A stretch of 64,000 nucleotides of DNA from Pristiophorus japonicus (lineage: Eukaryota), in the NCBI RefSeq assembly GCF_044704955.1, contig NC_091994.1:48670001-48734000 (forward strand). The letters run 5' to 3'. Positions 1 through 64,000 of the stretch are shown piece by piece. The translations under genes were made by a program, and so were the position numbers. The notes under the pieces are model-generated. The model was not told the DNA's origin and ran no database searches. It saw only the letters and a list, made by a program, of their open reading frames with translations. Every line of letters starts with the position of its first letter. Position 1 is the stretch's first letter.

Positions 1-3000
1 GCAGCAGTTGCGACAGGCGGCTCTGCAGCGTGGGACCTTGGATTTTTAGCATGCCTTGTTTAACGATTTGCACTGCTCACTCCGCCTGGACATTGTAGGC
101 TGGCTTGAATGGTGCCGTCTTAACGTGATTTATGCCGTGGTCAACTATGAAATCTTGAAATTCTGCGTTGGTGAAGCATGGACCGTTATCACTGACCAAT
201 ATGTCAGGAATTCCGTGCGTTGCAAACATGGTTCTAAGGCTCTCCACAGTGGTGGAGGTGGTGCTCGAGTTTAAAATTGTGCACTCGATCCACTTTGAAA
301 ATGTATCGACGACTATGAGAAACATTTTGTCCATGATTGGGCCCGCATAGTCTACATGCACCCGCGACCACGGTTTGGTGGGCCAGGGCCAGGGGCTTAG
401 GGGGCCTCCCATGGGGCATTACTGAGTTGGGCACAAATGGTGCACTGCCGGACGCAGAGCTCCAACTCTGCATCAATGCCAGGCCACCAGACGTGGGATC
501 TGGCTATGGCCTTCATAAGGACGATCCCCGGGTGCTCGTGGTGGAGCTCCCGGACAAACGCCTCTCTGCCTCGCAAGGGCATAACTACTCGGCTGCCCCA
601 CATCAGGCAGTCTGCCTGTAGTGATCGTTCATGCATGCGCCTATGGAAAGGTTTGATCTCCTTGGGGCAGGCATCGCGGGCTTCTGTCCAGTCACCAGTT
701 AAAACACAGCTTTTGACTAAGGATAACATGGGGTCGCCCAGGCTCTGATTTGGCGAGCCATCATGGGCGAACCTGTGGATTCAAAGGCATTGATTGCCAT
801 GACCATCTCACAGTCCTGTTCGTCGGACCTTTCCGTCGTTGCCAGGGGTAGCCTGCTAAGTGCGTCGGCACAGTTGTCTGTGCCTGGTCTGTGCCTTATT
901 GTGTAATCGTAAGACGCCAGCATGAGTGCCCACCGCTGAATGCGCACCGAGGCGTGGTGTTTATTGCCTTGCACACGGATAGCAGGGATGTGAGGGGTTT
1001 GTGGTCGGTTTCTAATGCGAACTTGGCCCCGAAAAGGTATTGGTGCATCTTTTTGACACCGTACACGCACGCGAGCGCCTCCTTCTCAACCATCCCGTAC
1101 CCGCGCTCCACCCGCGAAAGTGACCTGGAGGCATAAGCAATGGGTTGTAATTTACCCGCATCATTGACATGCTGTAAAACACACCCGACCCCGTACGCTG
1201 ATGCATCACATGTAAGAACTAGCTTTTTACCTGGGTCAAAAAAGGCTAAAACACTGTTGGAACATAGACGGTTGCGTGCCTTATTGAAGGCGCGTTCTTG
1301 GGCCGTCGCTCCAAAACCAATCGCATCCCTTTCTGAGTAGCATGTGGAGAGGCTCCAGCAGCGTGCTCAAGTTCTGCATAAAGTTCCCAAAGTAATTGAG
1401 TAGCCCGAGAAAGGCGCGCAGTTCTGAGACATTCCGGGGCCTGGGTGCCAGACGAATTGCTTCGGTTTTGGATTCTGTTGGGCGGATTCCATCAGCGGCA
1501 ATCCTTCTGCCCAAAAATTCAACCTCGGGCGCGAGAAACAGACACTTGGATTTCTTAACTCTTAGGCCTACCCGGTCCAATCGACTTAGTACTTCCTCCA
1601 AATTACAGAGATGAGAGTCGGTGTCCCTGCCCGTGATGAGTATGTCATCTTGAAACACAACCGTCCCCGGGATGGACTTGAGCAGATTCTCCATGTTGCG
1701 CTGGAATATAGCAGCTGCCGACCTGATGTCGAATGAGCATTGATTGTACATAAAAAGGCCTCGATGTGTGTTGATGGTGGTGAGTAGCTGAGAATCTTCG
1801 GTCAGTTCTTGCGTCATATACGCAGATGTGAGATCTAGTTTAGAGAAAAGTTTTCCTCCAGCCAATGTGGCAAATAGGTCCTCCGCTCTGGGCAGCGGGT
1901 ATTGGTCCTGTAGGGAGACTCTGTTTATGGTAGACTTGTAATCCCCACAGATTCGTACGGATCCATCAGGCTTCATGACGGGGACGATGAGACTTGCCCA
2001 GTCGCTAAATTTCACGGGTGAGATAATGCCTTCCCACAGAAGCCGGTCCAGTTCGTGTTCAATCTTTTCCCTCATCACATAAGGCACAGCTCTAGCCTTG
2101 TGATTGAGCGGTCTGGCATCCTGTGTAATGTAGATTTTAACTTTAGCCCCTTTGAAGGTGCCCACACCTGGCTGAAAGAGATGTTCAAAACGACTTAGAA
2201 CTGTTGAGCAGGAGGTCCGTTCCTCTGACGACATGGCGTGAACATCATCCCATTTCCAATTTAGTTTTGACAGCCAGCTTCTCCCCAACAGTGCTGGGAG
2301 ATCTCCGGGGACAATCCACAGGGGAAGTCGGTTCACCGTCCCTTTGTGTGTGACTTAGAGCATGGCGCTGCCAAGGACTGGGATGATTTCTTTGGTATAG
2401 CTCCTTAGTTTGGTGTCGAACCTTGTGAGTTTTGGTCTGTTGCTTTTGTGCGGCCGCTGCTGTTCAAATTGTTGGACGCTCATGAGAGATTGACTAGCTC
2501 CCGTGTCCAGTTCCAGTTGACGGGTATCCCGTTGAGTAGGACCCTCCTCATTATTGGAGGCGTCTTGTTGTAAGAACAATGGACATTGATCGTGTTGACC
2601 CGCTGTATCCCGGCATCCCGGGCACTGTCCCCACCGTCTTCTGGTCCGCTTTCCAACCCTTCCGGTTCGTATACTAGCTGAGCTGCTGTTTTTCTGTACA
2701 TGTGAGCCAGATGCCCTATATAGTTGCAGTTTCTGCAAACAGCACGCTGAAATCGACACCTCCTTGTTGAGTGCCTTCCCCCACATCCCCAGCACAGACC
2801 GCTTCCATTGTTGCCGAAGGATGAGCTGCGTCTGGCTGATCTCTCTTCTCTCTTGAGCTTCTCTCAGTAGTTGATTGCTCGCATTGTGGGTTGATGAGGT
2901 GTGAACGGCCGTTCATGTGGCCCTTGATGGCTTCTGGTGCCACTGCCTGCTGTTGAAGGCCTGCTCTCCTGCCTTTGTCTGTGTGTGGGGGTAGCGGCTC

Positions 3001-3662
3001 GTTTCACGCTGTGAACCCCTTGTTCCGATGTTTCGTTAGTTGTCGTACCCGCAGTATAGATCAACCTCGTTTCTTCTTTCCCTGCCAAGAATGTCTGTGT
3101 GACCAGTGCTGCTCGCTGGCTTCAGGTGGTCTCTCACCAGTGTGCTCAACTCCTCAAACGACTTGCTTGCTGGTTTCTCGGGTGCCAGCAGGTCCTTCAT
3201 TAAGGCGTATGTTTTTGAGCCACAGCTGGTCAAGAGATGGGCTCTTCTTTTGTCTGCCTTATCGTCGCCCAACCAGTCTTTGGTTACAAAGCTTTGCTGG
3301 AGCCTTTCTATAAAATCCTCCCAATTGTCTCCAGTACTGTATTTCTCATCTGGTAGCCATTCTGTGGATTCTGTGATCCCGTAGCTCGTTGCCACTGTAA
3401 AGTCCTGACCCTGCAGTACAGACTTACACGAGGCACATGCTGAAGTCAAGGTCACTCTGGACCTTAACCTTTATTCCACAGCTCTCGAGTGCCACACTTG
3501 CCTGAGACCTGCCTTTATATATCTGTGTGGAACAGTATGCAGTGTCTCCTGCAAGTGCACCCCTGGTGGTAAAGTATGCTTGTGGTTACAGATCATATCT
3601 AGTTACAGTCATGTATAGCACGGTAAGATACAGTTATATACAGTAGTGTGAGATACATGACA
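1..3662 (-). mobile_element. Ty3/Gypsy LTR retrotransposon, frameshifted, 3' part outside window
   Basis: Minus-strand fragments of gag (WEDFIERLQQSF), protease (LDTGA), RT (1281-2336, FQDD), RNase H (TDHKPL) and integrase (HVDYAGP, SDNG) in Gypsy order. PBS TGGCAACGAG at 3385-3394; 5' LTR 3396-3662. Confidence 0.93.
3396..3662 (-). repeat. 5' LTR of Gypsy element
   Basis: TG...CA termini; adjacent to PBS; CR1 sequence resumes at 3663. Confidence 0.85.
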
Positions 3663-6385
3663 ATCACCTCTCATTCTTCTGAACTCCAATAAGAATAGGC
3701 CCAACCTACTCAACCTTTCCTCATAATTCAAACCCCTCATCTCCGAAATCAACCTAGTGAACCTTCTCTGAACTGCCTCCAATGCAAGTATATCCTTCCA
3801 TAAATACAGAGACCAAAACTGTACTTGAGGTGCGGCCTCACCAATAACCTATACAGTTGTAGCAGGACTTCTCTGCTTTTATACTCTATCCCCCTTGCAA
3901 TAAAGGTCAACATTCCATTTGCCTTCCTGATTACTTGCTGTACCTGCATGCTAACTTTTTGTGTTTCATGCTCCAGGTCCCTCTGCACTGAAGCACTTAG
4001 CAATTTTTCTCCATTTAAATTATAATTTGCTTTTCTATTTTTTCTGCCAAAGTGGATGACCTCACATTTTCCCACATTATACTCCATCTGCCAAATTTTT
4101 GGCCACTCACTTAACCTGTCTGTATCCCTTTGCAGACTTTTTGTATCCTCCCACCGATCTTTGTATCCTCAACAAACTTGGCTACATTACACTCAATCCC
4201 TTCATCCAAGTCATTAATATAGACTGTAAATAGCTGAGTCCCCAGCACGATCCCTGTGGCACCCCACTAGTTACTGTTTGCCAACCGGAAAATGACCTAT
4301 TTATCCCGACTCTCTGCTTTCTGTTATTTAGCCAATCCTCTATCCATGCTAATATATTATCCCCAACCCTGTGAAGTTTTATCTTGTGCAGTAACCTTTT
4401 ACGTGGCAACTTATCGAATGCCTTCTGGAAATCAAAATACACACATCCACTGGTTCACCCTTATCTATCCTGCTTGTTACATCCTCAAAGAACTGCAGCA
4501 AATTTGTCAAACATGATTTCCCTTTCATAAAAATGTGTTGACTCTGCTTGGTTGAATCATGCTTTTCCAAATATCCTGCTATTGCTTCCTTAATAATGGA
4601 TTCCAGCATTTTCCCAACGACAGATGTTAGGCTAACTGGTCTATAGTTTCCTGCTTTCTGTCTACCTGCTTTTTGAAATAGGGGCATTACATTTGCAGTT
4701 TGCCAATTGCTGGGGCCTCCCCAGAATCCATGGAATTTTGGTAGATTACAACCAATGCATCCCTGCCGGTACTTCTCTTAAGACCCTAGGATATAAGCCA
4801 TCAGGTCCAGGGGACTTGTCCACCTTTAGACCCATTATTTTACCAAGCACTTGTTCTTTAGTGATAATGATTTTATTAAGTTCCTCCCTCCCTATAGCCC
4901 CTTGATTATCCACTATTGGGATGTTTTTAGTGTCTTCTACCGTGAAGACCGATACAAAATATTTGTTCATCGTCTCTGCCGTTTCCCTATTTTCCATTAT
5001 TAATTCCCCAGTCTCGTCCTCTAAGGGACCAACATGTACTTTAGCCACTGTTTTCCTTTTTATGTAACTCTAAAACTCTTACGACCTGGTTTTGTATTTC
5101 ATGCTAGTTTACTTTCATAATCTATCTCCCCTCTCTTTCTTATTTTTTTAGTCGTTCTTTGCTGGCTTTAAAAGGTTCCCAATCCTCTGGCCTCCCACTA
5201 GCCTTGGCCACTTTGTATGCACCTGTTTTCAATTTGATACCATCCCTTATTTCCTTAGTTAGCCACGGATGGTTATCCCTTCTCACAGTCTTTTTTTCTC
5301 ATTGGAATATATTTTTGTTGCAAGTTATGAAACATCTCCTTAAATGTCTGCCACTGCTGATCAACCATCCCATACGTTAAACTATTTTCCCAGTCCATTT
5401 TAGTCAACTCTGCCTTCATACCTTTGTAGTTTCCTTTGTTTAAGCTTAGGACACTGGTTATTCACCCTGCAACTGAATTTGAAATTCAACCATGCTCTGG
5501 TCACTCATTCCTAGAGGATCCTTTACACGGAGATTGTTTATTAACAATCTGTCTCATTACACAGTACCAGATCTAAGATAGCCTGCTCCCTAGTTAGTTC
5601 CGGAATGTACTGTTCAAGGAAACTATCCCAGATACAGACTATGAACTCTTCCTCATGTCTACCCTGACCAATTTCCATTGTCCAATTAATATGAAGGTTA
5701 TTATTGCCATTCTTTTTTTTACAAGTCTTCATTATTTCTTGATTTATTCTCCGTCCAACAGTGTAGCTACTGTTAGGGGGCCTATAGACTACACCCACCA
5801 ATGACTGTTTCCTCTTATTATTCTTTATCTCCACCCAGAATGATTCAATATCTTAATCTTTTGAGCCAATATCATTTCTCACTAACACACTGATCTCATC
5901 CTTTATTAACAGTGCTACCCCACCTCCTTTTCCTTTCTGTCTGTCCTTCCGAATTGTCAAAAACCCCGGAATATTTAGTTCCCAGTCCTGGTCACCTTGC
6001 AACCACATCTCTGTAATGGCTGTCAGATCATACCCAGTTGTATCTATTTATGCCGTCTCATCTATTTTGTTATGAATGCTGCGTGCATTCAGATAGAGAG
6101 CTTTTAAATTTGTTTTTTTAACCATTTTTTTCCTGCTTTGACCCCACTTTCTGATTCACTTTTATGTTTACACATTCTGTCCCTTCCTGTCACGCTCTGG
6201 TTTTTATTTCCCCCAGTGCTACCCTGCTCTATTGCCATCTCTTTATTCTTTGACTTTTTAAAATTTACGCTCACCCGAACCCTCCCCTCTACTAATTAGT
6301 TTAAAGCCCTATCTAAAGCCCTAGTTATTCGATTCGCCAGGACCCTAGTCCCAGCACGGTCCAAGTGGAGCCCGTCCCGTCGATA
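3663..6385 (-). mobile_element. CR1-type LINE, degraded ORF2 (APE endonuclease + RT), interrupted by the Gypsy element
   Basis: ORF pieces VYRPP, KSPGPDG, NYRPVSLTS, DFQKAFDK, GVPQGS, YNVGKCEV; many stops and frameshifts. Confidence 0.9.
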
Positions 6386-6436
6386 GGAGTGGATGAAGAG
6401 GGGTGGGTGGAGGCTCGTATGTTTTACTTTTGTTGT

Positions 6437-6650
6437 CATTTATGGAGCAGTACTGCCCTCTGCTGGTAAACTCTACGCCATGCAGTTTATGACATTATGG
6501 AACAGTACTGCCCTCTGCTGGTAGACTCTACGCCATGCAGATTATGACATTATGGAGCAGTACTGCCCTCTGCTAGTAGACTCGACGCCATGCAGATTAT
6601 GACATTATGGAACAGTACTGCTCTCTGCTGGTAGCCTCTTCACCATGCAC
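6437..6650. repeat. 55-bp tandem repeat, about 4 copies, each with a CTCF-like core
   Basis: TACTGCCCTCTGCTGGTA-like motif at 6451, 6506, 6561 and 6616 (period 55). Confidence 0.9.
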
Positions 6651-6749
6651 ATTGTTTTATGTAGTATGTGGATTTTAGCAAGGCTTCTAATAAGGTCCCA
6701 CATGGCAAACTGGTCACGATCCATGGAAAAGTGGCAAGTTGGATCCAAA

Positions 6750-9700
6750 AAAGGCAAGCATGAAAGCTCGGTGCCGCAATGCGAGGAGTATTCTGAACCC
6801 AGGAGAGGGCTCTGAGCTAGTTAGAGTGGGTGAGAGCTCAGATGAACAGGATCCCAAGAAAGAATGCAAAAGGCAGGAGGCAACAGCGCAGAGTAGCACT
6901 GGGATAAGTGAAAATCACAAGGTGATAGGAAGGGACAATATGTATGAATATAAAGGGGCTGCAGGAAGGGTCAAAACTAAAAATCATGGTTTAAAAATTA
7001 GTATTAAAACACACTACCTAAACGCACGCAGTATTCGAAATAAAGTAAATGAGTTGACGGCACAAATCATTACAAATGGGTATGATTTGGTGGCCATTAC
7101 AGAAACGTGGTTGCAGGGAGGCCAAGACTGGGAATTAAACATACAGGGGTATCTGACAATTCAGAAAGATAGACAAGAAGGGAAAGGAGGTGGGGTAGCT
7201 CTGTTAATAAAGGATGATATCAGGGCAGTTGTGAGAGATGATATTGGCTCTAATGAACAAAATGTTGAATCATTATGGGTGGAGATTAGAGATAGCAAGG
7301 GAAAAAAGTCACTGGTGGGCATAGTTTATAGGCCCCCAAATAATAACTTCACGGTGGGGCGGACAATAACCAAGAGAATAATGGAGGCATGTGAAAAAGG
7401 AACGGCAGGTCAAGTCAAATCGCATGGGGTAGCCTTGAGGAGGAATTCATAGAATGCATACGGGATTGTTTCTGAGAACAGTATGTTACAGAACCTACAA
7501 GGGAGCAAGCTATCTTAGATCTGGTCCTGTGTAATGAGACAGGAATAATAAACAATCTCCTAGTAAAAGATCCTCTCGGAATGAGTGATCACAGAATGAT
7601 TGAATTTATAACACAGATTGAGGGTGAGGAAGTAGTGTCTCAAATGAGCGTACTATGCTTAAACAAAGGGGACTAGGGGATGAGGGCAGAGTTGGCTAAA
7701 GTAGACTGGAAACACAGACTAAACGGTGGCATAATTGAGGAACAGTGGAGGACTTTTAAGGAGCTCTTTCATAGTGCTCAACAAAAATATATTCCAGTGA
7801 AAAAGAAGGGCGGTAAGAGAAGAGATAGGCAGCCATGGATAACCAAGGAAATAAAGGAGAGTATCAAATTAAAAACCAAATGCATAGAAGGTGGCCAAGG
7901 TTAGTGGGAAACTAGAAGATTGGGAAAATTTTAAGCGACAGCAAAGAATGACTAAGAAAGCAATAAAGATAGATTACGAAAGTAAACTTGCGCAAAACAT
8001 AAAAACAGATAGTAAAAGCTTTTACCGATATATAAAACGGAAAAGAGTGACTAAAGTAAATGTTGGTCCCTTAGAAGATGTGAAGGGTATTTAATAATGG
8101 GAAATGTGGAAATGGCTGAGATCTTAAACAATTATTTTGCTTCGGTCTTCACAGTGGAAGACACAAAAACCATGCCAAAAATTGCTGGTCATGGGAATGT
8201 GGGAAGGGAGGACCTTGAGATCATCATTATCACGAGGGGGGTAGTGCTAGACAGGATAATGGGACTCAAGGTAGACAAGTCCCCTGGTCCTGATGAAATG
8301 CATCCCAGGGTATTAAAAGAGATGGCGGAAGTTATAGCAGATGCATTCGTTATAATCTACCAAAATTCTCTGGACTCTGGGGAGGTACCATCGGATTGGA
8401 AAGCAGCTAATGTAACGCCTCTGTTTAAAAAAGGGGGCAGACAAAAGGCAGGTAACAATAGGCCGATTAGTTTAACATCTGTAGTGGGGAAAATGCTTGA
8501 AGCTATTATTAAGGAAGAAATAGCGGAACATCGAGATAGGAATAGTGCAATCAAGCAGACGCAACATGGATTCATGAAGGGGAAATCATGTTTAACTAAT
8601 TTACTGGAATTCTTTGAGGATATAACGAGCATGGTGGATAGAGGTGTACCGATGGATGTGGTGTATTTAGATTTCCAAAAGGCATTCGATAAGATGCCAC
8701 ACAAAATGTTACTACAGAAGATAAAGGTACGTGGAGTCAGAGGAAATGTATTAGCATGGATCGAGAATTGGCTGGCTAACAGAAAGCAGAGAGTTGGGAT
8801 AAATGGGTCCTTTTTGGATTGGAAATCGGTGGTTAGTGGTGTGCCACAGAGATCGGTGCTGGGACCACAACTGTTTACAATATACATAAATTACCTGGAA
8901 GAGGGGACAGAGTGTAGTGTAACAAAATTTGCAGATGACACAAAGATTAGTCGGAAAGTGGGTTGTGTAGAGGACACAGAGAGGCTGCAAAGAGATTTAG
9001 ATAGATTAACAAATGGGCTAAGGTTTGGCAGATGGAATACAATGTCGGAAAATGTGAGGTCATCCACCTTGGGAAAAAAAACAGTAAACGGGAATATTAT
9101 TTGAATGGGGAGAAATTACAACATGCTACGGTGCAGAGGGACCTGTGGGTGCATGAATCCCAAAAAGTTAGTTTGCAGGTGCAGCAGGTAATCAGGAAGG
9201 CGAATGGAATGTTGGCCTTCATTGCGAGAGGGATGGAATACAAAAGCAGGTAGGTTCTGCTGCAACTGGAGAGGGTATTTGTGAGGCCGCACTTGGAGTA
9301 CTGCGTGCAGTTTTGGTCACCTTACTTAAGAAAGGGTATACTAGCTTTGGAGGGGGTACAGAGACGATTCACTAGGCTGATTCCAGAGATGAGGGGGTTA
9401 CCTTATGATGATAGATTGAGTAGACTGGGTCTTTACTGGTTGGAGTTCAGAAGGATGAGGGGTGATCTTATAGAAACATTTAAAATAATGAAAGGGATAG
9501 ACAAGATAGAGGCAGAGAGGTTGTTTCCACTGGTCGGGGAGACTAGAACTAGGGGGCACAGCCTCAAAATACGGGGGAGCCAATTTAAAACCGAGTTGAG
9601 AAGGAATTTCTTCTCCCAGAGGGTTGTGAATCTGTGGAAATCTCTGCCCAAGGAAGCAGTTGAGGCTAGCTCATTGAATGTATTCAAATCACAGATAGAT

Positions 9701-9864
9701 AGATTTTTAACCAATAAGGGAATTAAGGGCTATGGGGAGCGGGCGGGTAAGTGGAGCTGAGTCCACGGCCAGATCAGCCATGATGTTGTTGAATGGCGGA
9801 GCAGGCTCGAGGGGCTAGATGGCCTACTCCTGTTCCTAATTCTTATGTTCTTATGTTCTTATGT
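6750..9864 (+). mobile_element. CR1-type LINE with near-complete but frameshifted ORF2 and (TTCTTATG)n tail
   Basis: APE motifs (YLNARS, ITETWL) in 6739-7452; RT 8097-9104 (FADD); C-terminus 9281-9760; octamer-repeat tail about 9840-9864. Confidence 0.93.
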
Positions 9865-9900
9865 AGTTCATATTCAGCGTGTTGCCAGCTCCGTAATAGC
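9865..9900 (-). other. IgNAR J segment, splice donor missing
   Basis: Reads YYGAGNTLNMN (compare VNAR J YYGAGTVLTVN). Flanked by RSS CACAGTA-22bp-TCAAAAAGG. A CR1 tail abuts the position where GT is expected. Confidence 0.88.
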
Positions 9901-9938
9901 CACAGTAAGTTAGCTGTCATTCACCCAGTTCAAAAAGG
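9901..9938 (+). promoter_or_regulatory. J recombination signal (22-bp spacer)
   Basis: Heptamer CACAGTA 9901-9907, spacer 9908-9929, nonamer TCAAAAAGG 9930-9938. Confidence 0.85.
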
Positions 9939-9961
9939 GTCATTGAAGCAAAGATCCGGTA

Positions 9962-12013
9962 ATAAAGAGAAAAGATAGCCATCCGTGGCTAACTAAAGAA
10001 ATAAAGGACGGTATCCAATTTAAAACAAGGGCATACAAAGTGGTCAAAACTAGTGGGAGGACAGAAGACTGGGAAGCTATTAAAAGCCAGCAAAGAACGA
10101 CTAAAAAAAATGATTAAGAAAGGGAAGATAGACTATGAAAGTAAACTAGCACAAAATATAAAAACAGATAGCAAGAGTATCTATAGGTATATAAAAAGAA
10201 AAAGAGTGTCTAAAGTAAATGTTGGTCCCTTAGAGGATGAGACCGGGGAATTAGTAATGGAGAACATGGAGATGGCAGAAACTCTGAACAAATATTTTGT
10301 CTCAGTCTTTATGGGAGAGGACACCAATAATATTCCAACAGCAGATAGTCTAGGTACTATAGAGGGGAAGGAACTTAACACAATCACAATCACTAAGGAG
10401 GTGGTACTCAGTAAGATAATGGGACTAAAGGCAGATAAATCCCCTGGACCTGATGGCTTGCATCCTACGGTCTTAAGAGAAGTAGTGGCAGGGATTGTGG
10501 ATGCATTGGATGTAACTTACCAAAATTCCCTGGATTCTGGGGAGGTCCCAGCAGATTGGAAAATTGCAAATGTAACGCCCCTGTTTAAAAAAGGAGGCAG
10601 ACAAAAAGCAGGAAACTATAGACCAGTTAGCCTAACATCTAAGGTTGGGAAAATGTTGGACTCCATTATTAAAGAAGCAGTAGCAGGACATTTGGAAAAG
10701 CAAAATTCAGTCAGGCAGAGTCAGCATTGATTTATGAAGGGGAAGTCAGTTTTGAAAAATTTGCTGGAGTTTTGTGAGGATGTAATGAACAGGGTGGATA
10801 AAAGGGAACCAGTGGATGTGGTGTATTTTGGACTTCCAGAAGGCATTTGACAAGGTGCCATATAAAAGGTTACTGCACAAGATAAAAGTTCACGGGGTTG
10901 GGAGTAATATATTAGCATGGATAGAGGATTGGCTAAGTAACAGAGAACAGAGAGTCGGGATAAATGGTTAATTCTCTGGTTGGAAAGCAGTAACTAGTGG
11001 GGTTCTGCAGGGATCAGTGCTGGGTCCCCAACTATTTACAATCTATATTAACGACTTGGAAGAAGGGACTGAGTATAATATAGCCAAGTTTGTTGACGAT
11101 ACAAAGATGGGAGGAAAAGCAATGTGTGAGGAGGACACACAAAATCTGCAAAAGGACATAGACAGGCTAAGTGAGTGGGAAAACATTTGGCAAATGGAGT
11201 ATAATGTTGGAAAGTGTGAGGTCATGCACTTTGGCAGAAAAAAATCAAAGAGCAAGTTATTATTTAAATGGAGAAAAATTGCAAAGTGCTGTAGTACTGC
11301 GGGACCTGGAGGTACTTGTGCATGAAACACAAAAGGATAGTATGCAGGTGTAGCAAGTGATCAGGAATGCCAATGGTATCTTGGCCTTTATTGCAAAGAG
11401 GATGGAGTATAAAAGCAGGGAAGTCTTGCTATAGTTATATAAGGTATTGGTGAGGCCACACCTGGAATACTGTGTGCAGTTCTGGTTTCCATATTTACGA
11501 AAGGATATACTTGCTTTGGATGCAGTTCAGAGAAGGTTCACTAGGTTGATTCCGGGGATGAGGCGGTTGACTTATGAGTAAAGGTTGAGTAGGTTGGGCC
11601 CCTACTCATTGGAATTCAGAAGAATGAGAGGTGATCTTATCGAAACATATAAGATTATGAGGGGGCTTGACAAGGTGGATGCTGAGAGGATGTTTCCACT
11701 GATGGGGGTGACTTGAACTAGAGGGCATCATCTTAGAATAAGGGGCCGCCCATTTCAAACTGAGATGAGGAAATATTTCTTCTCTCAGAGGGTTATAAAT
11801 CTGTGGAATTCACAGCCTTAGAGAGCTGAGGAAGCTGGGACATTGAATAAATTTAAGACAGAAATAGAAAGTTTCTTAAACGATAAGAAAATGAGGGGTA
11901 ATGGCGGGGAAGTGAAGCTGAGTTCATGATCAGATCAACCTTGAATGTATTGAATGGCGGAGCAGGCTCGAAGTGCCGTATTGCCTACTCCTGTTCCTAT
12001 TTCTTATGTTCTT
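9962..12013 (+). mobile_element. 5'-truncated CR1 LINE inserted between D2 and J
   Basis: RT fragments 10053-10730 and 11017-11325 (FVDD); TTCTTATGTTCTT tail ending about 12013. Confidence 0.92.
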
Positions 12014-12289
12014 AAAACAAATCTGCTCGAAGGAACTTTCCGATATTTTGGAGTCATTCATACTTTTCAATTTCGGTCAGTTTCTATCCATATAGATATT
12101 TACTATGTGCAGTGCAAAATCCTGTAACATGGAAGAACAAAATCCATTGATTTACCATCAGGGAATGCGGGTAGATTTAAACCAAAGGTTAGATTGGAAT
12201 TAATGCAGACTTTATGCAGTAACAACCTTGAGTAAGCAGCACATTGTTCAGCCACCTTCACGAGTCGGAAACTAGATAACTGTTGGAGA

Positions 12290-12357
12290 GGTTTGTGCTA
12301 TGGGCCGAGTCACTGTGTCACTCTGGCTACACATCACTTCGCACTAGCACAAGAACT
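12290..12357 (-). other. IgNAR D segment (J-proximal, D2) with 12/12 RSS
   Basis: Coding 12318-12329 (TAGCCAGAGTGA). 3' RSS CACAGTG-12-GCACAAACC (12317-12290). 5' RSS CACATCA-12-ACAAGAACT (12330-12357). Confidence 0.85.
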
Positions 12358-12668
12358 CCATTGTTGCAAACATCAGAAATTCCAAAATATTGATTGAAAG
12401 TTGCAGTAATTATGATTCAAATCATTGCCTTTATATTCGGATCCCCTTAGATGTTTATATATCTCAACCATTCATAAGAATCTTCAAAAAATATAATTGT
12501 TCCATTATGAATATGATTTAACATTTATACAAAAATCACGCAAATGAATAGAGAAAAAGCTTTAAGATATCATCCAGTGTCTGACAGAGACAATGTGCAT
12601 TTAACCTTGAGGTTATTAGTCACCGAGATAATAACCTATATTAATGCTGTATTAAGAAGTGTGGGGAC

Positions 12669-12747
12669 AGTTTATGTATTATGGGGATACACAATTCATT
12701 ACTCTGGTGCTGCATGTCACACAGTCACAGAGACCAGTACAAAAAGG
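12669..12747 (-). other. IgNAR D segment (V-proximal, D1) with 12/22 RSS
   Basis: Coding 12707-12719 (TGACATGCAGCAC). 5' RSS CACAGTC-12-ACAAAAAGG (12720-12747). 3' RSS CAGAGTA-22-ACATAAACT (12706-12669), with a non-canonical heptamer. Confidence 0.8.
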
Positions 12748-12934
12748 TCCCCTGTGCATTAATACAAGAGCCTCAGGCCAAGACACATACTGCAATCCAA
12801 ATTCCTGCCTCAATACTTCATGTGAGAATTTTTCTTGTAAGAAAGAATGTTATCCTTCCAAAATACAGTGTCTACTCTTCACGATCAAGTAACAGATAAC
12901 TATTGCCCTTGTTCATGTAACAAAGTGAGCTAAT

Positions 12935-12973
12935 AGTTTGTGATTTGCAGGGACCTTCTCCTCCATTGCTGTG
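12935..12973 (-). promoter_or_regulatory. V recombination signal (23-bp spacer)
   Basis: CACAGCA (12973-12967), 23 bp, TCACAAACT (12943-12935), directly after the V exon. Confidence 0.85.
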
Positions 12974-13245
12974 GGTCCAAGCTCTGCAGTCATACGTGGC
13001 ACTGTCTTCAACTTTCAGGTCATTGATTCGCAGAGAAAATGTCTTTGCTCCCTTGTTGACTGATTCAACATATCGTCCGCCAATCGTGATGCTTTTCCGA
13101 TTTGATGAATCCGTGTTTTTCCGATACCATGCTGTGTCATACAAACCATGGCTGGTGTCAGTTAGGATGCAGTTGATGGTCAGGGATTCGCCTGCCTTTT
13201 TCGTTGCCGTTCTTGGTGTTTGGTCTAATCTTATACTGAAGGCAT
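12974..13245 (-). CDS. IgNAR variable (VNAR) germline V exon, type IV/IIb-like
   Basis: After acceptor TTCAG: (N)[93 protein letters not shown] hallmarks GESLTINC and GGRYVESVN, no CDR2, only the two canonical Cys. Confidence 0.96.
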
Positions 13246-13386
13246 CTGAATGGAGAAAATATATTTAATGCATCGCGTATCTGAAACAATACAAGAGTTT
13301 AAAGGCAGGGCAGTTTCCACAACCGAGACGCAGCCACACAGTTTTATCCAAATTAACATTTAATCTCTTTATTAAGTATCACTTAC

Positions 13387-13429
13387 TCGGTAACCAGGCT
13401 AATAGGACCGAAACCCAGAAAATATTCAT
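13387..13429 (-). CDS. IgNAR leader exon
   Basis: MNIFWVSVLLAWLP followed by phase-1 donor GTAAGT (13386-13381); splices in frame to the V exon. Confidence 0.94.
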
Positions 13430-13510
13430 TGTTTCTTCACCAGTGGGGAGCAATTTAACAAGAGCCCAACACCGACTGTTCTGTGCAACCGTGTGTGTCT
13501 GAACACCGAC

Positions 13511-13518
13511 CTTATAAA
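13511..13518 (-). promoter_or_regulatory. Candidate TATA box of the V promoter
   Basis: TTTATAAG about 82 bp upstream of the leader ATG. Confidence 0.5.
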
Positions 13519-13532
13519 CCTCAAGAGAAAAC

Positions 13533-14856
13533 ATTTCAAAATATATACTTTATTCATATAAAAATTTGCACGATACATTGGAAGGCAGTTCAGTACATTT
13601 GGATGCGGTCAGCAATTCTATACAATACATTTGGATGCTGACGGCAGTTCCGTTCAATACATTTGCTTGCTTTACATTTCAGGGTACAATTCAGTACAAT
13701 CCAGGATACAGTGTAATACAGTCATCAAATTACGCTACATGTGGCACTATACAGTACACGGAATGAGTGAGGGTACAGTTACATTTCTTTACAACATACA
13801 TTACTAAACAGTTGCTGAACTTGCATTATACATGGCACTGCATACGTGTTTTCAGATCATGGTGCTCTATGTATACATAGGTTTACAAGTACAGCCCGAG
13901 GGGAGTTTTATACTGATTCCAGCCCCTGGGTTTACCGTAGTGGAAGGGCCTTAAACTGTGGCTCTTCCCCACCGTGCCTTTGCGGCGACTGCACCAATTT
14001 TTAGTGCATCCCTCAGCGCGTACTCCTGGATCTTGGATTGAGCCAGTCTGCAAAATGCAGACGTGGATATCGCCTTGGTCTGGAAGACCAGCAAATTTCG
14101 GCAAGACCTAAGTGCGTCTTTCACCGAGTTGATGGCCCTCCAGCAGCAGATGATGTCTGTCTCGGTGTGTGTCCCTGGGAACAGTCCATAGAGCACAGAG
14201 TCCTGTGTTACGGAGTTGCTTGCGATGAACCTCGACAGCAACCACTGCATCTCCTTCCAGACCTGCCTTGCAAAGGGGCAGTCCCAAAGGAGATGGATAA
14301 CAGTCTCGTCCGCACCACAGCCAATTCGGGTGCAGAGTGCCATGTCTCTGAAACCCCGGCTGTGCATGAAGGATCTGACGGGTAGGACCCTTCTCACCGC
14401 CAACCAAGCTACGTCTTGGTGCTTGTGTGAAAGTTCTGGCGATGAGACATTCTGCCAAACGATTTTGACAGACTGCTCGGGGAACCGTCCGACAGGATCT
14501 ATCATCGCCTTCTTTTGTAGGGCATCCAGGACCTTGCGTGCCGACCACTGCTTTATGGCCTTGTGGTCAAAAGTGTTTTTCTTGAAAAACTTTTCCACGA
14601 AGGACAGGTGCTGAGGCATGGTCCAACTGCTCGGAGTGTCCCGCGGCAGCCTGGCCAGACCCATCCTTCGCAACACCGGGGACAGATAGAATCTCAGCAC
14701 GTACTGACACTTGGCAATTGCGTATGAAGGGTCTATGCACAGCTTGATGCAGCCACACACAAAGGAGGCCATCAGGATGAGGGCCACGTTCAGAACATCC
14801 TTTCCCCCCTTGTCCAGAGATTTGTACATCGTGTCTCTGCAGACATAGTCCATTTT
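13533..14856 (-). mobile_element. Tx1/L1-like LINE 3' fragment
   Basis: 300-aa ORF 13951-14853 resembles an ORF2 C-terminus (C..GC...ETVIHLLWDC zinc-binding motif); 3' UTR ends TGAATAAAGTATATATTTTGAAA near 13535-13556. Confidence 0.85.
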
Positions 14857-15146
14857 ACATGGGCTTATTTACATGGGGCGGAGGAGAGACCAATAGCAGT
14901 GAGTATAGCTCACGGGCTGTGATGGGCTGCATTGTGTCCCCTCTCTCCATCGTCACAATGGTGGCACCTGCACCGATTAACATGAAGAGATCTGTAGTGA
15001 TCGAGAGCACATGCTGCATGGTGCACGGTAACCGTGTTTGATTTGTTTGCATCTGCACTGATTGTGTTTCCTTACTTTCCTACTTTAATAATTTGCAATA
15101 CTTTAATGCTATATGAATAATCATATCCACCGTTACCCATTCTGGA

Positions 15147-16110
15147 TTGAGTGTAACGTAGCCAAGTTTTCTGACGATACAAAGATACAAAGATGGGAGG
15201 AAAAGCAATGTGTGAGCAGGGCACAAAAAATCTGCAAAAGGACATAGACAGGCTAAGTGAGCGGGTAAAAATTTGGCAGATGGATTATAATGTTGGAAAG
15301 TGTGAGGTTATGCACTTTGGCAGAAAAAAAATAAAGGGCAAGTTATTATTTAAATGGAGAAAAATTGCAAAGGGCTGCAGTACAGAGGGACCTGGGGGTA
15401 CTTGTGCATGAAACACAAAAGGTTAGTATGCAGGTACAGCATGTGTTCAGGAAGGTCAATGGAATCTTGGCCTTTATTGCAAAGGGGATGGAATATAAAA
15501 GCAAGGATGTCTTGCTACAGTTATCCAGGGTATTGTTGAGGCCACACATGGAATACTGCGTGCAGTTTTGGTTTCCATACTTAAGAAAGGATATACTTGC
15601 TTTGGAGGCAGTTCAGAGAAGGTTCACTAGGTAGATTCCGGGGATGAGGGGGTTGACTTATGAGGAACGGTTGACGAGGTTGGGCCTCTACTCATTGGCA
15701 TTCAGAAGAATGAGAGGTGATCTTATCGAAATGTATATGCTTATGAGGGGGCTTGACAAGGTGGATACAGAGAGGATGTTTCCACTGATAGGGGAGACTA
15801 GAACTAGAAAGCATAATCTTAGAATAAGGGGCCGCCCATTTAAAACTGAGATGAGGAGGAATTGCTTCTCTCAGAGGGTTGTAACTCTGTGGAATTCGTT
15901 GCCTCAGAGAGCTGTGGAGGTTGGGCCATTAAATACATTTAAGACAGAGATAGACAGTTTCTTAACAGATAAGGGATTAAGCAGTTTTGGGGAGCGGGCG
16001 GGGAAGTGGACCTGTGTCCATGATCGGATCTGCCATGATCTTATTAAATGGCGGAGCAGGCTCGAGGGGCGGAATGGCCTACTCCTGCTCCTTTTTTTTA
16101 TGTTCTTATG
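15147..16110 (+). mobile_element. CR1 LINE 3' fragment
   Basis: RT C-terminal peptides (RPHMEYCVQFW, RMRGDLIE) and TTCTTATG tail. Confidence 0.9.
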
Positions 16111-16329
16111 TCAGCTTGACACAGCGAATGCAGCAGCATGTACTCACTCAAATAATTACTACTGAACCTCTAATTCCTTGACTGTGACAAACTGAGCACG
16201 CCCCCCACCACCGTCCCGCGGTAAGTGACTACCAGCCCCGAGCTCGACACCAGGCGTGCTAATACAACCAGAACTGCAGTTTGGGTTGTGCTGTGATCTC
16301 TCAATCTTTAGTCATCTAGTTTGTAATTT

Positions 16330-17420
16330 ATTTGGACTTTAAGGAAGCCTTTGACAAGTTACTATCACAGAAATTAAGTAAAGGGTAACGAGTACAGAAT
16401 TAAAGAGTGGAGAGCCCACTGCATTAATAGAGATTAGAAGAGAGAACGAGAGCTCATTATATTCGAAGGGGTTGGAAGTGAATGAAGAGATCCCAAAGGA
16501 AGCGATCCTGGGGATTCCACCATTCACCGCTTATATCAAACATATGGATCCATGACTAGGGAGAGTGGTGCCGAAATATGAACATGACACCAAAAAAGGA
16601 GGTATCCTTAATTATTTATTAGACCAACAGAAGCTGCAAAGGGAGTATGATACAAAGGAGGACTGAGCTGAATAGTCTCAGATGGAATTCAATATCAGCA
16701 AGCATGAGTTGATGGATTTTTGTAAATAGAATATTAATTATACCCTGAATGGAAGTAGGCTCCGTGCGGTGGAAGAGAAGTAGGCAACTCAACTTGAAAA
16801 AGGCTGATAAAAAGCTAATGGGAATCTAAGAGATCTTAAGAGATTATCTTAAGAGATATAGAATATAAAAACCAAGAGGCAATATTGAGCCTATACAGAA
16901 CCTGAATAAGACTTCAGCTAGGGAATTGTGTGCAGTATTCGGCTCCACACTATAATATGGATATTGAGGATTTAAAGAGTGGAGAACACAGAATCACTAG
17001 CATGCTGACTGGAATGATGAGATATAAATATGTAAAAAGATTTGAAAATTGCTCCTTTTTTTTCGATGAATTAGATTACGGGTCATTATAATAAAAATGT
17101 TTGAAATTATGAAAGAATGCGATAGGATAGATATAAAAAGGTTATTTCCAATATTTTGGGGGGGGGGTTGTTGGGAGGCATTAACAGAAACGTCTTCACA
17201 CAGAGAGTTGGGAGACTGTGGCATTCATTTCCAGGGTTAATGTGTGGGGCAGAAACTTTGTCAATATTCACGATTGTATTGGAGAGGTGGCTGTAGCACA
17301 GAGTGTTGAAGGAATGTGGATGAGGACGGGTACATGTGATTAGAACTATTTGCGTGTGTGGAGGGTAAACACCAACATTGACTGATTGGGTCTACTGGTC
17401 TGATTCCGTGATGTAACCTG
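16330..17420 (+). mobile_element. Old, highly decayed CR1-like LINE fragment
   Basis: Residual DFKEAFDK, YDDTK-like and CVQYSAPHY motifs with many stops. Confidence 0.65.
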
Positions 17421-18013
17421 TAAATATTTCTAAATATTCGGTTCATACCATGAAGAGCTGTATATTTAATATTCTCACTGCACAAGTGAATTTTATAATC
17501 ACTCAAGCTTGGTGTTATCTGTGAATTTAGTTACGTCGCATTGACACTTTAGCTGCCTAACATTATAAATGTAATTAATTCAACCTCTATGTACCAGCGA
17601 CACATCCAATGCGAACATGGACCCCTGCTGGTTGATAGGGGCTTGTCCATCCGCCTTAGCACCTTACAAGTAATGGGGCAGATGCCAGGCCGCTCCTCCA
17701 GCAGCCCAAAGCCGGTAACAGCCTTTATCTGGTCTAGAGATGACCAGAGTTGACACCACAGAACACAAGCAGCCAGTTACAGTAGCTCCGACCGAAACAA
17801 CAGAAGGCAAGATGAGGCAAAAAGGGAAGCTTATTTCAGATATCCAAAGCAAAATATTGCAAAAAACCTAGAGGAGTGTAGCAAGTGTGGGGTGAAATTA
17901 AAAAGGAAATTAGGAAAGCAAAGATAGGCCAAGAAAAATATTGGCAAGTAACATCACGGAAAACCTAAATATGTTTGAAAATACATAAATAGTAAGAGTA
18001 TATGCATAAATAC

Positions 18014-18374
18014 TGTTAGATCTCTTAATTTCCAATGAAATACGAACTCCGATGGTAGTTTTAACTTTTTAAATCTTTCCAGAGAGCAACAAACTTCTTG
18101 GCTTCAAGCCAGGTCTTTGTTCTTACTGAGACACATGGTCAAAATTGCTGTATTTTATACCTGGATCAATTTACAGAAAAGAACTCACCTTCTTTGACCT
18201 TATTGGCTCAATTGAAAGTCTTTTAACGTTTTATTGGATCGCTACCCAAGGTCCGAAAATGTCAAGTTGATTGATGAGTTAATGTAACATGCTGAGCAGC
18301 ATGTAGTAGCTTTGACTTGGGGGTCTGTGAATTTTCAAAGCCTGTCTAAATGAGCCTGTTTGAATACTCTATCA
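18014..18374 (-). repeat. ERV-2 3' LTR
   Basis: Direct repeat of 22696-23055; TG...CA termini. Confidence 0.95.
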
Positions 18375-18649
18375 ATCCCCCCTTTGATTCTTTCACAAAC
18401 TGAATCATAAAACTTCAGGTATCACTGGTTAAACATTCTACAAAATAATTTCATACATGTTAATAGAGTTTCCTTCCAAAATTTGTTGATGTGTTTCACC
18501 ACATGTCCGGACTAGTAGCTTCCACACAAATTTACACCAACCCAAGTTCCATCATGGCCACAATGGAAGTCTGGGTTTAATAGGTTAATTAACCTTATTC
18601 CAATTTAATCCAAATCAATATCTTAGTTCAACCAGTAAATAACCTTTCC

Positions 18650-19993
18650 TTAAGCATAACATATCCCTGTGCCATGTACAAATGGTCTGCTGGGACCTGC
18701 AAGGTGTCTCACCTGTGGGACAGCAGCTACAGCTGCCTGGTCGCAACAACATTTAATCAACATAAACAAACAATATAAAAGTAAAACAATTACAACAAAT
18801 AGAATTAAACCTTCCACCAATGAAGTTCCTATTGAACCTAGCCATTCAGTGGCTCCACTCCACAAAGTGAATGATGGGGGTTGCTGAAGTTTTTCTACCT
18901 CCTTTTGGATATGTTCCGCTAAGTGGGTAATTTCTTCGGAGCTATCTGGGATATATGTGCAACACTCAGTTCCGAGTAGGGCGCAAGTACCTCCCTTTTC
19001 AGCCAGGATGTAATCAAGGGCCAGTCTATTCTGTAGGGCTACTGTGCAGATTGCTACCATTTCTGCATTGATTTTAACTAGGGCCTCTGAGGTATCATTG
19101 GCTACTCGTTTCACAACGGATGCCATGTTAATGGATTCCCTTGCGGTCCCATACCCAGGGATCAGAATGGCAAAGAACCTCTCTGTTTCTGTGATAGCTC
19201 TCTTAGGACGGTGTAAATGTTCCGACAGTGACTTTATATGATACATATAAGGCACAATGTAGGCTAAATAGCAGGACCCCATCCAATTCTGGGGCAGCCA
19301 AGGGTAGGCCTTGTGGCCACACACCCAATAGGTGCTATTATATGCAATGAATGTTAGCTGTTTCTTTGTCAGCAACACTCCGGGGCCTGTCCAGGCTTTT
19401 CCATCTGTTTTATTCAGAATCCCCGTTACGTTAAAAATTCCCACATCGGCCCAGTTTGGACGGTTCCGTGGCTTGATTATATTATAATTCCGGGAGCAGT
19501 TACTATACCCCATATTTTGGCCTCCTTTGATGTTTCTAATCAGACAGACCGATTCCCCCGGTCTTCCTATTCCCGTTGTATTAGTGATAACAAAAAATGG
19601 GGGCCGTTTGGAATTATTGTACCACGGTTGGTATCCCCCTTCAAAGGTAGTCAGATTGTAACCTGCTGACTTCCATTTACGTGCCCAGTTTTCCATATTC
19701 TGAAACGCATTGCCTGTTTTATTTTGATTAATTATCCACTCAGCCATTTCCGAGATATTCAAGGGAACTGGCCTCAAGGGAATCCCTCCCTTTGAGTGAA
19801 TAGGAATATGCGCACACACCCAACAACTAGAAATGTTACCTTGTTTGGCATAAATGTATGACATATATAAAAAGGTACTTACATGTAATTCCCTTGCTAC
19901 CCTACTATTTCCCTTTGGTGCAGAAGGTCGGCTAGTAAGAAGTAGGCCTATGCCTAGAATACCTACAATCAATAATACAGTACATTTATACAT
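18650..19993 (-). CDS. env: ERV-2 envelope (gamma-type), open ORF of 447 aa
   Basis: Signal peptide, CWVC, furin site RPKR, ISD LQNRLALDYILAEKGGTC, CX6CC (CALLGTECC), TM anchor. Confidence 0.93.
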   Translation of the reverse strand: MYKCTVLLIVGILGIGLLLTSRPSAPKGNSRVARELHVSTFLYMSYIYAKQGNISSCWVCAHIPIHSKGGIPLRPVPLNISEMAEWIINQNKTGNAFQNMENWARKWKSAGYNLTTFEGGYQPWYNNSKRPPFFVITNTTGIGRPGESVCLIRNIKGGQNMGYSNCSRNYNIIKPRNRPNWADVGIFNVTGILNKTDGKAWTGPGVLLTKKQLTFIAYNSTYWVCGHKAYPWLPQNWMGSCYLAYIVPYMYHIKSLSEHLHRPKRAITETERFFAILIPGYGTARESINMASVVKRVANDTSEALVKINAEMVAICTVALQNRLALDYILAEKGGTCALLGTECCTYIPDSSEEITHLAEHIQKEVEKLQQPPSFTLWSGATEWLGSIGTSLVEGLILFVVIVLLLYCLFMLIKCCCDQAAVAAVPQVRHLAGPSRPFVHGTGICYA

Positions 19994-20017
19994 TTTCGCA
20001 AAAAGTAATTGTCCTTA

Positions 20018-20778
20018 TTAGATTTCAGCTTCAGTTACGGGTGCTCGTTTAACGTGTGAAGCGTGGATCCAGGCTTTCTTTCCTTGGACTTTAACAGCTG
20101 CCTGGGTGGTCAATAACACTTGATAAGGTCCCTCCCACTTGGCACCCAAAGGTTCTTTATGCAACTTTTTCACATAGACCCAGACTCCCGGGATGATGTC
20201 GTGTCCTCCTTCGGGTGGATTACCCCAAGCTGCCGATACCTGTCTGGAAACAGAACTAATAGCATTGGTTAAGTTCTGACAGTATGATAACAAAGTGTCA
20301 CTCATTAAGTGAACATCAGCTTTCCTTAAATCGATAGTTCCCGGCAGCGACATGGGTCTTCCTGTTATAATTTCAAATGGGCTTAGACCTGTAGTTCTGT
20401 TCGGGGTTGCCCTAATGCTACATAGCACTATTGGTAGTGCCTGGGGCCATGGTGTTCGTTCAATTCTTCTTTCTTCAAAGTTCTAATTGACCATGTCACC
20501 CGACCATCCTCGAAATGCAACGATGAATCTATTTGGATTAGAACGTCCATTCCCAAAAGGGGTTGATCTACTGGGCCTATCCAGACCAGTGTGGTTAGTT
20601 CATGTGGACCCAGCCCGAAAAGTACCGGTGTTGTCCTTTTAATTTTATGGCCTCCAACTCCATAGGCTGTACGTGCCCTACCATCCAACGGCAAAAAGTC
20701 TCCATATTGTAGGGGTAAGCATGTTAATTCCGCCCCTGTGTCTAAAAGACAGTCCACATCCTTATCGCCCACCCTCAC
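20018..20778 (-). pseudogene. pol: ERV-2 pol remnant: protease joined by deletion to the integrase C-terminus
   Basis: LLDTGA protease (20428-20778); junction about 20452 into PWPQALPIVLCSIRATP...WEGPYQVLL; no RT, RNase H or IN core. Confidence 0.9.
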
Positions 20779-20840
20779 AGTTATATATAGCCCATCTCCC
20801 CTTTGTTATATTAGTGTGAGGAGGGGGGCCAGGGTGGGCT

Positions 20841-22436
20841 CTAATCGTTTTTTGCTATCCCAAGTAACTCCTTCTGTTGTTGTATTGTCAGTCGCTTAAA
20901 TGCTTCTATGAGGTCGTTATCTTGTGACAAGCCTGGCTTGTTGGTTGAATTGTATCCCTGGCTGCGTCCTCTTCCCCAGCCATGACCTTTCTGTTTTGCC
21001 CTGCACGTCTTGGCCCAGTGACATTCTTTCCCACAATAATGACATTTTCCGGGTAATTTTCCTAATGACTGCTTATCGGAATCCTGGGATTTCCATCCCA
21101 TAGCCTGTACAGCTCGGACTTTAGCTCCCATATCCCGATCTAATTGGTTACATCGATCCACCAATGCTGCAAAGGTAGTTCCTCTACCTTCCCAGTCCGG
21201 TAACACTACCTTAAGCATTTTGGACAGTTCTGGCTTTAGACCTGCCACGAAAGCTGCTTTCAGGGGTCCAAACGCTTGTTCATCCATTTCCTCATCCGTA
21301 TTATTCATACCCAAATGTTCTAGCCACGTGCATCTAAACCGCTAGTCATACTCCAGGACCTCCTCTGTTCCTTTCTGTTGGCAGGCTGCAATTTTTCCCC
21401 AGTCTGTCTTAGCTGGACTGAAGGCTTGCAGCCAATGTTTAATCGCCTCCCATCCTGCGTCTAATTCTTGCTCATTCTGCCCCAAAGCTTCATCTATCTT
21501 GTCGTGCAATTTTCTGTGTTTTTGGCACCATTATGGTCAAAATTTGCACTCCGTCCCAGGGATGAAGTTGATATATATTTCTTAAGCGGTCCAATTGGTC
21601 CCACGTTTTTACTCCCCCTTTCTTTGGATTGGGCAATTCCTTGGACATTTATCAATTTTCTCTGGGTCTGCTGGATCATGAACTAAGTATTCTTCATACA
21701 CCCTTCTCTTTGTTTTTTTGGTTCCGCCCTCATCCGCAGTCTCTTCTGATTTGACTACAACTCGTCTTTTTTTAAACGGGGCAAAGCGTACCCCTAATTC
21801 TTCATCATCCTCCGACACTGTATTGTCGGAGGATTCAGAAACCGTATCTATTCCTCGGTCGTGTCTTCGGGTTTGCGCTTTTAATTTATCCAAACATGGG
21901 TACCCTGGGAATTGATCAATACATTTTCCTTTTCCTATTACTGTCTCTTGACCTAATGATTTTTTCCATTCTTTAATTTCACCTTTAAGATCTTTAACTT
22001 CCGCTTCCAGCTTTTCAAGTTCAAGCTTTTTCTATTGCAGCTGTGCACAAACTGCTTGCAATTGATCCTTTGTACTGGTCAGTTCTCGATCATGTTGGGA
22101 ATGCATTATAATTTCATTCCGGTTTCGAATCTGGCCCATAACCGCTAGGGACCACCTAGTTCGCTCTTTATTTTTCATACGGGTCATTTTTCCCCAGACC
22201 CTTTTAATCTCGTCCAAGGACCATTGTCCTTTGGAGGTTCCGTACTTTTGTTCGATCTTAATACAGGTTTTAGATAAGTTGAATTGTTGCTCTATGTATT
22301 CTTTCAACTGTTCGAGAATTAAATCTAGCGAAACTTGAGATGGTGCCTGCCCACCTTTAACAGTTGTAGGCAATTCTTTGTTCTTGTCTCCTGCTGCCAT
22401 TTCTTTACTAAGTTCTTTACTGGGGTCTCGAGTCAT
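20841..22436 (-). pseudogene. gag: ERV-2 gag, disrupted
   Basis: Fragmented ORFs; capsid-like AFVAGLKPEL; CCHC knuckle CHYCGKECHWAKTC; ends in TAG. Confidence 0.85.
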
Positions 22437-22695
22437 AGGCCTGCTAGCCGAGCAATAGGTTGGTGATTAATTAACTAACACACCGCCGAAGTTTAGACGT
22501 CTATGGGACCTCAAGCCAACTACCAACCGGAGGGTTCGCAAACCGGAGGCTTTCGGAATTGCATAGAAGGAGAGGCGAATTTAGACTTTTGACCGAGGAC
22601 TTTTTTTTAAAAAGAGGAGTCCTTATCTCAAAATGTAGGTCTGATGTCTAAAATTCAGTTTCTTTCCTCAGCGATCCTGTTCGCAGCGCCAACAT

Positions 22696-23055
22696 TGTTA
22701 AATCTCTTAATTTCCAATGAAATACAAACTCCGATGGTAGTTTTAACTTTTTAATCTTTCCAGAGAGCAACAAACTTCTTGGCTTCAAGCCAGGTCTTTG
22801 TTCTTACTGAGACACGTGGTCAAAATGGCTGTACTTTATACCTGGATCAATTTACAGAAAAGAACTCACCTTCTTTGGCCTTATTGGCTCAATTGAAAGT
22901 CTTTTAACGTTTTATTGGCTCGCTACCCAAGGTCCGAAAATGTCAAGTTGATTGATGAGTTAATGCAACATGCTGAACTGCATGTAGTAGCTTCGACTTG
23001 GGGGTCTGTGAATTTTCAAAGCCTGTCTAAATGAGCCTGTTTGAATACTCTATCA
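22696..23055 (-). repeat. ERV-2 5' LTR
   Basis: Direct repeat of 18014-18374; adjacent to PBS. Confidence 0.95.
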
Positions 23056-24670
23056 AATACATAAAGAGTATATACATAAAAATAAATAAATACATAAATA
23101 GTAAGAGGGTAATGAAGGAAAGAGTATGACCTATTACAAACCAAAACGGTAAATGTGTGTAGAGGTGGTTCTTAATGAATACTTCGCGTTTGTCTTCACA
23201 AAAGAGAGGGACGATGCAGGCATTGAAATTAAGGAGGAAATATTAGATGAGATAAACATTATGAGAGAGGAAGTATTATGGAGTTTAACATCTTTGAAAT
23301 TAGATAAATCGCCAGGCCCGGATGAAATGCATCTCAGGTAGTTAAGCAAGACAGGTGAGGAAATAGCCGAGATTCCAGTTATCATTTTCCAACCTATCTG
23401 TCCACAGGCATGGCGCCATGGCCGCTAACATTATATCATTGTTTAAAACGGGAGAAAAGGATAGACTGAGTAATTACAGGTCAGTTAGCCTAACCTGGTG
23501 GGCAAAGAATGTTGATGACGGTCGTGCATTTGATGTAGCCTACATTGATTTTAGCAAGGCTTCTTGACAGGGTCCCATATGGAAGACTGGTCAGAAAAGT
23601 CAAAGTCCATGGGCTCCAAGGAAAAGTGGCAAGTTGCATCCAAAGTTGGCTCAGTGGCAGAAAGTAAAGTGTAATGGGGGTCAGGTGTTTCTGTGACTGG
23701 AAGGCTGGTGTTCCACAGGGCTCAGCACTCGGTCTCTTTCTTTTTGTGGTATATATCAATGATGTAGACTTCAATGTAGGGGTAGGATTTAGAATTGCAA
23801 ATTTTATAAAAATTAGCCATGTGGTTGATGGTGTAGAAGAAAGCTGTAAATTGCAGGACTGGTCAGATGGGAAGAACAGTGGTAAATGGAATTCAATCCA
23901 GAGAAGTGTGAGGTAATGCATTTGTGAAGGGCCACAATAAATGGATGACTCTGAGAAGTCTAGAGGAATAGAGATAACTTGGAGTGCGGGTCCACAGATC
24001 ACTGAAGGCAGTAGGACAGGTAGATAAGGTGGTTAAGAATGCATACGGAATGCTTGCCTTTATTAGCCAAGGCATAGAATATAACAGCCGGAGGTTATTC
24101 TTTGACTGTACAAAAATCTAGTTAGTCTACAGCTGGAGTATTGCATGCAGTTCTAGTCACCCCATTACAGGAAATAGGTGATTTAACTAAAGAGGGTACA
24201 GAGGAGATTTAAAAAGATGTTGCCAGGACTGGAGAATTATACCTTTGAGGATAAATTGGATATGCTGGGGTTGTTTGTATTGTAACATAGGCGGCTGAGG
24301 AGAGATTTAATTGGGTTGTATAAATTTATGAGGGGCCTAGATAGAGTGGATATGAAGGAGCAGTTTCCCCTAGCAGAGGGGTCAATAACCAGGGAGTATA
24401 GATTCTAAGTAATTGGTAGAAGGATTAGAGGGGAGTTGAGGAGGACGTCTTCACCCAGAGCGTAGTTGGTGTGTGGAACTCACTGCCTGACAGGGTGGTA
24501 GAGACTCAAACCCTCATCACATTTATAAAGTATTTGGATAATCGCTTAAAGTGCCATAACTGTCAAGGTTACGGACCAAGTAGGATTAGACCGGATAGCT
24601 CTTTTCCGGCCGACACAGACACGATGGGCCGAAGGTGCTCCTTCTGTGTCGTAAATGGCTCTGATTGTAT
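23056..24670 (+). mobile_element. Old CR1 LINE hosting ERV-2 (5' part about 17850-18013)
   Basis: KSPGPDEMH and GVPQGSALG motifs, decayed. Confidence 0.8.
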
Positions 24671-25504
24671 GATCCTAACATGCACGATATCCTTAAAAGC
24701 AGCAAACCACGTTCCCATTGGAAGGCACATGTGAAAATTTCTCTCTAGAGCAGAGACATGTTCTCGCTGAACCCATCATGTTGGCTGAGTCTACCGGCAC
24801 ACAGGAGGCCAACATGATCAATTTACTCAATAGACACTGGTCTCTCTGTGAGCGACAAGGGATGGGTATTCCGCTGCTGGCCTGTGCACGGGCTCCTGGA
24901 GTGCCAACCATGAAATAGCGCCCCCTCTCGTGTTCTTCCGACCATTAATGTCAGTGGGCAATCAATTCGTGGCTGGAAATGTTTTGTTTGGCGCTTCTGG
25001 AGCGGAAGATCTCAGCGATGATCTGATGTCACCATCCAAATTGCTTGTGGTCGGTATTTGCTGAAATAGAAACATAGAAATTTACAGCGCAGAAGGAGGC
25101 CATTTCGGCCCATCGTATCCGTGTCGGCCGACAAAGAGCTACACGGTCCTCGGTCAGCAGCCCTGATTTTTACATATAAACCTATGAACAATGAGTAATG
25201 GCGGACAGATAATGTGCCTTCAGTAATTCGATCCACGCCAGAATAATGATCATGTAATCAAAAGGGATGTCATCAGGCGGGGATTGTCGTTCATAACCTT
25301 GGCCATCTCACCTGGGAACCTGAAAGTGTTAATGGACCAGGGTAGAGTTCACACCATGACAGTGATTTCCGGTCTGATTATTACTGATGTTAACTCAGTC
25401 TGATTTCTGATTTATGAGCATTCATTCCAGCGGATATCACTGCCTGGAGATCAGTGCTGATGACAGTGGCGGATCAGCATTTCCAATGTTGCGAAGCGTT
25501 TTCC

Positions 25505-25896
25505 AATCTTATCTAAACGTATAAGATTTTGAGGGGGCTTGACAAAGTGGATGCAGAGAGGATGTTTCCACTGATAGGGGAGACTAGAACTAGGGGGCAT
25601 AATCTTAGAATAAGCGGCCGCCTATTTAAAACTGAAATGTGGAGGAATTTCTTCTCTCAAGTGTTGTAATCTGTGGAATTCGCTGCCTCAAAGAGCTGTG
25701 GAAGCTGGGTCATTGAATAAATTTAATACAGAGATAGGCTGTTTCTTAACGGATAAAGGAATACGGGGTTATAGGGAGCAGGCAGGGAAGTGGAGCTGAG
25801 TCCATGATCGGATCAGCCATGATTGTATTAAATGGCGGAGCAGACTCGAGGGGTCGTATGGCCTACTCCTGCTCCTATTTCTTATGTTCTTATGTT
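25505..25896 (+). mobile_element. CR1 3' end fragment
   Basis: Same 3' sequence and TTCTTATG tail as other copies in the window. Confidence 0.88.
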
Positions 25897-26504
25897 CCAT
25901 GTTCATTGTTTATGCAGTTATATTTATTGGTTTATTTTAATCGGGCGAACACCCCAGTTAGCAAACGGAAAAAGGAATGTTACACGGACACATTGACTTA
26001 ATCTTCAGTTTACTCTCAATTATTAGCCATCTGTTGTGTATGCGGGAGCCGCAATATCAGAGATTGGGAATGCCCCATGCTACATATAGGCTGAGGTTCA
26101 GAAAGTAAAACTACGAGATGAGTCAGTGAGTACAATTATACGAAAGGTAGCAGTGTCAGATCACCATGGGTGAGGTGATGTGCAGCTGGCTATGTGAGAG
26201 ATACTGTCACATGTACCTTGCTCAAAGTCCCGGAGCAAATGGAGCTCCATTGTGTGAGCTCCGTTCCCCTGGCAGGTACCTTGTAATGTTAGAATAAAGC
26301 GGGTAGAAGTTCCGCTTGTACAACCTGGGCTTTTGGAACCGTTCCTCCTCTATGGACAGTAGTTATACTATGCATCGATCTGCCATTTGGAGCTGGTTTT
26401 TGCTGCTATTTATCACACTAGCGATCCAGATTCACATCCATTGAGCAATCTGTACACTGTCCCTCATCATTGAACTCGCACTCTCGCTTCTAGTGCAAAC
26501 CCGA

Positions 26505-26575
26505 ATCACGTCGCCGGATCATTGGTAGCAGGCCTCCGGATTACAAGTCCAGTAACATCACCACCACGGTGCCGT
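26505..26575 (-). mobile_element. tRNA-derived SINE head fragment
   Basis: Minus strand GTGGTGATGTTACTGGACTTGTAATCCGGAGG resembles a tRNA-like box A region. Confidence 0.45.
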
Positions 26576-27175
26576 TCCAGAAAGGGCTATGAGCAAAGAT
26601 CAGGAAATGCTGGATTATTTGGCCTTTAAAAGAGGCGAGCGTATAAGTATCATAGGAAATGTTAAACCCGAGCTCTACTTCAAGTTAAACCACGACTGCA
26701 GGACGATGAGACCCAGGTACAAACTGGTAAAAGGCCAGTGCAGGACTGACGGAAGAGAGGACTTCTATACACAAAGAATGACCAATCACTGGAATGGACT
26801 TCCAAGTGGAAGCAACATCTTTAAATCATACAAGTTGCGGTTGGGATTTCTAAGAAAGGCTGAGCTAGAATAAATTAATCGCTCTCTCATTTTGCTTATG
26901 TCTAAACTCTATCTAATTGACAACAGCCTTGTTATTACCATCCCAGTGACAGTAGCACTGACATATTCCGTTGGTTCATATTCTGTATTGTTAATCCCTT
27001 CAGTTTCATGTTGATATTGGCATGAACATTAAAATTACCCGCATTACCAGCATAATTAGAGCCACCCCTTGCAGCGCTCACTCAGACACGAATGTCAACA
27101 GCCACATCAGTCCAAAGCAATACTGATGCAGAATGTTACCCTCTTATCTAGAATGCGCTGACTCTGGTTGGACTG

Positions 27176-27830
27176 ACATTCCCACGCCATGGCACACTAT
27201 CTTACCATCCGGAGGAGGCGGGGGTCCCCAATGGAGTGCACTCTATGCGAGAGTCCTCCCTTTGTTTATTGGGGACTTGGCCTGGAGGGTGTTGATGGAG
27301 CAGTCCCGTGCAATCGATTGTTAAGTCGGTTCACGGACTCCCAGGCTGCCTGCAATTTCTGCAGTCTGGAGGAGTCCTTGTTCCATTTGTATGTCGGTGT
27401 GAGGTTGCAGCCCCTCTTTCAATATTTGAGGGGGCTGCTCCTCAAATTCTGGTTGCACTTCAATCCCACGCTCCTGATCTTTGGGCATCCTATGCAGAGG
27501 GGAGTGGGCAGGTCGTAGGACTGCTCCTGGGCATGGCTAAGGTGGCCATTAACCGGTCCAGGCAGCGGGTGGTCGAGGGGGTTATTCAGCCGGACTGCCT
27601 GCCTCTCTTCCGTGGCTACATTTGAACCAGGGTGTCCCTGGAGATAGATCACACGGTGTCCACTGGTACGCTCGTGGCCTTCCACGAGAGGTGGGCGCCG
27701 GAGAGACTGGAGTGCATCATCTCAACCGGGAACAGAATTTTAATTTGGTTTGATTTGACAAAGGTTCCCTGAATGTTTAATTGTTAATTTGTGGTTTTTG
27801 GTGCCCTCAAAAAAACAAGGGGGCACTTGA
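27176..27830 (+). mobile_element. Tx1/L1-like LINE 3' fragment
   Basis: PQWSALY..IGDLAWRVL and CNFC..EESLFHLY zinc-binding C-terminal remnants. Confidence 0.7.
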
Positions 27831-28749
27831 ATGAAAATTTCTACCAAAAGAGTTGTACTGAGGTTCCATGGGTACTCCCAGTTCTTGGCAACCTAAACCA
27901 ACTAATTATTTCTCATGTATGACCCAAGCCGAGAACCTAGTGCAAGAGCACCCGGTCCCATGGCTGAAGAGAAATATCTTTATTTCAGCAATAACGATTC
28001 GGTGGCCAAGTTGCACTGAACGCATTTTATTTCTGAACATTGCTCTGTGAATTTAAATCCAGGAATGCGGGTCCAAGTGAACAATGACCTCATCTCTCAC
28101 CACAAATGCTGGGACCTGAGCAATATATAGAAATGTTTGTTATACAACAGTGATTACACAAAGTGCTCCAGCAGCTGGGGATCACGTTGGGACGTCGTGA
28201 GGTGGTGAAAGGCACCATCGAAATGCAAGTTCTACTACATATAATCAAGTTTATTTCTCAATTCGCTTGTGTGCTAATAGAGATTACATTTTTATAACAT
28301 AAAAATAATCAAACAAATCAATCCATAAATAGTATTGATGGAGTTTCAATCCGAATGGTATTTAACAGGTAAATACTACCTTGAGTTCAGCCAATCAATG
28401 TTGACAGCTCTCACCGCAACACACAGGCGGGGTTTGCCCCGGTGTCACTTATAGCGTGAAGTTCCATATCGTAAGGGAAATAAAACAAGGAACTGACTCA
28501 TTCATTGTGTGCGATCGCCATTACCTCCCGCTTGATGTCATCAACTAATAATAAATATATGTTCCTCACATCAGTCACCCATCCAGAACAACGTGCTCAA
28601 CTTATTAAATAAAAGAGGCTTGCGGTAGAAACGAAATAAGATGATTCCATATACCTAGAGCTATTACATATTTTACAGTAAGTGAGCTTTAGGCTGTTTG
28701 TGAATTCCACATTCCAAGTTATGGTGGAGACCGTGGGATCCAAGACCAG

Positions 28750-29655
28750 ATATTATGGGTGTACAGGGCACAATTTCAAAATTTGCAGATGACACATAAC
28801 TTCGATCTATAGTGAAGGTGTGGAGGATAGTGATAGACTTCAAGAGCACATAGGTTGGCTGGTGCAATGGGCAGATGAAATTTAATGCAGAAAAGTGCGA
28901 ACTGGTACATGTTGGTAGCAAGAACGAGGAGTGGCAATATACACTAGAGGGTACAAATCTAAAGTGGGTGCATGCAAAGAGAGACCTGGGGATATATGTG
29001 CACAAATCGTTGAAGGTGGCAGGGCATGTTGATAAATCATTTAAAAAACCACACGGGATCCTGGGCTTCATAAATAGTGCTATAGAGCACAAAAGAAAGG
29101 AAGTTACGATGGACCTTTATAAAACACTGGTTCGGCCTCAACTGGAGTATTGTGTCCAATTCTGAGCACTGCACTTTACGAGTGATGTGAAGGCCTTAGA
29201 GAGGGTGCTACCCATTAGGCCCATTGCAGTGCTCTTTCCCCATTGCCCTGTAAATGTTCCCTTTTAACTATATATGCAATTAAGTTTTGAAAGTTATTGT
29301 TGAACCTGCCTCCACCATCCTTTCAAGCAGTGCATTCTAGATCATGATAACTCGGTGCATGAAAAACTCTCCTCATCTCCCCACTGGCTATTTTTTTGCT
29401 TTATAACTTAAATATGAAAGAGAGGTAATCTTATCGAAACATATAAGATTATGGGACTCAACAAGATGAATGCAAAGAGGATGTTCCCACTGTTAGGGGA
29501 GACTAGAAATAGGGGGCATAATCTTAGAATAATGGGCCGCCCATTTAAAAATGAGATGAGGAGGAATTTCTTCTCTCAGAAGGTTGTAAATCTGTGGAAT
29601 TTGCTGCCACAGAGAGCTGTGGAAGCTGGGTCATTGAATAAATTTAAGACAGGAG
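28750..29655. mobile_element. Mosaic of CR1 fragments
   Basis: KFNAEKC, RPQLEYCVQF, RRNFFSQKVVNLWN; the middle part appears inverted. Confidence 0.8.
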
Positions 29656-29829
29656 ATCACTCTGAAATTGAATTCCCTGCGGTTTAGGTCTCGCTTGAAG
29701 GAATTCAGTGAGTGCATCTAACACATGAAACGGCAGCTTATTCCAGAAGTCAATTATTCTCCTGGAAAATAACCAGCTTATGACATCTATCCTAGTGCTA
29801 GTCTTATACAACTTAAATTTGCGACTCCT

Positions 29830-32800
29830 GGGTCTGGTTCAGCCTGGGATATGGGTTGGTGAGGCAGAGTTTGATTCAGTCTGGTTCAGACGTGGTCAGT
29901 GACTGGTGAGGGCGGGCCTTGTTCAGTTTGGGACCGGGCCTGGTCAGTGAGAATATGGTAAAGTCTGGGACACTGTCTGGTGAGGGACATCCTGTCCAGT
30001 CTGCTTCAGACTGGAACAGGGAATGGCAAGGGAGAGTCTGGTTCAGTCTGGGACAGGGAATGGTGAGGAGGGTCTGGTTCAGTCTGGGACAGGGAATGGT
30101 GAGGGAGGGTCCGTTTCAGTCTGGGACAGGGAATGGTGAGGGAGGGTCCGTTTCAGTCTGCTTCGAACTGGGACAGGGGCTGGTGGTGGAGTGTAAGCTT
30201 CTGTCTGTGACAGGGGATAGTGAGGAAAGATCTGGTTCAGTCTAGGAGAGGACATGGTGAGGCTAGCCTGGTTCAATCTGGGACATGGATCGGCGAGCGA
30301 GGGTTTGGCTAAGTCTAATTCAGTCTGGGTAGGAGCTGCTGAGGGAGTATGGAGTGTATGGTTCAATGTGTTTCCGTCTGGGACAGGGGCTGACTGTTAT
30401 ATAAGCATGCATGTATGGTTGTGTGATATCTCGAACACTGAATGTACCCTATCACTGTACACACCTTACCTGTACACCAGAGGGTGCTGCTGCTGGAGAC
30501 CTAAGGGTTACCTGCACACTGCAGGTAATCTAGTATAAAAGGAAGCTCACAGCTTGGTGTCCTCATTCGAGGAGCTGCAAATAAAGGACTATAGTCTATA
30601 CAGTTTAAGTACCATACTCTGCCTTGTGGAGTCATTACTAAAGGTGCCTACATACACTACAACTGGCGATGAGGATACGAGGTAATGAACTACATGCTCA
30701 GCATGTCGAATCTCAGCAACTTTCAGTAATTTACTGATGGGGAAGATTGGGATGCTTTTGTAGAAAGATTGGAACACTTCTTCATAGCCAATGTCCTGAA
30801 TGGGGACGCACCTGCTATACGACCAAACAAGCACAGGGCCATCCTGCTTAGCAGTTGTGGGCCCACCATCCAGTGTCTCATCAGGGACTTGCTAGTCCCA
30901 GCGAATACAACCACCAAAAGCTACGAGGAATTTGTAACACTCATACAGGAGCACCTAAAACCAAAAGAAAGCATCCTCACAGCCAAGCACCAGTTCTACA
31001 CTTACTGGCGACCTGAAGGCCGAGAAATTACTAAGTATGCTGCACATTTAAGAAGACTAGCTGCACTGTGTGATTTTGGAAACCACCTTAATGAAGCACT
31101 GAGGGACATATTTGTCATCGGAATCTGCCACGAGGGCCTCCTGCACAAATTGCTCTCTGCCGACATCACAGTCACCCTGCAGAAAGCAATTCAAATGAGC
31201 CAGGTCTACATGATTTCGGCAGGCGACTCCAGGTGAATACTGACCCAGGACTCTAAACCGTCGAGCGTAGTGCACCGCATGGATACTTCTAAAGGCAGAA
31301 ATGCTGCCCCGAGTCCAGCAACTCTGAGTCCGCTACATGGGGCAAACCGGATGGCTCCATGCTGGCGCTGTGGGGGAAACCACAGGGCACACTAGTGCCG
31401 CTACAAAGACTATGCATGCAAAGGCTGCAAAGAGAATGGGCACCTTCAAAGAATGTGCAGAAAAAGCTATACTCACCGCGTCTCTGATGAGTTGGCTGAT
31501 CACCTGGGCTCCGACACAGATGAAGGTGAAGCTGCTCAATCCCTGGAAGAAGAGTATGGAATTTATACCTGCTCCACCGAAAGTTCTCCGTGGACGATGG
31601 AAGTAGACATCGACGGGGTCCCAATTTCTATGGAGATCGACACAGGGGCGAGCCAGTCTGAGATGAGCCAAACGACCTTTGAAAAACTTTGGATAAATCC
31701 TGCCAATCGACGAAAGCTGCATCCTGTCCAAGCGAAGCTGCTCACCTACAACAAAGGTCAAATTTCGATCCTTGGCAGCGTGACGTCCAGGTCTCCCAGG
31801 GCTGCGTGTTGAACAAACACCCACTGTGGATCGTAGACGGCGACAGTCCCATGCGCTGGGAAGGAATTGGATGAACCCGGTCCAAGTCGGTCGAAGTGGC
31901 AACGGCCTCCGGGCTCCAGCAATCGACATCAAGCATCCAGAAATCCCACCGTCCAGCTTGACTGTGCGGCGACGACTCCACAACATCACGGTGAAATCTT
32001 CAGGACAGAAAACTTCACCTTCCGGGCCAGGGCAGGACTCCAAGAGGTGAACATCATCGAAAGAAGTGGATTCCCGATGCCCATATCTGAACCTGAGGAA
32101 GAAAAGACCACAACAGCCTACCTGGAGGAGAGCCAGAAGATGGCAGCTGCACCACGAGGAGAAGAACCTGCAAACAAAATGGCCGTGGCCAGTCCACGAG
32201 GGGCAACGTTGGAGGAGCGACACATGGCACCGAGCGGCCAATCGGATTGGAAGGCTCCCTTAAAGGAGACCGGTAACCAAAAAAATTTAAAGGGACAATT
32301 TCAACTAAATGAGGACAAGGACTTTAAAACTAAAAGGATGCAAGTATGATAATGTAACTATGAATTGTGATGCTGGTGTAACTAATGTGACAAATGAGAT
32401 GAATGCTTGTGTAAGTAAGGTTAAAAATAAGCTTGTTATGTTTGATGATTATGACAGAGAGTTTGAAATGTCTAATGTAACCATGTCTGGAGAGACCATG
32501 ACAGCAAAAAGTGATGCAAATGTTGTAATTTATAATGTAGGCTCGACTATGTGTGATCAGAGCCAAGGTGTCATGTATACAGGTAGGACACTGCTAAAGG
32601 ACATTGGGTTCTACAGGGACCATGCAAATGCTAACGGAATCCCCCTGTGGGAGATCCCCAAGTCCAGCTGGCTACTAGATCATGTAGCCTGGACCTTTGG
32701 AACAAATGTGATGCCCCTGGAAGGAAACACACACACCCAGTGGGAGTAGTGGTCGATGGGCAGCACAGCCACGACCACTGGCAACCTGCCCCAGACCAGT

Positions 32801-34288
32801 CCTACACCCCCTGACCACCAGGGCCCTCACCAGGAGCGAGAGGCCAATACCCTCCAGCTTCCCTGGCAAACCCTGGGATGGCCGGACCCTCATCCCAATT
32901 GGAGGACAAGAAGCCCACCCAGTCCTGTAGCCCTGCCCACCACCACACAATTACCCACATCACAGAGCATGTGCCCTACCTACTGCTGCTGTGGCTACCC
33001 CCTGAGGGATCCCACAACAGTGACACCCACATGGTCTGTGTGTTGTGGGGGGGGGGGGGAACGTATGAGGCCAGCTTCAAATACAGGGATTGCACCTGGC
33101 ACCCACACAACCTTCACCACAACCTGCCATAGCCCACTACAGATCACCTCCCCAGGTCATAACAATAAGGATATTAAAAATGCTTAGGGGGAGTATTGTT
33201 ATATATGCACGCTTGTATGGTTGTGTGATGTCTATAACACTGAATGTACCCTTACACTGTACACACTTTACCTGTACACTAGAGGGTGCTGCTGCTGGAG
33301 ACCTAAGGGTTACCTGCACACTCAAGGAGTTGCAAATAAAGGATAACAGTCTACACAGTTTAAGTACCAAAGCCTGCCTCGTGGAGTCATTGCAAAAGGT
33401 GCCTACATACACTACACTGGCGAGTGAGGGTCTGGTTCAGACTGTGACAGTGGCTAGTGAGGAGGTTTGATTTAGACTGGTTCAATTGGGGATAGAGCCT
33501 GCTGATGGAGTTCTGTTTCAGTCTGGTTCAGACTGTGACAGTGGCTGGTGAGGGGGTCTGATTCCACCTGGTTCAGACTTGCTCAGTGACTAGTGAGGGG
33601 GGGGCCTGGTTCAGTCTCATTCACACTGGGACAGGGCCTGGTGAGACGGTCTGGTTCAGTCTGGGGTCAGGGACAGGTTAGTGGGGTCTGGTTCAGTTGG
33701 GTGCGACTGGGACGGTGGCTGGTGTGGGAGGCATGGGTCAGTCTGGTTCAGTCTGGGACAGGGGCTGGTGAGGGATATCTGGTTCAGAATGAATCGATTT
33801 GTTTCAGTCTGGTACATTCTCGGGCAGAGGATGTTGAGCAAGGCTTTGTTTCAAACTGTGGCAGTGGCAGGTGAGGGCATTTGATTCAGTTTGGTTCAGT
33901 CGGGAATAGGGACTGATGAGGTAGGTCTGGTTCAGTCTATGATAGAGGCTGGTTTGGGAGGTTCTGGTTCAGTCCGGGACAGGCCCTTGTGAGCGTGACT
34001 TCTCGTTTAGTCTGGGACAGGCTCTGTGAGGGGGGCCTGGTTCAGTCTGAGACATGTTCTGTTGAGGGGCAGGGGGGGTCTGGTTTTGTCAGGGATAGGG
34101 GCTCGTGAGGGGGGTCTGATTCAATCTGGGACATTGGATGGTCCAGATTGTGACTATTGCTGGTGAGGAAGATTTGGTTTAGTCTGGGACAGTTACCGAT
34201 GAGGGAGATTCAAGTTCAGTCTTGGACATGGGCAACTAGAGTTGTTTTGGTTCATTCTGATACAGACTGTGACTGTGGCTGGTGAGGA
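29830..34288 (+). repeat. Degenerate G-rich satellite (CTGGTTCAGTCTGGGACAGGGGCTGGTGAGGG-like), interrupted by an LTR element
   Basis: Dozens of approximately 30-45 bp units at 29830-30394 and 33417-34288. Confidence 0.9.
30395..33416 (+). mobile_element. Non-autonomous Gypsy-type LTR element (gag-protease only)
   Basis: LTRs 30395-30661 and 33197-33416; TSD CTGAC/CTGGC; PBS TGGCGATGAGGAT at 30664; PPT AGGGGGAG; gag 30769-31236; protease IDTGA; no RT or IN. Confidence 0.9.
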
Positions 34289-37200
34289 TCATAAGAACAT
34301 AAGAACATAAGAAATAGAAGCAGGAGTAGCCCATTTGGCCCCTCGAGCCTGCTCCGCCATTCAATAAGATATTGGCATGATCTGATCATGGACTCACTTA
34401 ACGAATATGATATAATTGGGATTACGGAGGCATGGCTCCAGGATGACCAAGGTTGGGAACTCAACATCCAGGGGTATTCAGCATTCAGGAAGGATAGACA
34501 GAAAGAAAAAGGAGGTGGGGTGGCGTTGCTGGCTAGAGAAGAAATTAATGCAATAGTAAGGAAGGACATTAGCTTGGATGATGTGGAATCTGTATGGGTA
34601 GAGCTGCGAAATACCAAAGGGCAGAAAATGCTGTGGGAGTTGTGTACAGTGCACCAAACACTAGTAGTGAGTTTGAGGACAGCATCAAACAAGAAATTAG
34701 AAATGCGTGCAATAAAGGTACAGCAGTTATCATGGGCAACTTTAATCTACATATAGATTGGGCTAACCAAACTGGTAGTAGTAAAGTGGAGGAGGATTTC
34801 CTGGAGTGTATTAGGGATGGTTTTCTAGACCAATATGTCGAGGAACCAACTAGAGGGCAGGCCATCCTAGACTGGGTGATCTGTAACGAGAAAGGACTAA
34901 TTAGCAATCTTGTTGTGAGAGGCCCCTTGGGGAAGAGTGACCATAATATGGTAGAATTCTTTATTAAGGTGGAGAGTGACATAGTTAATTCAGAGACTAG
35001 GGTCCTGAACTTTAGGAAAGGTAACTTCGATGGTATGAGATGTGAATTTGCTAGAATAGACTGGCGAATGATACTTAAAGGGTTGTCGGTGGATAGGCAA
35101 TGGCAAACATTTAAAGAGCACATGGATGAACTTCAACAATTGTACACCTCTGTCTGGCATTAAAATAAAATGGGGAAGGTGGCTCAACCATGGCTAACAA
35201 GGGAAATTAGGAATCGTGTTAAATCCAAGGAAGAGACATATAAATTAGCCAGAAAAAGCAGCAAACCTGAGGACTGGGAGAAATTTAGAATTCAGCAGAG
35301 GAGGACAAAGGGTTTAATTAGGAGGGGGAAAATAGAGTATGAGAGGAAGCTTGCTGCAAACATAAAAACTGACTGCAAAAGCCTCTATAGATATGTGAAG
35401 ACAAAAAGATTACTGAAGACAAACGTAGGTCCCTTGCAGTCAGAATCAGGTGAATTTATAATGGGGAACAAAGAAATGGCAGACCAATTGAACAAATACT
35501 TTGGTTCTGTCTTCACAAAGGAAGACACAAATAGCCTTCTGGAAATACTAGAAGACTGAGGGTCTAGCGAGAAGGAGGAACTGAAGAAAATCCTGATTAG
35601 TCAGGAAATTGTGTTAGGGAAATTGATGGGATTAAAAGCCGATAAATCCCCAGGGCCTGATAGTCTGCATCCCAGAGTACTTAAGGAAGTGGCCCTAGAA
35701 ATAGTGGATGCATTGGTGATCATTTTCCAAGTCTATCGACTCTGGATCAGTTCCTATGGACTGGAGGGTAGTTAATGTAACACCACTTTTTAAAAAAGGA
35801 GGGAGAGTGAAAACGGAGAAGTATAAACAGGTTAGCTTGACATCAGTAGGGGGGAAAATGTTGGAATCAATTATTAAAAATGAAAGAGCAGCGCATTTGG
35901 AAAGCAGTGACAGGATCGGTCCAAGTCAGCATGGATTTATGAAAGGGAAATCATGCTTGACAAATCTTCTGGAATTTTTTGAGGATGTAACTAGTAGACT
36001 GGACAAGGGAGAACCAGTGGATGTGGTGTATTTGGACTTTCAAAAGGCTTTTGACAAGGTCCCATACAAGAGATTAGTGTGCAAAATTAAAGCACATGGT
36101 ATTGGGAGTAATGTACTGGCGTGGATAGAGAACTGGTTGGCAGACAGGAAGCAGAGAAGCGGGATAAACGGGTCCTTTTCAGAATGGCAGGCAGTGACTA
36201 GTGGGGTGCCACAGGGCTCAGTGCTGGGACCCCAGCTACTTACAACATACATTAATGATTTCGATGAAGGAATTGAGTGTAATATCTCCAAGTTTGCAGA
36301 GGACACTAAGCTGGGTGGCGGTGTGAGCTGTGAGGAGGATGTTAAGCGGCTGCAGGGCGACTTGGACAGGTTAGGTGAGTGAGCAAATGCATGGCAGATG
36401 CAGTATAATGTGGATAAATGTGAGGTTATCCACTTTGGGGCAAAAACACGAAGGTAGAATATTATCTGAATGGCGGCAGATTAGGAAAAGGGGAGTTGCA
36501 ACGAGACCTGGGAGTCATGGTACATCAGTCATTGAAAGTTGGCATGCAGGTACAGCAGACGGTGAAGAAGGCAAATGGTATGTTGGCCTTCATAGCTAGG
36601 GGATTTGAGTATCAGAGCAGGGTGGTCTTATTGCAGTTGTACAGGGCTTTGATGAGGCCTCACCTGGAATATTGTGTTCAGTTTTGGTCTCCTAATCTGA
36701 GGGAGTGCAGCGAAGGTTCACCAGACTGATTCCCGGAATGGCAGGACCGACATATAAGGAGAGACTGGATCTACTGGGCCTGTATTCACTGGAGTTTAGA
36801 AGAATGAGAGGGGATCTCATAGAAACATATAAAATTCTGACGGGACTGGACAGGTTAGATGCGGAAGAATGTTCCCGATGTTGGGGAAGTCCAGAACCAG
36901 GGGACATGTTCTTCGATAAGAGGTAAGCCATTTAGGACTGAGATTGTAGTGTCTCTGCACCTTGTTACAAAATCACACGAGGCATGTATATCACAGACAC
37001 AGTCATTCTGTGACCTTCCTTTATTCCCAGGGTGGGACCTCCCCTTTTATACCTGGAAACCCAGGTGAGGAGTGTCTCCCGCAAGCTCAACCCCTGTGGT
37101 CAGGGTGTGCATTTCAAGGGTACAGGTACAGTGTGCATGAGTTACAGTTACATAACTATTGTCATTGCAAGATGGTGAAATACATGACATCACCTCCCCC

Positions 37201-38149
37201 CTTGAGTCTTTTTGTTTCAGAGGTTAAGTCTATCAGGTGGTTGACGCTCTCTCATGTAGCGCCACAGTTGTGGCTCTAGTGGCTGAGTCTCAGCACGCGT
37301 CTCTGTCACTTGAGGTGATTCCGGCTTGTTCGGGCTGGCCGCAGGCATTGTGCATGCTGAGGGCTGTCTTTGTTGCTTGTACACTGGCAGTGGTGTGGGT
37401 GCTATCTCATCATGCTCTTCTTCCGGTTCCTCCGTGTCTATGCTGAACCTTGTCTTTACTTGGTCCAAGTGTTTGCGGCATATCTGCCCATTGTTTAGTC
37501 TGACCACCATGACCCTGTTTCCTTCTTTGCCAATTACGGTGCCCTCAAGCCATTTGGGTCCCAAAGCATGGTTAAGAACAAATACCGGGTCATCTATTTC
37601 TATACACCTCCCCCTTGAGCCTCGATCATGGAGCTCGTTTTGGGACTGGTGCTTGCCCTCAACAATGTCTGCCAGGTCTGGGTGAATGAGGGACAGCCGC
37701 GTCTTGAGCGTACGTTTCATGAGGAGTTCCGCTGGTGGGACTCCTGTGAGCGAGTGCGGCCGGGACCTGTAGGCCAGCAGGAGGCGCGATAGGCGGTAAT
37801 GAAGGGAGGGTCCTTGGATGCGTTGCATACCCTGCTTTATGACTTGGACCGCCCGTTCAGCCTGGCCATTGGAAGCCGGCTTGAACGGTGCTGTCCGGAT
37901 GTGCTTGATCCCATTGCCCGACATAAACTCCTGGAATTCATGGCTGGTAAAACACGGGCCATTGTCACTGACCAGGATGTCCGGCAAGCTGTGGGTCGCG
38001 AAAACCGTACGCAGACTCTCCACTGTGATGGATGTCGTGCACTAGTTCAATATGATGCATTCCATCCACTTCGAGTATGCATCGACTTCGATCAGGAACA
38101 TTTTCCCCATGAACGGGCCCGCATAGTCGACGTGAATACGTGACCATGG

Positions 38150-38826
38150 TGTGGAAAGTATTTTTATCTAAGCTGATACCATACGGTATTTGTGTGCCTT
38201 TTGATTAAAATGGAGTCCTGGCCCTTCCAGAACTTTCTGCATTTTAGCAGTCAGCTTGCATAAACAGCTAAACCTGCTGTGAGATGGCTGATGGCCATCA
38301 GACAGCTAGGAGACAAGTCATGCTGAGACAAGTAACCCCCATGGTGCTCTCCTATTGTCTACACTACAGGAGTTCCATGTCACCCCACCCTTATCTTCTA
38401 GCCATTATCTCTTTCCGAGACCTCATCCATTTGATGCAAACAGATAAACTGACCAGGAAATTGAAACAATCCTGACACAATACAAGACAGGTGATAGCCC
38501 ATTACCTATGACTCATGGAGTAATGGCCGTTTGGCTTTCTGATAACCCTGACAAAAGGAAATATCTGGACACCATGTCAGGACCAGGATATAGTAATTAA
38601 CTCTTTATCTGTATTCACTGACTGTGAGACAGAGCAATACACAGGGAGAGGCCAGAACTTTGGTTTTACTGTATAAATATCTTGTTAAACTGAACCATTT
38701 CGGAGGTGTTCATTTAGCCCTTGACTGAGTGAAACCTACCCCTTGCGAGCAAGTAAATTAAAAAGGAAACTTCTACCGGAGCTGTAAGTGTCGGAGTCAT
38801 TCTTTTCGGAGGTCGAGATTTCGACA
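38150..38826 (+). repeat. ERV-1 5' LTR (677 bp)
   Basis: TG...CA; TATAAA at 38672; ATTAAA at 38757; no difference seen from 46550-47226. Confidence 0.98.
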
Positions 38827-38831
38827 GTTAT

Positions 38832-38849
38832 TGGAGGTTCCACCGAGAT
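38832..38849 (+). promoter_or_regulatory. Primer-binding site, tRNA-Gln
   Basis: TGGAGGTTCCACCGAGAT is the complement of the vertebrate tRNA-Gln 3' end. Confidence 0.92.
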
Positions 38850-39797
38850 GCATACTCTCTGTTCTGTGAGTAAAACGGATACAGGCATAGTGCCTCTCCA
38901 GTGAAAGGCTTCGGTGGCCAAACAAGGTGAGCCTTTGCTCACAAGAGGTTTCTTCACTGTTGAATCGCAGATGTAATCTGTTGTCCACAGCTGAGGTACT
39001 GCATCTACAAGACTCGGCATTTAAAAGTTAAAGGTATTTTTTTTATAACCATTTCTTTCTCAGCTCGCCAGCAGAAGAGAACAGGTTCTGGAAAAAAAAC
39101 CTCGAGACAGCCCGGGGAAGGTTTCAGTAGGTAAGGGAGCGCTAGTCGATCGAAAAGGGTTCCAGGTTCTTATGTGATAAGATTTTTATTGTTTTTAATT
39201 CGGAAGGGGTTCTTATGTGATAAGACTATTAAAAAAAAAGAAAAAAAGAAAGCGCTAGTCGATCGAAGGTTCTTATGTGATAAGATTTTTATTGTTTTTA
39301 ATTCGGAAGGGGTTCTTATGTGATAAGACTATAAAAAAAAAGAGCGCAATCGATCAAAGAGTTTGGGTACGGAACCTTAAGTTTTATCAGTTTTTATTAG
39401 GATAAGTTAAGGACTCGGTCTGTAGTGGCGTACAACGCAGACTGAGAATTTGTTTAGAGGTTATGATTTGTGTACTCACGGGAATATTGTTTGTTGTCCT
39501 TGTATTACTGTTGTGTGCAATACCTTTGTGACTCATTGCCATTAGAGAAATGGGAAGAGTCACTAGGGAAAGTTGTGATTCGAAAAAAAAAAACACAAGG
39601 ATTGATTAGGAAAAGAAACAGTAACTGATTGATCAACTACGATTGGTTCGTGCCAACATATCTCACACACCCAGACTGAGCCCGAATTAAGAGCCTTTTC
39701 AGGCCACGTAACGGCCAGGAGAAGTGGGCGTAGAGAACTCGGTTGGCCGAAAGGATTGTGAGATCAGAAACTGTGGAAAAATCTTAAATCATCCAGA

Positions 39798-41540
39798 ATG
39801 GGGGCTGGAGCAAGTAAACCACCACCAAAAGGGACCCCACCCCATTTTATGCTCCAGAATTGTGGTCAGTCTTCAATTGACCACCTAAGAGAATGGGTAA
39901 AATGGACTAAGGGTGAAAACAGGCCATTTCCACCCGATGGTTCATTCAATTTAGAGAGAATAACCTGTCTAGAAGAATGCCTTATAGACAGAGACCCAGG
40001 TAGAAGAGGGAAAAAAAAAGTGAATTGGTCAGCGTTTGGAGATTGGAAAAGGGAAGCTGAGGAACGACACGAGAAGAGCCTAAGAGTTAGCAAGCAGTGT
40101 ACTAGAGGGAGAAAGCAGGGGGATGAACGGGTAGAGCAGGTGAATCGCCCTCGACATAACAAACACCCATCCGTTATGGTTGCTAAAGAGACAAAGGCAC
40201 ACTCACCTAGGGCTCCTGAGGGTTGGGATAAGGATGAGGATGAGGACCGGGATGAGGATTGGACTCCCTACAGCCATCGACCACCGCCGTATGTTCCATC
40301 CCCGGGGGGTGCTCCAGGCCAAGGAGGAGACGATCCTCGGGCCGGAGTACAGGGAAACGGGGTAATACCCGCTCCCAACAATACAGGTGCGGCTGCAGGA
40401 AATATAAGTCAGTCACAAGGGAATCAATACCGTGACGGCCCTGCAGGGGGCACACGAAGTCATACCCGTGGACCAGAGCCCGTTGCCCTGGAGCCATCAT
40501 CATCTGCATACCCAGTAAGACTTTTTCCCAGTCCACTCTCTGGGGGGGCTCCGGTCCCTATTTATCGACCATGGTCACCAAGTGAATTAAGAATAATTGT
40601 GGAAGGATTGGCAGACCCCAAAACCAATATTGAAAAGGCCATAGACCAGTTAAAAGTAATCATCTTGTGCCACGAACCCAGTATATTAGATGGTCAAATC
40701 TTACTGAAAGCATGGTTAAAGGACACAAAATTTGCCGAACTTGAGATAAAATTCAAAGATTTTAAAACCCATCGAGAGGCTCCGGATGCAGATCCCAGCA
40801 CGAAGCCAGGAGAGGGGTTCTGGGGAAGATGTTGGGAAGCCTTACATTCGGTGTTCCCGAGGAAAACGAATTGGTCCAAAATTATGGAAACTACACAAAG
40901 AAAGGAGGAGGATGTTGAGGATTATGTAGAAAGAGTGCGAGAGATCATGAACCAATGTTCAGGCATGAAAATGGAGGAGGTAGAAGCTCCTATGATCAGC
41001 GCCGTGGTAAACGGGCTACGGCCCGAACTCAGAGATCCCTTTAAACTAGTTTGTCTCGGATGGCGACAGGAATCGCTATCCAAGGTTGTATCTATGTTAA
41101 AGGACATACAAGAGCGAAATAGAGAATCTAGAAGCAAGGTCACCATGTTTGTAGGACAAGCAGCTCCAATGACACCCACCCCGGTGACACCGTCCTACGG
41201 CCCGCCCCAGGGTAGAGGAAGAGGGCGAGCCAGAGGAGGATATTACAGGGGAAGAGGGAGAGGAGGTGCAGGGCAGGAACAATATGATACCTGTCACAAT
41301 TGTGGACAGATTGGACACTGGGCTAGAACTTGCCGGGCAAAACAGCAACAACCAAATCATGATTGGACTCAACAGGCAGGTAATAGAGCACACCCTCCCC
41401 CTTCAGAACCCAACCCGTATGCGACCCAAGTCCAGGTACATGCTAGACCTCAGACTAATTTCTCTGTGCAAGATCCATTTGGATCACAGAATCAAAAGCA
41501 ATTCGGCCAACCACCAAATTGCCCGTATAATGATCAATGA
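39798..41540 (+). CDS. gag: ERV-1 Gag, intact, 580 aa
   Basis: MGAGAS myristoylation signal, PPPY late domain, capsid (YRPWSPSEL), CHNCGQIGHWARTC knuckle. Confidence 0.96.
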   Translation: MGAGASKPPPKGTPPHFMLQNCGQSSIDHLREWVKWTKGENRPFPPDGSFNLERITCLEECLIDRDPGRRGKKKVNWSAFGDWKREAEERHEKSLRVSKQCTRGRKQGDERVEQVNRPRHNKHPSVMVAKETKAHSPRAPEGWDKDEDEDRDEDWTPYSHRPPPYVPSPGGAPGQGGDDPRAGVQGNGVIPAPNNTGAAAGNISQSQGNQYRDGPAGGTRSHTRGPEPVALEPSSSAYPVRLFPSPLSGGAPVPIYRPWSPSELRIIVEGLADPKTNIEKAIDQLKVIILCHEPSILDGQILLKAWLKDTKFAELEIKFKDFKTHREAPDADPSTKPGEGFWGRCWEALHSVFPRKTNWSKIMETTQRKEEDVEDYVERVREIMNQCSGMKMEEVEAPMISAVVNGLRPELRDPFKLVCLGWRQESLSKVVSMLKDIQERNRESRSKVTMFVGQAAPMTPTPVTPSYGPPQGRGRGRARGGYYRGRGRGGAGQEQYDTCHNCGQIGHWARTCRAKQQQPNHDWTQQAGNRAHPPPSEPNPYATQVQVHARPQTNFSVQDPFGSQNQKQFGQPPNCPYNDQ

Positions 41541-44500
41541 CGCCCAATCCCAGACCCGAGTGCTGCGAACAAACAGCTACCCGTCGTTTCGTTAAATGCC
41601 ATAGGAGAACCTGAAGTAAAAATACGAATACAAGGAAAGGATGTCCCATTCCTAGTGGATACTGGTGCCACCTATTCGGTCCTTTCAAGGGAGGATACGA
41701 GGGGAATTCCCACTTCCACTAATCAAACCTCAGTGAGTGGACTATCTGGACACGCACAGCAAATGTTTTTCTCCAACCCTATCAATGTACAAATAGAGGA
41801 TTACGAAGATAGTCATTCATTCCTACTGTCTAAGGAGGTTCCAGTGAATCTGTGTGGACGTGACCTGTTATGTAAAATGAATGCCACGATCCTCTGTTCC
41901 CCAGCTGGTCTGGAGGTTCGAGTCCCCATAGATAAATGTGGCGCATATCCACTACTTCAACCCACAACTCCCATTTTGTATGCCTGGGAAAATTTGGACC
42001 CCACACTAAGCAAAACCCTATCCTATTTGGTTGGTTCATATTGGTGTGTAACAAGGTTAATCACAGACTACCTCAAATCTCAAACCTTGGGCAAGTGGTA
42101 CGAAACATTACACTGCACAGCATATTGTGACAAAACGGGATCAGACGCTACAGCACAAATCTTTTATCAACCATTCCTGCACCAGAAACATCAATTGATG
42201 ATCGAAAAAATCTTTATCGGACCCGAAGGGATAGCGGCAGGGGTTGAATTATCCTCCCACAGTCAGAGCTTGTTTAGGGTTAAAGGGAGCATTCCACACT
42301 GCACCCTTGCGGTTGCAGGCACGTATAAACCCCAGGATTTAGGACGAATGGTTAAAAGAATGCAAGGATCCCCAGTACAAGAGGAATGGCACACACGTAA
42401 TGGAACTTTGGGGCAACATGAAAGGGGGGGAGGCTATTCTGTCAAGTTGAATGGGAAAATATACTTCGATGCTGTCTTAGAAGAAAGGATGCTCTCAGCC
42501 ACTAGCTTCCCAGTACGACAAAGCACAGCAGAGCTTCTTGCTAAAGTTCCAGAACAACTATGGTCTACACACGCTAATGAAGTAGGAAGGATGCTCACCG
42601 CACAACCCTATAAGGTAGCGATCAATTCAACCGCCCCGCTCCCCAAGAAGCCTCAATACCCCTTGTCCCCAGCCGCAGAACAAGGTATTGAGCCAGTCAT
42701 TAAGTCCCTGCTGGCCCAGGGAGTAATCGTTCCAACTAGAAGTCCATGTAACACACCGATCTTTCCGGTGCAGAAGCCCAATAGTGACAAATGGAGATTT
42801 GTCCAAGACCTACGAGCCGTGAATCATTTGGTATTCCCAACTTATCCAGTGGTACCCAACCCGGCAATTATACTTGCCAGTATTCCGGCATCCTCAACGT
42901 ATTACACAGTAGTTGATCTGTGTTCAGCATTTTTCTCAATACCCATTCACCCAGAGTCTCAATTCCTGTTTGCCTTCACGTATAAAGGACACCAATATAC
43001 GTGGACAAGACTCCCGCAGGGATTTACCGAGAGCCCTACCATATTCTCACAGTGCCTAAAGAGGGATCTGGAAGATGTAATTTTACCAGCAGGTTCTACA
43101 CTTGTGCAGTATGTTGACCACTTATTGCTCGCCTCACCCTCCAAATTGGCCTGCGAAACGGACTCCCTTGTGTTATTAAAAGCTCTGGCCTCGAAAGGAC
43201 ACAAGGTGTCAAAGGCAAAGTTACAATTTGTCTCAGAAAAGGTTCGGTATCTAGGGCACGAATTGGTCAGAGATACGAGACAATTGACACAAGACCGAGT
43301 AAAAGCAATCTGCTCTGCCCCACTACCAGTAACCAAGAGAGAAATGAAACACCTCCTCGGCATGACAGGATACTGCCGACAATGGGTTACGAGTTATTCC
43401 GAGATTGTTAGACCACTGTTAGACATGTCCATGCCCGCACTACCAGAGAAGTTGATTTGGAATGAGGTATCCCGGAATGCTTTTCAGAACCTTAAACAGT
43501 CCCTCACTTCAGCACCCGCCTTGGGATTACCAGATTACACTAAGCTATTCAACTTATTTGTGCATCACAAGTCGGGTTTTGCACAATCTGTTTTGACTCA
43601 GTTACATGGGGACAGGCAGCGACCGGTAGCGTATTTCAGTACCTAACTAGACCCAGTGGCACGCGGACTACCAGGATGTCTTCCTTCGTTGGCAGCAGCT
43701 TATTATGCTATGCAACAGGCTCAGACAATCAAAAATGCAGAACAAGTGGAAAATCTCCTGCGAGCCATTCAATGCCCTTTGAAACTTGCCATTATCAAAT
43801 GCCAAGCACATACAGGCCAGTCGAATGAGGTGGCACTTGGGAATGCCAGAGCTGATAATGCAGCTAAGTCAGCAGCTCTGTCGAAAGGGGGGATGCAGGT
43901 GTCATTGTTCCCACTAAGGAAAAATAATTGCTCAGACCCGCCACCCACTATTAATGACGTGCTGGCCTTTCAGACACAGGCCAGTACGGAGGAGGTGGTG
44001 ACCTGGACGAAGGATCAATGTTATAAAAATCCAGAAGGAATATGGGTTCACCATGACGGCCGCGTGGTGGCCCCTAGATCCTTACTTCCATGGATTGCCC
44101 GATGTGTTCATACATTCACACATGCAGGCAAAGGGGGATTGGCAGATTATATTTTAGCAACTTGGTATGCACCAGGTATTTCGGCAATTGCAAAACAAAT
44201 CTGTGAAAATTGTGTTACCTGTCAGACAATGAATCCGGGTAAGACGGAAAAAGTAGAATCTGCCTCCCACCCAAATCCAGTCGGGCCTTTTGTACATTTA
44301 CAAATGGATTTTATTGAATTACCTATGTGTATGGGATTCAAGTATGTATTAGTTATTGTAGATGTGTTCTCTAGATGGATTGAAGCCTTTCCATGTAAAA
44401 AGGCCGATGCCACTACTGTTGCTAAATGTTTGTTAAAAGAAATTGTACCGCGCTTCGGAATCCCTGCTAAGCTTTCCAGTGATAACGGGTCACATTTCAC

Positions 44501-45125
44501 GGGAACTGTTATAAGAGAAATGTGTAAAGCTTTACAGATTAATCAACGTTTTCATTGCAGTTATCATCCACAATCAGCTGGACTTGTTGAAAGATATAAT
44601 GGAATGCTTAAAAATAAGCTGGCAAAACTATGCAATGACACTGGACTGAAATGGACAGAACTGCTGCCCTTAGCTTTGATGGTAATGCGATCTGCAACCA
44701 ACAGAACAACAGGCCTGTCACCGCATGAGATAGTTATGGGACGTCCCCAACGACTACCTTTTACAGCACCATTTACTGCAAAACAGATGGACATCCACAA
44801 AATGGAGGAAAATATGTTAAATTATTGTATTGCACTAACCAAATGTATTTCCAGCTTTCATTCACAGGTAAAGGAAGCCCAAGTCAAGCCAGCGGAAGGG
44901 AAGTGTCATAACCTGGAGCCAGGGGAATTCGTTTACATCAAGATTTTTAAAAGGAAAAGCAGTCTACAGCCAAGATTCGAAGGACCATACCAGGTCTTGC
45001 TGGCGACCAATACTGCAATCAAGGTAAAGGAAAGACCAACATGGATCCACGCATCCCATTGCAAACGGGCACCCGACCAGGAGGAAGGGACGAAGGAATC
45101 AGAGGAACAGAAAAAGGAAGACTGA
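41541..45125 (+). pseudogene. pol: ERV-1 Pol (PR, 2H phosphoesterase, RT, truncated RNase H, IN), defective
   Basis: In frame with gag after TGA; VDTGA; LPQG; YVDH instead of YxDD (43110-43121); TAA at 43644; RNase H deletion near 43730; intact-looking HHCC/DDE integrase. Confidence 0.94.
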
Positions 45126-46519
45126 ATAAGGAACTGTATGGACTATGGGGACTGATGGTGCTGGGCTTGACAGGGTTTTACTTCACATTATTGATTACAC
45201 CAGGGGTACAGACCCACCACCGAAGGGAATTGCACGTAAACGTATTTATGGCACTGAGTCATAGGTATGCTCAAGAAAGAAACTTGTCGAGTTGTTGGAT
45301 ATGTTCCCATGTACCTGTCCACTCCAGGGGGGGTATTCCCCTGAGATCTGTCCCCTTTAACGAATCAGAAATGGTAGAATGGTTGACAGTGCAAAACAGG
45401 ACAAAACTAACTAAGGGGCCAGAAACGAAGGAGCAAACAGAATGGAGGTCGGCAGAGTATAAACTTACAGCCTTCCAGGGATGGTACCAGCCCAATTATG
45501 ATAATAACCATCAGCCTCCCTTCCTAAGCATTACTCCCAGAATAGGAAATCCTGAAGGTATAATATGCCTAGTGAGTAATGAGACTAAAGGACCAGAAAT
45601 GGGACGCAGCAAGTGTTCCCAAATGATTAAATGGCAAGCCACAACTAATCCCACTGAGAGAAAGATAGCAACCGTTGGCTGGACAACGGTCCATAACAAA
45701 GCCCCAGGTAAAGGGTGGGAAGGTGAGACCACTCGAGTAGGGACAGTGCGAAAGGACCAGGAGCTGACGTCCTATAATTGCACCTACTTTATTTGTGGCC
45801 ATAAAGCCTACCCATGGTTACCAGCCAACTGGACAGGGTCCTGTTACTTAGGATATGTGGTACCCCTTATCAGATCAGTAAGGACTCTAAGGGAGGCCTA
45901 TGGAAGCCACAGATTTAAACGGGATTTGACGTGGCTAAACGGAATATTCAAGGTAATGGTGCCACCCTATGGAATAGCATCGACCGAATGGCAGTTACGG
46001 GAACTGGCTAACTTAGTAGAATCAGTAGCCAACGCAACTTCCCAAGCCTTTGAAGGGATAAATGACGAAATGGTAGCTATTCGAACAGTGGCTCTCCAAA
46101 ATCGTATGGCCTTAGATTATCTCCTAGCCAAGGAGGGAGGAACATGCGCATTAATAGGTGAAGAATGCTGTACGTATATCCCAGATAAATCAGAAGATAC
46201 CGGCAGTCTAGCTGAAAACATCAGGAAAAAGGTAATAGAGTATAAACAGACAGTTGGCCAGGACGGTATCACCTTGTGGGGTTGGGCATCAGGATGGTTG
46301 GGAGCCCTGGGGAAATCTGTGGTACAGGGTTTGATCATATTCCTGCTGATAGTCTTCGTCCTGTATCTATTATTTGTCGTCATTAAGTGTTGCTGTGCCA
46401 GGGTGGGAGAAACTATGTTACCTACCGAGACCACGGCTAGAGTTATGGTAGCAACAACTGCTGAAGGCTCTTGTGTAGAAATGGAAATGGAGAGACTGTA
46501 CAAGATCAGAATGGATTGA
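45041..46519 (+). CDS. env: ERV-1 envelope, intact ORF of 492 aa
   Basis: Hydrophobic signal, CWIC, RFKR, ISD LQNRMALDYLLAKEGGTC, CALIGEECC, TM; the true start codon may be downstream. Confidence 0.95.
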   Translation: MDPRIPLQTGTRPGGRDEGIRGTEKGRLNKELYGLWGLMVLGLTGFYFTLLITPGVQTHHRRELHVNVFMALSHRYAQERNLSSCWICSHVPVHSRGGIPLRSVPFNESEMVEWLTVQNRTKLTKGPETKEQTEWRSAEYKLTAFQGWYQPNYDNNHQPPFLSITPRIGNPEGIICLVSNETKGPEMGRSKCSQMIKWQATTNPTERKIATVGWTTVHNKAPGKGWEGETTRVGTVRKDQELTSYNCTYFICGHKAYPWLPANWTGSCYLGYVVPLIRSVRTLREAYGSHRFKRDLTWLNGIFKVMVPPYGIASTEWQLRELANLVESVANATSQAFEGINDEMVAIRTVALQNRMALDYLLAKEGGTCALIGEECCTYIPDKSEDTGSLAENIRKKVIEYKQTVGQDGITLWGWASGWLGALGKSVVQGLIIFLLIVFVLYLLFVVIKCCCARVGETMLPTETTARVMVATTAEGSCVEMEMERLYKIRMD

Positions 46520-46549
46520 GTTGTCCTTGTGAAGGACAAAATGGGGGAA

Positions 46550-47226
46550 TGTGGAAAGTATTTTTATCTAAGCTGATACCATACGGTATTTGTGTGCCTT
46601 TTGATTAAAATGGAGTCCTGGCCCTTCCAGAACTTTCTGCATTTTAGCAGTCAGCTTGCATAAACAGCTAAACCTGCTGTGAGATGGCTGATGGCCATCA
46701 GACAGCTAGGAGACAAGTCATGCTGAGACAAGTAACCCCCATGGTGCTCTCCTATTGTCTACACTACAGGAGTTCCATGTCACCCCACCCTTATCTTCTA
46801 GCCATTATCTCTTTCCGAGACCTCATCCATTTGATGCAAACAGATAAACTGACCAGGAAATTGAAACAATCCTGACACAATACAAGACAGGTGATAGCCC
46901 ATTACCTATGACTCATGGAGTAATGGCCGTTTGGCTTTCTGATAACCCTGACAAAAGGAAATATCTGGACACCATGTCAGGACCAGGATATAGTAATTAA
47001 CTCTTTATCTGTATTCACTGACTGTGAGACAGAGCAATACACAGGGAGAGGCCAGAACTTTGGTTTTACTGTATAAATATCTTGTTAAACTGAACCATTT
47101 CGGAGGTGTTCATTTAGCCCTTGACTGAGTGAAACCTACCCCTTGCGAGCAAGTAAATTAAAAAGGAAACTTCTACCGGAGCTGTAAGTGTCGGAGTCAT
47201 TCTTTTCGGAGGTCGAGATTTCGACA
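46550..47226 (+). repeat. ERV-1 3' LTR
   Basis: Copy of 38150-38826 preceded by PPT. Confidence 0.98.
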
Positions 47227-50200
47227 ATGGCCTGGTGGGCCAGGGCCACGGGTTGAGTGGAGCCTCCCTGGGAGCATTGCCCAGCTGGGCACACGTCATG
47301 CATCTGCGAACCCAGTGTTCCAGGTCTGAGTCAATCCCCGGCCACCATACATGTGACCGGGCAATGGCCTTCATTAACACAATGCCAGGATGCTCGCTGT
47401 GGAGTTCCCTGATGAACACTTCCCTTCCTTTCTGGGGCATGACTACCCGGCTGCCCCATAACAGGCAGTCGGCTTGGATGGAGAGTTCATCCATCCGTCT
47501 CTGAAACGGCCTGACTTCCTTGGGGCATGCCCTGTGTGCGGGCGCCCAATTCCCAGTCAGGACACATTTCTTTATCATGAATAGGAGGGGGTCCCTGTTG
47601 GTCCAGAGTTTGATCTGTCAGGCTGTGATGGGGGAGCCCGCAGTGTCAAAAGCCTCAACGGCCATGACCATCTCGACGCTCTGCTCCGACGCCCCCTCGG
47701 TGGTGGCCAGTGGGAGCCTGCTGAGTGTGTCAGCGCAATTTTCGGTGCCTGGCCGGTGCCGTATGGTGTAGTCATACGCAGCCAGCGTGAGGGCCCATCG
47801 CTGTATGCGAGCTGACACGTTAGCATTGACAGCCTTGCTGTCGGACAACAGGGATGTTAACGGCTTGTGGTCCGTCTCTAGCTCGAACTGTCTACTGAAA
47901 AGATACTGGTGCATCTTTTTCACACCGTACACACGCGCGAGTGCCTCCTTCTCGACCATGCCGTATCCATGCTCTGCCTGGGAGAGCGACCTGGAGCCGT
48001 AAGCCACCGGTTGGAGTCAGCCGTCATCGTTACCCTGCTGCAATACACACCAATCCCGTAGGATGACGCATCGCATGTTAAAACCAGTTTTTTATAAGGG
48101 TCATACAAAATCAACAGTTTGTTGGAACACAGCAGGTTCCTCGCCTTATTGAAAGCCCGTTCTTGACAATCCCCCCAAAACCATTCACAACCTTTATGGA
48201 GGAGCATGTGTCACGGCTCCAACAATGTGCTTAAGTTTGGCAGAAAGTTCCCAAAATAGTTCAAAAATCCCAAGAACCATCGCAACTCCGACGTGTTGCC
48301 GGGCCTGGGCGCCCGGTAAATCGCCTCAGTTTTTGATTCAGTGGGCCAGATCCCATCTGCGGCAACCCTCCTGCCCAGGAACTCGACCTCTGAGGCCAGA
48401 AACACGCACTTGGCCTTTTTCAGCCGCAAGCCTACCCAATCCAATCGGCGTAGCACCTCCTCCAGGTTGGGGAGATGTTCCTCGGTGTCTCGACCCATTA
48501 TAAGGATGTCGTCTTGGAATACGACCATTCCAGAGATGGACTTGAGCAAGCTTTCCATGTTTTGCTGAAAGATAGCTGCTGCCGAACGAATGCCAAACGG
48601 GCACCTGTTGTAGACAAATAATCCTTTGTGCGTCGTGATGGTGGTCAGAAGCTTGGAATCTTCCGCCAGTTCGTGAGTCATGTAGGCCAAAGTGAGGTCC
48701 AGCTTCGTGAACAGCTTTCCACCTGCCAGCGTGGCAAAGAGGTCCTCCACTCTCGGAAGCGCGTATTGGTCTTGCAGCGACACTCGGTTGATGGTGGCTT
48801 TGTAGTCGCCACAAATCCTAACCGAGCCATCTGCTTTGATGACGGGAACGATGGGACTTGCCCAGTCGCTGAATTCAATGGCCGAAATTATGCCCTCTCT
48901 GAGCAGCCTGTCCAGTTCACTTTCAATTTTCTCACGCATCACGTACGGCACCGCTCTGACTTTGTGGTGCACTGGTCTGGCATCCAGAGTGATGCGTATC
49001 ACTACTTTAGTGCCCTTGAATGTACCGACACCGGGTTGAAACAGTGACTCGAATTTTTGCAAGACCTGCGAGCATGAACTTCGCTCCACAGATGAAATGG
49101 CGTGCACATCCCCCCATTTCCAATTCATCTCAGCTAGCCAACTCCTCCCCAAAAGCGCGGGGCCATTTCCCGGAACAATCCAGAGTGCAGCCGGTTCTGT
49201 AATCCATTATGCGTTACCACCAAGTTTGCACTGCCCAGCACTGGGATTATCTCTTTGGTGTACGTACGTAGCTGCATCTCAATGCATTCCAGTTTGGGTC
49301 TGCTAGCTCTGTGTGGTCATAGTCTCTCAAACTGTTGGCCGCTCATGAGTGACTGACTAGCTCCCGTATCCAGCTCCATGTGCACCGGGATGCCATTCAG
49401 TAAGATTTTCATCATCATGGGTGGCGTTTTAGTATATGAGCTATGGACGTCAACCACATGAACTCTCTGAGCTTCCGCATCCATGGTTGTTCCCCAGGCC
49501 TCATTATGCATTGCAGACCCCTCGTCTGGTTCCTCTGTCTCGCATACTAGCCTCGCTACTGCCTTTTTGCACATCCTGGCCAAGTGTCCACTGACATTAC
49601 AAATCCTACAGGTATAAAGCTGGAACCTGCAGCTTTTGGCAGTGTGTCTACCCCACACCTCCAACATGAGCTGAGATTGCTGTTAACAAAAGAACTATTC
49701 CAAGGCATTCCTCTCTGATGGCCCGTTTGGCTGTTTCTAAGCATCTGAATGGTCCCATCACGGGATGCATTGTTCCTCATGATGGCGTGAATTGCCGATC
49801 CCCTTTCCATTGTCCCTGTTGCAGGCCCACACTGGAGCTTATTGCTGCCTGGGTGGTGTTGAATTGCCCTTTCCTGCCTGCCTGGGCGGTGTTGAATTGT
49901 CCTTGGCTGCATGCGGGGTTCTGTATCACTTTTATAACATTAACTCCCTGGTTCATCGCAACGTTAAAACCAGGGCTGCGTGTGTAAATTAGCTTGGTCT
50001 CCTCTTCCCCTGCCATAAAGGTCTGAGCTATCAATGCTGCCCCTTCTAAAGTCAGGTCCTTGGTCTTTATAAGCTTCCTGAAAATGCCGGCATGATTCAT
50101 GCCCTCAATGAAAAAGTCCCTTAACATCTCCCCCCTGTAGGCATCAGAGAACTTACTGAGACTGGCCAAACGCCGCAGTTCCGCCACAAAATCCGAGACA

Positions 50201-51060
50201 TTTTGACCATCCCGATGCCGGTGAGAGTAGAACTGGTGCCGAGGCCATGTGTACGCTACTTGCTGGCTTGAGATGCTCACTGATCAGCTGGCTGAGCTCT
50301 TCAAAGGACTTGTCCGCTGGCTTTTGGGGTGCGAGCAGGTCTTTCATCAACGCATACGTCTGTGGACACATCTGGTCTGTAGATGCGCCCTCCGCTTGTC
50401 AGCCGCTGTCTCTTCCAGCCAGTCCTTTGTGACAAAGCTCTTCTGGAGTCTTTCCACAAAGTCGTGCCAGTCCTCACCCACACAGTAGCGTTCCTCTGTG
50501 CCACCGGTGGCCATCCTTGTTGTTCGGTGATTCCCGTTTCTCGTCGCCAGATATAGTGTTTGTATAGTGTTACAAACTCACATGAGGCATGTATATCACA
50601 GACACAGTCACTCTGTGACCTTCCTTTATTCCCAGAATCAAAGAGTGCTGACCCTTGGTGGGACTCCCCTTTTATACCTGGAAACCCAGGTGAGGAGTGT
50701 CTCCCGCAAGCACACCCCCCTGTGCTCAGGATGTACATTTCAAGGGTACAGGTACAGTGTGCATGAGTTACAGTTACATAACTATTGTCATTGCAAGATG
50801 GTGAAATACATGACAGAGATGAGGAGAAACTTCTTCACAGAGAGTTGTTAACCTTTGGAATTCCCTACTGCAGAGAGTTGTTGATGCCAGTTCATTGGAT
50901 ATATTCAAGAGGGAGTTAGATATGGCCCTTACAGCTAAAGGGATCAAGGGGTATGAAGAGAAAGCAGGAAAGGGGTACTGCGGTGAATGATCTTATTCAA
51001 GGTGGTGCAGGCTCGAAGGGCCGAATGGCCTACTCCTGCACCTATTTTCTAGGTTTCTAT

Positions 51061-52180
51061 GGTATTGGGGGTAATGTATTGACATGGATAGAGAACTGGT
51101 TGGCAGACAGGAAGCAGAGAGTCGGGATAAACGGGTCCTTTTCAGAATGGCAGGCAGTGACTAGTGGGTGTGCCGCAGGGCTCAGTGCTGGCACCACAGC
51201 TATTTACAATATACAGCAATGATTTAGATGAAGGAATTGAGTTTAATATCTCCAAGTTTGCAGATGACACTAAGCTGGGTGGCAGTGTGAGCTGTGAGGA
51301 GGATGCTAAGAGGTTGCAGGGTGACTTGGACAGGTTAGGTGAGTGGGCAAATGCATGGCAGATGCAGTATAATGTGGATAAATGTTTGGTTATCCACTTT
51401 GGTGGCAAAAACACGAAGGCAGAATATTATCTGAATGGCGGCAGATTAGGAAAAGGGGAAGTGCAACGAGACCTGGGTGTCATGGTACATCAGTCATTGA
51501 AGGTTGGCATGCAGGTGCAGCAGGAGGTGAAGAAGGCAAATGGCATGTTGGCTTCAAAGCTAGGGGATTTGAGTATAGGAGCATGGAGGTCTTGCTGCAA
51601 CTGTACAGGATCTTGGTGAGGCCTCACCTGGAATACTGTGTTTAGTTTTGGTCTCCTAATCTGAGGAAGGATGTTCTTGCTATTGAGGGAATGCAGCGAA
51701 GGTTCACCAGACTGATTCCCGGGATGGCAGGACTGACATATGAGGAAAGACTGGATCGACTGGGCCTGTATTCAGTGGAGTTTAGAAGGATGAGAGGGAA
51801 TCTCATAGAAACATATAAAATTCTGACGGGACTGGACAGTTTAGATGCAGAAAGAATGTTCCCGATGTTGTGGGAGTCCAGAACCAGGGGTCACAGTCTA
51901 AGGATAAGGGGTAAGCCATTTGGGACCGAGATGAGGATAAACCTCTTCACTCAGAAAGTTGTTAACCTGTGGAATTCTCTTCTGCAGAGAATTGTTGATG
52001 CCAGTTCATTGGATATATTCAAGAGGGAGTTGGATATGGCCCTGATGACTAAAGGGATCAAGGGGTATGGAAAGAAAGCAGGAAAGGGGTACTGAGGTGA
52101 ATGATCAGCCTTGATCTTATTGAATGGATCGAGGGCCCAAATAGCCTACTTCTGCACCTATTTTCTATGTTTCTATGTTT
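51061..52180 (+). mobile_element. 5'-truncated CR1 LINE
   Basis: GVPQGS, FADD, C-terminus, TTTCTATG tail. Confidence 0.9.
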
Positions 52181-52218
52181 CACTTCCACTTCCCTGCCCT
52201 CTCCCCATAACCGTTTAA

Positions 52219-54440
52219 GAACATAAGAACATAAGAAATAGGAGCAGGAATAGGCCATACGGTCCCTCGAGCCTGCTTCGCCACTTAATACGATCTTGGC
52301 TGATCTGATCATGGACTCAGGTCCACTTTCCTGCCCGCTCCCCATAACCCCTTATTCCCTTATCAGTTAAGAAACTGTCTATCTCTGTCTTAAATTTATT
52401 CAATGTCCGAGCTTCCACAGCTCTCTAAGGCAGGGAATTCCACAGATCCACAACCCTCTGAGAAAGGAAATTTCTCCTCATCTCAGTTTTAAATGGGTGG
52501 CCCCTTATTCTAAGAATATGCCCCCTAGTTCTAGTCTCCCCCATCAGTGGAAACATTCTTTCTGCATCCACCTTGTCAAGCCCCCTCATAATCTTATACA
52601 TTTCGATAAGATCACCTCTCATATTCTTCTGAATTCCAATGAGTAGAGGGACAACCTACTCAACCTTTCCTCATAAGTCAACCCCCTCATCTCCGGGATC
52701 AACCTAGTGAACCTTCTCTGAACTGCCTCCAAAGCAAGTATATGCTTTCTTAAATATGGAAACCAAAACTGCACGCAGTATTCCAGGTGTGGCCTCACCA
52801 ATACCCTCTATAACTGTAGCAAGACTTCCTTGCTTTTATGCTCTATTCCCTTTACAATAAAAGCCAAGATTCCATTAGCCTCCTGATCACATGCTGTACC
52901 TACATATTAACCTTTTGTGTTTCATGCACAAGTACCTCCAGGTTCTGCTGTACTGCAGCACTTTGCAATCTTTCTCCATTTAAATTATGGCCCTGAAATT
53001 CCTTCCTCCCCAGGTCCGTACGAAGTTCCTATGGACCCGGGAAGGCATCAGAAAAGCCAGTTTTCGGCGCACATGTGCTGAAAACCGGCTTTTCTGATCG
53101 GTCAAGTTTCTGGCTTGACAGATCCTCTGCAGATCGGGAGCGAGGACATTTGTAAGTGGAAATTTCCGATATTTATGCATACAAATGTCCTTGAAAATCT
53201 TGCGCCTGAAAAAGCAGGCACATAGCCTACTTTTACATGCACAAGTGTTTTAAAAAACACAAAAACATATAAAAATAAAGTTATTAAAACATATTTTATC
53301 ATTAAAAACCCTCCCCACAATGGTAAGTTTATTTTTAAAAACTTTTTAAAAAATCAGGAAAATATATATTTTTTTAAGACATTAGTAACTTTAATTTAAA
53401 TGAATATAGTGTATATTTTCTATTTTTTTTTAGTGTTTTGGGTGTTTGGGGCTGTTTCTCAATCAATGCAATAAGATTTTAGGACTTTTCAGAACTCCTA
53501 TTACTACGATACTCTACCTGATTGGCTGCCCAGAGCCATGTGACTCCAGCTCTAGTCCTGCGCACGTCCCGACGTGCACGCGCTGCGACTCACAATCGGG
53601 AGAGGCCTCAGCATCGGAAAGTCGAATGTGGGCAGCAGCTTAAGGTAGGTGCATATTTTTTCTCTAAAATGCCCGCGGGAAGGCCAAAATGGAATTTCAG
53701 GGCCAATAACTTGCTCTTTGATTTTTTTTCTGCGAAAGTGCATGACCTCACACTTTCCAACATTATACTCCATCTGCCAAACTTTTTCCCACTCACTTAG
53801 CCTGTCTATGTCCTTTTGCAGATTTTGTGTGTCCTCCTCACACATTGCTTTTCCTCCCATCTTTGTATCATCAGCAAACTTGGCTATGTTACACTCGGTC
53901 CCTTCTTCCAAGTTGTTAATATAGATTGTAAATAGTTGGGATCCCAGCACTGATCACTGAGGTACCCCACTAGTTACTGGTTGCCAACCCGAGAATGAAC
54001 CATTTATCCCGACTCTCTGTTTTCTGTTCGTTAGCCAATCCTCTATCCATGCTAATATATTACCCGCAGCCCGTGAACTTTTATCTTGTGCAGTTAACTT
54101 TTATATGGCACCTTGTTAAATGCCTTCTCGAAGTCCAAATATGCCATATCCACTGGTTCCCGTTATCTACCCTCTTCATTACATCCTCAAAGAATTCCAG
54201 CAAATTTGTCAAACGTGACTTCCCCTTCATAAATCCATGCTGACTCTGCCTGACTGAATTATACTTTTCCAAATGTGCTGCTACTGCTTCTTTAATAATG
54301 AACTCCAACATTTTCCAAACCACAGATGTTAGGCTAACTGGTCTAGTTTCCTGCTTTTTGTCTGCCTCCTTTTTTAAATAGGGGTGTTACATTTGCAGTC
54401 TTCCAATCTGCTGGGACCTCCCCAGAATCCATGGAATTTT
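52219..54440 (-). mobile_element. CR1 LINE fragment interrupted by a MITE
   Basis: Tail (AACATAAG)n at about 52220; RT fragments on both sides of 52988-53705. Confidence 0.88.
52988..53705. mobile_element. Non-autonomous DNA transposon (MITE, possibly PIF/Harbinger)
   Basis: Perfect 15-bp TIRs TGGCCCTGAAATTCC / GGAATTTCAGGGCCA; AT-rich target; no transposase. Confidence 0.85.
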
Positions 54441-55934
54441 GGTTTTGTTTATCGTTCAAAAATCTGTCTTATCTCCAATTTAAGTATATTCAATGACCCA
54501 GCCTCCACAGCTCTCTGGGGCAGATAATTCCATTGATTTACAGCCCTCAGAATAAATTCCTCCTCATCTCAGTTTTAAATGGGCGGCCCCTTTTTCTGAG
54601 TCTATGTCCCCTAGTTTTAGTTTCGTCTATGAGTGAAAATATACTCTCTGCATCCATCTTGTCGATCCCCCTCATTATCTTATATGGAGGAAGTTCTGTT
54701 TCAGTCTGTGCCAGGGGCTGATGAGGGACGGTAAGTTTCAGTCTGGGATAGGGCATGGTGAGGGGGTCGGGTTCAGTCTGTGGCACGACTTGGTGCAGGT
54801 GGATCTTGTTCAGTCTGGGAGAGGGCACGGTGAGGGGGTCGGGTTCAGACTGGGACAGTGCATTGGTTTTGTCTGGGACAGTGTGTGGCGAGTGGTCCAG
54901 TACAATCTGTTTGAGACTTGGGACAGTGATTGGTGAGAGTGGTCTGTTGCACTCTGGTTCAACCTGAGACAGTGCCTGATATGGTTCTTGTTCAGTCTGG
55001 GACAGGGGTTGGTGAGGGGTGCCTGAATCATTCTGGGACAAGCTCTGATGAGAGGGCTCTGGCTCAGTCTGATATAGGGGATGGTCTTGGAGGGTCTGGT
55101 TCAGTCTGGGACACCGGCTATTTAGGGAAAGTCTAGTTCAATCTGGGACAGGCTCTGGTGAGGGAGGGTTTGGGTCAGTCTGGGATAGGGACTGGTGAGC
55201 GAGGGTCTTGCTCAGACTGGAACAGGGGCTGGTTGTAGTCTGGTTGGGTCTGGGACAGGGGCTCATGATGGAGGGTTTGCATTAGTCTGGTACAGGAGCT
55301 GACGAGGGAGATTCTGATTCAGTCCGGGATATTAGCTGTTGAGGTGGGGTCAGGTTCAAGGGATAGGGGCTGCTGAGGGCGTCTGGTTTTGTCTAGGACC
55401 GGGGCTGGTGAGGGGGGCCTGGTTCAGACTGGTTCAGTCTGAGACAGAGTCTGGTGAGGGTGTCTTGTTCAGTCTGGTTCAGTCTGGGAAAGGAACTGGT
55501 AAGGGAGGCCTGGTTTAGTCTGGGACAGGGGCTGATGAGGTGGGCGTGGTCCAGCCTGGTTCAGATTGGCACCGTGGTTGGTGAGGGTGTCTGCTGCAGT
55601 CTGGATCAGGCTGGTAATGTGGCTGGTGAGGACGCAACTACTTCAGTCTAGGACATGGACTATTGAGGGTATAACTGGCTCATTCCGGGACAGCTGCTGA
55701 TGCGGGATGGTCTAGGTCAGTCTGGAACAGCTGCTGGGGTGAAGGGTGCTGGTACTGTCTTGTTCAGATTGGGACAGTGGATGCTCAGGCAGTCTGGTTC
55801 AGTCTGGAACAAGGACTGGTGAGCGGTCCTGGATCAGTCTTGTTCAGCTTCGGACAGTTGTTGATGGGGGTTGGTCTGGTTCAGTCTGCGAGAGGGTCAG
55901 GTGAGCGATATTCTGGTTTATTCTGGGATATTTT

Positions 55935-57244
55935 GTAACTCTCAAGAAAAATATATTCTAGTGCGGAGGAAAGGGTGTAAAAGAAAAGATAGACATCCGT
56001 GGCTAACTAAAGAACTAAAGGATGGTATCCAATTAAAAACAAGGGCATACAAAGTGGCCAAAACTAGTGGGAGGACAGAAGATTGGGAAGCTTTTAAAAG
56101 CCAGAAAAGAATGACTAAAAAATGATTAAGAAAGGGTAGATAGACTATGAAAGTAAACTAGCATGAAATATAAAAAGATAGCAAGAGGTATATAAAAAGG
56201 AAAAGAATGGCTAAAGCAAATGTTGGCCCCTTAGAGGACGAGACTCGGGAATTAGTGATGAGGAACATGGAGATGGCAGAAACTCTGAACAAATATTTTG
56301 TATCAGTCTTTATGGTAGAAGACACTAACAATATTCCGACAGTGGATATATGGGAGGAAAAGCAAAGTGTGAGGAGGACACACAAAATCTGCAAAAGGAC
56401 TTAGACAGGCTAAGTGAGTGGGAAAAAAAATTGGCAGATGGAGTATAATTTGGATAGTGTGAGGTTATGCACTTTGGCAAAAAAAAATCAAAGAGCAAGT
56501 TATTATTTAAATGGAGCAAAATTGCAAAATGCTGAAGTACAGCAGGACCTGGGGGTCATGGTGCATGAAACACAAAAGATTAGTATGCAGATACAGCAAG
56601 TGACCAGGAAGGCCAATGGAATCTTGACCTTTATTGCAAAGGGGATGGAGTATAAAAGCAGCAAAGTCTTGCTACAGTTGTACAGGGTATTGGTGAGGCC
56701 ACACCTGGAATACTGCGTACAGTTTTGGTTTCCATATTTAAGAAAGGATATACTTGCTTTGGAGGCAGTTCAGAAAAGGTTCACTAAGTTGATCCCAGCG
56801 ATGAGGGCATTGACTTATGAGGAAAGGTTGAGTAAGTTGGGCCTCTACTCATTGGAATTCTGAAGAATGAGAGGTGATCTAATCAAAACATATAAGATTA
56901 TGAGGGGGCTTGACAAGGTGGATGCAGAGAGGATGTTTCCGCTGATAAGGGAGACTAGAGCTAGGGGTATAATCTTTGAATAAAGGGCCACCCATTTAAA
57001 ACTGAGATGAGGAGGAATTTCTTCTCTCAGAGGGTTGTAAATCTGTGGAATCTGTCAGAAAGCTGTGGAAGCTGGGTCATTGAATACAGAGATAGACAGT
57101 TTCTTAACCGATAAGGGGTTATGGAGAGCGGGCAGGGAAGTGGACCTGAGTCCATGATCGGATCAGCCAAGATCGTATTAAATGGTGGAGCAGGCTCGAG
57201 GGGCCATATGGCCTACTCCTGCTCCTATTTCTTATGTTCTTATG
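55935..57244 (+). mobile_element. CR1 fragment with internal deletion near 56350
   Basis: NIPTVD joined directly to the post-FADD region; TTCTTATG tail. Confidence 0.88.
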
Positions 57245-57559
57245 TAGTGCAGAAAAGAATCCAGGCATTCATTTTGTTCTGCAGGATAATCCTAGAGTCA
57301 TGGGCAGCTTTGGAAGAGTGAGGCCCAATAGAGCTTGAGGTGGTCCAGCCAGGTCTAGTGAAGGATGGCTAAGCCAGTTGTACGCAATACACACTCCATT
57401 CTGTGTGCCTTGGACTTAAAGAGGAAAAGATAGGGGCCACTCCAGAGAGAATAACTGGGATAGGAGATGGTGAATCTTTTTCTGCAGATCAGTGCATCAA
57501 AGATGGAAGCAAGGGAGCAGTGGAACAAATTGATAGCTACAGAGGTGTTATAGCTCTGC

Positions 57560-58245
57560 AGGTCAGGCTATAAAAGAGCTGGAGCGGCAGGCTCTGGAAC
57601 ATCGTGGCCCCCCCAGACCTGCGAGAGAACAGCTCCGCAGGTCGCGCTATAAAAGAGCAGGAGCGGCGTACTTCAACCTCCAGGGTGAGTTGCTCCAAAG
57701 ATTTTGAGATGGGCGACTGGGTGACGTCATCTTGGTCGCTGTTTTGGAGCGTGGGCAGGAACATCGGCAGGAACAGAGGAGTGGGAAGGCCGGGGCGGAT
57801 GAGCGGCGAGTGTTTGTGGCGAGATGCGGTGAATGTTTATGGCGGAGGAACGGCGAGAGATTGTGGCGGAGGTGCGACAGAAGAGGGTACGGGGCCTAGA
57901 AGAGTCGAGGGCCCAGGGGCAGGCCCAGGGGCAGCACGGGCAGGCCCAGGGGCAGCGCGGGCTGGCCCACACTGCGATATGTGTGCGCGCTAGGTCCGTG
58001 CAGCAGAGCAGGTCTCCAGTCGTCTTAGTTAACCCTTTCCACTGGACCAAGACCGAGCTCTGTCAAGCCTGTGTGGTGGCTGGTATGCAATGATAACAAC
58101 ATGTTAAAAAAATTCACGCACAGGCATCTTCCACTCCCTCAATTGGAGTTCAGGACTGGAACATTGGGTCCTTCATTGAAATACCCGTGAACTCGTGGAA
58201 GCAAGTCATCCTCGTTCGAGGGATCACCTATGATGATGATGATTA
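57560..58245 (+). mobile_element. Unclassified GC-rich retroposon-like repeat with (GAT)n tail
   Basis: Duplicated ATAAAAGAGC(T/A)GGAGCGGC and GGCCCAGGGGCA repeats; ends TATGATGATGATGAT. Confidence 0.5.
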
Positions 58246-58674
58246 TTATTCTGGAGCAAGGGTTAGTGAGGGTAGATCTGGTTGAATCTGGGACAGGGGA
58301 CTGATCCTGGATGATCTGATTCAGTCTGGAACAACGGCTGGTGAAGGGGTATGGTTCAGTCCGGTTCAGATTGGGACTGTGGCTGGTGAGGGAAAATTTG
58401 GTTTGAGTCTGGGACTGAGGCTGATGAGGGAGGGTGTGGTTCAGTTAGGGACAGTGGCTGCTTAGGGGCTGGGTGGGTGGGGGGCTGGTTCAGTCCGGTT
58501 CAGATTGGGACAATGGCAGGTGAGGGTGTCTGATTAAATCTGGTTCAGCCTGGTAATGATGCTGGTGAAGGCGGGACTGGTTCAGCCTGGGACAGGGGCT
58601 GACTGGGGAAGGTTTGGTTCAGTATGGGGCAGGGACTCGTGAGCTGTTCTGGTACAGTCTGGGACATGTGCATT

Positions 58675-60790
58675 GAAACATAGAAACATAGAATCATAGA
58701 AAATAGGATCAGTAGTAGGCCATTCAGCCCTTTGAGCCTGCACTGCCATTCAATTTGATCATCGCTGATCCTCTATCTCAACACCCTATTTTCTCGCTTT
58801 TCCCCCAAGGCACTTGATGGCTTTTGTGTCTAGAAACCTTTCTATCTCCTTCTTAAATATATTCACTGACTTGGCCTCCAAAGCCTTCTGTGGTAGAGAA
58901 TTCCAAAGGTTCATGACCCTCTTGAGTGAAAAAATTTCTCCTCATCTCAGTCCTAAATTTCCTACCCCGTATCCTGAGACTGTGACCCCTTGTTCTAGAC
59001 TTCCCAGTCAGAGGAAACATGCTTCCCGCATCCAGTCTGTCCAACCCCGACAGAATTTTATACCTTTCAATGAGACCTCCTCACATTCTTCTAAACTCTA
59101 GTGAATACAGGCATAGTAGACCCAATCTCTCCTCATACGACAGTCCTGCCATCCCAGGAATCAGTCTGGTGAATCTTTGCTGCACTCCCTCTAGGGCAAG
59201 TATAACCTTTCTTAGGTAAGGAGACCAAAACTGCACAAAATACTCCATGTGTGGTCTGTAAGGGGAGCTTAGGGTGTGGGTTCGAATCCACACTCCCCTG
59301 GGGTTCTGTACGTGCGATTTATGAGGATGGGTGAGTAATGAGGCACCAGACACAGTGGGTAAGAGTATAAAATGGCTAATGTTGTTTATTTAGAAAAGTA
59401 AACACCAAGATAGAGGGCATAGGAAGAGGTCATAAATAGCAGTAATGGCACAATCTCACTCAACAACACGAAAAATCTCGCAACAGTGAAGGGGAAAATA
59501 AGAGGTTAAAACATTTCACTCACACAACCACACCTCCCACGTCCACCCTTCCTATCAATTCCGATCCTAAATTGAGTCTGTGAGAGGGTTTGGGCTATAC
59601 TCACAATCCTATCAACTCCGGGGTTCTGGGGGCACTTATTTCAGCTCGGGGTCCCTCTGGGGTGGGTTTTCCGTTGTTGGTCAGTTCGGTTTTCCTCCTC
59701 GATGTTGCGTTGGTTTCTTCTCTTTGCCTTTCGGTTGGCTCCTAAGCAAAAAGCTGCTGGAGTTAAGCACACCTTCCCCAGAGCAAGGGCCCTGTGAAAA
59801 GCTGACTCAACTCCCAAAAGCTGACTCCAACCTCCAAAAGCTGACTCTCATTGCTCCAAAAGCTGACTCTCGCTGCTCGTTCTGTAGCTCCTATCTTTGT
59901 ATTCAATTTAGTTCTGGCCTTTTCGCGCTCAAACTCAGTTGGTGGTCCATTGTGTAAGTTTGGGCGGGGAGATAGCTTTGAATATGTAATCAGAAGATGT
60001 CACAGGTACAGGTAGGTGTGAGAACAGGGGTATTGTTTCAGTGCACATTGGTGCCTCAATGTCTGCTGGTCCATTGTAACAGTCTTGGGAGTCAATCGGT
60101 TTGGGCCTCCCCTTTGATGGGCCATTAGGTAGATAATTGTTCACATTCATTAGGGGTGAGTCATATTTTCAGACTGGGCCGGGTAGTCCCCATTGGTTGA
60201 GGATTTCCCCGCTTCAACCCCTGATTGGCCTGCCAGAATGCACTTTTCCCCCATTGGCCAGTGCCTCTGTCTCGCTTGTGAGCCAGATTCCACAATGTCG
60301 GTATCCGCCCACACGTTTCCCAGCCTGCCTGGTCTGAGGATTTTACTTGCCCAAAAATGTTCATTTAAAATGTATAGAACAATCCCATCTTAGTTTTCTT
60401 GTCCTTAGGGTGTTCCAATAAAAATGCGGCCATGGATTTTCAAACTTTACAGGTCTCACCAAGGTCCTGTATAACTGTAGTAAGATAACATTGCTCCTGT
60501 ACTCAAATCATCTTGCAATGGAGGCCAACATACCATTTGAATTCCTAACTACTTGCTGCACCTGCATATTTGCTTTCAATGACTGGTGTACAAGTACACC
60601 CAGGTCCTTTTGTACATCGACATTTCCCAAGCTATCACCATTTAAATAATACCTTGTCTTTATGTTTTTCCTACCAAAGTGGATAACTTCATACTTATCC
60701 ATGTTATACTGCATCTGCCATGTGTTTGCCCACTCACTCAACCTATCTAAATCGCCTTGCAGAGTCTTTGCATCCTCCTCACAACTCATT
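58675..60790 (-). mobile_element. CR1 3' fragment interrupted by a solo LTR
   Basis: (CATAGAAA)n tail at 58676-58702; RT C-terminal peptides on either side. Confidence 0.88.
59257..60451. mobile_element. Solo LTR, 1195 bp
   Basis: TGTAA...TTACA termini; TSD GGTC (59253-56, 60452-55); the CR1 reading frame is restored on removal. Confidence 0.85.
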
Positions 60791-62210
60791 TTATGACCCA
60801 GAGCTACCTCAAGGAGGGCGATGTTTTTGATGTCAATGTGGGTTGGTGTATGTGCAGTTTATAACCGTGAATTTTCCCCAGGGATGGACAGTTGGTGATG
60901 TCGCTGTGGTGTGCATTTTGTGCAGTGAGTGACCGTGACCTGCCCCAGGGAGGGGGCAGTGTGTGATGTCCTTGTGTAAGATTAAATTGGAAGTCTCTTT
61001 GGACTGTTCAATGGTTTGAAGCTGACACCATATTGGTAGGAATTATGTTTTTATTTAAGGATAAGCAAGAATTAATACACTCAGTAGTTAAGCAGAAGTT
61101 TTCAATTTACAAATGAGAATTATATTACCCAGAATGTTGAATTAGGTAGTAGGGGAGGACTATTCCTCGTCCCTGCTACTGGCATACCGTCTGTCCCTGT
61201 CCCGATCGGTGCCTTTCCTGACCCGACCACGATGAGAATGACCCAAATTCACTAAGATACACCCCACGAACGGAGCCACGGAAAAATCCGTCAATCATGT
61301 TTATCCTATACATCCAATTCCACCCAATCATGAGTCTGTGACCCTCTGTCTCCAGGCACGGGTCTTGGGAACTCTTATTTCCAACCTCAGTACAAGCTTT
61401 TTCTGTTATGTTTTTCAGTTTCCATGCTGACGACGCAACACAGGATCTTGATAATAATGAGTCCTAACTAAGTGCATTACGATTAGTAAAAACAATTTAT
61501 AATTGATTATTTTCAACAGTTTGCAAATGCTCTGTGTGCTTCTACCTTCAGAGAAGAGAGATGAGCGATAATCGAAGACAACTCTGAGCTCCCCGGTGTT
61601 ATTTCCTAGCGATAATACGTGTGTTTCCCAGTGATAATACGTGTGATTGTAACACCACAGCCACAGGTGACAGAGCCAGAACCTTGTGTCAGCAGGAAAT
61701 CCAAAGCAGTGTGTTTGTCTTTGCAGATCAAGTTTTTCATTGAAAGTCTTTGGTTCATTTTACACTCGCAATGCCCAATCCCTGAAAATACTCTCCAAAG
61801 GCCGTATTCTTACAGGTAGATGCAGTTTGTGATCTCCCTGTGAGGTGCAGTTTGTTCAGGTCATGTCCCTGAGCTGCCCCATGATTGGGCAGTGTGTGAT
61901 CTCCATTTGGGCTGCAATATATTCTGCGTCTGTCCCTGGGCTACACCAAAGAGGGGGCAGTGTGTAATGAGCCTGTGTGGTGCAGTATGTCCTGTGCCTG
62001 AATCTGAGCTTCCCTAGGGAGGGGCAGTGTGCGATCCCCCTGTGGATGGAGTATGTTTAATGTTTGACCCTGAGCTTCCCAACGAGGGGGCAGTGTGTGA
62101 TGACCCTGTGGGGCGCAATATGTTCAGAGTCTGACCCTGAGCTTCTCCAGGGAGGTGCAGTGTGTGATGTCCCTGGGAAGTACAGTATGTTCAGTACCTG
62201 GCCATGAGCT
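60790..62210 (+). repeat. About 62-bp degenerate tandem repeat (GAGGGGGCAGTGTGTGATG...), interrupted at 60975-61814
   Basis: Units at 60790-60975 and 61820-62210. Confidence 0.8.
60975..61814 (-). mobile_element. Possible LTR/ERV remnant
   Basis: TGTAAGA...TCTTACA inverted ends; decayed Ser-like PBS near 61421-61438; no TSD found. Confidence 0.4.
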
Positions 62211-62349
62211 GTCTATCTCTGTCTTAAATTTATTCAATGACCCAGCTTCCACAGCGCTCTGAGGCAGCGAATTCTACAGATTTACAACCCTCTGAGAGGA
62301 GAAATTCCCCCTCATCTCAGTTTTAAATGGGCCCCTTATTCTAAGATTT

Positions 62350-62800
62350 AACTGGTTTCTCTCCACTGTGAACCCACTAGTGTTCTATGGTGTTCATAGA
62401 CTGAGCGAATCCCTTCGCACGCTCGTGGCAGGTAAACAATCTCTCTCCAGTGTGAACTCTTTGGTGTGTCAGCAGGTGGAATGAGTGCCTAAACCCCTTT
62501 CCGCAGTAAGAGCCTCCAAGCGGTATTTCTCGTCAGTGTGAACTATCGCGTGCTTCTGCAGGATGGATATTATTCATTGATTCGCTTCCCACACACGGCA
62601 CAGAAGAACAACCTCCCTACGGTGTGAATGCGCTGATTATTTTTCAACTGGGATGGGGAAGGAAATTGCTTCCCACAGTCCCCACAGTTGCCCCGTCTCT
62701 CCTTGGAAAGATTGCATTTGTGTCTTGACATTTCAGATGATGGGCTGAAGCGTCGTCCATACACAGAGCACATGTAATCCCCCCCCTTCCCCTGCACCCC
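62350..62800 (-). pseudogene. Decayed C2H2 zinc-finger array
   Basis: CGDCGKQF..QRIHT, CAVCGK, CGKGF..HQRVHTGERLFTC remnants with stops and frameshifts. Confidence 0.8.
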
Positions 62801-63044
62801 CCCCACCGCCCCCGTGATTGGTCCTGATGATACCAGTGACTCTGTCATCACTGTAAGTGCGATAGAATCATAGAATCATAGAAATTTACAGAATGGAAGG
62901 AAGCCATTTCGGCCCATCGTGTCCGTGCTGGCCGACAAGAGGCTATCCAGACTAATCCCACTTTCCAGCTCTCGGTCCGTAGCCCTGTAGGTTATGGCAC
63001 TTCAAGTGCACATCCAAGCGCTTCTTAAATGTGGTAATGGTTTC

Positions 63045-64000
63045 TGTTCTGTCTTCAGATGCTCGAATAATGACGCCACGAGACAATGTGTTGCTTGAAC
63101 TGTAGTGATCTTAATCCATTTAATGTAACTCCAGAGTGAGGATCACACATGGTGGCCTGCCTTTTATACTAGGCCTAGCACACCTGTACAGGTAACCTAC
63201 AAGTCTCCCACTGCAGTCCCCTCCGGTGACACACCTTGTAATTGTACAAGCAGTAACCATGTAGGATACATGACATCACTCTCCCCCAAGTCCTTAGTGC
63301 AAATCGCCTTTGCGTTGACTATGCTCTGGGCTTAGCTCTATGTGGTTGACCCTTGGAGGGTCGTTTCTATCTTGGGTGAGTAGATGGTGTTTCGTTGGCA
63401 TTGAAGTTGCTGGTGGTTTCTGTTTGTGCGTCCATGATCACTCCATTCTCTTCCCCCGCTCTCCCCCACCCCCCCTTCCAGATTGTGCCGTTGGCTCATT
63501 ACATTCATATACATTCAAGTCCAAAAAAAAATTGCATTTACAGTATTGCATTCGTGGTACCGTGGTGAGGTAAGTACAGTTGAATGGTGAGGTACATACT
63601 TGGAATATACTTGGAGTCAGTGCTGAGGTCAGCACCGGTGCCTGAGGACAAACTGGTGCCAGAACGGCTGGATGGTGTCCAGGTAGTCTGGTGGTGGCAT
63701 GGTGCCCAGTGCTGGCAGTGGGAACCCGGTTGGCTCAAGTTGCCTGCTCTCTGGGCCTTTGCCATTGCTTCTAGCATTGGGCAGTTTCACAGATGCCTGT
63801 GACCTCCCTGTCCTCTCCTTGCACCCCAGGTCACTGCTGCTCCCTGAGGAGCAGTCGTCTACAGTGCATAGGGAACTGCTGACTCTCTTGCCTGGGCATT
63901 ATTTGGTTTGGGATCCTGGCTGGTCCCAGTCCCATTTGGGAGAACCGTTGTGGGTGACCCTTCGCTCCTGGGTGTAGCATTGGTGGCGATAGGGTCTGGG
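63045..64000 (-). mobile_element. 3' end of a Gypsy-type LTR element (LTR 63045-63275) inserted in a CR1 tail
   Basis: TG...CATGACA LTR end like other Gypsy LTRs in the window; PPT GGGGGAGAGTGA; continues past the window. Confidence 0.75.

What the first reader, a model, noticed from the sequence alone, without database searches (positions are those of the whole stretch)
9865..13429. Germline IgNAR cluster with only two D segments
Seen: L-V(23)-(12)D1(22)-(12)D2(12)-(22)J, fully consistent with the 12/23 rule. Without the CR1, the D2-J gap is about 300 bp, like D1-D2, whereas V-D1 is about 190 bp. Known: classical nurse shark IgNAR clusters have three D segments, while the two-D 12/22 + 12/12 layout is typical of shark IgM clusters. 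Inference: a distinct two-D IgNAR architecture, or loss of one D by deletion. A NAR-TCR cassette is a less likely alternative given the IgNAR-like leader and J.
Basis: partly seen in the sequence, partly recalled or inferred. Interest (0 to 1): 0.75.

Follow-up and report, generated by a model that had tools for sequence, protein, structure and literature searches.

The report
Dead two-D shark nanobody gene fragment
This is the broken front half of a shark single-chain antibody (IgNAR) gene with two diversity segments instead of the textbook three; the shark's one intact, unjoined IgNAR gene has the same two, so its antibodies would likely be built with three DNA joins and shorter binding loops.

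Summary
The layout is real: minus-strand L-V(23)-(12)D1(22)-(12)D2(12)-(22)J, with no third D. It is not a private deletion: 4 of 4 unjoined copies in this genome that keep V through J are collinear with two D positions, and the empty site of the 2-kb retroelement is about 8 bp. One copy (L001) is complete, with C1-C5, secretory and membrane ends. NAR-TCR is excluded: this genome's NAR-TCR cassettes lie elsewhere, have one D and are 34-38% identical. Whether two D is ancestral, an old deletion or an old germline D-D join could not be settled, because no three-D cluster was available. The terminal D resembles the single NAR-TCR D. Reviews give three or 'up to three' D; the same signal layout would follow from the known germline D1-D2 fusion. 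The scan noted two-D IgNAR before, in another shark and a skate.

The parts
14860..15186 (-). Upstream promoter region with octamer-like ATGTAAAT (14874-14867), cut off from the gene by a LINE
   Evidence: 80% to the L001 promoter flank, continuous with the L005 flank at 86%; sequence
13530..14859 (-). 5'-truncated LINE (zf-RVT end; Tx1/L1-like label is recalled) inserted between the octamer and the TATA-like box
   Evidence: Pfam zf-RVT E 1.3e-9; absent at this site in L001, L005, L006, L007
13387..13429 (-). IgNAR leader exon, MNIFWVSVLLAWLP, GT donor intact
   Evidence: matches leaders of L001, L005, L007
12974..13245 (-). VNAR V exon, open, two canonical Cys, WYRK, no extra Cys (type IV-like)
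   Evidence: best PDB match shark V-NAR 4hgk E 2.3e-38; tree
12935..12973 (-). V RSS, 23 spacer (CACAGCA / TCACAAACT)
12720..12747 (-). D1 5' RSS, 12 spacer (heptamer CACAGTC, last base differs from paralogues)
12707..12719 (-). D1, 13 bp
12669..12706 (-). D1 3' RSS, 22 spacer, heptamer CAGAGTA: invariant CAC broken, likely inactive
   Evidence: alignment with L001 and L006, which have CACAGTA
12330..12357 (-). D2 5' RSS, 12 spacer, weak heptamer CACATCA shared with L001 and L006
12318..12329 (-). D2, 12 bp; the terminal 12/12 D, resembling the single NAR-TCR D cassette
12290..12317 (-). D2 3' RSS, 12 spacer (CACAGTG / GCACAAACC)
9966..12013 (+).
   Evidence: empty site in L001, L002, L003, L005; 92-94% to many genome copies
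9901..9938 (-). J RSS, 22 spacer here (23 in paralogues)
9866..9900 (-). J remnant YGAGNTLNMN: 9-bp in-frame deletion, no splice donor
7015..9865 (+). Second CR1-like LINE whose 3' tail abuts J; all IgNAR sequence 3' of J is missing (left end approximate)
   Evidence: RVT_1 E 1.5e-22; 98-99% to two other genome copies over 368 bp; no unique IgNAR 3' homology in 50 kb

Best explanation
The window holds the 5' half of an IgNAR gene with two D segments, broken by three retroelements and a damaged recombination signal and lacking constant exons, so it is likely a pseudogene; the two-D layout is shared by every unjoined copy found in this genome, including the one intact gene. Shown: layout, lesions, paralogues, missing C region. 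Inferred: in the intact gene (L001) RAG would join V23-12D1, D1 22-12D2 and D2 12-23J, three joins instead of four, giving somewhat shorter CDR3 loops on a V without extra cysteines. Inferred: the window copy arose by DNA-level duplication (at least 10 kb of shared upstream flank), is sister to the pre-joined gene 145 kb away, worked for a time and died fairly recently. For the origin of two D I commit, weakly, to an old family state built by adding one 12/22 D to a NAR-TCR-like V-D-J unit (about 0.45), ahead of old deletion (0.3) and old germline D-D join (0.2).
For: Collinear V-D1-D2-J in 4 of 4 unjoined copies that keep V through J (window, L001, L002, L003; 79-85% identity); L004 is cut after D2; L005, L006 and L007 are partly or fully pre-joined and keep spacers that fit two D or are uninformative. 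L001 has six signals, a J donor, C1-C5, a secretory tail and a membrane exon; its C1 matches IgNAR PDB 4q97, E 6.7e-43. Inventory: 8 IgNAR-type V (58% or more), 5 C1, 5 C4 in the genome searches, none near the window copy. Lesions. Shared upstream flank to window 29,208 and no unique 3' homology. Sister to L005, 98/93. Codons changed only on the window branch: 5 synonymous, 2 not; on L005: 0 and 7 (small numbers). The LINE at J is 98-99% identical to other copies. Both D have single-D length, 11-13 bp, against 13 (NAR-TCR), 14 (IgW), 17 (IgM). The D2 cassette without heptamers and nonamers matches the NAR-TCR D cassette (0 of 5000 shuffles) better than IgW D2 (79 of 5000); the J-RSS spacer matches NAR-TCR J (2 of 2000).
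Against: No three-D cluster sequence could be obtained, so the direction of change is untested. V-D1 is short (187-189 bp) against 310-335 bp for the other spacers measured and 407 bp for IgM V-D1, which fits a deletion scar. Germline joining is common in this genome (L005, L006, L007; 3 of 3 IgM loci where V and J were both read), which fits an old D-D join. The source of D1 is unresolved: best spacer matches are 13-21 of 2000 among 10-11 comparisons each. NAR-TCR D also matches IgW D2 (4 of 5000), so the terminal D is an ancient shared unit and not NAR-specific. No expression data. Searches score only the best candidates and the assembly may be incomplete, so a further cluster could be missed. 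D1's 3' heptamer is deleted in L002-L004, so two fully signalled D are seen only in L001.
Confidence: 0.8

Rival explanations
1. Old deletion: a three-D ancestor lost one D unit in the V-D1 interval before the copies in this genome diverged.
For: V-D1 is 187-189 bp, the shortest spacer measured (others 310-407 bp). Three D are reported for nurse and bamboo shark (PMC4622739, PMC8692893, passages).
Against: No D remnant or scar in the spacer; no similarity between the IgNAR spacers themselves (163, 288 and 206 of 300 shuffles reach the score); the V-D1 length in three-D clusters was not available.
Confidence: 0.3
2. Old germline RAG join: D1 here is a trimmed D1-D2 fusion, as in nurse shark type III and bamboo shark IgNAR2/5/6, fixed in the ancestor of all copies.
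For: Such a join would leave exactly 12/22 plus 12/12 (inference). It is reported in print. Germline joins are frequent in this genome.
Against: D1 is 11-13 bp, no longer than single D segments. A D2-D3 fusion is unlikely because the D2 cassette aligns with the single NAR-TCR D.
Confidence: 0.2
3. Private loss of D3 in this copy, for example at the retroelement insertion or under it.
For: The copy is decayed and a 2-kb element sits where a third D would be.
Against: The empty site is about 8 bp in L001, L002, L003, L005, and D2-J is 310 bp and colinear in L001; no back-to-back signals in the element.
Confidence: 0.01
4. A NAR-TCR cassette.
For: No Ig C exon follows, as in NAR-TCR cassettes; D2 and the J signal resemble NAR-TCR.
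Against: The V has WYRK and no a-b loop Cys; 34-38% identity to 6 of 6 NAR-TCR V sampled against 58-83% to IgNAR paralogues; NAR-TCR cassettes here are V22-12D12-23J followed by a supporting V-delta (2 of 2 extended); no second V in the window or the 40 kb beyond it.
Confidence: 0.02
5. The window copy still works, by V-D2-J joining and trans-splicing or inter-cluster use, or as a gene-conversion donor for the intact V.
For: Leader, intron, V frame, V-RSS and both D2 signals are intact; V changes are mostly synonymous. One inter-locus rearrangement among 58 clones is reported for nurse shark IgM (PMC2435157, passage).
Against: Promoter split by 1.3 kb, no J donor, no C exons, different contig from the intact gene.
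Confidence: 0.05

Closest known systems
Nurse shark type I/II IgNAR and bamboo shark IgNAR1 clusters (V-D1-D2-D3-J-C1..C5; PMC4622739, PMC8692893, PMC4279169, passages)
   Same: VNAR-type V, leader, J motif, cluster organisation; C1-C5, Sec and TM in the intact paralogue L001
   Different: Two D, three joins; the window copy has no C region and is broken
Nurse shark type III IgNAR (germline D1-D2 fusion) and bamboo shark IgNAR2/5/6 (pre-joined D)
   Same: Three rearrangements; the signal layout would be the same (inferred; the figures were not visible)
   Different: D1 has single-D length; no extra Cys or CDR1 Trp in V; here it is the layout of the only unjoined intact cluster, not a side cluster
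Shark IgM and IgW clusters (V-D1-D2-J)
   Same: 12/22-23 plus 12/12 signal layout, seen here in an IgW cluster and, partly joined, in an IgM cluster
   Different: Different V family; long spacers not detectably homologous
NAR-TCR V-D-J cassette (PMC1845163, passages)
   Same: NAR-type V; terminal 12/12 D cassette and J-RSS spacer similar
   Different: One D, a-b loop Cys, no WYRK Trp, supporting V-delta, TCR locus on another chromosome
Type IV (IIb) VNAR, e.g. spiny dogfish PDB 4HGK
   Same: No non-canonical Cys in V; 73% identity to the window V
   Different: Its germline D number was not available

Membership tests
IgNAR cluster | VNAR-type V domain | tested here: met
   The 30 best PDB matches are all VNAR-sized shark domains, best E 2.3e-38; groups with IgNAR paralogues
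IgNAR cluster | One L-V, D segments and one J with 12/23-compatible signals | tested here: met
   Geometry met; D1 3' heptamer broken in the window copy, intact in L001
IgNAR cluster | Three D segments (textbook; one review says 'up to three') | tested here: not met
   Two D positions in 4 of 4 unjoined V-to-J copies
IgNAR cluster | J spliced to C1-C5 with Sec/TM ends in the same cluster | tested here: not met
   Window copy: no donor, no C exon in 50 kb. Met in L001. The window copy is therefore filed as an IgNAR-derived pseudogene fragment
IgNAR cluster | Somatic rearrangement, expression, light-chain-free homodimer | not testable with these tools
   No RNA holder listed
NAR-TCR cassette | Cys in the a-b loop and no Trp in WYRK | tested here: not met
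   Window V has WYRK and no extra Cys; the C23 cassettes have the Cys and lack the Trp (criteria from PMC1845163)
NAR-TCR cassette | Followed by a supporting TCR-delta V with CDR1 Cys | tested here: not met
   None by motif scan of the window and 40 kb beyond; present after 2 of 2 C23 cassettes extended
Germline D-D joined IgNAR (type III-like) | One D is a composite of two D segments | tested here: inconclusive
   D1 11-13 bp, single-D length; no three-D reference to compare flanks
Germline D-D joined IgNAR (type III-like) | CDR1 Cys and Trp of type III | tested here: not met
   CDR1 region [11 protein letters not shown]
IgM/IgW two-D cluster | 12/22-23 plus 12/12 signal layout | tested here: met
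IgM/IgW two-D cluster | VH-type V and spacers homologous to IgM/IgW | tested here: not met
   V is VNAR; 0 of 12 IgW spacer pairs and 1 of 6 IgM pairs (3 of 300 shuffles, non-matching positions) stand out

The most novel reading that the evidence does not exclude
Two D is the older IgNAR design: NAR V-D-J (one D, as in NAR-TCR) gained a 12/22 D to give the two-D IgNAR seen here, and the textbook three-D cluster is a later duplication in the lineage of nurse and bamboo sharks. This shark then runs its whole IgNAR system on one three-join gene plus a graded pre-joined set (VDD-J, VD-DJ, VDDJ).
Probability: 0.35. Interest if true: 0.62.

Novelty: new variant of a known kind. Interest (0 to 1): 0.4.

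Why it matters
Reviews explain the long, variable CDR3 of shark nanobodies by three D segments and four joins, a rule drawn in the papers seen from two related sharks. A shark whose only unjoined intact IgNAR gene has two D shows the rule is not general. It predicts shorter loops, matters for choosing species for VNAR libraries, and makes the order of D gain or loss testable by genome alignment. The window copy itself is only a dead witness to the layout.

Tried and rejected
Expression: no RNA holder listed for the L001 V-J stretch; this is no evidence either way. Three-D reference: metagenome scan found no VNAR locus among 390 pattern hits; protein searches gave 8 VNARs and 1 gene model, without germline D information; the one supplement held for PMC8692893 had no RSS or D text, and its Figure 1B could not be seen. 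Not held: PMC24375, PMC4874517, PMC1458790 and a skate IgNAR paper; these and their supplements could hold D counts that bear on novelty. Spacer homology: of 21 pairs among IgNAR, NAR-TCR and IgM spacers only one reached 3 of 300 shuffles; 0 of 12 with IgW; blastn of the L001 5' region against two IgW regions gave no hit. Reading D2 as a 1-bp D behind a 23 spacer was rejected (paralogues keep the 12-spacer signal and vary in those bases). CACCAGA as D1's 3' heptamer was rejected (25-bp spacer; the alignment places the heptamer at CAGAGTA). An RNA-mediated origin was rejected (intron and 10 kb or more of upstream flank kept). A promoterless fragment was rejected: the promoter lies beyond the LINE. 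Look-up of earlier findings by sequence gave nothing. Paper searches that found no description of an unfused two-D IgNAR cluster: (open-access library only).

Full report
OBSERVATION. The window is G000:C18:48,670,001-48,734,000 of a 5.9-Gb genome. On the minus strand lie a leader (13429-13387), an intron, an open V exon (13245-12974), a 23-spacer RSS, D1 (13 bp) between a 12 and a 22 signal, D2 (12 bp) between two 12 signals, and a J behind a 22-spacer signal. Signal-to-signal gaps are 187, 311 and 303 bp once the LINE at 12013-9966 is left out. RSS-like sites exceed an order-1 null (0 of 500). A relaxed scan for back-to-back signals finds only the two D positions and nothing in the LINE.

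IDENTITY. The V matches shark VNAR structures first (4hgk, E 2.3e-38). It has WYRK and no extra cysteine. In a tree of 23 rows it is sister to L005, 145 kb away (98/93), among IgNAR V; six NAR-TCR V form their own clade at 34-38% identity. Those cassettes lie on C23, read V22-12D12-23J and, in 2 of 2 extended, are followed by a supporting V-delta with a CDR1 cysteine, meeting the criteria in PMC1845163 (passages). The window gene is IgNAR-derived, not NAR-TCR.

THE WINDOW COPY IS BROKEN. (a) A 1.33-kb LINE end (zf-RVT) sits between the octamer-like site and the TATA-like box; the upstream promoter resumes at 14860. (b) D1's 3' heptamer is CAGAGTA where L001 and L006 have CACAGTA; that the first three bases are essential is established knowledge, recalled. 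(c) A 2.05-kb LINE lies between D2 and J. (d) J has lost 9 bp and 1 bp of its signal spacer, and ends before the splice donor at the tail of a second LINE that is 98-99% identical to two other copies over 368 bp, so likely young. (e) No C exon is found in the 9.9 kb of window and 40 kb beyond; genome searches place C1 and C4 exons elsewhere; no unique 3' IgNAR homology remains, while upstream flank is shared out to window 29,208. Codons changed only on the window branch are 5 synonymous and 2 non-synonymous, which suggests, on small numbers, that it worked until fairly recently. The labels CR1 and Tx1/L1 are recalled; no repeat library was run.

TWO D IS THE FAMILY LAYOUT. A DNA search gave 11 matches at 9 places, counting the window; the 8 others were fetched. 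L001, L002 and L003 align with the window from V to the LINE and resume 8-10 bp later at the J signal, so 4 of 4 unjoined copies that keep V through J have two D positions. L004 stops after D2. L002-L004 are decayed: no leader, D1 3' heptamer deleted. L008 is a 120-bp relic. L001 is complete: spacers 189, 314, 310 bp, six signals, J donor, C1-C5, secretory tail, membrane exon; its C1 matches IgNAR 4q97. Three further genes are pre-joined: L005 VDD-J with only C4-C5, L006 VD-DJ with C1-C5, L007 VDDJ in frame with C1-C5. V, C1 and C4 searches showed no further cluster, apart from a lone C1-like exon on C11; they score only the best candidates and the assembly may be incomplete.

MECHANISM. Inferred from the 12/23 rule: L001 would join V-D1, D1-D2 and D2-J, three joins rather than four, in any order as shown for nurse shark IgM (PMC2435157, passages), and would give shorter CDR3 on average. 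Neither its V nor its stop-free D frames (YGY, MDI, WIY; VWN, YGI) carry an extra cysteine, so the product would be type IV-like. The window copy could at most join V to D2 to J and could not splice to a constant exon.

ORIGIN OF TWO D. Not settled; no three-D sequence was obtained. For an old family state: both D have single-D length; the terminal D cassette matches the single NAR-TCR D (0 of 5000 shuffles; IgW D2 79 of 5000; NAR-TCR against IgW 4 of 5000) and the J-signal spacer matches NAR-TCR J (2 of 2000); IgW and IgM here use the same signal plan. For deletion: the short V-D1 spacer. For an old D-D join: frequent germline joining here and precedent in print. The long spacers show no homology to each other or to IgM, IgW or NAR-TCR. 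The source of D1 is unresolved (best 13-21 of 2000 among 10-11 comparisons each). My odds: 0.45, 0.3, 0.2, with the rest for a missed cluster.

WHAT IS KNOWN. Three D per cluster: PMC4622739, PMC4279169, PMC12907318 (passages) and bamboo shark, 4 complete clusters with three D, pre-joined D in three of them (PMC8692893, passages and one supplement). 'Up to three': PMC5192425 (passages), which also lists VD-J, VD-DJ and VDJ germline joins for IgM. Nurse shark type III has a D1-D2 fusion and three joins. PMC11641339 (first quarter of the text), PMC12227049, PMC3457774 and PMC6795676 (passages) gave no further D counts. Nine searches of the open-access library listed no description of an unfused two-D IgNAR; four primary papers were not held. 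Earlier AI notes of this scan report two-D IgNAR in another shark and in a skate, and three D in another genome; I could not check them and use them only as leads.

VERDICT. Observation confirmed; interpretation partly supported. A dead fragment that records a real, genome-wide two-D IgNAR layout: a new variant of a known kind, interest 0.4.

Noticed in passing
L006:1076-1790 (G000:C2090:648,080-648,790, +): IgNAR gene pre-joined as VD-DJ: V fused to D1 with an intact 22 signal, D2 fused to J behind a 12 signal, open frames, a Cys codon at the start of DJ, C1-C5 present. One light-chain-like join would complete it.
   Followed up: partly
L007 (G000:C23:64,674,750-64,675,300, -): Fully germline-joined, in-frame IgNAR VDDJ (CDR3 region RAYCTDWIIKDENYGAGT) with leader, J donor and C1-C5 on the main Ig/TCR chromosome: a candidate fixed-specificity IgNAR.
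   Followed up: partly
L005 (G000:C18:48,828,020-48,836,550, +): Sister gene facing away from the window copy, VDD-J joined, lacking C1-C3 but keeping C4, C5 and a membrane exon; V changes on its branch are 0 synonymous and 7 non-synonymous.
   Followed up: partly
window 12707-12719 and 12318-12329 against L001: D2 differs far more between copies (5 of 12 identical) than the spacers around it (84-90%); D1 7 of 10 aligned with a length change. Possible diversifying selection on D segments.
   Followed up: partly
L019-L024, L026, L028 (G000:C23:10.4-11.1 Mb): NAR-TCR cassettes with one D (V22-12D12-23J) and a supporting V-delta about 6.4-6.7 kb on, which carries one or two extra 23-spacer signals behind it.
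   Followed up: partly
L030-L037 (G000:C23): 3 of 3 IgM-type clusters where V and J were both read are partly pre-joined (two V-DDJ, one V-D-DJ); a fourth shows a 12 signal directly on a DJ.
   Followed up: no
L053-L056 (G000:C13:186,992,900-187,004,750): Two-D IgW cluster on C13, away from the main Ig chromosome, with about 10.9 kb between V and D1.
   Followed up: no
L013:3750-4037 (G000:C11:26,646,764-26,647,042, -): Lone IgNAR C1-like exon (69%), with no V or J found in the 20 kb fetched.
   Followed up: partly
window 39762-46519 (+) and 18650-20014 (-): Endogenous retrovirus frames: gag, protease, RT, integrase and env matches in consecutive frames separated by stops, and a second env-like frame inside an insertion (about 18,013-23,055) in the shared upstream flank. 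Observed only.
   Followed up: no
L012 (G000:C18:48,639,901-48,640,119, +): Papain-family (cathepsin-like, CGSCWAF) exon about 40 kb downstream of the J remnant; label recalled.
   Followed up: no

What the first reader, a model, noticed from the sequence alone, without database searches (positions are those of the whole stretch)
38150..47226. Identical LTRs but three pol lesions: defective provirus probably mobilised in trans
Seen: no LTR differences over 677 bp and a perfect TSD, yet RT has YVDD changed to YVDH, a TAA at 43644 and an in-frame deletion of most of the connection/RNase H region (QAQTI joined to KNAEQV). Gag and env are intact. Inference: lesions predate integration, implying a recently or currently active helper retrovirus in this shark; the insertion may be polymorphic.
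Basis: partly seen in the sequence, partly recalled or inferred. Interest (0 to 1): 0.7.

Follow-up and report, generated by a model that had tools for sequence, protein, structure and literature searches.

The report
Freeloading retrovirus copies in a shark
This is a real but broken retrovirus copy whose missing piece is also missing from about 130 other copies across the genome, so the broken form was likely copied many times with enzymes borrowed from full-length relatives that sit in the same genome; how recently this happened is not settled.

Summary
In detail: identical 677-bp LTRs, a perfect 4-bp target duplication, open gag and env, and three pol lesions. The lesions differ in history. 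The 558-bp connection/RNase H deletion has the same junction at 133 places in the assembly (40 distinct flanks among 47 two-LTR copies examined), and the stop occurs at 42 places, so both were inherited before insertion. The YVDH motif occurs only here; this copy has 12 private changes, which fit identical LTRs by chance (P = 0.12), so that lesion may postdate insertion. A helper need not be hypothetical: of 60 copies sampled, 7 are full-length, 2 have open gag and pol, and 1 has all genes open with identical LTRs. The family (at least 874 internal copies) is a recombining swarm of defective forms, as in cattle ERVK and koala recKoRV. Current activity and polymorphism are not shown: at published shark rates identical LTRs allow up to about 3 million generations. 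It is an epsilon-like class I ERV with a likely CNPase-type insert. Known mechanism, apparently undescribed family, in a group with no reported invading retrovirus. The scan's earlier notes showed nothing on it.

The parts
38146..38149 (+). Left target-site duplication (ATGG)
38150..38826 (+). 5' LTR, 677 bp, TG...CA
38832..38849 (+). Primer-binding site for tRNA-Gln, 5 nt behind the LTR
   Evidence: 15 bases plus CCA match 3 tRNA-Gln genes of the same genome; spacer is 5 nt in 84 of 108 copies
39034..39132 (+). Two splice donors (GT at 39034 and 39131) used by the family
   Evidence: GT..AG joints in contigs of X6 and X7, not listed for DNA run X1; not assignable to this locus
39164..39341 (+). 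75-bp direct repeat in the leader
39798..41540 (+). gag, 580 aa, open, one CCHC knuckle, ends in TGA in frame with pol (read-through inferred)
   Evidence: TGA in 50 of 51 copies covering the site
41541..41900 (+). Retroviral aspartyl protease
   Evidence: Pfam RVP, E 6e-14
42087..42551 (+). Insert between protease and RT, likely a CNPase-type 2H phosphodiesterase
   Evidence: two HxT motifs, present in 13 of 120 relatives; all listed Foldseek hits are CNPase family, best E 7e-3, model pLDDT 60
42552..43643 (+). Reverse transcriptase
   Evidence: Pfam RVT_1; best PDB match MLV RT, E 5e-101
43110..43121 (+). Catalytic motif reading YVDH, private to this copy
   Evidence: 1 match in the genome; 0 of 49 near copies share it
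43644..43646 (+). In-frame TAA in pol, shared with other copies
   Evidence: 42 exact matches
43728..43729 (+). Junction of the 558-bp in-frame deletion of the connection and most of RNase H (2-bp microhomology)
   Evidence: 133 exact matches
44073..45125 (+). Integrase (H2C2, core, MLV-type C-terminus), open but behind the stop
44853..44854 (+). Splice acceptor upstream of env
45041..46519 (+). env, 492 aa, open, gamma-type TM
   Evidence: Pfam TLV_coat, E 2e-17; motifs read
46538..46549 (+). Polypurine tract
46550..47226 (+). 3' LTR, identical to the 5' LTR
47227..47230 (+). Right target-site duplication (ATGG)
37217..38149 (-). Interrupted host element (Ty3/gypsy-like), integrase part
   Evidence: Pfam rve; the name Ty3/gypsy rests on recalled domain order
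47227..49206 (-). Interrupted host element, RT side
   Evidence: Pfam RVT_1, ORFs

Best explanation
This provirus is one of at least 133 copies that share one RNase H deletion within a large, young retrovirus family, and it was likely reverse-transcribed and integrated by enzymes supplied by full-length members of the same family. Shown: the deletion and the stop are shared among dispersed, separately inserted copies; full-length copies with open pol exist at 98.6-99.1% identity; the family's copies are mosaics. Inferred: its RNA, with intact LTRs, primer site, leader and polypurine tract, was packaged together with full-length RNA, template switching during reverse transcription mixed the two, and the helper's integrase inserted the product into another retrotransposon. 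The YVDH change likely arose in the last copying step or afterwards.
For: Exact junction at 133 places on most large contigs; among 47 junction copies with both LTRs (window included) there are 40 distinct 3' flanks, and 41 of the 46 others have a perfect 4-bp duplication. A second deletion in gag is found in 10 of 57 junction copies and 0 of 65 undeleted ones, so deleted genomes were themselves re-copied. In the first 60 of 858 listed copies: 7 full-length; gag open 6, full pol open 5, gag and pol 2, all three genes 1. Recombination: 60% of 1953 site pairs show four gametes and linkage falls with distance (5 of 500 permutations as low); junction, stop and the gag-PR-RT replacement occur in all 8 combinations. 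This copy carries rare alleles at 41171 and 42323-4 otherwise seen only in 2-4 undeleted copies and is the only junction copy with both gag and env open (0 of 57 others). pN/pS is 0.14-0.61 in all genes (all comparisons share the window copy). The same pattern is documented in cattle ERVK[2-1-LTR] (PMC10924933, passages read).
Against: No single-origin haplotype marks the deletion: r2 with neighbouring sites is at most 0.19 between 43457 and 44285, which fits heavy recombination but also repeated origin or gene conversion. Trans action is inferred from sequence, not observed. The RT lesion cannot be placed before insertion. The sample needed an exact 26-base match and so leans to young copies; 8 duplicated loci were dropped before linkage counts. 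Open reading frames do not show that a helper works.
Confidence: 0.82

Rival explanations
1. The deletion arises again and again at a hot spot when full-length RNA is reverse-transcribed, so each deleted copy is a dead end and no defective genome was mobilised in trans.
For: 2-bp microhomology at the junction; the junction lies on several haplotype backgrounds.
Against: Identical breakpoints at 133 places; a second gag deletion nested in 10 of 57 junction copies and 0 of 65 others; several variants shared only among junction copies (e.g. 43770: 15 of 50 versus 0 of 59); the junction ends are not GT-AG.
Confidence: 0.06
2. Gene conversion or ectopic recombination between resident proviruses spread the deletion and made the mosaics after insertion, and also kept the two LTRs identical.
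For: Very high sequence identity among hundreds of copies would allow it; 5 of 46 junction copies have mismatched duplications, and observed LTR differences exceed those predicted from private internal changes (543 versus 328).
Against: 41 of 46 junction copies keep perfect duplications; LTR divergence tracks private internal change across 107 copies (rho 0.55), so wholesale conversion is not the rule.
Confidence: 0.07
3. All three lesions arose at this locus after insertion and the LTR identity is an assembly or conversion artefact.
For: The YVDH change is private; raw long reads could not be checked.
Against: Deletion and stop are shared by 133 and 42 places; most LTR pairs in this assembly are not collapsed (35 of 44 differ).
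Confidence: 0.02
4. The helper was, or is, a still-circulating infectious form of this virus, and the germline invasion is going on now (compatible with the best explanation, but a stronger claim on timing and source).
For: 9 of 44 two-LTR copies have identical LTRs against 0.16 expected for one burst; some have 0-1 private changes; 1 of 60 copies has all genes open and identical LTRs; env pN/pS about 0.5; spliced leader-to-env contigs in 2 runs of other samples.
Against: Shark rates of 7e-10 per generation (PMC10587355) or an assumed 2.2e-10 per year (PMC4422223) let identical LTRs be millions of generations or up to about 10 My old; this copy has more private change per kb than 16 of the 20 other copies with identical LTRs; polymorphism untested.
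Confidence: 0.25

Closest known systems
Epsilon-like (class I, 'clade Mu') fish ERVs such as ZFERV and the CNPase-bearing elements of Basta et al. 2009 (via PMC4977317, section 7 and passages read; PMC6001957, passages read)
   Same: LTR-gag-pro-pol-env order, MLV-type integrase C-terminus, gamma-type env, likely CNPase insert, nearest named RTs from fish, turtle, lizard and a sawshark at 41-55% identity
   Different: No close relative in the protein collection (best 60-61%, unnamed); RT tree gives no well-supported clade and held no WDSV or ZFERV row; no accessory ORFs seen; 5-nt LTR-to-PBS spacer
Bovine ERVK[2-1-LTR] competent/defective pair; also recKoRV/KoRV-A, ETn/MusD, IAP I-delta-1 as listed there (PMC10924933, passages read)
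   Same: Defective forms outnumber competent ones, recombine with them, and the commonest form has its centre replaced by an old retroelement piece (35 of 60 copies here lack PR and RT; about 900-bp filler with an 83%-identical RT remnant)
   Different: Those are mammalian, with mobilisation shown in sperm or pedigrees; here it is a class I element in a cartilaginous fish and mobilisation is only inferred; this copy keeps gag and env and loses RNase H
CmiERVs of the elephant shark (PMC4422223, part 1 of 2 of the text read)
   Same: Epsilon-related ERVs in a cartilaginous fish
   Different: Three near-complete copies with 2.4-3.3% LTR divergence, against at least 874 internal copies here with median 4 LTR differences in 677 bp
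Invading ERVs (ERVi) of Wang and Han 2023 (PMC10435555, section 6 and passages read; supplements not seen)
   Same: The family holds at least one copy with identical LTRs and open genes, two of their three criteria
   Different: This copy fails the intact-gene criterion; polymorphism untested; no cartilaginous-fish order is among the 37 host orders they list although 13 such genomes were screened

Membership tests
Endogenous retrovirus (provirus) | Paired LTRs with TG...CA, short target duplication, PBS and PPT | tested here: met
Endogenous retrovirus (provirus) | gag, PR, RT, RNase H, IN order followed by env | tested here: met
   Pfam domains in this order, RNase H only as a remnant
Class I (gamma/epsilon-like) ERV | RT closest to MLV-type RT; gamma-type env; gag and pol in one frame across a stop; 4-bp duplication (features recalled) | tested here: met
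Epsilon-like fish ERVs (clade Mu) | RT groups with epsilonretroviruses in a tree | tested here: inconclusive
   38-row tree places it beside an unnamed protein, no starred clade, no reference epsilonretrovirus among the rows
Epsilon-like fish ERVs (clade Mu) | Occasional CNPase/2H insert in pol | tested here: inconclusive
   two HxT motifs and CNPase as all listed fold hits, but E 7e-3 and pLDDT 60; no PDB sequence hit
Genus Epsilonretrovirus (WDSV type) | Accessory ORFs before gag and after env (recalled) | tested here: not met
   no plus-strand ORF of 80 aa or more between 38827 and 39761; env ends 18 bases before the PPT
Non-autonomous ERV mobilised in trans | Same inactivating lesion at many separately inserted loci | tested here: met
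   133 junction matches; 40 distinct flanks of 47
Non-autonomous ERV mobilised in trans | Closely related coding-competent copies and intact cis signals | tested here: met
   2 of 60 with open gag and pol; LTR, PBS, PPT intact
Non-autonomous ERV mobilised in trans | Mobilisation observed (new insertions, co-packaging) | not testable with these tools
   no pedigree, sperm or raw-read data
Invading ERV (ERVi, Wang and Han 2023) | Identical LTRs | tested here: met
Invading ERV (ERVi, Wang and Han 2023) | Intact gag, pro, pol, env | tested here: not met
   this copy has three pol lesions; 1 of 60 sampled relatives meets it
Invading ERV (ERVi, Wang and Han 2023) | Insertional polymorphism | tested here: inconclusive
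   only assembled contigs were available

The most novel reading that the evidence does not exclude
A retrovirus is invading a shark germline now or within recent population history: a family of about 900 or more proviruses, with on the order of ten to thirty coding-competent copies driving a swarm of recombining defective genomes, would be the first invading retrovirus documented in a cartilaginous fish, and its polymorphic insertions would let one calibrate ERV dating in the slowest-mutating vertebrates.
Probability: 0.3. Interest if true: 0.72.

Novelty: new member of a known kind. Interest (0 to 1): 0.45.

Why it matters
Complementation in trans is textbook, so the single locus is ordinary. 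The family is less so. Published cartilaginous-fish ERVs are few and old (PMC4422223, PMC4977317), and a screen of 13 such genomes lists no invading element in the group (PMC10435555). Here hundreds of near-identical copies, open full-length members, spliced env contigs and a defective majority mirror the cattle and koala systems. It offers a natural test of whether defective genomes outcompete their helpers outside mammals. It also shows that identical LTRs are a poor clock in sharks.

Tried and rejected
Empty site and polymorphism: contigs of runs X1, X2, X8, X9 laid on the 5' junction listed no bridging piece among the 19 pieces shown (197 not shown); on the whole element no exact empty-site joint was among the 15 joints shown (19 not shown). 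A joint 38146-47233 with 5 other letters in X1 looks like a paralogous copy of the host element. Contigs drop rare variants and the host element is very high-copy, so this is no evidence either way. Checking the private changes in reads failed for the same reason. No RNA holder was listed; X5-X7 are of unrecorded kind. Small shares X8, X9 matched only 38 bases of the LTR start plus a polypurine tract: no claim drawn. Splice origin of the deletion: ends are not GT-AG; rejected. Atlas search of the PR-RT insert gave no result; PDB sequence search found nothing. The first 740 bases of the filler matched none of the 120 pol relatives apart from one hit starting at base 736; origin unknown. The RT tree did not resolve the genus. 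Literature: searches found no description of this family, but the library lacks most subscription papers and repeat databases were not searched. Earlier findings of the scan concerned Tx1 and Gypsy elements or were empty.

Full report
Observation. The element spans 38150-47226. Its LTRs are identical over exactly 677 bp and are flanked by ATGG on both sides. It interrupts the integrase of a minus-strand LTR retrotransposon. Gag (580 aa) and env (492 aa) are open; pol holds YVDH at 43110, TAA at 43644 and a join at 43728-43729. Read with X at the stop, pol aligns to MLV RT up to chain residue 397 and resumes at 584; 107 of 120 relatives have a median of 186 extra residues there. The primer site matches tRNA-Gln genes of the same genome over 18 bases. 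A neighbouring LINE has its best named matches in Callorhinchus (68-69%), consistent with a cartilaginous-fish host; the species was not determined.

Family size. The genome (5.9 Gb) gave 2235 LTR candidates; the 40 scored were all at least 99% identical, and 12 of the 30 fetched were solo LTRs. A 26-base motif left of the junction occurs 858 + 16 = 874 times, a lower bound for copies with internal sequence. I fetched about 10 kb around 136 of them: the first 60 of the 858 as a sample, all 16 of the other class, 40 chosen for the stop or junction and 20 further junction copies. Of the 60: 35 lack protease and RT, 8 keep gag-pro-RT but have lost 3' parts, 7 are full-length, 6 carry the RNase H deletion, 4 are otherwise partial.

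The three lesions. The exact junction occurs 133 times. Undeleted copies have 558 more bases, with 2 bp of microhomology. Among 47 junction copies with both LTRs, window included, there are 40 distinct 3' flanks, and 41 of the 46 others have a perfect duplication: these are separate insertions. A second deletion in gag is in 10 of 57 junction copies and 0 of 65 undeleted ones, so deleted genomes were re-copied. The stop occurs 42 times; after dropping 8 duplicated loci it is in 26 of 50 junction copies and 6 of 59 undeleted ones. YVDH occurs once. This copy has 12 private substitutions in 7723 internal sites and none in its LTR; if all arose after insertion, 2.1 LTR differences are expected and zero has probability 0.12. 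So identical LTRs do not date that lesion. Eight of the 11 coding private changes alter the protein, as neutral decay would give.

Helpers. Among the 60, gag is open in 6, full pol in 5, both in 2, and all three genes in 1, which also has identical LTRs and is 98.8% identical to this copy. pN/pS against the window copy is 0.14-0.61 across gag, pol and env (not independent comparisons), which suggests spread by replication with some selection on env. Contigs from two runs of other samples join leader donors to acceptors upstream of env at GT..AG ends; no such joint is listed for the DNA run. These runs are not on record as RNA, and their contigs carry other letters at this copy's private sites, so they speak for the family and not this locus.

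Recombination. Over 63 informative sites in 104 copies, 60% of pairs show four gametes and linkage falls with distance (5 of 500 permutations). The junction, the stop and the gag-PR-RT replacement occur in all eight combinations. This copy shares rare alleles at 41171 and 42323-4 only with undeleted copies and is the only junction copy with gag and env both open (0 of 57 others). The simplest reading is co-packaging of deleted and full-length RNA with template switching (inference). Against a clean single origin, no flanking site is tightly linked to the junction (r2 at most 0.19 from 43457 to 44285).

Mechanism. Translation of this copy would give Gag and, by read-through of the TGA, protease and an RT that ends before RNase H; integrase lies behind the stop. 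It cannot copy or insert itself (from established retroviral biology). Its cis signals are intact, so a full-length relative expressed in the same cell would supply RT/RNase H and integrase. Whether the helper was a resident provirus or an incoming virus cannot be told.

Age. Identical LTRs are found in 9 of 44 sampled two-LTR copies (median 4 differences), far more than one burst predicts (0.16), so activity was prolonged with a young tail. This copy has more private change per kb than 16 of the 20 other identical-LTR copies. With 7e-10 per generation (PMC10587355, passages read) the 95% upper bound is 3.2 million generations; with the 2.2e-10 per year assumed in PMC4422223 about 10 My; with the teleost rate used in PMC8672886 (1.46e-8, passages read) about 0.15 My (last two my arithmetic). 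Current activity is therefore possible but not shown, and polymorphism was not resolved.

Classification and novelty. Domain content and MLV-like RT make it a class I ERV. The RT tree is unresolved. The PR-RT insert has two HxT motifs and weak but uniform fold matches to CNPase, a feature reported for epsilon-like fish ERVs (PMC4977317 section 7; PMC9503650 passage). It lacks WDSV-type accessory ORFs. Complementation in trans and defective majorities are known from cattle, koala and mouse (PMC10924933; PMC10435555). I found no paper on this family, and Wang and Han list no cartilaginous-fish order among hosts of invading ERVs (their supplementary tables were not seen and may bear on this). Verdict: real, mechanism known, family apparently new; interest 0.45.

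Noticed in passing
window 42087-42551: Insert between protease and RT with two HxT motifs; fold hits are all CNPase-family 2H phosphodiesterases (weak, E 7e-3). Its role in a fish retrovirus pol is open.
   Followed up: partly
L077 and 67 other loci, between window-equivalent 40005 and 43454: The commonest family form has most of gag, protease and RT replaced by a 825-1030-bp filler (median 96.6% alike among copies, 37% GC) ending in an 83%-identical RT remnant; the first 740 bases are of unknown origin. Same design as recKoRV, ETn and bovine D elements.
   Followed up: partly
window 38827-38831: Five bases lie between the LTR's terminal CA and the primer site in 84 of 108 copies (9 in 17), where two is usual (recalled).
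   Followed up: partly
window 41538-41540: gag ends in TGA in 50 of 51 copies, implying opal read-through rather than the amber codon recalled for MLV.
   Followed up: partly
window-equivalent 45590-46477: An env deletion of about 888 bp is shared by 34 of 57 junction copies and 24 of 65 undeleted copies and is also seen as a joint in contigs of four runs.
   Followed up: partly
window-equivalent 43933-44002, e.g. L150: A 63-70-bp unit just before integrase is tandemly repeated up to five times in some copies.
   Followed up: no
L179, L181, L182, L184, L185 and other pairs: Junction copies on unplaced contigs share flanks and have 14-22 LTR differences: they were multiplied by segmental duplication, and some of those contigs also hold tRNA-Gln motif matches.
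   Followed up: no
genome-wide: 647 exact matches to a tRNA-Gln 3' motif, 590 on one strand, suggesting large tandem tRNA arrays.
   Followed up: no
runs X8 and X9, window 38158-38195: Runs under two other organism codes hold the LTR start joined to a polypurine tract, a weak hint that the family occurs in related species.
   Followed up: no
98 perfect duplications in fetched loci: Target duplications are 60% GC, above the surrounding sequence, hinting at a GC-rich target preference.
   Followed up: no

What the first reader, a model, noticed from the sequence alone, without database searches (positions are those of the whole stretch)
41950..42520. 2H-phosphoesterase (CNPase-like) domain embedded between protease and RT in a young shark retrovirus
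Seen: about 190 extra aa separate the protease from RT, with two intact HxT motifs, LHCTA (42111) and PHCTL (42297), 62 aa apart. Known: paired Hx(T/S) motifs define the 2H phosphoesterase fold (vertebrate CNPase LHCTT/AHITL; coronavirus NS2 and rotavirus VP3 2-5A phosphodiesterases; phage Acb1). CNPase-like inserts have been noted in some teleost retroviral pol genes, so the domain type is not wholly new, but I know of no established function for it there. Inference: a virion-packaged, protease-released enzyme that destroys innate-immune nucleotide messengers (cGAMP, 2-5A) or repairs 2',3'-cyclic-phosphate ends on primer tRNA. It lies upstream of all pol lesions, so this copy could still express it.
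Basis: partly seen in the sequence, partly recalled or inferred. Interest (0 to 1): 0.85.

Follow-up and report, generated by a model that had tools for sequence, protein, structure and literature searches.

The report
CNPase-like enzyme domain in shark retrovirus
A young endogenous retrovirus of a shark carries, between its protease and reverse transcriptase, a domain predicted to fold like the host enzyme CNPase; such domains were already noted in fish retroviruses, and this one is likely an optional, host-facing enzyme that would open cyclic-phosphate nucleotides or RNA ends, with an active site that has worn down several times in this virus family.

Summary
Observation confirmed. A 187-residue insert (41949-42509) with two His-Cys-Thr motifs 62 residues apart sits between protease and RT of a provirus with identical LTRs. 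Its model (pLDDT 90) matches mouse CNPase at Z 19; viral 2-5A and cGAMP phosphodiesterases score Z 5.5-7.2. Both motifs are intact in 109 of 124 homologues (named ones: teleost and skate ERVs). The domain type is known from fish retroviruses, and this scan found it before in four other cartilaginous-fish windows.

Added here: (1) aromatic-Pro sites flank it, like predicted protease sites; (2) it is under purifying selection (omega 0.44), looser than PR/RT (0.15/0.13), like env (0.40); (3) its active site eroded repeatedly: a 13-copy clade replaced the first His by Tyr while RT stayed constrained, most of these copies lacking env, and the window's own subfamily has Cys at CNPase's base-stacking Phe235 position; (4) 2-5A is an unlikely general substrate because ray-finned fish lack RNase L; (5) the same fold matches walleye-retrovirus Env.

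Best reading: an accessory 2',3'-cyclic-phosphate hydrolase, probably weakened in this subfamily. No activity or expression was shown. New member of a known kind.

The parts
38150..38826 (+). 5' LTR (677 bp), preceded by target-site copy ATGG
38832..38849 (+). primer-binding site (TGG-led; tRNA-Gln by recall, not tested)
   Evidence: one search shows the sequence; tRNA identity recalled
39798..41540 (+). gag ORF (580 aa, zinc knuckle) ending in UGA in frame with pol; context UGACGC resembles ZFERV UGACGA; readthrough inferred
41577..41948 (+). aspartic protease (DTGA at 41658, GRDLL at 41856); ends approximate
41949..42509 (+). CNPase-like 2H phosphoesterase domain, 187 aa between predicted cleavage sites GAY|PLL and TSF|PVR
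42111..42119 (+). first catalytic motif His-Cys-Thr (aligns with mouse CNPase His230/Thr232)
42126..42128 (+). Cys at the position of CNPase base-stacking Phe235 (Tyr/Phe in 117 of 129 homologues)
42297..42305 (+). second catalytic motif His-Cys-Thr (aligns with His309/Thr311)
42330..42365 (+). predicted helix equivalent to CNPase alpha7 (PQDLG, conserved Gly)
42510..43646 (+). reverse transcriptase, broken: catalytic motif reads YVDH (43110), stop at 43644
43647..45125 (+). remnant RNase H (deletion of about 550 bp near 43730) and integrase, cut off by the stop
45140..46519 (+). env ORF, open (TLV_coat)
46550..47226 (+). 3' LTR, identical to the 5' LTR, followed by ATGG

Best explanation
The insert between protease and RT is predicted to fold as a bare CNPase catalytic domain that is likely packaged as part of Gag-Pol, likely cut free by the viral protease, and would open 2',3'-cyclic phosphates to 2'-phosphates as a likely optional, host-facing function. 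Steps: (1) shown: in frame with PR and RT behind the gag UGA. (2) Predicted: CNPase fold with both His-x-Thr motifs and helix alpha7, without CNPase's N-terminal domain or prenylated tail. (3) Inferred: made by stop readthrough, packaged at Pol levels, released as a 187-residue protein. (4) Inferred from homology: substrates are 2',3'-cyclic nucleotides or cyclic-phosphate RNA ends, the products of host RNases; the benefit would be removal of RNA-decay signals during infection. (5) Shown: the site is not maintained in every germline lineage; inferred: the window's subfamily is a weakened enzyme on CNPase-type substrates.
For: Fold: Z 19.1 (rmsd 2.9, 180 aligned) to CNPase against 9.2 for the next entry; fungal Trl1 kinase-CPD is next at 13.1. 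Alpha7, described as CNPase-specific and as possibly setting stereospecificity and substrate size, has a counterpart helix 127-138 whose Gly aligns with CNPase VQTG and is kept in 118 of 128 homologues. Both motifs intact in 109 of 124 homologues and in 18 of 20 copies of a second shark ERV family. Flanking Tyr-Pro and Phe-Pro are kept in 48 of 48 young, 12 of 12 Tyr-clade and 12 and 14 of 15 old copies, and match the sites at the predicted CA and IN starts. Net omega 0.44 (0.23-0.86) against PR 0.15 and RT 0.13; env 0.40. A 13-copy clade with His to Tyr inserted independently with RT omega 0.06; 8 of 11 of them lack env. The fold also matches Env polyproteins of WEHV1 and WDSV, so it is not tied to RT.
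Against: No activity was measured, and 2H enzymes change substrate readily (Doherty 2025). Three more [FY]P[VLI] sites lie inside RT, so the pattern does not prove cleavage. The Phe235 position is Cys in 47 of 48 young copies and F235A lowers mouse CNPase kcat/KM from 1.70 to 0.03; the Arg307 position is Ile. This family is demonstrably copied in trans (14 of 14 further env-less elements lack the whole domain), so His-less copies may have been complemented. The His/env link is one event, 3 of 11 Tyr copies keep env, 2 of 3 Arg copies and one domain-deleted copy keep env, and omega of the domain on the Tyr stem (0.45, 0.19-1.13) is no higher than on the young stem.
Confidence: 0.55

Rival explanations
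1. The domain is a cGAMP (cyclic dinucleotide) phosphodiesterase that blunts cGAS-STING sensing of reverse transcripts.
For: Viral 2H enzymes have gained this activity several times. cGAS is present and interferon-induced in zebrafish. Env-like omega and loss in an env-less lineage fit an immune role. A Pol-derived enzyme would be delivered with the core (inference).
Against: Acb1 scores Z 6.8 and penguinpox cGAMP PDE Z 5.5 against 19.1 for CNPase. Alpha7 is kept, and is thought to limit substrate size. Neither Nomburg 2024 nor Doherty 2025 mentions retroviruses in the main text.
Confidence: 0.15
2. In this family the domain is largely non-catalytic: a folded spacer, a decoy for host CNP or its partners, or a decaying relic.
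For: Cys at the Phe235 position in the most prolific subfamily. His replaced by Tyr in one clade and by Arg in 3 copies. The fold seems still constrained on the Tyr stem (omega 0.45). Host CNP is an interferon-induced inhibitor of HIV Gag assembly.
Against: The anti-Gag activity of host CNP maps to N-terminal Asp72 and C-terminal prenylation, both outside this domain. The two His are among the most conserved columns (122 of 127, 124 of 129) and intact in 47 of 47 young copies, although those were picked by similarity in this domain.
Confidence: 0.13
3. A housekeeping step of reverse transcription: it heals cyclic-phosphate ends on primer tRNA or genomic RNA inside the virion.
For: Position next to RT. 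Mammalian CNP can replace the yeast tRNA-ligase CPD (cited). Distances in the domain and RT trees correlate (Spearman 0.80, 29 elements).
Against: A His-less clade spread with its own RT under strong constraint (omega 0.06). Omega is about three times that of RT. The fold also sits in Env of walleye viruses. Most retroviruses have no such domain (own knowledge). CNPase leaves a 2'-phosphate beside the 3'-OH, a doubtful primer (inference).
Confidence: 0.12
4. A 2-5A phosphodiesterase that blocks RNase L, like coronavirus ns2 and rotavirus VP3.
For: This shark genome has an OAS cluster (16 OAS1_C exon matches), and the pathway exists in cartilaginous fish.
Against: RNase L was lost in the ancestor of ray-finned fish, where nearly all named homologues with intact motifs occur. 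ns2 scores Z 7.2 and VP3 Z 5.9-6.6.
Confidence: 0.05

Closest known systems
2H/CNPase domains of fish retroviruses (Mazumder 2002 and Basta 2009, neither held; as cited in PMC9503650 and PMC4977317)
   Same: Epsilon-like fish retrovirus with a CNPase-type 2H domain; 94 longer proteins, mostly teleost pol, match the profile, nearly all between PR and RT where those motifs are present.
   Different: Shark host; long branch, at most 27% identity to the 28 other elements in the tree; very large young family; active-site erosion traced across subfamilies. In WDSV and WEHV1 the structural match is to Env, not Pol.
Vertebrate CNPase catalytic domain (PDB 2xmi, 1woj; goldfish RICH 2i3e; Pfam PF05881)
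   Same: Fold over 180 residues (Z 19.1), both His-x-Thr motifs, alpha7 counterpart.
   Different: 17-20% identity; no Pfam match; no N-terminal PNK-like domain or CAAX tail; 62 residues between motifs against 79 in mouse; Cys for Phe235, Ile for Arg307.
Fungal tRNA ligase Trl1 cyclic phosphodiesterase (PDB 6u05)
   Same: Next closest fold (Z 13.1, 156 aligned); a cyclic-phosphate-opening enzyme.
   Different: 8% identity; works with kinase and ligase domains that the virus lacks.
Viral immune-evasion 2H PDEs (MHV ns2 4z5v, rotavirus VP3 4rpt/6o3v, Acb1 7t27, penguinpox 9bkq)
   Same: 2H fold and motifs; accessory, virus-encoded.
   Different: Z only 5.5-7.2; they lack alpha7 by the statement in PMC4643303 that it is CNPase-specific; none is described here as part of a retroviral polyprotein.

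Membership tests
2H phosphoesterase superfamily | two His-x-Thr/Ser motifs | tested here: met
   42111 and 42297; 109 of 124 homologues
2H phosphoesterase superfamily | two-lobed 2H fold with the motifs on beta-strands | tested here: met
   model strands E54-60 and E116-122; the top 21 rows of the wide search are 2H-type proteins by title or recall
2H phosphoesterase superfamily | His-dependent phosphoesterase activity | not testable with these tools
   needs an assay
Vertebrate CNPase | catalytic-domain fold with beta5-alpha7 loop and helix alpha7 | tested here: met
   Z 19.1, model 1-181 on 160-378; helix 127-138; Gly aligned. No residue-level superposition was available.
Vertebrate CNPase | Pfam PF05881 match above cut-off | tested here: not met
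   no hit; the genome scan finds only the host gene; 2 of 41 homologues reach E 0.01, below cut-off
Vertebrate CNPase | base-stacking aromatic (Phe235) | tested here: not met
   Cys in the window and 47 of 48 young copies; Tyr/Phe in 117 of 129 homologues
Vertebrate CNPase | Arg307 two residues before the second His | tested here: not met
   Ile; Ala/Val in 102 of 129 homologues
Vertebrate CNPase | ribose-binding Tyr168 | tested here: inconclusive
   a conserved Tyr/Trp pair lies on the first strand, but the register to CNPase is ambiguous
Vertebrate CNPase | N-terminal PNK-like domain and C-terminal prenylation motif | tested here: not met
   the domain is flanked directly by PR and RT
Fish-retrovirus CNPase-like insert | 2H domain in an epsilon-like provirus between PR and RT, homologous to teleost ERV inserts | tested here: met
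   UGA gag stop as in SSSV/ZFERV
Fish-retrovirus CNPase-like insert | same placement as the elements described by Basta 2009 / Mazumder 2002 | not testable with these tools
   papers not held; the review says only 'additional open reading frames'
Fish-retrovirus CNPase-like insert | single origin with the teleost inserts | tested here: inconclusive
   tree distances correlate with RT, but a clade of window plus host CNP is not rejected, p-AU 0.26
Viral 2-5A phosphodiesterases (ns2, VP3) | hosts have an OAS-RNase L pathway | tested here: inconclusive
   OAS present in this genome (RNase L itself not searched); pathway lost in ray-finned fish, where most named homologues occur
Viral 2-5A phosphodiesterases (ns2, VP3) | cleaves 2-5A | not testable with these tools
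   needs an assay; structural Z 5.9-7.2 only
Viral cGAMP phosphodiesterases (Acb1, avian poxvirus) | closer fold to Acb1/poxvirus PDE than to other 2H clades | tested here: inconclusive
   Z 6.8 and 5.5 against 19.1 for CNPase; a fold shows no function
Viral cGAMP phosphodiesterases (Acb1, avian poxvirus) | cleaves cGAMP | not testable with these tools
   needs an assay

The most novel reading that the evidence does not exclude
Fish retroviruses package a stolen CNPase that destroys 2',3'-cGMP and cyclic-phosphate RNA fragments, the ligands that RNase T2 makes for TLR7 and TLR8. It would be a viral counter to endosomal RNA sensing of a kind I did not find described, carried inside the particle whether fused to Pol or to Env, and shed when a lineage stops infecting and copies itself inside germ cells.
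Probability: 0.12. Interest if true: 0.85.

Novelty: new member of a known kind. Interest (0 to 1): 0.46.

Why it matters
Retroviral Pol is expected to hold only protease, RT/RNase H, integrase and sometimes dUTPase. A host-derived RNA-end enzyme kept across teleost, skate and shark retroviruses was flagged in 2002 and, in the searches run here, has no functional test. This family makes the question testable: the domain has clear ends, folds confidently, and natural copies give a series with a full site, a site without the stacking aromatic, and a site without the first histidine. The natural role of host CNPase is itself unsettled, and the host protein is antiviral, so a viral copy could point to the substrate that matters.

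Tried and rejected
Single-sequence searches missed the fold: Pfam, PDB phmmer 0 hits, word-index search 0 of 1835 candidates. P0002 was dropped as a repeat-protein artefact. The ESM Atlas gave no answer. A single-sequence model of PR-domain-RT failed (pLDDT 31) and was not used. A recent capture from the shark's own CNP was rejected (26% identity over 85 columns), but the older origin is unresolved. A pattern count of the Tyr clade found nothing and is uninformative. An independent test of the His/env link failed, because the 14 new env-less elements lack the domain. Uncorrected dN/dS (0.30) overstated constraint and was replaced by the transition-weighted estimate. Basta 2009, Paul 2006 and Mazumder 2002 were not held. 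No functional test of a retroviral CNPase-like domain turned up in the listings of searches; the library lacks most subscription journals, and no supplements were read (those of Nomburg 2024 and Doherty 2025 could list retroviral 2H domains). No complex was predicted.

Full report
Setting. The finding lies in a provirus at 38150-47226. The LTRs are identical over 677 bp and flanked by a 4-bp duplication. Gag (39798-41540) ends in UGA in frame with pol, in a context like that of ZFERV and SSSV; readthrough is inferred. Pol is broken downstream of the domain: RT motif YVDH, stop at 43644, about 550 bp missing in RNase H. Env is open. The host is a shark: its CNP exon equals a Pristiophorus japonicus record. 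The family is large: 1453 candidates, 150 scored at 95-100% identity, about 30 of them (my count of the table) in an open 1380-codon frame. Domain residue numbers below count from 41952.

Observation. Two His-Cys-Thr motifs begin at 42111 and 42297. Pfam and a single-sequence PDB search did not identify the insert. A full HMMER scan gave 41 hits, 40 of them retrovirus-like pieces and one artefact. A profile of the window plus 34 of these (A1) ranked CNPase/RICH chains in 23 of 24 PDB hits and found 94 longer proteins among 7987 candidates; the named ones are teleost elements and one skate element. The model is confident (pLDDT 90). It matches CNPase at Foldseek E 1e-10 and Z 19.1, rmsd 2.9, 180 residues. 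Next come fungal Trl1 (13.1), bacterial CPDase/LigT (8-9), MHV ns2 7.2, Acb1 6.8, rotavirus VP3 5.9-6.6 and penguinpox PDE 5.5. Among viral models the best hits are an unnamed 1072-residue entry and the Env polyproteins of WEHV1 and WDSV (E 3e-11 to 7e-9); the output gives no position within Env.

Active site. Of 132 homologues, 124 cover both motifs and 109 keep both; the spacing is 59-67, mostly 63. A second shark ERV family (2440 candidates) keeps both motifs in 18 of 20 copies read. Helix 127-138 corresponds to alpha7, which Raasakka 2015 calls specific to CNPase and possibly responsible for stereospecificity and substrate size. The gap-free alignment puts window residue 59 on mouse Phe235. 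This position is Tyr or Phe in 117 of 129 homologues and Tyr in most older shark copies, but Cys in 47 of 48 young copies including the window. In mouse CNPase, F235A lowers kcat/KM from 1.70 to 0.03 and His230 mutants to 0.01-0.02. The neighbouring Tyr58 might compensate; I could not inspect coordinates.

Processing. The domain is bounded by GAY|PLL and TSF|PVR, 187 residues apart, resembling SAY|PVR at the predicted capsid start and SLF|PLR at the predicted integrase start. Both sites are kept in 48 of 48 young and 12 of 12 Tyr-clade copies, and in 12 and 14 of 15 old copies. Three more such patterns lie inside RT, so release is inferred, not shown. That aromatic-Pro bonds are typical retroviral sites is my own knowledge.

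Selection. I used pairwise net divergence between groups, with transition weighting (kappa 5) and a codon bootstrap. For 47 young copies against 11 older copies found by RT DNA: domain 0.44 (0.23-0.86), PR 0.15 (0.04-0.39), RT 0.13 (0.06-0.24). For the window against 7 older copies: env 0.40 (SU 0.58, TM 0.24), domain 0.43, PR 0.20, RT 0.16. Left out: duplicate fetches, twin loci (L021, L044, L072), intermediates (L040, L093, L094), Arg copies and L081. The young copies were picked by similarity in this domain, which biases their motif counts.

Repeated loss. A clade of 13 loci (support 1.0) carries Tyr, or a lesion derived from it, at the first His; three other copies carry Arg. Of 10 Tyr-clade loci examined, 8 show their own LTR match (93-98%), and the 5 with a visible 5' end have different flanks, so they are separate insertions. 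On their stem RT omega is 0.06 (0.01-0.16), domain 0.45 (0.19-1.13), PR 0.67 (0.23-2.20) and env 0.78 (0.45-1.58; 2 against 7 copies). Of 11 with env assessed, 7 show one shared env deletion junction, 1 more lacks the env core, and 3 keep env. Of 15 older His copies none shows the junction, 13 have env sequence past it and 2 gave no match. Against a simple reading: this is one event; 2 of 3 Arg copies and a domain-deleted copy keep env; and 14 further elements with the junction have no domain in the 5.7 kb upstream and most lack the bulk of gag-pol, which shows copying in trans and allows complementation.

Origin. In 29 non-redundant elements, domain and RT tree distances correlate (Spearman 0.80, Mantel p 0.001) and the domain evolves about 1.6 times faster, though the topologies differ in places. 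Eight cartilaginous-fish CNPs form their own clade (100/100); the window is a long branch, and grouping it with CNP is not rejected (p-AU 0.26). A recent capture is excluded by 26% identity; one old capture is likely but not shown.

Mechanism. I commit to an accessory 2',3'-cyclic-phosphate hydrolase (0.55). The fold, alpha7 and nearest relatives give the chemistry; env-like constraint, repeated loss in germline lineages and the match in Env make it host-facing rather than part of reverse transcription. 2-5A is unlikely as the family's substrate (0.05) because RNase L is absent from ray-finned fish, although this shark has OAS genes. cGAMP stays possible (0.15). A non-catalytic or relic role (0.13) fits the window's subfamily best; a decoy of host CNP is weakened because its anti-HIV activity needs Asp72 and prenylation. 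Primer or genome-end repair gets 0.12. The boldest version: 2',3'-cGMP is the natural TLR7 pocket-1 ligand and cyclic-phosphate fragments engage TLR8, and CNPase has a pH optimum of 6, so a virion-borne copy could destroy these ligands when particles are digested in endosomes. This is inference only (0.12), and those data are from mammals.

Prior knowledge. Naville and Volff 2016 (PMC4977317, passages) report CNPase ORFs in ray-finned fish ERVs, citing Basta 2009. Iyer 2022 (PMC9503650, passages) lists 2H domains in fish retroviruses and WDSV, citing Mazumder 2002. Those two originals and Paul 2006 were not held; I saw nothing of them. Other papers: PMC4643303 (passages and Table 1), PMC10761555, PMC5434554, PMC10400998, 10.1101/693333, PMC11470960, PMC13517186 (passages); 10.1101/2025.08.21.671373 (first fifth, and a term search with no retrovirus mention); PMC11410667 and PMC4422223 (term searches only, no hits). 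No supplements were read. No functional test appeared in the listings of searches. The scan's own notes hold four similar findings in other cartilaginous-fish genomes, none by sequence or in this genome; they are not independent support.

Verdict. Real and correctly identified. It works like a CNPase catalytic domain but is not a member of vertebrate CNPase (several defining features not met); it is a new member of the known fish-retrovirus inserts. What is added here is the record of active-site erosion and the narrowing of the substrate question. Interest 0.46.

Noticed in passing
BFVD entries Q9WHI8 and A4GTG3: The domain model matches Env polyproteins of walleye epidermal hyperplasia virus 1 and walleye dermal sarcoma virus, so the fold seems to have moved between pol and env; position and motifs in Env were not seen.
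   Followed up: no
L180-L193: Fourteen env-less elements sharing one deletion junction also lack the domain and most of gag-pol: a non-autonomous derivative family copied in trans.
   Followed up: partly
L135-L154: A second, distant ERV family in this genome (related to a skate element) carries a shorter version of the domain between PR and RT, with motifs mostly intact.
   Followed up: partly
window 36950-50850: The provirus sits inside a reverse-strand Gypsy-type element (integrase, RT and gag pieces on both sides; repeats at 36963-37189 and 50568-50815), itself flanked by LINE RT fragments: a nested insertion.
   Followed up: no
window 39164-39341: A 75-base repeat with 103-base spacing in the 5' leader, with A-runs.
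   Followed up: no
window 38827-38849: Five bases separate the LTR end from a TGG-led primer site that I recall as complementary to tRNA-Gln.
   Followed up: no
G000:C8:218.42-218.60 Mb (L175-L179): A cluster of at least five OAS1_C-bearing gene copies, two with a stop in the matched frame.
   Followed up: no
P0134 / L031: The host CNP of this shark has a shorter loop before the second motif than other cartilaginous-fish CNPs, and Thr where most have Gln at the start of alpha7.
   Followed up: no
window 30000-34250 and 54680-55950: Arrays of a degenerate 37-base satellite on both sides of the nested elements.
   Followed up: no
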